Positions 1 through 32,000 of a stretch of 32,000 nucleotides of DNA are shown piece by piece. Below the pieces are notes generated by a model, which saw only the letters and a list, made by a program, of their open reading frames with translations, was not told the origin of the DNA and made no database searches. Every line of letters begins with the position of its first letter. Position 1 is the stretch's first letter. The position numbers and the translations under genes were made by a program. The stretch spans positions 2,580,001 to 2,612,000 of the forward strand of contig NC_003272.1 of assembly GCF_000009705.1 (NCBI RefSeq), written 5' to 3'. Origin of the DNA: Nostoc sp. PCC 7120 = FACHB-418 (GTDB lineage: Bacteria; Cyanobacteriota; Cyanobacteriia; Cyanobacteriales; Nostocaceae).

Positions 1-434
1 TCTTGATTAACTACCAAAACTTCCGCAATTCCGGCAAATGGTTTTTCTTGACGAAATGTATCGCCACCCTCGTAACGCAATTGCGAATTGGGAATATCAA
101 TAATTAATTTATTGCCTTCATTCTTCTGAACAGGTTTGAGAGCATCACCTTTAGCAGTTTCTAAAATGACCTCAACACCTTTTTCAGTTTGGTTGATACG
201 TACCCCTGTAACTTCTACTATTTCCTCTGCATCAGGGTTCTGAGTTAACAACAGTGCGGCATTAGTCTGGGGAGGTTTTACCTCACTCAACTGGGGAATA
301 CTTGATACAGATTTGCTTTTATCTCCAATATCAACCGAATTTCCTCCATCGGTTTCAGCCAGAACTGACTGTGTTGTGAGTATAAAAACTGAGGCTGTAA
401 ACATCAGCCCGGAAAGCGATTTTATTAATCTCAT
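1..434 (-). CDS. TonB-dependent siderophore receptor, N-terminal part only (signal peptide + AMIN-type N-terminal domain); gene runs off the window start
   Basis: Absent from the ORF track because it is truncated by the window edge. Manual minus-strand translation from ATG (434..432) gives MRLIKSLSGLMFTASVFILTTQSVLAETDGG...IPQLSEVKPP...VTGVRINQTEKGVEVILETAKGDALKPVQKNEGNKLIIDIPNSQLRYEGGDTFRQEKPFAGIAEVLVVNQ. This is colinear with the N-terminus of the 9320..11956 receptor (IPQLSEIKLP...ITGVKANPTEKGVEVILETTLGEKLQ...). Confidence 0.8.
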   Translation of the reverse strand, partial: MRLIKSLSGLMFTASVFILTTQSVLAETDGGNSVDIGDKSKSVSSIPQLSEVKPPQTNAALLLTQNPDAEEIVEVTGVRINQTEKGVEVILETAKGDALKPVQKNEGNKLIIDIPNSQLRYEGGDTFRQEKPFAGIAEVLVVNQ

Positions 435-593
435 CACCAAATCTCCCTCACACCAACATATTCATCAAACTTTTGACCCCTCTCCTGTGACAGATTAGGG
501 TATTAGGTCACTCCATCTATCCCCACAAGCTGTTAGGAATATTTCTTAACTAAACTAGTAGTGTATCTACAATACGGGATTCGGATTTCTAAT

Positions 594-636
594 TTGAACG
601 CTAGAGGGATTTTTTTTGAACGCTAGAGGGATTTTT
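594..636. repeat. Tandem duplication (2 x ~21 bp, period 22) TTGAACGCTAGAGGGATTTTT spanning the stop codon of the AraC gene
   Basis: Direct reading: copy 1 at 594..614, copy 2 at 616..636. The TAG stop of ORF 623..1642 (complement of cta at 623..625) lies in copy 2. Confidence 0.9.
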
Positions 637-1642
637 GTTGCTGTTGAAAGTATTGTTTGGGATTCAAACCAAATTTTTTGCGGAAAGCTAAAGCAAAGTA
701 ACTGCGACTGTCAAAACCTACTCTAAATGCCACTTCTTCAACTTTCATTTCTCCTAATGCTAAGAGTTGTTTTGCTTTTTCTAGACGATAGTTGTGCAAA
801 TATTTGAACGCAGATGTCCCGAAAACTTGACGAAACCCACACTTCAATTTAAATTCATTTATCCCTACTTGTTGTGCTAACTCTATCAGGCTAGGTGGAT
901 TTTCTAGATTACCTAACAAAATTTCCTTGGCTTGGTATATTCTTTCAACATCTCTCAAATTCTTGCCGGGAAAGCTATGATTAGATCTCTCCTGCTCCTG
1001 AAATTGTTGGAAATAAAGCGTCATCAATTCCATTGCTTGACTTTCTAAATACATTCGCTTCATCAAGCCTTGATAGGGACACTTGAGGATATTACATAAC
1101 ACCTGCCACATTTGCTGTGTAATTTCCCCTTGCTGGTAGTAAGGCTGTACTTTACCATTCATCACTGCTTGGCGCAGGAAAATGGGTATCTGTTCTAATT
1201 CTTCTTCGCCAAAACTTTGAAAGAATTGCTGTGGTTCGATTTTCAGATAAATTCGTGAAAACTTTTCTCCGGCTTTCCACCATTCAGTTTCTTTGATATC
1301 GCAGTTACATTCTGAATAATATCTGCCTACGATTTCGTCTGTCTTGTCAGTTAAACCGTGGCGTTCAATCCTCACTTTTCCTGAAAGAAAAAAACTCAAC
1401 CCAAAGAGAGATTCATCAGGAATATCTCTGATCCATATCAGATCATTAATAAACTCTTTTTCATGTATCTTAATAAATAATCCGCTACGTAATTCTGTCC
1501 AGCATTCATAGGTATGACAGATATCTATAATTTTCCCTTGATGGATAGTTTCAAAACTCTTTAATTGACTAGAAAGTTGACCATTTTGTTCACTTTTTGT
1601 CCATATTTCTTCCCAGTCTGTACTTGTAATAATTTTTGTCAT
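623..1642 (-). CDS. AraC-family transcriptional regulator, PchR-like (upstream of a TonB-dependent receptor gene)
   Basis: 339 aa ORF. The C-terminal double HTH is typical of AraC/XylS (PSLIELAQQVGINEFKLKCGFRQVFGTSAFKYLHNYRLEKAKQLL...VEEVAFRVGFDSRSYFALAFRKKFGLNPKQY). It sits directly upstream of the receptor gene at 1..434 on the same strand. Confidence 0.85.
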   Translation of the reverse strand: MTKIITSTDWEEIWTKSEQNGQLSSQLKSFETIHQGKIIDICHTYECWTELRSGLFIKIHEKEFINDLIWIRDIPDESLFGLSFFLSGKVRIERHGLTDKTDEIVGRYYSECNCDIKETEWWKAGEKFSRIYLKIEPQQFFQSFGEEELEQIPIFLRQAVMNGKVQPYYQQGEITQQMWQVLCNILKCPYQGLMKRMYLESQAMELMTLYFQQFQEQERSNHSFPGKNLRDVERIYQAKEILLGNLENPPSLIELAQQVGINEFKLKCGFRQVFGTSAFKYLHNYRLEKAKQLLALGEMKVEEVAFRVGFDSRSYFALAFRKKFGLNPKQYFQQQQKSL

Positions 1643-1842
1643 AGTTAAATGATAATTGCTATTATTATCAAGCTGATATATGGTTGAAACTAACGCACCT
1701 TTTCCAGTTTATTAAAAGGGAACACCTAATACTGGATGCAATGCAAACTTGATAAGTCAGCGATCGCTCCAGTATTCAGTACCCCAACCTGCTATATATC
1801 TTAAATAAGAAATATTATTAATTGTTGCACAAAATTTGCTGT

Positions 1843-1868
1843 AAAAAAAGCGACTTGTCGCAGTCGCT
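1843..1868 (-). terminator. Rho-independent terminator downstream of the vapBC pair
   Basis: 7-bp stem AGCGACT (1849..1855) / AGTCGCT (1862..1868) with a 6-nt loop. An A-run at 1843..1849 becomes the U-tract on the minus strand. Confidence 0.6.
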
Positions 1869-2034
1869 GGTGGTGGTAGCTCCCATACCAGATTGCACAA
1901 GCCACAGACTGGCATCAATCCCATCAAGTGCTAGTCATTCCTCTTGCTTGCACTGCCTTGAGTTGTCGCCATAAAGGGTTTTCTTGGAGTTTTTCTCAAG
2001 TCTCTGTGGTATCTTTACTGCCCCAATTTGCTAA

Positions 2035-2409
2035 CTATTGAATTTGAACAGTATCAACGCTAATTTCTGTGACATTTGCCAGTTGTAAATCATTACTTAA
2101 CAAAACTGCATCATAAATTAGGGCAGTGGCACAAATGATCGCATCTGGTAATTTCAGTCGATACTGCTTACGCAGTTTGATTGCAGCATTCTTCAAATCT
2201 TGATCTAGACCAACTACTATTACTTGTGATAGAAACTATTGAATTCTCAACTCTTCTTCTGCGCCGAGTGCTGGATAAGAAAGCATTTCAATTTCGCTGA
2301 TCACGGACAAGTAGAATTCACCAACAGGTAAGGTGTTTAGAAGCCGTCCACCTAAAAGATATAAGGTAACATTCGTATCGAGAATGTATCTTTTGTTCGT
2401 CACGCCCAT
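2035..2409 (-). pseudogene. vapC: PIN-domain VapC-type toxin gene interrupted by one in-frame TAG (codon 58)
   Basis: Manual minus-strand translation: MGVTNKRYILDTNVTLYLLGGRLLNTLPVGEFYLSVISEIEMLSYPALGAEEELRIQ*FLSQVIVVGLDQDLKNAAIKLRKQYRLKLPDAIICATALIYDAVLLSNDLQLANVTEISVDTVQIQ*. The same frame runs throughout. The internal stop is the complement of cta at 2236..2238. PIN acidic residues are present (ILDTN, SEIE, LPDAII). The start overlaps the antitoxin stop (ATGGGCGTGA). Confidence 0.75.
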
Positions 2410-2603
2410 TCATTCCGTATCTCATGTTGAAATTCAAGCGGATCTTGCTTGAGCTGGATGGTGCCACTGAAGGAATTGAGATCGACAACCTGAGCAGGGG
2501 AGTGAGAGCTTTTCTGAACTAGCTGCGCCTTTAACCAGTTCTGCTCTTCTGGTGGCAATGCTAAAATCATTTGCTTGATTGATTGTACGAGTTGAACATT
2601 CAT
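2400..2603 (-). CDS. Small type II antitoxin-like protein (VapB-like partner of the PIN gene)
   Basis: 67 aa ORF immediately upstream of the PIN-domain gene and overlapping it. Its size, position and C-terminal DPLEFQHEIRNEW tail resemble cyanobacterial antitoxins paired with PIN toxins. Confidence 0.6.
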   Translation of the reverse strand: MNVQLVQSIKQMILALPPEEQNWLKAQLVQKSSHSPAQVVDLNSFSGTIQLKQDPLEFQHEIRNEWA

Positions 2604-2827
2604 ATATATAGCTACTTTTCAAGATGAATTTTTTAAATCATATCCTCTTTTCCCTATTGCAATCCAGTGTGGTATGAGTTGTGCGGTTCTGCATCGCAGA
2701 GACTATAGCTGCCTCAACCTAACCTTCGGCGAGGGCGATCGCACTGCTCATTCTTCAGAAGAAATTTGGCAGGATTTGCAGATGAATATCGTGTGTTTAG
2801 ACATAGGTTTAAGGTGTATTTACAATT

Positions 2828-3338
2828 GGCTTTGTTGCATGAAAGGAAAAAAGGACACACCAATCCGAAGTAAGGATAGGAATTAGTATTCAACTTTGTA
2901 AGAGTCGGGCTTACCTAACTGGATCATGCGGTTAAGCGCAGCGCATTGCAGAAATAACTCGACAGCCTGGTTATCAAAAAAGCGTCGTCTCAACTTGCAA
3001 CCATTGATGGTTTTGAGCCGAAAGATGGCAGTTTCAGATAAAGAACGGCGATGATATCCACTCTCTTGTTTCCATTGCTTACGCCCGACTTGGTTCACCC
3101 TTCGCAGATTTTCATCTCTGGGATGGGGTTGGGAATGAGGATGTGGTTGTTGCATTTTTGCGTTGCTAAGTGGTGGAATTATCGCTTTTGCCCCGCGTTG
3201 TGAAATGGTGTCGTAACAACCTTTTGTGTCATAGCCACCATCTCCAGACACTTGCTCTATCGGCTGTGAAATCAGGCAGCGAGAAAACATTGGCGATAGG
3301 TAAAATTTACCATTTTGCCTATTCACGCAACAACGCCC
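2828..3338 (-). mobile_element. Remnant (3' ~510 bp) of an IS5-family, IS903-group insertion sequence: terminal inverted repeat plus the C-terminal ~150 codons of the DDE transposase
   Basis: The C-terminal half of ORF 2883..3722 reads ...QVSGDGGYDTKGCYDTISQRGAKAIIPP...ESGYHRRSLSETAIFRLKTINGCKLRRRFFDNQAVELFLQCAALNRMIQLGKPDSYKVEY, the typical C-terminal DDE region of IS5/IS903-type transposases. 55 bp beyond the stop, the plus strand reads GGCTTTGTTGCATGAAAGG (2828..), which resembles the IS903 terminal repeat GGCTTTGTTGAATAAATC. Confidence 0.7.
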
Positions 3339-3722
3339 ATTTACACAGGTAAACCGCACCTTCCCTTGATACTTGCAGTTGTAGGCTGGTGAAATTCCAC
3401 TCCCAGAAAAATACCCGCGTGTCCCACCTAAAACGGGATGCACTTCCTCAGAATCTATAAAACCCGACAAACAAATACTAATTTGAATTGTATGGTCGTG
3501 GACGGGTGTCTTTACTATCAAATCATGGTGATGGGTGCAATCTGTCAACATCAACCATATTCCCGGCGATAGTTCCACCTCGGAGAAGTAAAAATCCCGA
3601 TCAATATATTTTGTGATCTCGGCAACATCCTCAAATGTACTACATACAGAATCTTGCCAGTCAAGATTGCTAGCCTGTAAACGTATCTTATCCCAGTCCG
3701 AGTCATTGAGGATAAATGTCAT
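3339..3722 (-). pseudogene. AraC/PchR-like regulator truncated after codon ~128 (only the N-terminal ligand-binding-type domain is left), fused in frame to the IS5 remnant
   Basis: Residues 1-128 of ORF 2883..3722 (MTFILNDSDWDKI...ELSPGIWLMLTDCTHHHDLIVKTPVHDHTIQISICLSGFIDSEEVHPVLGGTRGYFSGSGISP...FTCVN) align residue for residue with the N-terminus of the intact regulator at 12076..13098 (MTLILNKSDWDEM...ELSPGVSLGFADCEYHQDLMIKIPAHDHLIQINILLSGFFDCDEVHPRLDGTRSYFSGSGVSP...SFVN). No HTH domain follows. Confidence 0.8.
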
Positions 3723-3956
3723 GCTAGGAGGTTGGAGAAAAATTAATTAAATGCTAAGTTTTTGCAACTATTTTACCACACCTGCTAGGAAATGTAGGTG
3801 ATTGAGGATATGTGTTTTCATGCAAGTTTTTAGAAAATGGTCACTAAATTATCGGTAGCATTTGACAATTTATAGCAATAATGCTTAGATGACTACAGAG
3901 AGTTAAAAAATATCCGTAATCAATGACACAGTAACTGAATTTGGGTGGTTCTTTTG

Positions 3957-4114
3957 TTCAATATTGGGCGTTACTGAATTAATGGGATGATTTGTGTCTC
4001 GCTTATACCACTAAGGCGGAACCCCCAGGATACGCACAAAGCCGCAAAAAAGACGACAGTTTTTTTGCTAAATAAGCTTAATTCATCCCGCATTTATGCA
4101 ACGCCAATATTGAA
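3957..4114. repeat. ~158-bp element bounded by 15/16-bp terminal inverted repeats (MITE-like or structured regulatory element)
   Basis: Left arm TTCAATATTGGGCGTT (3957..3972). Right arm AACGCCAATATTGAA (4100..4114) is its reverse complement apart from one extra G. An internal A/T hairpin GCAAAAAA-N-TTTTTTGC lies at 4044..4068. There is no ORF inside. Confidence 0.55.
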
Positions 4115-4213
4115 TGCGATCGCATAGATTAAGTGGCAAATATGGACAAATATAATTTTTGCATCCTTGCAGTCGTGATTACGGTGAATTGACTGATTTT
4201 TGAGGTTGATCAG

Positions 4214-6622
4214 GTGAAGATAGGCTTTTTATTTTTGAATATTTTCGTAATAAATCTTATTTATGTAACTGCGGTATTCGCTGCTGAAGAGCAAGATTCA
4301 GAAGCAATACCAAATATTCGTGAACTTGAATTTACCCATAGAAGTGCTGATTGGCTCACCCAAAAACCAGATACTATTCCTGTGAATTTAGATGGGAAGA
4401 ATCCCAAATGTCCTGATGGTTATGAGGTGATAGAAAATCGAGAGGATGAAAAACAACCGGAAGTTTGCAAACGCAAGCGAGATACAAATCAGGAAGAGAA
4501 CGAAGAAGCAGATATTGAGATTACGGTGACGGGAACTAGAACACCGCGATCGCTTGATGAATCCCCAGGAACAATTACAGTTATTGATGCAGAAGATATT
4601 GATAATCAACTTATTCAGAATTTAGATGATTTAATCCGCTATGAACCGGGGGTATCGACGAGTGGAGATGCGAGACGTTATGGTTTCCAAGACTTCAATA
4701 TCCGGGGGATTGATGGGAATCGGGTTTTGCTACAAGTCGATGGGGTGCGTTTACCGGATTCCTTTGATTTTGGTAGCACCCAACTAGGAAGAAATTACAT
4801 CGATACAGAAACCCTGCGACGGGTAGAAATTATTCGCGGTTCTGCCTCTACTTTGTACGGTAGTGATGCGATTGGTGGTGTCGTCACCTTCATTACCAAA
4901 GATCCCAGCGATTATTTGAACGAATCGGGAGACGATGGGTATTTTAGCAATAAATTTGTCTACGATAGTGCCAATCGGGGAATTGGTAACACAACTACAA
5001 TTGCAGGTAGATTGGGTGATGTGGAGGGATTGTTAATTTACACCAGACGGGATGGATACGAACCACAAATAAATAGCGATCGCGCTCCCAATCCCCAAAC
5101 TACCGATGCAAATAGTTGGTTGACAAAATTAGTATTTAATTTGGGTGATTTTGATCAACTCAAATTAACTGGAGAGTTTATTAATCGCACCACAGACACC
5201 AATGTTTTAACCTCCCGTGGGATTAACTTTGGTGTCCGTACAGATAGCTTAACAGCAACGGATGAAATTAAGCGTAATCGATATAATTTAAGCTACGAAC
5301 ATAACAATCCCGATAGCAATTTATTCTTCCAAGTTTTACGCAGCCAAATTTATTATCAAGAAGCAACCAGCACCGAAGAATCAAACGAATTACGTCGCGC
5401 AACTGCACCAATTACAACGGGAGCAGTTAACCGTCGTCGCTTTCGTAGTTCGATTTATCAACAAAATACCTTTGGTGGAGATATTCAGCTAGAAAGTAAT
5501 TTTCAAACTGGAGATATTAACCATAGACTAGTTTATGGTGCCGAACTTTCCAATACCAAAACATCCCGACTGCGCGATGGTTTTCAAGAAAATATTGCTG
5601 CACCTGGAATTATCGGCGAAAGAACCAATCGAGTGGGCCCTGATGCGTTTCCTGTCAAAGATATTGCCGACACAGATAATACGAGGTTTGGTGTTTATTT
5701 ACAAAATGAAATTACCTGGGGAAATCTAACAATTATTCCTGGTATTCGTTACGATTCATATAGTTTGAATCCCAACCCAGACGATATCTATCGCGCGAAC
5801 TCGCGTAATTTTCCTACATCTAATTTTTCCGATTCTGCCATTTCACCGAGGCTGGGATTGGTTTATAGCTTCACATCAGAAGTGACTGGATTTGCTCAAT
5901 ATTCTCGTGGATTTCGCGCACCAACAGGCGAAGATATTAACCCCGGTTTTACCAATCCTGGTCAATATACAGTCATTCCCAATCCCGATTTAAAAGCCGA
6001 AACCAGTAATAATTTTGAATTAGGATTACGCGGTTCATTTCCCTCTGGAAAATTTAGTATTAGCGGTTTTTACAACAACTATAATAACTTTATTGACACC
6101 TTTGGACGAGTCATTCCTACCCCTGGATTAATAGTTGGTTCTTTCCAAACAGTGAATCGCGGTGAAGTGAGAATTTATGGAGTAGAAGCCAAGGGAGAAT
6201 TAAAATTAGGTTCGGGATTTAGCTTACTAGCAAGTTCTAGTTACACTGTCGGAGACGACTTAGAAGAAAATCAACCCCTCGTATCCGTCGATCCCTTCCG
6301 CTTAGTGACAGGATTAAGATATCGCGCACCCCAAAATCGCTGGGGAACTGAATTAATCGGTAGTTACGCAGCAAGTCCCAGACTTCCTAAAACTGAAGAA
6401 ATACCAAATCCCTTTGTCCCTGATAGTTATTTCACATTAGACTTAATTGGGTATTACAATTTGAGCGACAATGCAACGTTAAATATTGGGGTTTTCAATC
6501 TTCTCAATGAAAAATATTGGCGACGTGGTGACGTGCGAGGATTGAGTGCAAATGATGGGAATTTAGATTTATTTGTGCAACCAGGTATTAGTTTAGTTGC
6601 AGGTTTAACAGTGAGATTTTAA
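4214..6622 (+). CDS. TonB-dependent outer-membrane receptor (possibly haem/haemoglobin-type subfamily)
   Basis: 802 aa with a GTG start. Signal peptide MKIGFLFLNIFVINLIYVTAVFA. Plug-domain motifs (ITVTGTRTPRSLDESPGTITVID, RGIDGNRVLLQVDGVRLPD, IEIIRGSASTLYGSDAIGGVV). C-terminal beta-barrel ending in ...GLTVRF. FRAP...NPDL boxes (GFRAPTGEDINPGFTNPGQYTVIPNPDLKAE). Confidence 0.9.
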   Translation: MKIGFLFLNIFVINLIYVTAVFAAEEQDSEAIPNIRELEFTHRSADWLTQKPDTIPVNLDGKNPKCPDGYEVIENREDEKQPEVCKRKRDTNQEENEEADIEITVTGTRTPRSLDESPGTITVIDAEDIDNQLIQNLDDLIRYEPGVSTSGDARRYGFQDFNIRGIDGNRVLLQVDGVRLPDSFDFGSTQLGRNYIDTETLRRVEIIRGSASTLYGSDAIGGVVTFITKDPSDYLNESGDDGYFSNKFVYDSANRGIGNTTTIAGRLGDVEGLLIYTRRDGYEPQINSDRAPNPQTTDANSWLTKLVFNLGDFDQLKLTGEFINRTTDTNVLTSRGINFGVRTDSLTATDEIKRNRYNLSYEHNNPDSNLFFQVLRSQIYYQEATSTEESNELRRATAPITTGAVNRRRFRSSIYQQNTFGGDIQLESNFQTGDINHRLVYGAELSNTKTSRLRDGFQENIAAPGIIGERTNRVGPDAFPVKDIADTDNTRFGVYLQNEITWGNLTIIPGIRYDSYSLNPNPDDIYRANSRNFPTSNFSDSAISPRLGLVYSFTSEVTGFAQYSRGFRAPTGEDINPGFTNPGQYTVIPNPDLKAETSNNFELGLRGSFPSGKFSISGFYNNYNNFIDTFGRVIPTPGLIVGSFQTVNRGEVRIYGVEAKGELKLGSGFSLLASSSYTVGDDLEENQPLVSVDPFRLVTGLRYRAPQNRWGTELIGSYAASPRLPKTEEIPNPFVPDSYFTLDLIGYYNLSDNATLNIGVFNLLNEKYWRRGDVRGLSANDGNLDLFVQPGISLVAGLTVRF

Positions 6623-6679
6623 AGCATCAGCAATAAAACATCAATACGAACAGTAGTTAATGTAAATAGACAATTGCTT

Positions 6680-7543
6680 ATGAACACACAAAAAGAATCG
6701 ACAACAAAACTTGTGGGTGTACCTGAAACATTAATGATTACCCTCTACGGACGTTATGTCGAGCAGGAATTTTCTGACTGTATTCTGGAAGATAAAAAGG
6801 CAGTAGAAATTGTCGGAAAAGTTGATTATGACTTCTCTAAATATTCTAGTTCCTGGTCATCTCAACTAGGTGTTGTCATCCGAGCCAAAAATATCGATGA
6901 AATATTAAGACAATTTTTGATCACCCATCCACAAGCTACAGTTATTAACTTGGGAGGGGGACTGTGTACAAGATTTTTCCGAGTTGACAATGGGGAGATG
7001 AACTGGTACGAAATAGATTTCCCCGAAGTTATCGACCTGAAAAGAAAACTGATCTCTGAAAGCGATCGCTATCATTTAATTGGTAGTTCTATTCTCGAAT
7101 CTAGTTGGATATCCCAAATCACACCAGCAACAAATCAGCCTCTATTTATCATCATGGAAGGCGTATCAATGTATTTAAGCGAGGAGGAAAACCAAAGTGT
7201 ATTTCGAAAAATTAAAACAATGCTAGCTCCTAAATTTATTTCTGTAGAAATGGTATTTGATGTGCTAGATAAAAAAGGAGTAGCTAATACTAAAAAACAC
7301 GAAACTGTATCCAAAACCGATGCGGATTTTAAATGGGGACTAGATAATTTCCATGAAATAGAAGCATGGGATTTATCCATTCAACTCAAAAAAGAAATTT
7401 GTTATCTACCCCAATTCGTCAACTATCCCCATCGCCTGAAACCGTTTTGGTTGAAATACATTTCATTTATGCTAGTACCCTTATTTAAAAATAGATGCCG
7501 CATTCTTCATATCAATCTGACACCCGGATCGCCACTTTCATAA
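6680..7543 (+). CDS. Class I SAM-dependent methyltransferase (TcmP / leucine-carboxyl-MT-like, COG3315-type)
   Basis: The ORF-track entry starts at TTG 6674; ATG at 6680 is the more likely start. Motifs: VPETLMITLYGR, VINLGGGLCTRFFR (SAM motif I-like), WYEIDFPEVIDLKRKL, IIMEGVSMYL. Confidence 0.6.
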   Translation: MNTQKESTTKLVGVPETLMITLYGRYVEQEFSDCILEDKKAVEIVGKVDYDFSKYSSSWSSQLGVVIRAKNIDEILRQFLITHPQATVINLGGGLCTRFFRVDNGEMNWYEIDFPEVIDLKRKLISESDRYHLIGSSILESSWISQITPATNQPLFIIMEGVSMYLSEEENQSVFRKIKTMLAPKFISVEMVFDVLDKKGVANTKKHETVSKTDADFKWGLDNFHEIEAWDLSIQLKKEICYLPQFVNYPHRLKPFWLKYISFMLVPLFKNRCRILHINLTPGSPLS

Positions 7544-7570
7544 TTATATGAGTAAGGGTGACATGAAGAG

Positions 7571-7792
7571 ATGTTAGGGATTACACTAAAGGAAACAAGA
7601 CTTTACCATGAAATTAAGGAAGAAGGAGAAAAATCCCTTGTTCTGTGTCAATTAACTCGTCGTGTGGGAGAATTATCTTCAGAGGTGCGTCAGCGCATTG
7701 AATCTTTGTCCTTAGAAAAATTAGAAAATCTTGGCGAAGCACTGTTAGATTTTCAGGGAATGGCTGATCTAGAGGCTTGGTTTAATCGCTGA
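7571..7792 (+). CDS. DUF4351-domain protein, probably the stand-alone C-terminal remnant of an Rpn/PD-(D/E)XK putative transposase family gene
   Basis: 73 aa: LYHEIKEEGEKSLVLCQLTRRVGELSSEVRQRIESLSLEKLENLGEALLDFQGMADLEAWF. This matches the recognisable DUF4351 pattern (...L.rR.G.l......i..Ls...Le.L..alLdF....dL..WL). The N-terminal nuclease domain is absent. Confidence 0.5.
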   Translation: MLGITLKETRLYHEIKEEGEKSLVLCQLTRRVGELSSEVRQRIESLSLEKLENLGEALLDFQGMADLEAWFNR

Positions 7793-7830
7793 AGTTGAGT
7801 GAGGATAATACTAAAAAGATATAACCACCG

Positions 7831-8208
7831 CTACCTTTCCCCAGGCGGAATTTGCGCGAAAATTGCAGCTTGTAGCACTTCAGGTAATTGTTTCCAAGCT
7901 ACGTTACCTTTACGACTCTTGACATACAATTGCATAAATTCTAGTAAAGATGCTGCGCTTTCTTCTGGAGTCAAATTGACGAAAAGATAGCTGGGTTTGT
8001 CTGGGTGTGAAGCAGCTACAACGCAACCATGATTACAAGCCCACAAACATTCAACGGGTTTAATTTCTATTTCATGAAGTGACGATTCTTCACTACATAA
8101 ATAATTTAATTTTTCAAGTAAAATTTCACCATCAAAAGGAGGATTTTCTGGTCTTTCTTGAGAAGAAGGGTGACAAGATTTACAGACAAATAGGTTATAT
8201 TTTGGCAT
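7831..8208 (-). CDS. DUF1636-family Cys-rich (thioredoxin-like, putative metal/Fe-S binding) protein
   Basis: The likely start is MPKYNLFVCKSC... (ATG at 8208), 5 nt after the stop of the upstream binding-protein gene. Cys motifs CKSC and CLWACNHGC are present. The C-terminal ...LPEVLQAAIFAQIPPGER resembles the DUF1636 ...aRIPP ending. Confidence 0.65.
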   Translation of the reverse strand: MPKYNLFVCKSCHPSSQERPENPPFDGEILLEKLNYLCSEESSLHEIEIKPVECLWACNHGCVVAASHPDKPSYLFVNLTPEESAASLLEFMQLYVKSRKGNVAWKQLPEVLQAAIFAQIPPGER

Positions 8209-8212
8209 GATT

Positions 8213-9190
8213 TTAAGTGATATTAAATATGTATTTATCAAGATCATCGAGCATTGCATAAGCTGCAAGCATATTCAATCCCCGCCAAACAGAAAAATCT
8301 ACTATGTAAACTTGATTTTGCTGTACAGCTTTGAGTTTAGACCATAAAGGCTTTTGCTGAAGTTTTTTGATAACAGAGTAATCATCTTTGCGTAGCGGTG
8401 CAATAAACAGGATATCGCTATCAATGTTGGGTAAGAGTTCTTCCGAAAGAGGTAAATCGTAATCACCAGATTCGGCAAATATAGGGTTTAATATGCCAAT
8501 ATCATGCAAAATTCCACCCGCAAAAGATTTTTGACGAGTAATAACTAATTGTCCCGCAGCGACAAAAGCAAATGATACGTGAATTTTTCGATGATTATTA
8601 CTAAGTCTCTGTTTTACTTGATTAACACGTTGGTTATAGTAATTTATCTGTTGAATACTTGTTTCTCTTCTGTTTAAAATTCTGGCAGTATCTTGAATGT
8701 GTTGTTTCCAGTTTCCTCTAGTTTCTATCCAAGGTAGAACTACTGTAGGTGCAATTTGTGAAGCATATTTATAAATTCCTGCAAATCCTGGATGGGAAAT
8801 CACAATAATTAAATCGGGATTAAGTAATACAAGTTTTTCTAAATTAATTTGACCGCTTGAACTACGTAATATTTCTACTCCCTCTGCTTTTCCTTGAAAG
8901 TAAGGAAAGTCATCTTCTATTTCAGTTGTAATCCAAGTGGCGATGGGTTTGGTATCTAAGGCTAAAAGTGCAGCAAAACTATTAAAATCTAAGGTGACAA
9001 TTCGTTGGGGTTTGAGGGGAATACAAGTTTCTCCTTGGACGTGTTGCACCACTCGACATTTTGCGTTTTGTTGTGGAGATATTGAGTTTGTCGCTTCATA
9101 GGTAAAGCTTTTACTACTAACCCAAATAGCAGTAAATATCAAAATTCCTAATAAGAATAAGACAACAAAGCGGCGTGAAATTATTTTCAT
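8213..9190 (-). CDS. ABC-transporter periplasmic substrate-binding protein, iron-siderophore/cobalamin (FhuD/FecB, Peripla_BP_2) type
   Basis: Start chosen at MKIISRRFVVLFLLGILIFTAIW (ATG 9190, signal/anchor); the track ORF extends to 9244. Motifs: PQRIVTLDFNSFAALLALDTKPIA and NPDLIIV, typical of class III binding proteins. Confidence 0.8.
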   Translation of the reverse strand: MKIISRRFVVLFLLGILIFTAIWVSSKSFTYEATNSISPQQNAKCRVVQHVQGETCIPLKPQRIVTLDFNSFAALLALDTKPIATWITTEIEDDFPYFQGKAEGVEILRSSSGQINLEKLVLLNPDLIIVISHPGFAGIYKYASQIAPTVVLPWIETRGNWKQHIQDTARILNRRETSIQQINYYNQRVNQVKQRLSNNHRKIHVSFAFVAAGQLVITRQKSFAGGILHDIGILNPIFAESGDYDLPLSEELLPNIDSDILFIAPLRKDDYSVIKKLQQKPLWSKLKAVQQNQVYIVDFSVWRGLNMLAAYAMLDDLDKYIFNIT

Positions 9191-9319
9191 AGATTTGTGC
9201 TTTGTAAAACAGGATTGGTACACATTTCCAGAAATTGAGAACATTCTTGTTTCTGAAGATGTCTAAATAAATCCTGTCAGCTTTTATCCTCCAGTGTGAG
9301 TTAGAAAATCATGGGATTA

Positions 9320-11956
9320 TCAAAATGTCCAAGAAATAGTTCCTTGGATTGTAAATGGCTCACCAGGAGAGACACGCAAGCGATTGAAAGCATTTTCAAA
9401 ATAGTCTACGTCAAAGAGGTTTCTGATATTAATCGCCGCACGGAATCTATCTTGTTTGTAGAAGATAGCTGCATTAGTTGTTAAATAACTAGGTACTTCA
9501 AATGTATTTCCCGTATCTCCAGCGCGATCGCCTACATAAAACAATCCTAAACCAAAACCCAATCCCTGCAAATTGCCTCCTTGAATTTCGTAGGTTGTCC
9601 ATAAACTAGCCGCATGGGGAGTTGTGCGTTGTACGCGATTGCCTACGGGAATGCTATTATCTTCGGTGACACGAGCATCGTTATAGGCATAACTAGCAAA
9701 TACATTCCATCCGGGTAAAATTTCACCTGTAAGGCTGAGTTCAATACCTTGGCTGCGCTGTTCTCCAGTTTGCACAGAAAAGCCTATATTATTTGGATCG
9801 TCAGTTAAAACGTTCGATTGGGTAATATCATACAACGCCAGTGTTGTCGAAAGCCTCTGGTTTAAATCTGCTTTTACTCCCACCTCAAACTGCGTACCTC
9901 TGGTAGGCTTAAAGGTTCTACCATCAAAGGCTTGACCGATGGCTGGCTGAAACGAGCGACTGTAGTTAGCATAAAGGGAAATGGGCGGGATTGGCTGATA
10001 GACAATGCCCACGCGGGGACTAAAGGCACTCCCTGATTGACTGGTTTCTGTACCAGCGAGAAAATCTTTGTCGGTTTGGGTGAAGGTATCAAATCGACCA
10101 CTGACGAGTAATTTTAAGTTGTCGGCGATCGCCACCTGATCTTGTATGATGATGCCAAGTTCATCAGTGACGGTATTAGTATCACTCTCAAATGTTATTG
10201 CTCCCACTGGTTGACCGTAAATGGGATTAAATAAATCAATGGGTGCGCCTGATCTACCCGTAAATTTTAAGCTATTGTTCAGCCTTCCTAGATCAATACC
10301 AAATAGTAATTGATGCTTGATTGCACCTGTTGTAAACTTGCCGATCACATTTGTTGTTAGTCTATAGTCACGATAGCGATCATTGGAATCGTTAGCTGTT
10401 CTCAGTAGGGTACGATTATCGGCTAAAAGCCTTGTACCAACGTTTAGTCCAATACCGTCATAGTTAACGTAGCCATACCGAAAAGAATTATTTAATGACC
10501 AATTCTCATTAAATTTATGCTCTAATCTATATCCAATTCTGGCAGTTGTGACATCAAGTTCGCCTTCATTAGTAATGCGGCTGCGGGGTATATCGCCATT
10601 AGGATTAGAAAAGATAGTGCCAATCGCAGGTAAGCCCAAGTTATTGTTCTCTTGCTCTAGATTCTTATAAACTCCTTCAATGGTCAAATTTGTATTTTTG
10701 CTCAGTTCCAGACTCAAAACTGGCGCAATCACTAGGTTTCTAGTTTGGCTCAGATCAGTGAAAAATCCTTGATCTCTGTAAGATGCGTTCAGACGATATA
10801 AGGCTTTCTTCTCATCATCTAGCGGCCCCGATAAATCCACCTCACCACGGTAAAAATCAAAACTACCCACAGTTGCTTCAACAAAGTAGTAGGGATCTCG
10901 TAAAGGTTGTTTGGTGACAAAGTTGACTGTTCCGCCTGGAGATGTTGAACCCAGTAAAACTGAGTTTGGCCCTAGAAGAATTTCAATATTTTCGATTCCT
11001 GTCAAATCAGGCCCCACGTTAGAGGCTAAACCGTTAGTCTCTTTAATACCATTCAGCGTAGGTTGACTAAAAAATCCTCGTACCTGCAATCGCAACGAGT
11101 CAAAATTAGAAGGTGCTGCGTTACGCACACTGGGAGCGTTTAGCAGCGCGCTGGATATATCGGCGCGTTGATCCCGCAACACTTCTTGGGGAATAATCTG
11201 AATTGATTGGGGAATATCTCGCAGGGGTGTATCTGTCCGCGTTACCGTACTCGCATTGGGGACACGATATCTATCTTGCTCTCCCGTGACTACCAACTCA
11301 ATTGGCTCATCCTGCTGTGCTGTTGGTTCTGCTGGTGGTGTTTGACTTGTTGGCTGTTCTTGCGGTTGCTGCGTTGCTGTTGTCGTAGATGCTACTGCAA
11401 AAATCAGCCCTTCATCCCCATCAAATAACTCAACTGTGGGCAAAGCCGTCTCGCCGTTCACGGTGACTCGTACAGTATTTGCATCAATATTTGTAACTGT
11501 TATTTCAGTAATTCCCGCAATTGGTTTTTCGGAACGAAATGTGAAAGCTTCTCCCGATGGTAAACGCAACTGAGCATTGGGGACATCTGCAATAAAGTTA
11601 TTACCTTCACTGCGATTTGTGATTTGCAGTTTTTCCCCAAGGGTAGTTTCTAAAATTACCTCGACACCTTTTTCAGTGGGATTAGCTTTCACACCTGTAA
11701 TTGGGACAATATCCCCGCTTGGTGTCTGTACCAACATGATGGCACTAGTCCCCGGTAGTTTAATTTCACTAAGTTGGGGAATTGGAGAATTGTTTTTTTG
11801 TTTTGGGGATAAAGAGGGTATATCTATTGTTTCTGTATCTTGGGGATTGGGTTGATCCTTTGCCCATACCGGTTGTACTGCAATTATATTGAAGTATCCA
11901 CAAAGGCTGATGATAAACCATAAATGAATACTGGGGGACAAACACCAACGCTTCAT
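9320..11956 (-). CDS. TonB-dependent siderophore receptor with N-terminal AMIN-type domain
   Basis: 878 aa. Signal peptide, then an AMIN-like domain (ITGVKANPTEKGVEVILETTLGEKLQITNRSEGNNFIADVPNAQLRL...VTNIDANTVRVTV). A P/Q/T-rich linker follows, then the plug (STVTRTDTPLRDIPQSIQIIPQEVLRDQ, LRLQVRGF) and a barrel ending in ...GTISWTF. Confidence 0.9.
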   Translation of the reverse strand: MKRWCLSPSIHLWFIISLCGYFNIIAVQPVWAKDQPNPQDTETIDIPSLSPKQKNNSPIPQLSEIKLPGTSAIMLVQTPSGDIVPITGVKANPTEKGVEVILETTLGEKLQITNRSEGNNFIADVPNAQLRLPSGEAFTFRSEKPIAGITEITVTNIDANTVRVTVNGETALPTVELFDGDEGLIFAVASTTTATQQPQEQPTSQTPPAEPTAQQDEPIELVVTGEQDRYRVPNASTVTRTDTPLRDIPQSIQIIPQEVLRDQRADISSALLNAPSVRNAAPSNFDSLRLQVRGFFSQPTLNGIKETNGLASNVGPDLTGIENIEILLGPNSVLLGSTSPGGTVNFVTKQPLRDPYYFVEATVGSFDFYRGEVDLSGPLDDEKKALYRLNASYRDQGFFTDLSQTRNLVIAPVLSLELSKNTNLTIEGVYKNLEQENNNLGLPAIGTIFSNPNGDIPRSRITNEGELDVTTARIGYRLEHKFNENWSLNNSFRYGYVNYDGIGLNVGTRLLADNRTLLRTANDSNDRYRDYRLTTNVIGKFTTGAIKHQLLFGIDLGRLNNSLKFTGRSGAPIDLFNPIYGQPVGAITFESDTNTVTDELGIIIQDQVAIADNLKLLVSGRFDTFTQTDKDFLAGTETSQSGSAFSPRVGIVYQPIPPISLYANYSRSFQPAIGQAFDGRTFKPTRGTQFEVGVKADLNQRLSTTLALYDITQSNVLTDDPNNIGFSVQTGEQRSQGIELSLTGEILPGWNVFASYAYNDARVTEDNSIPVGNRVQRTTPHAASLWTTYEIQGGNLQGLGFGLGLFYVGDRAGDTGNTFEVPSYLTTNAAIFYKQDRFRAAINIRNLFDVDYFENAFNRLRVSPGEPFTIQGTISWTF

Positions 11957-11996
11957 CGTTCCTCACACCACACAATAAACTTATCAAAGTCAGCCT

Positions 11997-12027
11997 ATTA
12001 CTGCTAATAATTCTTAATAGCAGTTAA
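11997..12027. promoter_or_regulatory. Imperfect AT-rich palindrome upstream of the receptor gene (candidate operator, Fur- or PchR-box-like)
   Basis: ATTACTGCTAATAA-TTC-TTAATAGCAGTTAA, with a perfect core ACTGCTA (12000..12006) / TAGCAGT (12018..12024). It lies 41-71 nt upstream of the ATG at 11956, in the 119-bp AraC-receptor spacer. Confidence 0.3.
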
Positions 12028-12075
12028 AGTAGTATAGGGAAGTTACTCGCAGGGTGTCTATCCAAAAACCGCCAG

Positions 12076-13098
12076 TTATGATCCAAAAACCGTCTTGTGA
12101 CCTGCCAAACATTGTCTAGGTGTGATGCCAAATCGCCGCTTAAATGCCGCCGAAAAATGACCTAAATGCCCATAGCCTACGAGATTTGCTACTTCTGCTA
12201 CTGTTGGTTGGCGTTGCTTGTTGCAGACATCTCCTTGGCGTAATAATTGTTCGGCTTTATCTAAGCGCAACTGTGTCAAATAGCCTACAACCGTTGTCTG
12301 AAAAATTATTTGAAAACCGCGTTGTAGGGTGCGATCGCTCACGCCTACCAGTTGAGCTAATGTTGATAGTGATGGTGGATGCTCGATTTGAGCGGTTAAA
12401 ATTTCTTTGGCGTGGTGGATACGGGCAATTGTATCTGGTTTGAGTTTTGGTAAGTTGCGAATCGGTTCTTGATTGTCAGCAATTAAATCTAGATACAAGG
12501 CTAATAACTCAAACACTTTGGCTTGTAAATAGAGGCGTTTGGCTGCACCGCGATAGGGTGGATGCCATAATTCTTGAGCAAGCGATCGCACTTTTGCTGT
12601 CACCTTTGGGTAAAAAGCCACCTTCCAATCCTCACCCTGGAATAGTTGCTTGATATTGTCTAGCTGCCGTTGTCCATCGTCCAAAAAAGATTCCAGCACC
12701 TCTGGCTCAATTTCTACATTCACAAAACTCAAACGCCCTCCACCTTGATGCTTTTCGGTAACGCCGGGCGAAACCCCACTACCAGAAAAATAACTGCGCG
12801 TCCCATCCAAACGCGGGTGAACCTCATCACAGTCAAAGAATCCCGATAACAAAATATTAATTTGAATTAAATGGTCGTGGGCAGGTATCTTGATCATCAA
12901 ATCCTGGTGGTATTCGCAATCCGCGAAACCCAACGATACCCCAGGTGATAGCTCTATGTAACAAGAATAACCCTGACCAGCAACTTGCGGCATCTGCAAA
13001 ACTTCCTCAAACCCATCAGAGACAAACTTCTGCACATGAGAAGCGGCAGTCTGCTGCCACATCTCATCCCAGTCCGATTTATTGAGGATTAATGTCAT
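12076..13098 (-). CDS. AraC-family transcriptional regulator, PchR-like (upstream of receptor 9320..11956)
   Basis: 340 aa. The N-terminal domain is paralogous to 3339..3722. C-terminal AraC HTH: PSLSTLAQLVGVSDRTLQRGFQIIFQTTVVGYLTQLRLDKAEQLL...VAEVANLVGYGHLGHFSAAFKRRFGITPRQ. Confidence 0.85.
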   Translation of the reverse strand: MTLILNKSDWDEMWQQTAASHVQKFVSDGFEEVLQMPQVAGQGYSCYIELSPGVSLGFADCEYHQDLMIKIPAHDHLIQINILLSGFFDCDEVHPRLDGTRSYFSGSGVSPGVTEKHQGGGRLSFVNVEIEPEVLESFLDDGQRQLDNIKQLFQGEDWKVAFYPKVTAKVRSLAQELWHPPYRGAAKRLYLQAKVFELLALYLDLIADNQEPIRNLPKLKPDTIARIHHAKEILTAQIEHPPSLSTLAQLVGVSDRTLQRGFQIIFQTTVVGYLTQLRLDKAEQLLRQGDVCNKQRQPTVAEVANLVGYGHLGHFSAAFKRRFGITPRQCLAGHKTVFGS

Positions 13099-13124
13099 GG
13101 GGCTACAGACGCAAAACTAGATAG

Positions 13125-13160
13125 TTGCTATTAATTAGCAATTATCATATCACACCTGCT
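13125..13160. promoter_or_regulatory. Leader/promoter elements of the AraC gene: palindrome TTGCTA-TTAAT-TAGCAA plus a motif CACACCTGCT conserved with the pseudogene copy
   Basis: The palindrome is at 13125..13141. CACACCTGCT at 13151..13160 is 53 nt from the start. The same decamer at 3777..3786 is 55 nt from the start of the truncated paralogue, within a ~25-nt alignable stretch. Confidence 0.35.
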
Positions 13161-13394
13161 CATCTTCATTCATTAATCCGATGCAGCAACCTCCTAACGC
13201 TCTTCTATTACTCTCGTTAAATAACAATTCAGACCCCGTGATTTTTAAGGCTTTGATAAATTTAGGAGTAGTAGCGTGTCAAGCCTTAAATGTTGCATTA
13301 AAACATCGATTTTATCCGCGTACCCTGCGGGAAGCAAGCTACATCTGTGTTTAATTTTTCCAATTTAATCCACTATTTTAGCCTTGATACGCCA

Positions 13395-13437
13395 GTAGGT
13401 TGGGTTGAACAACGTGAAACCCAACCTACATTTTTTT
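13395..13437 (+). terminator. Strong canonical intrinsic terminator oriented on the plus strand
   Basis: Perfect 12-bp stem GTAGGTTGGGTT (13395..13406) / AACCCAACCTAC (13418..13429) with an 11-nt loop. It is followed by A + TTTTTTT (13431..13437). There is no U-tract in the minus orientation. Confidence 0.7.
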
Positions 13438-13462
13438 CTTTCATCAGAGTCATAAAATAGCA

Positions 13463-16387
13463 CTAATTACTTACAGCTACATTAAAGATTAGTTCTTCTA
13501 GCGTACCGAGTAATTCTTGCTCATTGTAAGGTTTAGAAAAATAAGCTCTAGCGCCTAACTGCATGGCTAGTTGCCGATGTTTATTGCTACTACGAGAAGT
13601 GAGCATGGCTACTGGGATATTTTTTGTCTCCAAGTTGGAGTTAATTCGGTCTAAAAAGCCATAACCATCAAGACGTGGCATTTCAATATCACAAATTACA
13701 GCTTTCACTTTTAAGCCACTCTCTAATTTTTCCCAGGCATCTTCACCATCTTTTGCTTGTTCTACTTGATATCCTCCTTTTTCTAAAGTTAATGCTAGGA
13801 AGCGACGCACATTAATGGAGTCATCAATGATTAAAATGGTGCCTTTGTTTTGAGTGGGGGGTGCTGGTAGTTTGGCACTATCAAAGAAGAGGAAGGGCGT
13901 TTTTAGTGTAGCTGATGATGATTGGAGATTTTTGGTGGGGTGTTGATTGGTGGCAATTTTATACAGGAGTTCATTGGTATTAACTAATGCCACAACTCGA
14001 CCATCACCTAAAATGGTGCAATTACTAAAGCCTTGGGGTAAGGGTATATTGCCCTCAACTTGGCGGATAGCAACTTCCTGTTCACCCCAGCAACGGTCTA
14101 CCAATATAGCAACTGGTTGATTATTGCCTTTAACTATTAAGACGCTATGGGCATTAATTGCTGGGGGTGTTTCTAGTTCTGGGCTATCGTAGCGGGGACA
14201 GTTAAATTCTAGGTGGCGACCAAGGCGAATGAGGGGAAGCATCGTCCCTTGCCAATTGAGGACTTCATTACCCGCCATTGGGAATACTTGCTCGTTTTGC
14301 AATAGGGAGATTTCCGAAACCACATCGGTAGGAAATGCTAACAGCATTTTGTTGGTTTCTATTAGCAACACTCTGGCGATGGAAAGGGTAAATGGTACTG
14401 ATAAGGTAAAGGTTGTACCAACACCTAATTCTGTATCAACTGTAATATCGCCGCGCACTAGTTTGAGGTTATTACGCACTACATCCATCCCCACACCACG
14501 ACCAGATAAGGCGGTGACTTGTTCGGAGGTGGTAAACCCTGGTTCAAAAATTAGTGATAGGAGTTCTTCATCAGTGGCGTTGGCTAGCAAAGTCTCATCT
14601 ATCCCCATTCCTTGGGCGCGGGTGCGGATTTTATCTAAAGAAATGCCCCGACCATCATCGCGCATGGTGATGATAGTACGATTACTGCGGTGAGTGGCAG
14701 TAATTTCAATTAAGCCTTGTTCTGGTTTGCCTAATGCCTGACGGGTGGCAGATTCTTCGATACCATGATCAAAGGCATTCCTTAATAGGTGCATTAATGG
14801 CTCATTTAAGGCTTCTAAAATGCTGCGTTCAATTAAGGTGTTACCACCTGTAATTTTCAATTGAACATTTTTGCTGTATTCTACATTTAAATCGCGGATG
14901 GCTCTGGGGAAACGCTCAACTAAGTCCGACATGGGGCGCATTCGGATATGGTTGAGCTTGGTTTGTAATTGTTTTGATGTTTTATTGAGTTTACGGGCGA
15001 CGTGGTCTGTGTCGTCAACGCTGAGTTGAATATCTGTGGTGACTTCTTGGACTTGGACAATAGTTTCCACTACTGTTTGCGATCGCAAGTTTAACTCATT
15101 ATACCGATCCATCTCTAAGGCATCAAACTCGCTCTCTGGGTCTTGGGTCTGTGGATATTCTGCACCATGATGAGCATTTACCAAGTCTTTGGTAGTTTTT
15201 CGCTCCTGAATTGTCCGCAATTCTTGATTTTCCCGTTCTAGGGTATGGACACGCTGGTTTAGGTTACGTACAAGTTTGCGTAATCTTTCAATTTGAGAGT
15301 TAAGGCCATTACGTTGGACAATCAACTCACCGAATAAATCATTTATTTCTTCTAATTGTTTACTAGGAACACGGACTGTATTTTCTGGATGTTCACGGTC
15401 TTTGTTAGCAAGTAATGTATAATCTGTTGTTGTATTTTCTTTAGCAAATTCTGTCAGTATTTCGGGGAAATTAATAACGCTAAGGGGATTATGATTATTC
15501 TTTTCTGATACTGTCAAATCTTCAGGAATAAAATCTGATTCTATAGATGTTTCTGATGGTTTATCTGCTTCAAATTGTGGTAGAGATGGAGTATGTACGG
15601 GGATATGAACTAATTCACCAAATTGGAGTTCTGTAGGTAATTTATCACGTTGATTTGTTAAAACTAAAGCTTGCGATCGCCGCCATGTTTGTAATGCTAA
15701 TTGGGCAATTTCTGAGACATTACCGTTGGAATTTTCTATATGATATTTAATAGATTCACATAGTTGGGTAAAAGCTGGTAATTGCAACATTTCTCCCAAA
15801 CCGCCCAATTCCGCCGCCATGATGGCGACTTCTTCTTGTAAACAAGGCTGGTTTTGATCTACCAAAACCGACTCTAGACGCTGGAGACACCCTTCGATTT
15901 CTGATTCAAATAACAAAGGAATGATATCTTGCCCCTCCTCTGGTGATAGCATGGTTGCAGCATCTTCCGGAGTTGGATCACCAAGGCGATCGCGCAATTC
16001 ATCAAAGACTGGGTGACAAAATGTCGCTAACCAATCATCTTCTACCGCATTTCCTTCTCCTAGTAACTGGAGAATTTGCCGCAACCAATCAACAGCAGAA
16101 AGTAATAAACTTTGTAATTGGGTATCAATTTCTAGGGAATTTTTGCGGGTTTTTAAAACCTTAAAAGCATCTTCTAAACGATGAGATAAATCACTCAAAG
16201 CGCGAAATCCCATCATCGCCGCCCCGCCCTTAATTGAGTGAGCAGCGCGTAATGCACCGTTAATTTTTTCTAAGTCAATGCGGTGACTTGTGTCGATTTC
16301 TAGTAATACCCCTTCTAGAGTATTAATGTAATCTGTAGCTTCTTCCAGAAATTGCATCTGGATTTCTAATTCTTTATCTTTTGACAT
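13463..16387 (-). CDS. Hybrid CheA-like histidine kinase with C-terminal receiver (HmpE/PilL-type)
   Basis: 974 aa. Hpt domain (RAAHSIKGGAAMMGF). HATPase N/G boxes (LMHLLRNAFDHGIE, DDGRGISLDKI, GFTTSEQVTALSGRGVGMDVV). A CheW-like domain follows, then a REC domain (ILIIDDSINVRR...DIEMPRLDGYGF...YFSKPYNEQELL). Confidence 0.9.
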   Translation of the reverse strand: MSKDKELEIQMQFLEEATDYINTLEGVLLEIDTSHRIDLEKINGALRAAHSIKGGAAMMGFRALSDLSHRLEDAFKVLKTRKNSLEIDTQLQSLLLSAVDWLRQILQLLGEGNAVEDDWLATFCHPVFDELRDRLGDPTPEDAATMLSPEEGQDIIPLLFESEIEGCLQRLESVLVDQNQPCLQEEVAIMAAELGGLGEMLQLPAFTQLCESIKYHIENSNGNVSEIAQLALQTWRRSQALVLTNQRDKLPTELQFGELVHIPVHTPSLPQFEADKPSETSIESDFIPEDLTVSEKNNHNPLSVINFPEILTEFAKENTTTDYTLLANKDREHPENTVRVPSKQLEEINDLFGELIVQRNGLNSQIERLRKLVRNLNQRVHTLERENQELRTIQERKTTKDLVNAHHGAEYPQTQDPESEFDALEMDRYNELNLRSQTVVETIVQVQEVTTDIQLSVDDTDHVARKLNKTSKQLQTKLNHIRMRPMSDLVERFPRAIRDLNVEYSKNVQLKITGGNTLIERSILEALNEPLMHLLRNAFDHGIEESATRQALGKPEQGLIEITATHRSNRTIITMRDDGRGISLDKIRTRAQGMGIDETLLANATDEELLSLIFEPGFTTSEQVTALSGRGVGMDVVRNNLKLVRGDITVDTELGVGTTFTLSVPFTLSIARVLLIETNKMLLAFPTDVVSEISLLQNEQVFPMAGNEVLNWQGTMLPLIRLGRHLEFNCPRYDSPELETPPAINAHSVLIVKGNNQPVAILVDRCWGEQEVAIRQVEGNIPLPQGFSNCTILGDGRVVALVNTNELLYKIATNQHPTKNLQSSSATLKTPFLFFDSAKLPAPPTQNKGTILIIDDSINVRRFLALTLEKGGYQVEQAKDGEDAWEKLESGLKVKAVICDIEMPRLDGYGFLDRINSNLETKNIPVAMLTSRSSNKHRQLAMQLGARAYFSKPYNEQELLGTLEELIFNVAVSN

Positions 16388-16465
16388 AGTTTTTGTCAGT
16401 GGTCAGTTGTCAGTTGTCATTGGTCAGTTGTCATTAGTTAACAGTTAACAGTCAACAACGAACTC
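16388..16465. repeat. STRR-like heptanucleotide tandem repeats in the MCP-CheA spacer
   Basis: GTCAGTG GTCAGTT GTCAGTT GTCATTG GTCAGTT GTCATTA GTTAACA GTTAACA GTCAACA: a 7-bp periodicity that contains TTGGTCA-type units. Confidence 0.85.
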
Positions 16466-18724
16466 TTAACTCACTTTAAAGGTACCCACAGTTTTTTGTA
16501 ACTGATGAGAAATTTCTACAGTTTGTTTGAGAGATTGGGCTACTAGGCGGGAGGAATCGCTGCTGCGTTGTGAGACAGAGGCGATATCTTGCATGAGTCT
16601 ATTAACAGTTTGTGATGTCTCTACTTGCGATACAGTAGCGGTGGAAATTGATTGAATTAAAGAGTCGATTTGCCGTGATACATCTAATATTTGACCCAGG
16701 CTTTGTTTGGCTTCTTCCACAATTCTTGTCCCTTCCACTACTTGGGTAGTTCCTACTTCCATCGCCTTGACGACTTCGTTAGTTTCCCGTTGAATGTTCT
16801 CGACAATTTGCTCAATTTCTTGGGTAGCGACTGCACTTCTAGCGGCTAGTTCGCCAATTTCTTCGGCGACTACGCCAAAACCTTCGCCTTCTTCTCCAGC
16901 ACGGGCGGCTTCGATACCTGCGTTGATGGCGAGGAGGTTGGTTTGGGTGGCGATTTGGTTAATGATGGAGACGACGCGGGAAATTTGTTGTGAAGATTCT
17001 CCCAGGCGTTTAACTTTTTTGGCAGTTTCGCCGACGGTGGTGCGTAAGGACAAGATGTTTTGTACTGTCAAGTCCATTGCTTGTCCACTTTTGGTGGCGG
17101 TAAAGGCTGCATGATTAGCTACGGTGGCTGCTTGTTGGGCGCTGTCGGCTACGGCCTGCATGGAATGGGTCATCTTATCAACTGCGTCTAGGGTACGGTT
17201 GATTTCCGTGGCTTGGGTGAGGGCTTCTTCTGCTAGTTGACGGATTGCACCTTCGTTGGAACCGATAGCAGTGTTTAATTGACCAGCTGCTTGTTTGACT
17301 TGGGTGACGATATCGCGGAGGTTTTCGACTATGGAGTTGAAAAAGTCCGCAACTGTACCGATTTCGCCAGCCGTCACGTCTGCACGGACTGTTAAGTCAC
17401 CTTTGGCGACACCTTCAACATTGCTGAGTAGTTCGAGGAGTTGTAATTGTAAAACATCTTGTGGTTGCCATTCTTGGTCAGGGTTGGTGACGACAAATCC
17501 TTTTTGTTTGACCACAATTTGCAGATGTTCGGCGACTTGGTTAATGTTGGTAGCCAATGCGCCTAACTCGTCTTCCCTTTCTACTTCTATACGGCTGGGG
17601 AATTCACCTTGACCGAGTTTTGCTAAGGTGGTGGTCGCGTTGGATAGGGGTTGTATGGTACGGTTAGCTAACCAAGCTGCGATCGCTCCTACTGCACAAG
17701 CTGCAAATACTGTACCCAAAAGAATTGTCCACAATAGCTGTCGTTGTGGTTGGAATAAAGCATCTGCATCGGTGGTCAAGAGAACTTGCCAGTTTAGGTC
17801 TGGTAGTCCCGCTAAGTTTTGCGGTGGTACATAACTAAGTAATACGGGTTTTTTATTAACTTTGGGAGTGGTAAGGAAACTGGCAACTTTTTTACTATCT
17901 AGAGGTGCGGCTAAATCGGGATAATTGGCTTTGGCTTCTTTACCTAATAGTTCTTTTTCTGGGCTGAGGAAAATTATCCCTGAGGTATCGAGTAAATTAT
18001 ATGTATTGCCATTAACAGCATAGTCTTTGATGACCGCTTCTAGAGCTTTGATGGGCATCTTAGCTCTGACCACAGCGATAATTTGATCTGTGGTAATATC
18101 TTTCACTGGTGCAGTTATATCAATACTTGATGGTTCTGATTGTTGAATAATGGGTGCTTCTTTCTGGAGCGTTTCTTGAAAATAACTTTGACCTTTTTGA
18201 TTATATAAACTTTCCCCTGTAGACTGGGCAATCACATCCCCTTGAATATCGAATACAGCAATACTTTCGTAATTTTGATAAATTTCGATAATACTATCTA
18301 ATACTAGTTGTTTTTCTTCTTTACTTGTTCTACTACTAACTTGGGGATTTGCTAAAAATGGTAGGCGGGAAATAAATTGAATATCTGCATAACGTCCCAA
18401 CATGAAGCGGTTAACTGTGTCGGTTAATTTAGTGGCGGTTGTTTGTTGAGCTTGAGACGTTTGTTGGATAATTGATTTATTGAGTAAGTTGTAGGCGATC
18501 GCACCAACGGTTAAAATGGGGAGTGTACCGAGTGCGATCGCTAAAGCTACGGCTTTTGTTTTTAAGCTTAAGCGTTGGTAATAAACTCCTAAATTCTGCT
18601 GATTAACAAGATGACTCAGCTTATTGGAGATTCGTCCAATCCCATTACTGGATTGTTTAGCAGAAATCAATGATGGTTGATTTTGAGCATCATCACTCTT
18701 AGCCATGTCGGTTTTATTAATCAT
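16466..18724 (-). CDS. Methyl-accepting chemotaxis protein (HmpD/PilJ-type): 2 TM segments, ~250-aa periplasmic sensor region, HAMP, MCP signalling domain
   Basis: 752 aa. TM1 is AVALAIALGTLPILTVGAIAY; TM2 is LLWTILLGTVFAACAVGAIAAWLA. HAMP follows (RTIQPLSNATTTLAKLGQGEF...DELGALATNINQ). Highly conserved MCP hairpin: IINQIATQTNLLAINAGIEAARAGEEGEGFGVVAEEIGELA. Confidence 0.9.
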   Translation of the reverse strand: MINKTDMAKSDDAQNQPSLISAKQSSNGIGRISNKLSHLVNQQNLGVYYQRLSLKTKAVALAIALGTLPILTVGAIAYNLLNKSIIQQTSQAQQTTATKLTDTVNRFMLGRYADIQFISRLPFLANPQVSSRTSKEEKQLVLDSIIEIYQNYESIAVFDIQGDVIAQSTGESLYNQKGQSYFQETLQKEAPIIQQSEPSSIDITAPVKDITTDQIIAVVRAKMPIKALEAVIKDYAVNGNTYNLLDTSGIIFLSPEKELLGKEAKANYPDLAAPLDSKKVASFLTTPKVNKKPVLLSYVPPQNLAGLPDLNWQVLLTTDADALFQPQRQLLWTILLGTVFAACAVGAIAAWLANRTIQPLSNATTTLAKLGQGEFPSRIEVEREDELGALATNINQVAEHLQIVVKQKGFVVTNPDQEWQPQDVLQLQLLELLSNVEGVAKGDLTVRADVTAGEIGTVADFFNSIVENLRDIVTQVKQAAGQLNTAIGSNEGAIRQLAEEALTQATEINRTLDAVDKMTHSMQAVADSAQQAATVANHAAFTATKSGQAMDLTVQNILSLRTTVGETAKKVKRLGESSQQISRVVSIINQIATQTNLLAINAGIEAARAGEEGEGFGVVAEEIGELAARSAVATQEIEQIVENIQRETNEVVKAMEVGTTQVVEGTRIVEEAKQSLGQILDVSRQIDSLIQSISTATVSQVETSQTVNRLMQDIASVSQRSSDSSRLVAQSLKQTVEISHQLQKTVGTFKVS

Positions 18725-18766
18725 AATTGCAGTTAGGGAAAATAATTAATGAGAACAGAAAATATT

Positions 18767-19276
18767 TTATTGATACTTTTGATTACCAATAAGTACAGAA
18801 GAATTGACAATTGCTTGAGCATCTAACACAAGGAAATTTTCTTCCTGTTGTGTCACACAACCACGTAGATAAGGAACCAAACTAGATGCCACTTGTCCAA
18901 TAGGTGACCGAATCTCATCAGGCATGAATTTAGTTATGCCTTTAATCTCTTGTACTACTAAACCCAATAATGTTGATTCTACTTTAATCACAATGACACT
19001 ATATTGATGTAACCGGTTTTCCAACGATTCCAAATTGAGCATTTTTGGTAAATCAATTGCCCAAACTATCCGACTGCGCCAATTCATTAAACCTAAGACA
19101 CAAGGTGGCATATTTGGCATAGGTGTAATAGATTCCACAGGAATCAGAACTGCTTCTTGGGTATGGTTCATCGCTAAAATAGCAGCACTTTGCTGATTGA
19201 GGTAAAATTTTAGATAACCATCTCCTGATTTATTTTGAGGTGACAGAGGAGTCATTAAACTTTGTGAGTTATCCAT
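18767..19276 (-). CDS. CheW-like coupling protein (HmpC/PilI-type)
   Basis: 169 aa with single-domain CheW-like architecture (ITPMPNMPPCVLGLMNWRSRIVWAIDLPKML...VIVIKVESTLLGLVVQEIKGI...FLVLDAQAI). It sits inside the chemotaxis-like operon. Confidence 0.8.
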   Translation of the reverse strand: MDNSQSLMTPLSPQNKSGDGYLKFYLNQQSAAILAMNHTQEAVLIPVESITPMPNMPPCVLGLMNWRSRIVWAIDLPKMLNLESLENRLHQYSVIVIKVESTLLGLVVQEIKGITKFMPDEIRSPIGQVASSLVPYLRGCVTQQEENFLVLDAQAIVNSSVLIGNQKYQ

Positions 19277-19280
19277 TGAT

Positions 19281-19658
19281 TTAAATCACTACAGATTTAA
19301 TAGTACGCAGCAGATTTTCGCGGGTATAGGGTTTTGTAATATAGGCATCTGCACCTTGTTTCATTGCCCACAAACGGTCTATTTCTTGGTTTTTAGAACT
19401 GCAAATTACTATCGGGAGTTTTTCTGTAAGTGGATGTTTTTTCAAGGAACGACATAACTCAAATCCACTCATTCCCGGCATGACAACATCAGTGACAATT
19501 ACATCAGGATTTTCTAATAAAGCTTTCTCTATAGCTTCCTTTGCACCAGCCGCCTTAATTACGTCATAACCACTCTCTTGTAAATAATGACTCATCAGTT
19601 CTAATTCACTAGGTGAGTCTTCAACAATCAAAATTTTGCCGACTAAGGTAATACTCAC
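19281..19658 (-). CDS. Single-domain CheY-like response regulator (HmpB/PilH-type)
   Basis: 125 aa REC domain: KILIVEDSPSE, TDVVMPGMSGFEL, VICSSK, ADAYITKPY. Confidence 0.9.
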   Translation of the reverse strand: MSITLVGKILIVEDSPSELELMSHYLQESGYDVIKAAGAKEAIEKALLENPDVIVTDVVMPGMSGFELCRSLKKHPLTEKLPIVICSSKNQEIDRLWAMKQGADAYITKPYTRENLLRTIKSVVI

Positions 19659-19674
19659 TCTTCAATCTCCTGCC

Positions 19675-20718
19675 TTAAGTAATATGTTTAAACACCATTT
19701 TTAATAATTCCGACTGGTCAAAAGGCTTAGTTAAATAGCCTGAAGACCTGACCATTTTTGCTTTAGCCCTATCAACAAATCCTGTTCTACCAGTCACCAT
19801 AATAATAGGCGTATTTTTAAAGGCTGAATGTCTCCGTAATAGGGAACATAATTCATATCCGTCTAAATTGGGCATTGTCACATCGAGTAAAATTAAGTCT
19901 GGTTTACTCCGCAGAACTTGCATTAAAGCTTTCACAGGATCATTAATAGTCACCACTGTAAATACATTCTCATCTAGAAAACTTCTGATGGAATTTAAGA
20001 CTGTCTGACTATCATCAATACAAGCAATAGTATATAAAGTTTTTCTAACTAGCGATGGAGGATTAATTGGCTGAGAGTTTACGCTATTCTCAGGATGATT
20101 TTGGTTTGATGATGGGGATGAGGCGGGTCTAGTTGATGGCAAAACTTGCGAACCACCACCCGTATTCACAGATGGTGGTGTAGGTTGGCGTTGTCGTAAT
20201 TGTTTTTGGCAATATTCAACTAATAAACGCAAATCTAAATAACAGAATTTTGGCATTTCTTCCCAAAGAATGTCAGGGAAAAACTCATAGCTTCCCTGTT
20301 TGATGACTAAAAATGTCTCTATTACTTCCTTTGCTAGTTCTTCTATCAAGATGGCGGCTTGTTTGGGGTTAATATGGTTCTGATTTACAAGCCAACAAAT
20401 CGCCTGATAATCTGCATATAACATGGATTGATCTTCACCCTTGGGTTCAAACATCAACCGCATTTGTACACGGGTAGCGCTGTTCAGAGTAGGTATTTTT
20501 TGACTTAAGCGCCGCAGTTGATTATCAAAACGCTCAAATAATTTATCTGAGTAGGAAGCGTAAGTAAGTTTACCTGCTTCTAAATTAATTGTCCAAGATG
20601 TGGTGTCTGTAAATACGCGTAAGCAGCCTGTAGCATGACGACTGGTGAGTTGAGCTAAGAGGGATAGGGGATGTAGTTTATGATTTAACCTGTAGTTATT
20701 TATAGGAGTTGTACTCAT
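19675..20718 (-). CDS. PatA-subfamily response regulator (N-terminal PATAN domain + C-terminal REC; HmpA/PilG-type)
   Basis: 347 aa. N-terminus LLAQLTSRHATGCLRVFTDTTSWTINLEAGKLTYASYSD (PATAN-like). A P/S-rich linker follows. C-terminal REC: IACIDDSQTV...LLDVTMPNLDGYELC...IIMVTGR...GYLTKPF. Confidence 0.85.
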   Translation of the reverse strand: MSTTPINNYRLNHKLHPLSLLAQLTSRHATGCLRVFTDTTSWTINLEAGKLTYASYSDKLFERFDNQLRRLSQKIPTLNSATRVQMRLMFEPKGEDQSMLYADYQAICWLVNQNHINPKQAAILIEELAKEVIETFLVIKQGSYEFFPDILWEEMPKFCYLDLRLLVEYCQKQLRQRQPTPPSVNTGGGSQVLPSTRPASSPSSNQNHPENSVNSQPINPPSLVRKTLYTIACIDDSQTVLNSIRSFLDENVFTVVTINDPVKALMQVLRSKPDLILLDVTMPNLDGYELCSLLRRHSAFKNTPIIMVTGRTGFVDRAKAKMVRSSGYLTKPFDQSELLKMVFKHIT

Positions 20719-21244
20719 TTTGCTTTTACTTTAGATAAATTCCATAGGTGTCAACTTAGTTGATGGGGAAGCTTCGCCACAAGTCCTATCATGAATTGAT
20801 TAACTAAGTAGGTGATAAAAAATACGAGAGTTATTGAAAAGGATTTGTCATAAACTACTTATACAGAATATGTTTTACGATAATTTAATCCCTAATTAGG
20901 TGTAAAATTTAGTAAATTCATTAACTCTAATACATAGAGGAATACGACTTGTGGAAGGTCTCATCAACAAAAGTTAAATACCAAAAATTTATATTCCTCT
21001 GAGTAACTTTTAATTCATAAAAGCTAAATTAGCACTGTTAATTTAACAGAATTTAACTAAAGTCTTATCAGTATTTTCACTTAAAAAATTTTTGTTAACT
21101 GAATCTAGTCTCATTTTGCTGCTTGATTCAGTATGGCTACGCAACCCTTCAACAATTCAGCCATGACAATTACCTCGACTGCTACTAGTGTAATTGTCTA
21201 TATAGTTCCCAACTTTTGACAAAATATTTATGAAGTTTGAGGAA

Positions 21245-21305
21245 TCTGGTAATGGCTAATGGGTAATAGGTAATTGGACTATTACCCATTACCAATGACC
21301 AAATT
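21245..21305. repeat. STRR-like heptanucleotide repeats with internal inverted symmetry, downstream of proA
   Basis: TGGTAAT GGCTAAT GGGTAAT AGGTAAT TGGACTA TTACCCA TTACCAA TGACCAA. The two halves are roughly reverse-complementary (GGGTAAT / ATTACCC). Confidence 0.8.
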
Positions 21306-21309
21306 TCTC

Positions 21310-21330
21310 ATCCCCTTGGAGGCGGGGGAT
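21310..21330 (-). terminator. Possible weak terminator hairpin immediately after proA
   Basis: Stem ATCCCC (21310..21315) / GGGGAT (21325..21330) with a 9-nt loop, 8 nt after the proA stop. The U-tract on the minus strand is poor (GAGAAAUUU). Confidence 0.3.
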
Positions 21331-21337
21331 TTTCATC

Positions 21338-22654
21338 CTAGAAATCCTTGTGAGTAAAAGGTTTGGCATTTTCCCCTGTGTAAGTGGCGACAATATGTCC
21401 TGCACCTGTCATCTGATATTTATATGTCACCAGTCCTTCTAAACCCACGGGGCCACGGGGGGGCATTTGTTGAGTGCTAATACCTACTTCTGCGCCAAAG
21501 CCATAGCGGAAACCGTCGGCGAAGCGAGTAGAACAGTTGTGAAAGACTCCGGCTGAATTAACTAAGCCAAAGAAGGTTTTAACGGCTGCCACATCTTCGG
21601 TAATAATGGCATCGGTATGACGAGAACCATATTGATTGATATGAGCGATCGCCTCGGTTAATGAGTCTACAATCTTAATGGACAAGATAAAATCGCTGTA
21701 TTCTGTTTCCCAATCTATGGCTGTGGCGGCCGCAATCTCAGGTAATATCTGCAAAGTCCGTTCATCCCCTTTCAATTCCACCTCACGTTCAGCTAAGGCT
21801 TGGGCTACTTTTGGTAAAAATTCCGCCGCAATTGATTGGTGGACAAGTAAGGTTTCAATGGCGTTACAAGCAGCCGGATACTGCACCTTTGCATCGACGC
21901 TCACAGCAATTGCTTTCTCTATATCTGCGGACTTATCTATATATACATGGCAAATGCCATCGGCGTGACCAAGTACAGGAATACGAGTATTTTCCTGAAC
22001 AAACCGCACAAAAGAGTTAGAACCTCTGGGAATAATTAAATCTACATATTTATCTAGGCGTAAAAGTTCTAAGGTTTCTTCTCTGGTGGTGAGTAACTGT
22101 ACTACCTCAGGATTGACATCTGTGGTTGATAATCCCTGTTTCACAGCCTTTACTATGGCTTCGCAAGAACGTACAGCTTCCTTCCCACATTTGAGAATCA
22201 CGCCATTACCCGACTTGATAGCTAAGGAGATAATTTGAATGGCTGCTTCTGGACGGGCTTCAAAAATAATCCCCAACACTCCCAACGGGCAAGTTATCCG
22301 CTTGAGAACTAAACCTGTATCTAGTTCACGCTGAATTTGTACTTGTCCGATAGGATCTGCTAGTTTACCAACATCCCGCACCCCAGCGATCGCATCTCTT
22401 AATTTATGTTCATCCAACTGCAACCGCTTGTATAATGGCTTGGCTATCCCTTCAGCCGTAGCCGCTTCACAATCATCAATATTTGCCTGTAAAATTTCCT
22501 CCTTTGCAGATTCTAAGGCTTGAGCGACAGCAGCGATCGCTTGATTTTTCGCCTCGGTAGACAGCATCGCCAATAAACTTGCAGCTTGGCGAGTTTGTTG
22601 AGCGATGTCATTCAAGGAAGAAGCAACTTGGAGAGTAGTCATATTATTAGTCAT
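21338..22654 (-). CDS. proA: Gamma-glutamyl phosphate reductase (glutamate-5-semialdehyde dehydrogenase)
   Basis: 438 aa. It has ProA-type length and motifs ([33 protein letters not shown] with catalytic Cys, [32 protein letters not shown]). Confidence 0.9.
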
Positions 22655-22712
22655 AGTATTAGTTATTAGTTATTAGTCCATAGTCATTAGTCCATAGTCA
22701 ACAGCCAACTAC
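22655..22712. repeat. STRR-like heptanucleotide repeats immediately upstream of proA
   Basis: AGTATTA GTTATTA GTTATTA GTCCATA GTCATTA GTCCATA GTCAACA GCCAACT: eight 7-bp units that start right after the proA start codon. Confidence 0.85.
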
Positions 22713-22879
22713 TATAGATAATATGCAACTGCTGCATTGGTTGAGCCAATTTCCCCCATCATTTACTGGCAAAAATCTGATAAGGTATCAGCTGCAAATC
22801 AATTTAAATTGCTTTAATGCCAACTATATCGGGTTTTTATTCTTATTGACCAAAAGAATGGGATACAAGCCCCGTCGTT

Positions 22880-23278
22880 CTAGGACGGCTTTTCTTGATT
22901 TCTGATGTACTCTTTTAGGATCTCTAATGGCGCACCTCCTACGGACACAGCGAAATAACTGGGACTCCACAAGGCTTCTTTGTGGGGTTTCTTGTATCCG
23001 GCTTGTCCATACCTGCGACTAGAGACACCTTTTAAAGCATTAACAATTTGAGAGATGGATAACTTGGGGGGATATTCAATAAGCGCGTGAACATGGTTGT
23101 CTTCACCGTTAAATTCAATTACTTGAAAATCCATTTTATTAGCTACCTCTCTAAACGTTTTTTCAATTAGTTCAATACTTTCCTTTGTGAATACAGACTT
23201 ACGATACTTGGTAACACAGACCAAATGAATTTTTAAGTCCGTAACAGAGTGTCTTTCCCTGCGAAACTGGCTTGTCAC
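22880..23278 (-). CDS. tnpA: IS200/IS605-family Y1 (HuH) transposase TnpA
   Basis: HuH and Tyr motifs: HLVCVTKYRK, NHVHALIEYPPKLSISQIVNALKGVSSR, LWSPSYFAVSVGGAPLEILKEYI. The track ORF extends to 23383. GTG at 23278 (VTSQFRRERHSV...) gives the usual ~132-aa length, so the start is uncertain. Confidence 0.85.
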   Translation of the reverse strand: MTSQFRRERHSVTDLKIHLVCVTKYRKSVFTKESIELIEKTFREVANKMDFQVIEFNGEDNHVHALIEYPPKLSISQIVNALKGVSSRRYGQAGYKKPHKEALWSPSYFAVSVGGAPLEILKEYIRNQEKPS

Positions 23279-23382
23279 TTCTTGTAGACCCTTCGGGTGA
23301 GCAGTCGCTACAAGTCGGGGAACCCGCCCAACGCGCTGCTCACCAATGTATAATACTTCTACAGACCAATTATACATTATCA

Positions 23383-24570
23383 ATGAAAGCCAGATATCAA
23401 TTCCGGTTCTACCCGACAGACCAACAAAAGCAACTGTTAGCGCAGTTGTTTGGTTGCGTTCGCGTAGTCTGGAATGATGCTCTGGCTGTTTGCAAACAGT
23501 CCGAAAAGCTTCCTAGTAACAACGACTTGCAAAAGCTGGTGATTACGCAAGCTAAAAAGACTGATGAGCGTTCATGGTTATCTGATGTTTCTAATATCCC
23601 TTTACAACAATCTGTTGCTGATTTAGGAGTTGCTTACAAAAACTTTTTTGATTCACTCAAGGGTAAACGCAAAGGCAAAAAAGTAGGCACACCCAAGTTT
23701 AAGAAGAAGACAAGTAAACAATCAGCCAGATTTAGAATTGGTGGTTTTTCGATTAAAGGAGATGAAGTCTACCTAGCTAAAATTGGCAACGTCAAGCCTC
23801 TAAAGTCAAGACAATTACCATCTGCACCAAGTAGTGTAACAGTCATTAAAGACTGTGCTAATCGTTATTTTCTTAGCTTTGTCGTAGAAGTAGAGCCTAT
23901 TCAATCTGAAGCTAAAAACCAAAGCATTGGTATTGATTTAGGAATCAAAACTTTTGCGGTTATGAGTAATGGAGAAAAAGCAATCAGTCCCGATTACTCA
24001 AAGAAAGACCGCAAAATTCGCAAACTGCAACGCAAGATAGCAAGACAACAGAAGGGGTCTAAGCGTCGTGAACGAACCCGCTTAAGAATCGCCAAGCAAC
24101 ACAACAAAATTGCGGATACCCGAAAAGACTTCCTTCACAAACTTTCAACCAAAGTAGTTAGTGAAAACCAAGCTATTGTTTTGGAAGATTTGAATGTGTC
24201 AGGAATGGTCAAGAATCGTAAGTTAGCAAGAATAATTAGCTTGCAGGGATGGAGAGAGTTTCGGGTATTTTGTGAGAGTAAATCTGAAAAACTTAATCGG
24301 GATTTCAGGGTCATTAGTAGATGGGAACCTACTAGCCAAACTTGTTCTTGTTGTGGGTATAGGTGGGGCAAGATTGATTTATCTGTGCGCTCAGTGTTGT
24401 GCTTAAACTGCAATACTGAACACGACAGAGATGAGAACGCATCCCAAAATATAAAAATGGTCGGCATGGGGCATCGGCACGACCTTAAACGGGCGCAGAG
24501 GACAGGTAAGACTGGTTCGCCAGCACAGTCCGGTGAAGCGTCAAGAATCACCGCACCTTTAGGTCGGTGA
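23383..24570 (+). CDS. tnpB: TnpB (OrfB) RuvC-like RNA-guided endonuclease of IS200/IS605
   Basis: Start at MKARYQFRFYPTDQQKQLLAQLFGCVRVVWNDAL (ATG 23383). RuvC residues lie in IGIDLGIK, IVLEDLNVSGM and HDRDENAS. Zinc finger: CSCCGY...CLNCNTEH. 395 aa with no frameshifts. Confidence 0.9.
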   Translation: MKARYQFRFYPTDQQKQLLAQLFGCVRVVWNDALAVCKQSEKLPSNNDLQKLVITQAKKTDERSWLSDVSNIPLQQSVADLGVAYKNFFDSLKGKRKGKKVGTPKFKKKTSKQSARFRIGGFSIKGDEVYLAKIGNVKPLKSRQLPSAPSSVTVIKDCANRYFLSFVVEVEPIQSEAKNQSIGIDLGIKTFAVMSNGEKAISPDYSKKDRKIRKLQRKIARQQKGSKRRERTRLRIAKQHNKIADTRKDFLHKLSTKVVSENQAIVLEDLNVSGMVKNRKLARIISLQGWREFRVFCESKSEKLNRDFRVISRWEPTSQTCSCCGYRWGKIDLSVRSVLCLNCNTEHDRDENASQNIKMVGMGHRHDLKRAQRTGKTGSPAQSGEASRITAPLGR

Positions 24571-24600
24571 GTATGTCAAAATTCTAGCGACCCTCTGGGT
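24400..24600 (+). ncRNA. Candidate omega-RNA (TnpB guide RNA) overlapping the 3' end of tnpB, with ~16-20 nt of flanking sequence as guide
   Basis: By analogy with characterised TnpB systems, the RNA scaffold spans the tnpB 3' end/RE and the guide begins just past the RE cleavage site. Here the RE hairpin is at 24549..24569, the TCAA end at 24579, and the flank reads AATTCTAGCGACCCTCTGGG. The 5' end was not determined. Confidence 0.35.
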
Positions 24601-25144
24601 AACCAGTGCTAGTAAGATTTGTAGTGAAGTATGTTGAGTTAAAGTTATTTTGGGTCACACTTCTAGAATGCCTAAAAATTTTCTTTCGAGGATATTGCTT
24701 CTAGAACCGCATAACCTAGTCATAATAAATTGCAGCTTCATGTTGATAAGCTTTCATGCAATTATTTGCGTTGCTGCTCTACATAACCGTCTCCTCTATA
24801 AGAGAAATACTTGCATCGAATTATACGCAAAATCTTCTCATTTCTCATCTTTTCTTTACAGCCTTTACCTGTTAAAACAATTAAAGCTAAATTATGATCC
24901 CCCTGGTCAAATATAGGACTAAAGTTTGATTTTTGAATAAACTCCTTACCTATCAAAAAGCATTTTCCTCTATTCTTATCCCAAGCAAGGCAATTCAAAA
25001 ACCAAAACTGACTGCTATATTTTGCTTTTCTGCTATTAGTCTAACCACTGAGGTAGTGAGAATTACTCAGCGTGGGTGAAATTTTAATTTGTCTGATGAA
25101 TTGGCTTTTTTAGGATAAAAATCACTCGATAGGGCGTATCAAGC

Positions 25145-25627
25145 ATGACCACTATGGCTGACCCAACTAACAGCAAAGTACCTGATAATCAACCAACACT
25201 TAAACAAGGTGATACAGGGGAAGTAGTCAAAGAACTACAAAGGCTATTAAGGAGTTATTATTGTTATTCTGGGCCTATTGATGGGGTTTTAGATTCAGAA
25301 ACAGTTGGGGGAGTAATTTTATTTCAGCATCGGGTTTTTATCCCAGAAGATGGAATTGTTGGCTATAAAACTTGGCAAGCTCTATATGAAGGAAGAGTAA
25401 TTGATTTACCTATTTTGAAATATGGTAGCCAAGGTGAACTGGTTAAAGCCTTGCAACAAAGACTCCAAAATGCTGGATACTATACGGGATTGGTTGACGG
25501 AGATTTTAGCTTAGTTACGGAAGCAGGTGTAAAATCTTTTCAACTACGAAATAACTTAAAAGTTGATGGTATTGTAGGCGATCGCACTTGGGCTGTTCTC
25601 AGCAATACACCTATTTTTGACAGTTAA
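25145..25627 (+). CDS. Protein with two peptidoglycan-binding (PG_binding_1) repeats, no catalytic domain and no recognisable signal peptide
   Basis: 160 aa. Repeat 1 is GDTGEVVKELQRLLRSYYCYSGPIDGVLDSETVGGVILFQHRVFIPEDGIVGYKTWQAL. Repeat 2 is GSQGELVKALQQRLQNAGYYTGLVDGDFSLVTEAGVKSFQLRNNLKVDGIVGDRTWAVL. The N-terminus MTTMADPTNSKVPDNQPTLK is hydrophilic. Confidence 0.8.
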   Translation: MTTMADPTNSKVPDNQPTLKQGDTGEVVKELQRLLRSYYCYSGPIDGVLDSETVGGVILFQHRVFIPEDGIVGYKTWQALYEGRVIDLPILKYGSQGELVKALQQRLQNAGYYTGLVDGDFSLVTEAGVKSFQLRNNLKVDGIVGDRTWAVLSNTPIFDS

Positions 25628-25637
25628 AGAATATAAG

Positions 25638-25662
25638 TTTTCCATTATCTAGATATGGAAAA
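25638..25662. terminator. Bidirectional terminator hairpin between convergent genes
   Basis: Stem TTTTCCAT (25638..25645) / ATGGAAAA (25655..25662) with a 9-nt loop. The A/T-rich arms supply U-tracts in both orientations. It lies between the stop at 25627 (+) and the stop at 25759 (-). Confidence 0.55.
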
Positions 25663-25758
25663 TTTATTATGTTATCTCCCCATTGATGCCAGATTATTAA
25701 GTATGCAAATCTCTCTTTTCCTTGACTATTAATCACTAATCATCTTTTTTAGAAAAAA

Positions 25759-28416
25759 TTACAACCAATTACCAATTAATACATAGGCAGACCAATAACT
25801 TGGGGCGCTGTAGTTGGGATGTTGTAATAATTTTAGTTGGGCGCGGCGGAGGGCTTCGGCTTTAGTGATGTTGTTGTTTTTGAGTTCTCGATAGAAGTCG
25901 CCAACCAATAAAGCTGTTGATTCATCATCAATTTGCCACAGAGATGCTACCGTACTGCGTGCGCCGGCGCGGACTGCGGCTCCTGCTAGACCAAGAGCAG
26001 CGCGATTGTCTCCGGCTGCGGTTTGACAAGCGCTTAACACTAATAGTTCTACTGCACTCGGACGAATTTGCTCTTGACCACGCAGCAAGGTATCAAATTG
26101 GGTGACGTTGATTGGCCCATCTGATGCCAAAATAAAAGTGTTTTCAGCACGGGAACTAAACTGGCCATGGGTGGCTAAATGCACTACGTTAAAGGAGACG
26201 GTATTGACTTCTTTTTCTAGTGCTTCGCGGGTAAATTGCTGGTCGAACAAACTAGTAATGGAAACTCCCGCGCTAGCAATTAAATCTACTTCCGACTTGA
26301 TTGCAGGTAATGGGGCAAAGTTGGGGTAATTTGGCGGGGGTTGAGTGAGTCCAGCAGTTAATGCTCTCAGGTCTCCTCGTTGTAGTGGTTTGGGGTCGAG
26401 GAGTTGCAAACCTACACTCAAGGCGATCGCATATTTTTCTATTAAGTATTGCTGTCCATCATAGAGTGCGCCTAGTGGTAAATTTCGTAATAAACCATCG
26501 GGGACAAACACGAGAGTTTTTACCCCACTAGCTGCTAGTTCTGATTCAATAGGTTTGATGAGCCAGTCATAAACCTGTTGTGATTGAGTTTTGACGGCTT
26601 TGCTAGCCGTGGGACGAACCAGATTTTCGCGTAGTTCGCTCAGAACTTTGTCTACTTCTTTTTGCTCAACATTAGTGCTGTAAAGTTGCAAAGGTTTGTG
26701 GGGAATTTTAACGATTACCTGAATTTGTCGCCGCAAAATAATCGGGTAGAGAATCGCCGCCGTGGGGTTATCTTGGTCTACCACTTGATCGAGTAACACT
26801 GTTTCACCTTGTAAACAGGCTTCCCGAAAGAAGTTATCTAATTCTGCCAATTGTAATGCTTCAATCCGTTGCCGGGCTTTATCAAGGATTTTTTCGTTAA
26901 CTTTTTCTGGCTGGGATGACAATAATAACTCTACTGATTGCCTATAGATGGGTTCTACACTGTCGCGGAAGTTAAACTGCACATCTTGATTGACGGCTAC
27001 TAAGTCACTGCGTAGGGATTTTAGGCTTTCTACTGCTGCATCATAAGCGGCGATCGCCCCAGATATATCTTTTTGCGCCCACAACAACCGCCCCAATTGC
27101 CACTGCAAGCGATAGATAATGTCTGAGGCGTTACTAGCCTGGGCTAAGATTAAGGCTTGTTGGGTGAGACTGTTGGCTTCTGACCACTGCTGGTTTTGTT
27201 CATACAAATTCCCCAAACTCAAGATTGCATAAGCTTCTGCCCGTTTATCATCCAAGCTGCGGGATTGCTGGATAGTTGTTGCTAATAATTTGGCTACATC
27301 CTGAGTGCTTGGTGCTAATGGCACATTTTTATTCCGCCCTTGGTTCTCGGAACTCGTAAGTTTCATGAGACTTTGAGCAAAGTTAATCTCGGCGTAGATA
27401 GCCGCACGACTAGGGGGTAATTGGTTGATTTGGTCTTGAATTGCTGGGATTAAAGCTGCCACTTCCGTGAATTTTTCGTTGTCCAGCAACAAACTGAGGT
27501 GGTTAACTTGGGCTTGAATTTTCGTTAAAGGTGCGGGGGATGCGGCTATTGTTTGTTGATAAAAATTGATCGCCTCTGATATTTGCAGTTTAGCGCGGGC
27601 ATTGTTGCCCAAACTAAAGTAACTAGCTGCAACCTCCCCAGGTATTGCCAAGCGTTTGGCAACTTCTAGACTCTGTTCTAAGGTAGTGCGGGAGTCCATT
27701 AAATTCCCTGCTACCATCAGGGCATCACCAAGCGATCGCAATCCTACAGCTTTTTCCAGGGAGTCTGGCTGTGATTGTAATTTTTGTCTAACTTCTAGTA
27801 AAACTTTCACCGCCCGACGATAAAATCCTTGTGTCCGCCATGCCTGGGCTTGATTGATTTGCGATCGCACTTCGCCATTAAAATTGTTAGTTTGTTGATA
27901 TATCTTGGCTGTGCGCTGCCAAGTGCTTAAAGCTGCCTCTGCTTTACCCGTCGCCAGTTGCAAACGGCCTTGAATATCTAATGATTGGGCTAATACTTGG
28001 GGGTTCTGTTCTTTGCCCTCAAGTAAATTTAAGCTGTCTGTAATCGCCTGCTGTGCTTGTTGCCACGCACCTATTTGTTGATAGGCTAAAGACAAGTTAC
28101 TAAGAGTCGCTGCTAATTTGAGATTTTCACCCTTTTGCAGATATTCTTGTGCCACCTGCTGTAATATCTGCACTGCTTCGGCAAACCTGCCTGTATCGTA
28201 TAGGGCTTTACCCTGTTCTACTAGGGAGATGGTAGAAGTGACTTGTGCGGTATGAGTTGGGGTGACTACTTTTGCCAACACTGGCGAATTCACCGTGCAG
28301 ATCAACGCCAACAGAAAGCACAAAGCCAAACGTAAGGACTTGACCAGCTTACCCTTTATCTTCCGTATTCTTCCTGTAACAAAATCAGGATAATAGACCC
28401 TAGTAGTTTTATTCAT
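25759..28416 (-). CDS. Exported TPR-repeat + CHAT-domain (caspase-like Cys protease) protein
   Basis: The likely start is MNKTTRVYY... (ATG 28416), which overlaps the upstream stop within ATGAATAA. Signal/anchor LRLALCFLLALICTVNSPVLA. A ~550-aa TPR-like array follows (repeated A..L..A...G.W..A motifs). C-terminal CHAT domain with His (VVHLATHGQF) and Cys (LLVLSACQTAAGD) of the catalytic dyad, then ...ASLWQIDDEST...YWSAYVLIGNWL. Confidence 0.85.
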   Translation of the reverse strand: MNKTTRVYYPDFVTGRIRKIKGKLVKSLRLALCFLLALICTVNSPVLAKVVTPTHTAQVTSTISLVEQGKALYDTGRFAEAVQILQQVAQEYLQKGENLKLAATLSNLSLAYQQIGAWQQAQQAITDSLNLLEGKEQNPQVLAQSLDIQGRLQLATGKAEAALSTWQRTAKIYQQTNNFNGEVRSQINQAQAWRTQGFYRRAVKVLLEVRQKLQSQPDSLEKAVGLRSLGDALMVAGNLMDSRTTLEQSLEVAKRLAIPGEVAASYFSLGNNARAKLQISEAINFYQQTIAASPAPLTKIQAQVNHLSLLLDNEKFTEVAALIPAIQDQINQLPPSRAAIYAEINFAQSLMKLTSSENQGRNKNVPLAPSTQDVAKLLATTIQQSRSLDDKRAEAYAILSLGNLYEQNQQWSEANSLTQQALILAQASNASDIIYRLQWQLGRLLWAQKDISGAIAAYDAAVESLKSLRSDLVAVNQDVQFNFRDSVEPIYRQSVELLLSSQPEKVNEKILDKARQRIEALQLAELDNFFREACLQGETVLLDQVVDQDNPTAAILYPIILRRQIQVIVKIPHKPLQLYSTNVEQKEVDKVLSELRENLVRPTASKAVKTQSQQVYDWLIKPIESELAASGVKTLVFVPDGLLRNLPLGALYDGQQYLIEKYAIALSVGLQLLDPKPLQRGDLRALTAGLTQPPPNYPNFAPLPAIKSEVDLIASAGVSITSLFDQQFTREALEKEVNTVSFNVVHLATHGQFSSRAENTFILASDGPINVTQFDTLLRGQEQIRPSAVELLVLSACQTAAGDNRAALGLAGAAVRAGARSTVASLWQIDDESTALLVGDFYRELKNNNITKAEALRRAQLKLLQHPNYSAPSYWSAYVLIGNWL

Positions 28417-30844
28417 GAATATGGCAGATGGTGGACGAAAACCAGGGATGTTGATGATTAACAGTAGGAACTGGAGCAACTAAAGCAATATTGCCATTGG
28501 TATCCATCACCCATCCCTGTGCTTCCACAATTTTAGGGGAATCAGGGTTATCCACAACATTAATGGGCGTAAAATTACTGATTGTTAACAAATGGTGAGG
28601 ACTGGGGGAATTTTTGGTTTCCCTGTCTCCTGGAAAAGTTGCTTTCAGTCCTGGTTCTGTCTCACCATCTGAACTACAAACCTGGGTTAGCCTGGATGTA
28701 TTGATGGGATTTGTAGAGAACGCAGCAAATCTCTGACGAGAGTCTACATCCGGCTGGTTAATTGTGACCATACTTGTGAAAGATGGGCTGGCCTGTGAGA
28801 AAGTCAGGATATCATTGGTGAGTAGAAATCCTGAGTCAAGCTGATTTGGGTCGGTAGTCCCTAAAATTTGCTCAAGTTCGCCTCGATTACGCACAACTAA
28901 ACCAAGAAATTTCTGAGTACTGATTGTCACCCTACCCCCTGCACCCCCGAACACATTGGCGGTGATGTCGTTATTTTCATTGGGAGTTGCCACAATGAAA
29001 GGGCTATTAATTTCGATGTTGCCACCATTACCGTCAGCAAATGTAGAAATTTGACTATTAAGGCGTAGTCGCAATATGGCGCTGAGATTGAGATTTATAT
29101 TGCCACCATTACCGGAGGTAGTTTGAGCAATCAATTGACTTTGGTTATCTAGTTTAAGCGATCGCGCCTTGATAGATAAATTTCCCGACTCTCCAGCCAC
29201 CGTAACTTCTGCCCCATTTTGAATAATTAGGCGATCGCCTACAATATTTAAGTTATCTGCCGTTATCCTGGCTCCGTTTTCTACAGTCAGTAATCCAGTA
29301 TTGATATTTAATGTGCTGTCATTGGTGGTAGTTCCTGCTTGAGTTACAGCAAAAATCCCACTACGAAAAATATCTAAAGATGAGGCTGTAGCAAATTGGG
29401 AAGTACCACTCACTTGCATACCTGCTGAGGCATTAATCAATAGGTCTCCCCCCTGACTTCCATACCTAGAAACATTAGATATTTGTGCGCCACCTTGAAT
29501 ATTTAACTGTTGAGTTTCTAAGGTAATTGTGCCAGTATTACCTGCATTTTCTGGAGCATCGGGGGCAACTTGCGCGAAAATTCCACTGGGAATATCGCCA
29601 TCGGCACTTTCTCCCCTCAAATCTATAGAATCTGTAGCTCTAACTAAAATATTTCCCGTGTTTCCTGCACCAAATGTAGAAGCTTCTATCCCTGCACCAT
29701 CTGTTAGTAAAAGTCGCCTAGTTTCAATGGTCAAATTGCCACCATTACCTGTCACATTGGCACAACTTTCCCCTAAAGAACAGACCTGTGAACCAATAAA
29801 TGATTCTTCCCCCAGTTCTACCGAATCTTTAGCCGTAATCCAAATATCTCCCGCCTTAGCTTGAGATTGAGCAATAGTCAAGATATTAGAAATACCACCT
29901 ACTTTTAAAGATTCAGTAGCATTAACAATGAGGCTATTTCCTGTTTGCAAACCAAAATTAACTGCAAAAACTAGTGAATCGTCAATAGTGACATTTCTCC
30001 CTTGAATTTGAATTGCACCACCACTATCTTGCATGGGGATACTACCAGTATTAACTAAAGTTCCAGCCGCAAGCCTGATATCTCCAAAATTTTGTACACC
30101 TGAATATCCAGCAGCGTAAGCATCATCAACTTGGCTGAGGCTGACAAAACCACCTCCAGTAACGCTACCTAGCTCAACTCTCCCCCCTGGCGCTTCCAAA
30201 AGACTACTTTCTAATAATAAATTCCCACCGATTAATCCTAAAGTTCTGCCATTTCCTACTTGCAATCCCAAAGGTAAATCAGCAACAATCGGCTGTTCAA
30301 TATTTCCCGGACTATCACCAAATTGTAACCCTACAGGAACATTTACTGTTAATAAAGAAGTATTATTATTAGTAGTTGCATTAAATTCTAACCCATCAGC
30401 AAACTTGATACTATTTGCAGTCGTCGCCACAAAAGAACCACCAATATTTAAACTAGCATTTGCCCCAAAAATTATGCCCTGGGGATTAATCAAAAACAAA
30501 TTAGCTCTACTACCTGAGGCGGCTGTAATCAAACCATCAATATAACTATGTGAGCCACCAGTAATTCTAGTAATAATGTTTCGCACTGCCAAATTGTGGT
30601 TAAAAATAGCAACATTTCCTGTAACATTGCTAGTTAAAACAGAAAAAGAAAATTCCCTAAAACTATGAAATAAATTTTCTCCCCTTTGAGTACCTCCCTC
30701 AATTACTCGGATGTTCCCTACAGGTCTAACAATAGAGTTAGTAGGAAGCGTATCATCAGGAATAATTTCTGCTTTTGCGGCTGTAAAGTTTAATAAACAT
30801 AATGAAATACTGATGTTCCCGATTAAAAACTTAAATTTGGCCAT
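28409..30844 (-). CDS. Filamentous-haemagglutinin-like exoprotein: N-terminal TPS (haemagglutination activity) secretion domain + right-handed beta-helix repeats + unique ~130-aa C-terminus
   Basis: Start at ATG 30844 (MAKFKFLIGNISISLCLLNFTAAKA, signal peptide); GTG 30853 is an alternative. TPS-domain motifs: GGTQRGENLFHSFREFS, ANLFLINPQGIIFGANASLNIGGSFVATT. Repetitive G/N/T-rich beta-helix region with GNGGNI units. C-terminal ...KIVEAQGWVMDTNGNIALVA... Confidence 0.85.
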   Translation of the reverse strand: MAKFKFLIGNISISLCLLNFTAAKAEIIPDDTLPTNSIVRPVGNIRVIEGGTQRGENLFHSFREFSFSVLTSNVTGNVAIFNHNLAVRNIITRITGGSHSYIDGLITAASGSRANLFLINPQGIIFGANASLNIGGSFVATTANSIKFADGLEFNATTNNNTSLLTVNVPVGLQFGDSPGNIEQPIVADLPLGLQVGNGRTLGLIGGNLLLESSLLEAPGGRVELGSVTGGGFVSLSQVDDAYAAGYSGVQNFGDIRLAAGTLVNTGSIPMQDSGGAIQIQGRNVTIDDSLVFAVNFGLQTGNSLIVNATESLKVGGISNILTIAQSQAKAGDIWITAKDSVELGEESFIGSQVCSLGESCANVTGNGGNLTIETRRLLLTDGAGIEASTFGAGNTGNILVRATDSIDLRGESADGDIPSGIFAQVAPDAPENAGNTGTITLETQQLNIQGGAQISNVSRYGSQGGDLLINASAGMQVSGTSQFATASSLDIFRSGIFAVTQAGTTTNDSTLNINTGLLTVENGARITADNLNIVGDRLIIQNGAEVTVAGESGNLSIKARSLKLDNQSQLIAQTTSGNGGNINLNLSAILRLRLNSQISTFADGNGGNIEINSPFIVATPNENNDITANVFGGAGGRVTISTQKFLGLVVRNRGELEQILGTTDPNQLDSGFLLTNDILTFSQASPSFTSMVTINQPDVDSRQRFAAFSTNPINTSRLTQVCSSDGETEPGLKATFPGDRETKNSPSPHHLLTISNFTPINVVDNPDSPKIVEAQGWVMDTNGNIALVAPVPTVNHQHPWFSSTICHIHE

Positions 30845-31113
30845 ATTTTTCACAAAATCAAATAAGAATAATTACAACTAATATCTGATTTGTGTGAAAA
30901 AAAACGGACTTTATTTTAGGGTTATTTATATTTTTTAAATCAATTATTTATAAGAGGATGTTTGCAAAGTTACTCTCTCTCTACAATTTTTGTCCTGTAC
31001 TTAGTACTGGCCATTGCTTCTTGATACGTAGATAGTAGCTTTTGTCTCTCGAAAATTCCCCACTGAATCATTTAGAATATATCAACAAACATATGATTTA
31101 CAAAAATAACACT

Positions 31114-31350
31114 ATGAGCAGTAACCTCTTACAACGCATTACCTACAATCCCGAAATTTGTCACGGCAAGCCTTGTATAAGAGGACTTCGTTATCCTGTA
31201 GAATTGATTCTGGAATTACTTAGCGCAGGCATGACACCAGATGAAATCTTAGCAGATTATGACGATTTAGAGCGGGAAGATATTTTTGCGGCTCTGCAAT
31301 TTGCTGTGCGTCTTAGCCAAGTTAAAAGTATACATAAAATTGCTTCATGA
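31114..31350 (+). CDS. DUF433-domain protein (HTH-like, putative antitoxin)
   Basis: The likely start is MSSNLLQRITYNPEICHGKPCIRGLRYPVELILELLSAGMTPDEILADYDDLEREDIFAAL. The HGKPCIRG...P motif and the D.P.L..EDI ending are DUF433 hallmarks. A 4-nt ATGA overlap links it to the next gene. Confidence 0.75.
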   Translation: MSSNLLQRITYNPEICHGKPCIRGLRYPVELILELLSAGMTPDEILADYDDLEREDIFAALQFAVRLSQVKSIHKIAS

Positions 31351-31700
31351 GATTTCTGGTTGATTCTCAATTACCTGCTCGACTTGCTCGATTCCTAGAA
31401 TTTGCGGGTTATGACACAATTCATACAAGAGATTTGCCTAATCGAAATGCTACATCAGATATAGAAATTAACGCGATATCAATACGAGATGAGCGCATAT
31501 TAATTACGAAGGATTCTGATTTTTTAAATTCTTTTTTAACGATTCAAAAACCGTTTAAATTATTACTTATAACAACAGGTAATATTAACAACTTAGAATT
31601 AGAAGCATTATTTGCAGCTAACTTAAAAGCTTTGGTCGAATTATTTGAGAGTCACTCCTATATTGAAATGAGTCGTGATTCAATTATTGCTCACCTGTAA
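31347..31700 (+). CDS. DUF5615-family PIN-like (Mut7-C-like) putative nuclease/toxin
   Basis: 117 aa: MRFLVDSQLPARLARFLEFAGYDTIHTRDL...ILITKDSDF, the typical DUF5615 N-terminus. It is paired with DUF433 upstream. Confidence 0.7.
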   Translation: MRFLVDSQLPARLARFLEFAGYDTIHTRDLPNRNATSDIEINAISIRDERILITKDSDFLNSFLTIQKPFKLLLITTGNINNLELEALFAANLKALVELFESHSYIEMSRDSIIAHL

Positions 31701-32000
31701 TTAAAACTGTACCTGTGTACACTGTTAGTCCATCTAAACGAGACGCACTACCAGAGAGAAACTTGTAGAAGTAATGTTGTAAACCTTGTGCGATCGCAAT
31801 AGAAATTATAATCCAGAAACCAAGGCTATCAGACAGACGAAAAAAAATCTCGCTCGATAAAAACCCTAGTAGGACTTTCACTGCTTATATCTTGAGAAAA
31901 TTTGAGCAGCGACTTAGAGCGATCGCGTCATAACCTGACACCCAAACAACTATACAGAACTATTGATAAATACTATCATTAAGGTAGTTACTTAATTACC

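Follow-up and report, generated by a model that had tools for sequence, protein, structure and literature searches.

A TpsA-like exoprotein gene overlapping the gene of a predicted exported TPR-CHAT protease in Nostoc sp. PCC 7120: a candidate extracytoplasmic arm of a cyanobacterial envelope system

Several described systems come close to the gene pair considered here. FhaB/FhaC of Bordetella is accompanied by the accessory processing proteases SphB1, CtpA and DegP, and CdrA/CdrB of Pseudomonas aeruginosa by the periplasmic cysteine protease LapG, while HMW1A, HMW1B and HMW1C of Haemophilus influenzae form a three-gene two-partner secretion (TPS) operon, the third product being an accessory enzyme that acts on the TpsA protein. 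In Nostoc/Anabaena, HetF, a protease of the caspase-haemoglobinase fold, is needed for heterocyst differentiation and cell division. The TpsB proteins of cyanobacteria belong to the HMW1B subgroup (Heinz and Lithgow, 2014). DdvA is a periplasmic TPR-CHAT anti-sigma factor linked to phage resistance, and its authors report DdvA-like proteins only from Myxococcota and one Comamonas (PMC11506125). Finally, a caspase-CHASE2/ECF sigma/DUF1822 assemblage has been described by Kaur, Iyer, Burroughs and Aravind (2021; PMC8195603); exported TPR-CHAT proteins, DUF928, TpsA and TpsB are not mentioned in the main text of that work. Full-text literature searches retrieved no description of a TpsA-CHAT pairing, in line with an earlier note on the same DNA that had regarded the function of such pairs as uncharacterised.

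The window, i.e. the whole stretch of DNA that was analysed, comprises 32,000 nt of Nostoc sp. PCC 7120 (NC_003272.1, positions 2,580,001-2,612,000). Both genes of the pair reside on its minus strand (Table 1). The 885-aa protein encoded by the downstream gene is 100% identical to PCC 7120 protein all2170, and its upstream partner is presumably all2171.

Table 1. Features of the TpsA-like/TPR-CHAT gene pair (positions refer to the window).
Feature	Position	Strand	Basis
TpsA-like exoprotein gene (putative beta-helix), presumably all2171	28409..30853	-	ORF, TPS profile
Predicted Sec signal peptide of TpsA, MAKFKFLIGNISISLCLLNFTAAKA↓E	30770..30844	-	Read from sequence
TPS secretion domain, motifs NLFHSF and NPQGI	30005..30772	-	PF05860, TIGR01901
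Conserved TpsA C-terminal region	28412..28678	-	Alignments
Stop/start overlap, 8 nt, ATGAATAA	28409..28416	-	Sequence
Exported TPR-CHAT protease gene all2170, 885 aa	25759..28416	-	Pfam; export and activity predicted
Signal peptide or anchor, aa 1-48, site SPVLA↓K	28273..28416	-	Sequence, invariant residues
TPR array, aa 65-468	27013..28224	-	Pfam TPR_12, TPR_2, TPR_MalT
CHAT caspase-like domain, aa 612-883	25768..26583	-	PF12770, E=2e-59
Catalytic His750 codon	26167-26169	-	Codon checked
Catalytic Cys797 codon	26026-26028	-	Codon checked

The TpsA-like ORF encodes 814 aa when read from GTG at 30853 and 811 aa from ATG at 30844 (public gene calls). A classical TPS domain had been proposed for it before, and profile searches agree, with matches to Pfam TPS (PF05860; E=2.6e-67, 227.8 bits at a cut-off of 33.5, aa 28-283, profile positions 1-252 of 252) and to TIGR01901 (E=1.4e-17). 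The domain directly follows the predicted signal peptide, as is typical of TpsA exoproteins, and the latter reads by eye as a typical succession of n-region, hydrophobic core and c-region. The motifs NLFHSF and INPQGIIFG as well as GNGGNI/L repeats are found in the sequence, and residues N57, L58, F59, H60, S61, N120, P121 and G123 are invariant in an alignment of 13 TpsA relatives. A right-handed beta-helix passenger is putative: besides the repeats, there is an AF2 model that is all-beta over aa 190-650 but unusable, with a pLDDT of 48. The C-terminal region is bracketed by Cys723 and Cys807 and contains the motif IVEAQGWV.D.NG.I.LVA. As alignments reveal this motif also in TpsA relatives that do not adjoin any CHAT gene, it is a feature of the TpsA family and not of the pairing. 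A polymorphic toxin or contact-dependent inhibition TpsA was considered and rejected: Pfam finds the TPS domain only, the C-terminus is conserved instead of variable, and the gene downstream encodes an 885-aa protease where a polymorphic toxin would have its immunity gene.

Protein all2170 begins with a basic n-region and a 13-aa hydrophobic core, followed by the putative cleavage site; P45 and A48 are invariant in the orthologue alignment, which fits a signal peptide, and the AF2 model places a helix at aa 22-42 ahead of a disordered stretch. Signal-peptide-like N-termini were present on all TPR-CHAT partners of TpsA examined (Nostocales, Acaryochloris). The TPR region is modelled as paired helices with pLDDT values mostly between 85 and 95, within a complete model that is only moderate (pLDDT 74.8). 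In the CHAT domain, HLATHGQF and LSACQTA are both present and the H750/C797 dyad is invariant across 50 orthologues, as expected for a CHAT peptidase whose proteolytic activity is predicted. The succession of TPR and CHAT in a single chain, the architecture of separase, Csx29 and DdvA, is apparent from Pfam, AF2 and Foldseek. HMM searches thus confirmed the domains expected by the earlier note (Haemagg_act/TPS PF05860, CHAT PF12770 and TPR). Its description of the 885-aa protein also holds for the signal peptide or anchor and for the intact dyad, while the ~550 aa assigned to TPR are slightly generous, because the array proper spans ~aa 65-470 and is continued by a helical scaffold to ~aa 550 in the AF2 model. 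Both genes are under purifying selection, with dN/dS values versus orthologues of 0.23-0.34 for tpsA and 0.11-0.16 for all2170.

The stop codon of the TpsA-like gene (TAA, 28409-28411) and the ATG of the 885-aa ORF (28414-28416) are interlocked as had been claimed: the letters at the junction (cat att cAT GAA TAA aac) prove the overlap ATGAATAA correct. It is identical in loci L001, L008, L009, L010 and L072, and at the TpsA/CHAT junctions of loci L005, L011, L090, L091 and L092 there are overlaps of 1-14 nt or a gap of 15 nt. By this arrangement, the two genes are translationally coupled.

Pairing of TpsA and CHAT extends well past close relatives of PCC 7120. Of 45 metagenome loci anchored on TpsA and reaching 3 kb or more downstream, 14 show a TpsA>CHAT and four a TpsA>TpsB>CHAT order (18/45), and in 16 of the 21 plasmid records common to both tblastn lists TpsA and TPR-CHAT are at most 5 kb apart, both counts being made without dereplication by lineage. 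One or the other order is also found on many cyanobacterial plasmids, annotated examples included. In addition, single-chain GT2-TPS-CHAT fusions are common; when a fusion was used as query, TPS and CHAT were combined in one chain in 116 or more of the 120 best-matching protein clusters, and in each of the three fusion contexts that were inspected TpsB is encoded ~2 kb or less away on the opposite strand. The pairing is therefore conserved and not accidental, and the earlier proposal of an envelope-directed functional unit is supported by the adjacency in several cyanobacterial orders, the conserved overlap, the fusions, the signal peptides on the TPR-CHAT partners and the purifying selection. 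Close orthologues of all2170 give a different picture. An adjoining TpsA gene was found in only 6 of 74, all in the subclade closest to PCC 7120, and the protease is thus not strictly in need of an adjoining TpsA.

A cognate TpsB (Omp85 family, POTRA_2 plus ShlB) does not adjoin the pair. As previously stated, no POTRA/ShlB/FhaC-type gene is present in its vicinity: the 32-kb window and a further 7.5 kb past its end contain none, tblastn uncovered no TpsB remnant in the window, and PCC 7120 proteins are not represented among the best 120 relatives of a module-linked TpsB from Scytonema. Complete TpsA-TpsB-CHAT operons are present in other cyanobacteria. The absence of TpsB had been viewed as an anomaly, and this view does not hold: among the 28 well-flanked relatives of this TpsA gene, TpsB is a neighbour in no more than 6, so that its lack is normal for the family.

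The orthologues of all2170 were collected from 80 species-level loci, 68 of which had enough downstream flank and 74 of which served for the upstream count. In 42 of the 68, genes for DUF1822, CHAT-CHASE2 and DUF928 proteins follow the all2170 orthologue. In 27-30 of the 74, the TPR-CHAT gene is preceded by a gene for a 216-aa protein that is sigma-like by its region 2/4-like motifs, recognized by eye in the consensus, and that has no profile match in Pfam, NCBIfam or PDB. Conversely, 18 of 26 TpsA loci containing TPR-CHAT also contain DUF928 and/or CHASE2. The cytoplasmic output of CHASE2 varies between loci (CHAT protease, His kinase, Ser/Thr kinase, cyclase or AAA ATPase) while the extracytoplasmic gene set is constant. 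The earlier note had not seen this wider module, in which DUF928 and DUF1822 are joined by a sigma-like protein and by a CHASE2 receptor of variable output. In Anabaena subtropica (locus L072, orthologue 86% identical) TpsA, TPR-CHAT, DUF1822, CHAT-CHASE2 and DUF928 are all assembled, whereas Nostoc parmelioides (L008, 95% identical) shares the reduced layout of PCC 7120, in the window of which CHASE2, DUF928, DUF1822 and sigma-like genes or remnants thereof were not detected. PCC 7120 has lost these four genes from the locus. Judged by gene content, the larger system hints at sensing or signalling no less than at simple maturation.

Two published single-nucleotide changes map to all2170, T4A (ACT) at window position 28407 and L424L (TTA) at 27145. 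The T4A allele was found in a phage-resistant, heterocyst-less substrain of PCC 7120. A function of all2170 in the HetF pathway has been suggested because this substrain, RD2, resembles a hetF mutant (Kolan et al., 2024); the link is drawn from one strain with two mutations and without complementation. Residing in the signal peptide of a double-mutant strain in one case and being synonymous in the other, these alleles are weak evidence for a phenotype.

Taken together, we favor the interpretation that all2170 and its upstream partner serve as the extracytoplasmic arm of an envelope system that is conserved among cyanobacteria, an interpretation to which we assign a probability of roughly 0.45. 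TpsA would be exported via Sec and then threaded to the surface by a TpsB whose gene resides at another site of the PCC 7120 genome. The TPR-CHAT protease would be retained in the periplasm, where its TPR array might bind a protein partner and where it would perform a regulated cleavage, most likely of the TpsA C-terminus that is exposed to the periplasm and/or of DUF928, a secreted protein. The CHASE2 membrane receptor that adjoins in most relatives would then read the result and pass it on to its variable output, accompanied by DUF1822 and the small sigma-like protein. This read-out part is no longer found at the PCC 7120 locus, such that only the filament-plus-protease arm would be left there. 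It is a more tentative step to propose that the surface TPS filament, the periplasmic TPR-CHAT and the secreted DUF928 protein jointly generate or process a signal that is read by CHASE2 receptors.

Among the alternatives, the idea put forward in the earlier note, namely that a periplasmic TPR-CHAT acts on the TpsA filament only by trimming or releasing it and takes no part in signalling, survives best, and we consider it possible if rather unlikely. Such trimming has parallels in the action of SphB1 and CtpA on FhaB and of LapG on CdrA. The TpsA>(TpsB)>CHAT order and the translational coupling fit a maturation protease, the fusions carry CHAT at the TpsA C-terminus, which is the position of a retained or self-processing domain, the Cys-bracketed C-terminal region of TpsA could be held in the periplasm, and secreted toxins offer known examples of caspase-like 'releasing peptidases' (Zhang, 2012). 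On the other hand, 68 of the 74 close all2170 orthologues have no adjoining TpsA and yet keep DUF1822, CHASE2 and DUF928, the combination of a constant extracytoplasmic set with variable CHASE2 outputs is a signature of sensory systems, and the C-terminal motif is shared by TpsA proteins that are not CHAT-linked.

It is improbable that all2170 is a DdvA-like periplasmic sensor protease of a sigma/anti-sigma-type pathway and that TpsA is an unrelated insertion between the sigma-like and the TPR-CHAT gene. DdvA is indeed the best structural match, the 216-aa gene sits directly upstream of TPR-CHAT in the orthologous loci counted above, ECF sigma factors have been reported in such neighbourhoods (Kaur et al., PMC8195603), TpsA is confined to the subclade nearest PCC 7120, and in loci L005, L011 and L033 it is inserted precisely between the 216-aa gene and TPR-CHAT. 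However, the adjacency of TpsA and CHAT, like their fusion, turns up again independently in distant lineages, and a neutral insertion of TpsA therefore fails as an explanation. Neither does the 216-aa protein match any profile, nor is the sigma-like gene present at the PCC 7120 locus. A DdvA-type transmembrane anti-sigma factor was likewise rejected for all2170, in which only 28 residues (7-30 in orthologues) precede the hydrophobic core and in which Pfam and NCBIfam detect no cytoplasmic anti-sigma domain.

Quite improbable, too, is a delivered CHAT exoprotease or toxin directed against competitors, phage or host, with TpsA/TpsB as carrier or adhesin. In GT2-TPS-CHAT fusions CHAT occupies the cargo position of TpsA behind a Pro/Thr-rich linker, caspase-like domains at the C-terminus can act as the toxin of polymorphic toxin systems (Zhang, 2012), and many of the cassettes reside on plasmids, next to genes for STAND NTPases and kinases such as are typically found in conflict systems. 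The separate TPR-CHAT protein, though, has no TPS domain and is consequently excluded as a substrate of TpsB, its gene is not followed by a small immunity-like gene in the window, known defence-system profiles are unmatched beyond weak TPR and BovA hits, and CHAT is under strong purifying selection unlike diversifying toxin tips. Least probable is a decayed remnant, that is, a stranded module fragment without current function whose TpsB, CHASE2, DUF928 and DUF1822 genes were lost near an IS200/IS605 element. These partners are indeed absent from window and flank, an IS200/IS605 element is found at a distance of 1.2 kb from the CHAT gene on its 3' side, and the reduced layout is repeated in 95%-identical N. 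parmelioides. Neither ORF is disrupted, however, and every catalytic and TPS motif is retained; dN/dS is 0.13 (CHAT) and 0.34 (TpsA) even versus the nearest relative that has the reduced layout too, the junction with its overlap is conserved, and the all2170 missense allele arose in a selected phage-resistant strain.

If the more tentative proposal of a signal generated or processed jointly for CHASE2 receptors is correct, multicellular cyanobacteria would possess a protease-based cell-surface signalling route, which in its CHAT-CHASE2 version would employ two caspase-like proteases, separated by the inner membrane, and end at a sigma-like factor. Such a route would affect phage susceptibility and cell differentiation, and all2170 together with, presumably, all2171 would offer its extracytoplasmic arm in a genetically tractable form.

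How does the pair compare with the known systems? In a Foldseek search with the all2170 model, DdvA (8RW5/8ROT, E ~1e-11) ranked ahead of separase and Csx29, all with a probability of 1.00, making DdvA the closest solved structure to the modelled protein. An exported TPR-CHAT protein thus has a solved precedent. Both share a TPR-CHAT unit on the periplasmic side of the inner membrane (predicted for all2170), the His-Cys dyad, a sigma-type gene directly upstream in many all2170 orthologous loci and a link to phage resistance, which is weak for all2170. Sequence identity is only ~14%, all2170 has a signal peptide or short anchor instead of a cytoplasmic zinc-binding anti-sigma domain, the window contains no cognate ECF sigma gene next to it, and DdvA, unlike the all2170 family, is not associated with TPS, TpsB, DUF928 or CHASE2 genes. 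Separase and the Csx29 subunit of Craspase (Cas7-11/gRAMP plus Csx29) resemble all2170 in TPR plus CHAT architecture and fold; they work in the cytoplasm or nucleus, with RNA or securin as activator, whereas all2170 carries an export signal. A type III-E CRISPR Craspase, which would be associated with Cas7-11/gRAMP and Csx30/Csx31, was rejected, there being no cas genes in the window or in related loci. With HetF, all2170 shares the organism and a protease superfamily assigned to Pfam CHAT.

The EACC2-caspase-CHASE2/ECF sigma/DUF1822 systems are represented in the family insofar as CHAT-CHASE2, DUF1822 and the small sigma-like gene adjoin TPR-CHAT in most orthologous loci; the PCC 7120 window differs in harboring none of their genes. 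With FhaB and CdrA, the pair has in common an N-terminal TPS domain on an exoprotein (of putative beta-helix type in PCC 7120) and a separate envelope protease that is genetically or functionally tied to it. In addition, the Cys pair of TpsA recalls the 'cysteine hook' of CdrA, and the C-terminal region might stay in the periplasm. Unlike the proteases of FhaB and CdrA, which are a subtilisin autotransporter, tail-specific or LapG-type, TPR-CHAT is caspase-like (clan CD), and cleavage of TpsA by it is hypothetical. The protease is translationally coupled to TpsA, TpsB is unlinked in PCC 7120, and the cassette is usually accompanied by a CHASE2 receptor and DUF928. The HMW1 system, finally, parallels the pair in that an accessory-enzyme gene travels with TpsA, and GT2-TPS-CHAT fusions even place a glycosyltransferase in the same chain; where HMW1C is a cytoplasmic glycosyltransferase, the accessory enzyme in Nostoc sp. 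PCC 7120 is predicted to be an exported protease.

The upstream gene of the pair encodes a TpsA-like protein whose two-partner secretion (TPS) domain matches Pfam PF05860 over the whole profile (E=2.6e-67) and TIGR01901 (E=1.4e-17), thereby confirming the assignment made in the earlier note. As read from the sequence, its N-terminus features a signal-peptide-like segment (MAKFKFLIGNISISLCLLNFTAAKA|E); GNGGNI/L-type repeats are present and in the C-terminal region Cys723 and Cys807 bracket IVEAQGWVMDTNGNIALVA. A motif IxEAQGW...G.I.L.A between two conserved cysteines recurs in nearly all cyanobacterial relatives of this TpsA, irrespective of a CHAT neighbour, and the region containing it may be an anchoring or plug element of the family. 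A contact-dependent inhibition (CDI)/polymorphic-toxin interpretation was rejected because the protein has no variable toxin tip and is not accompanied by an immunity gene. The junction with the second gene reads ...CAT ATT CAT GAA TAA AAC..., and the TpsA stop and the TPR-CHAT start therefore overlap in ATGAATAA, just as had been claimed. Among the loci compared, this overlap is identical within the closest clade; outside that clade, overlaps of 1-14 nt or a 15-nt gap prevail and a wider gap occurs at a single locus (L033).

Positions of the features discussed. Plain numbers are window positions; L handles denote individual loci of relatives compared with the PCC 7120 locus.
Feature	Position	Strand	Remarks
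TpsA-like ORF	28409-30853	-	814 aa from GTG; 811 aa from ATG at 30844 in public gene calls
Conserved TpsA C-terminal region	28412-28678		also in TpsA relatives in L005-L092
TPR-CHAT ORF	25759-28416	-	885 aa, downstream of TpsA-like ORF
TonB-dependent receptor	9320-11956		N-terminal AMIN domain
Region also holding complete chemotaxis-like cluster	9320-20718		PatA-type response regulator, CheY, CheW, Cache-HAMP MCP, hybrid CheA
IS200/IS605-type element	22880-24570	-/+	Y1 transposase TnpA (-); TnpB with Cas12f-like TNB domain (+)
PG_binding_1 protein	25145-25627		160 aa, two PG_binding_1 domains, no obvious signal peptide; convergent with CHAT gene
DUF433/DUF5615 pair	31042-31700		DUF5615 PIN-like, Mut7-C; 4-nt overlap; divergent from TpsA gene
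TPS-CHAT fusions	L032:2531-7858; L040:2-4210; L173:8001-13337; L174:8001-13088
TPR-CHAT with DUF928 and CHASE2	L007:13017-17378 and 42 further loci (e.g. L006, L011, L072); L102, L107, L111, L139, L146, L169, L170
216-aa protein	L005:6339-6989; L006:9334-9984; ~30 other loci		highly conserved; directly upstream of TPR-CHAT or TpsA-TPR-CHAT; many Nostocales
Plasmid cassettes	L088:9902-14174; L089:12914-17071; L090:11887-16388; L091:11958-16469; L092:11736-14258		Nostoc, Trichormus, Acaryochloris

The second protein and a protein from Nostoc/Anabaena sp. PCC 7120 are 100% identical, and two published all2170 SNPs, T4A (ACT>GCT, chromosome 2608407, window 28407; codon 4 ACT at 28405-28407) and L424L (TTA>TTG, chromosome 2607145; codon 424 TTA at window 27145-27147), match the window exactly when an offset of 2,580,000 is applied. 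The protease gene is therefore all2170, and the TpsA-like gene is presumably all2171. CHAT profile PF12770 matches aa 612-883 (E=2e-59) and several TPR families match as well. His750 and Cys797 of the catalytic dyad are invariant in 50 orthologues (65-87% identity), and so are Pro45 and Ala48 of the signal-peptidase-type site SPVLA|K. Judged by these residues, All2170 looks active and built for export, in agreement with the exported TPR-CHAT protease that had been proposed. TPR-CHAT partners of TpsA genes in distant cyanobacteria (Nostoc plasmids, Acaryochloris) all possess a signal-peptide-like start. In the AlphaFold2 model of All2170 (pLDDT 74.8, pTM 0.62, TPR part mostly >85), a disordered linker joins a helix at aa 22-42 to a TPR solenoid (aa 65-470), beyond which lie a helical scaffold and the alpha/beta CHAT domain. 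Foldseek comparison of this model with the PDB returned DdvA from Myxococcus xanthus as the best match, followed by human separase and Csx29 of Craspase. This kinship is seen by fold alone, as a sequence search of the PDB with the TPR-CHAT profile retrieved generic TPR proteins only.

Three independent surveys addressed the pairing of the two genes: genome loci of all2170 orthologues, plasmids searched by tblastn and metagenome loci anchored on TpsA. Among 80 genome loci at species level that hold all2170 orthologues (61-95% identity, annotated with seed proteins), TpsA lies directly upstream in six of the 74 with enough flank, all six being the closest relatives of the window copy; strain PCC 7524 is a further case. 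When TpsA and CHAT queries were run against plasmids, both genes were found within 5 kb of each other in 16 of the 21 records common to the two match lists (raw record counts, shared ancestry included). Annotated TpsA-TpsB-CHAT operons are present on plasmids of Nostoc sp. C057 and Acaryochloris marina S15, and pairs without intervening TpsB on those of a Nostoc lichen symbiont, Trichormus variabilis 0441 and Acaryochloris 'Moss Beach'. The third survey covered 80 metagenome loci anchored on TpsA relatives of 30-53% identity; of the 45 with at least 3 kb downstream, 14 exhibit a TpsA-CHAT and four a TpsA-TpsB-CHAT order (again raw counts including shared ancestry). Adjacency is thus conserved beyond close relatives, on plasmids as well as in metagenomes.

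TPS and CHAT domains even occur in one polypeptide, first seen in L032. With a fusion protein as query, at least 116 of the best 120 protein clusters share a Glycos_transf_2-TPS-CHAT architecture, which is found across many Nostocales. These proteins of 1,600-2,200 aa have an N-terminal family-2 glycosyltransferase, followed by a signal-peptide-like segment, the TPS domain and a beta-helix region; a long Pro/Thr linker then leads to the C-terminal CHAT domain, whose dyad is intact. Their topology is odd in that a cytoplasmic-type enzyme precedes the export signal. In all three contexts examined, TpsB is encoded on the opposite strand within about 2 kb of the fusion gene. An AlphaFold2 model of the TpsA-like protein calculated with the fusion proteins as alignment was unusable (pLDDT 48). 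Taken together, there is good support for a functional link between TpsA and CHAT.

The lack of an adjacent transporter gene, regarded in the earlier note as a departure from the norm, is real: no ShlB/POTRA gene resides in the 32-kb window or in the 7.5 kb past its end, and tblastn revealed no TpsB remnant in the window. Nor was any PCC 7120 protein found among the best 120 relatives of the TpsB from the Scytonema module, and a literature search for a PCC 7120 TpsB yielded nothing useful. It is the exceptional character of this absence that does not hold. TpsB is encoded directly upstream of the all2170 orthologue in two Scytonema genomes among the 80 species-level loci, and of 28 TpsA-anchored metagenome loci flanked by at least 5 kb on either side, 14 contain TPR-CHAT but only six TpsB. 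In this TpsA family it is therefore usual for TpsB not to be adjacent.

Around all2170 orthologues, the commonest layout is TPR-CHAT-DUF1822-CHAT-CHASE2-DUF928, optionally preceded by a gene for a 216-aa protein. This downstream trio was complete in 42 of 68 loci, and the 216-aa gene was encountered in 30 of 74. Anabaena subtropica (L072, 86% identical) retains TpsA together with TPR-CHAT and the whole trio. DUF928 proteins carry a signal peptide and two conserved cysteines, together with the conserved segment PPxGGRxxGGxRRGxCP...LTALVP. Of the 26 TpsA-anchored loci holding TPR-CHAT, 18 encode a DUF928 and/or a CHASE2 protein and 14 encode both. The extracytoplasmic set in TpsA-anchored loci is constant (TpsA, sometimes TpsB, TPR-CHAT, DUF928 and the CHASE2 domain), whereas the CHASE2 protein has differing outputs in the cytoplasm: CHAT, an AAA_35 ATPase, a histidine kinase with or without receiver, a Ser/Thr kinase or a nucleotide cyclase. 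A constant sensing side with interchangeable outputs is the look of sensory modules, and the co-location together with the varied outputs therefore suggests that CHASE2 receptors have a conserved sensing set outside the cytoplasm. Caspase-CHASE2 proteins have been reported together with an ECF sigma factor and DUF1822 (Kaur et al., 2021; PMC8195603), and the main text of that study does not mention exported TPR-CHAT, DUF928 or TPS genes. No Pfam, NCBIfam or PDB profile matches the 216-aa protein; motifs at its N- and C-termini are reminiscent of sigma-70 regions 2 and 4, and we label it putatively sigma-like on the basis of this resemblance and the report by Kaur et al. The pair as such stands as a unit, supported by the surveys, the overlap and the fusions, but a two-gene picture is incomplete in view of the wider system around the orthologues. 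A second context recurs on plasmids, where the CHAT gene is followed by a convergent gene for a TPR-like protein of ~300 aa that overlaps its 3' end and then by a gene for a Ser/Thr kinase or TPR protein. Four of the five loci additionally encode a STAND NTPase (NB-ARC/NACHT-type) or other ATP-binding protein, and an NAD(P)/FAD oxidoreductase is often encoded upstream.

The PCC 7120 locus itself contains no CHASE2, DUF928, DUF1822 or 216-aa gene, and tblastn detected no remnants of these in the window. As the earlier note had stated for the immediate flanks, the annotated surroundings are unrelated to the pair: a chemotaxis-like cluster, proA, an IS200/IS605 element, a PG_binding_1 protein and a DUF433/DUF5615 pair. 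The IS element, 1.2 kb away from the CHAT gene end, occupies the place that DUF1822, CHAT-CHASE2 and DUF928 have in relatives. The same PG_binding_1 gene is also found 2.5 kb downstream in Nostoc parmelioides (L008, 95% identical) and is absent from other relatives. The DUF433/DUF5615 pair resembles a toxin-antitoxin module. Promoter and terminator predictions for the locus were no better than those for shuffled sequence, and Rfam and tRNA scans found nothing. PADLOC, which has no model for the cassette, gave only weak TPR and BovA-like matches, so the cassette is not a catalogued defence system.

Published alleles offer hints but no evidence of function. Substrain RD2, a phage-resistant strain without heterocysts and with large granulated cells, carries all2170 T4A plus an intergenic indel, and a link to HetF was proposed (Kolan et al., 2024). 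In a second study the all2170 change was synonymous only. As the T4A strain has a second mutation and the other allele is synonymous, these phenotypes are no more than hints. T4A falls into the signal-peptide n-region, 2 nt downstream of the TpsA stop codon, and if causal may therefore affect the coupling of translation or export instead of the mature protease. In a resistant strain that adsorbs phage less well, another TPS protein of PCC 7120, Alr1906, has the change A127V. As PCC 7120 is a genetically accessible model organism for which phages and a first weak mutant phenotype are known, hypotheses are directly testable there.

Tentatively, and with a probability of about 45%, we favor a reading that combines these observations. 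Export of TpsA would proceed via Sec, and a TpsB whose gene is not linked in PCC 7120 would thread it outward. TPR-CHAT would stay in the periplasm, bind a protein via its TPR solenoid and perform regulated cleavage, the likely targets being the C-terminal region of TpsA and/or DUF928. Where a CHASE2 receptor is present, it would relay the outcome to the cytoplasm. That TPR-CHAT is purely a maturation or release protease, comparable to SphB1/CtpA acting on FhaB or LapG acting on CdrA, appears rather unlikely. A DdvA-like sensor in a sigma pathway with TpsA as an unrelated insertion, a proposal that the fold kinship with DdvA supports and the recurrence of the pair in distant lineages opposes, is improbable, and delivery of CHAT as an effector is slightly more so. 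A stranded, functionless remnant is the least credible explanation, as the motifs are intact and dN/dS values against four orthologues (0.11-0.16 for the protease, 0.23-0.34 for TpsA) indicate purifying selection.

Much work has been done on two-partner secretion in proteobacterial pathogens; cyanobacteria possess very many TpsA and TpsB genes of unassigned function. CHAT proteases are, to our knowledge, almost exclusively known as effectors in the cytoplasm (Craspase, gasdermin activators), DdvA being the one periplasmic case, and we know of no ligand reported for CHASE2 since the domain was defined. A conserved, coupled cassette of TpsA and exported TPR-CHAT would add a new class of accessory enzyme to type Vb systems and, often being joined to DUF928 and CHASE2 receptors with interchangeable outputs, offers a concrete route to the CHASE2 ligand. 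Full-text literature searches for a CHAT domain in connection with two-partner secretion or hemagglutinin returned nothing. CHAT is not mentioned in a survey of the Omp85/TpsB superfamily (Heinz and Lithgow, 2014), and a survey of polymorphic toxins includes caspase-like releasing peptidases, though none for type V systems (Zhang, 2012). All components are of known kinds; within the reach of these searches, no earlier description treats as one unit a TpsA and the exported TPR-CHAT coupled to it in translation, frequently accompanied by TpsB, DUF928 and a CHASE2 receptor. DdvA, the only characterized periplasmic TPR-CHAT according to its authors, differs from All2170 in possessing a cytoplasmic anti-sigma domain: it is a transmembrane anti-sigma factor with TPR-CHAT as its periplasmic domain, and signal-induced autoproteolysis has been proposed to free the ECF sigma factor DdvS, which then switches on a phage-defence island (PMC11506125).
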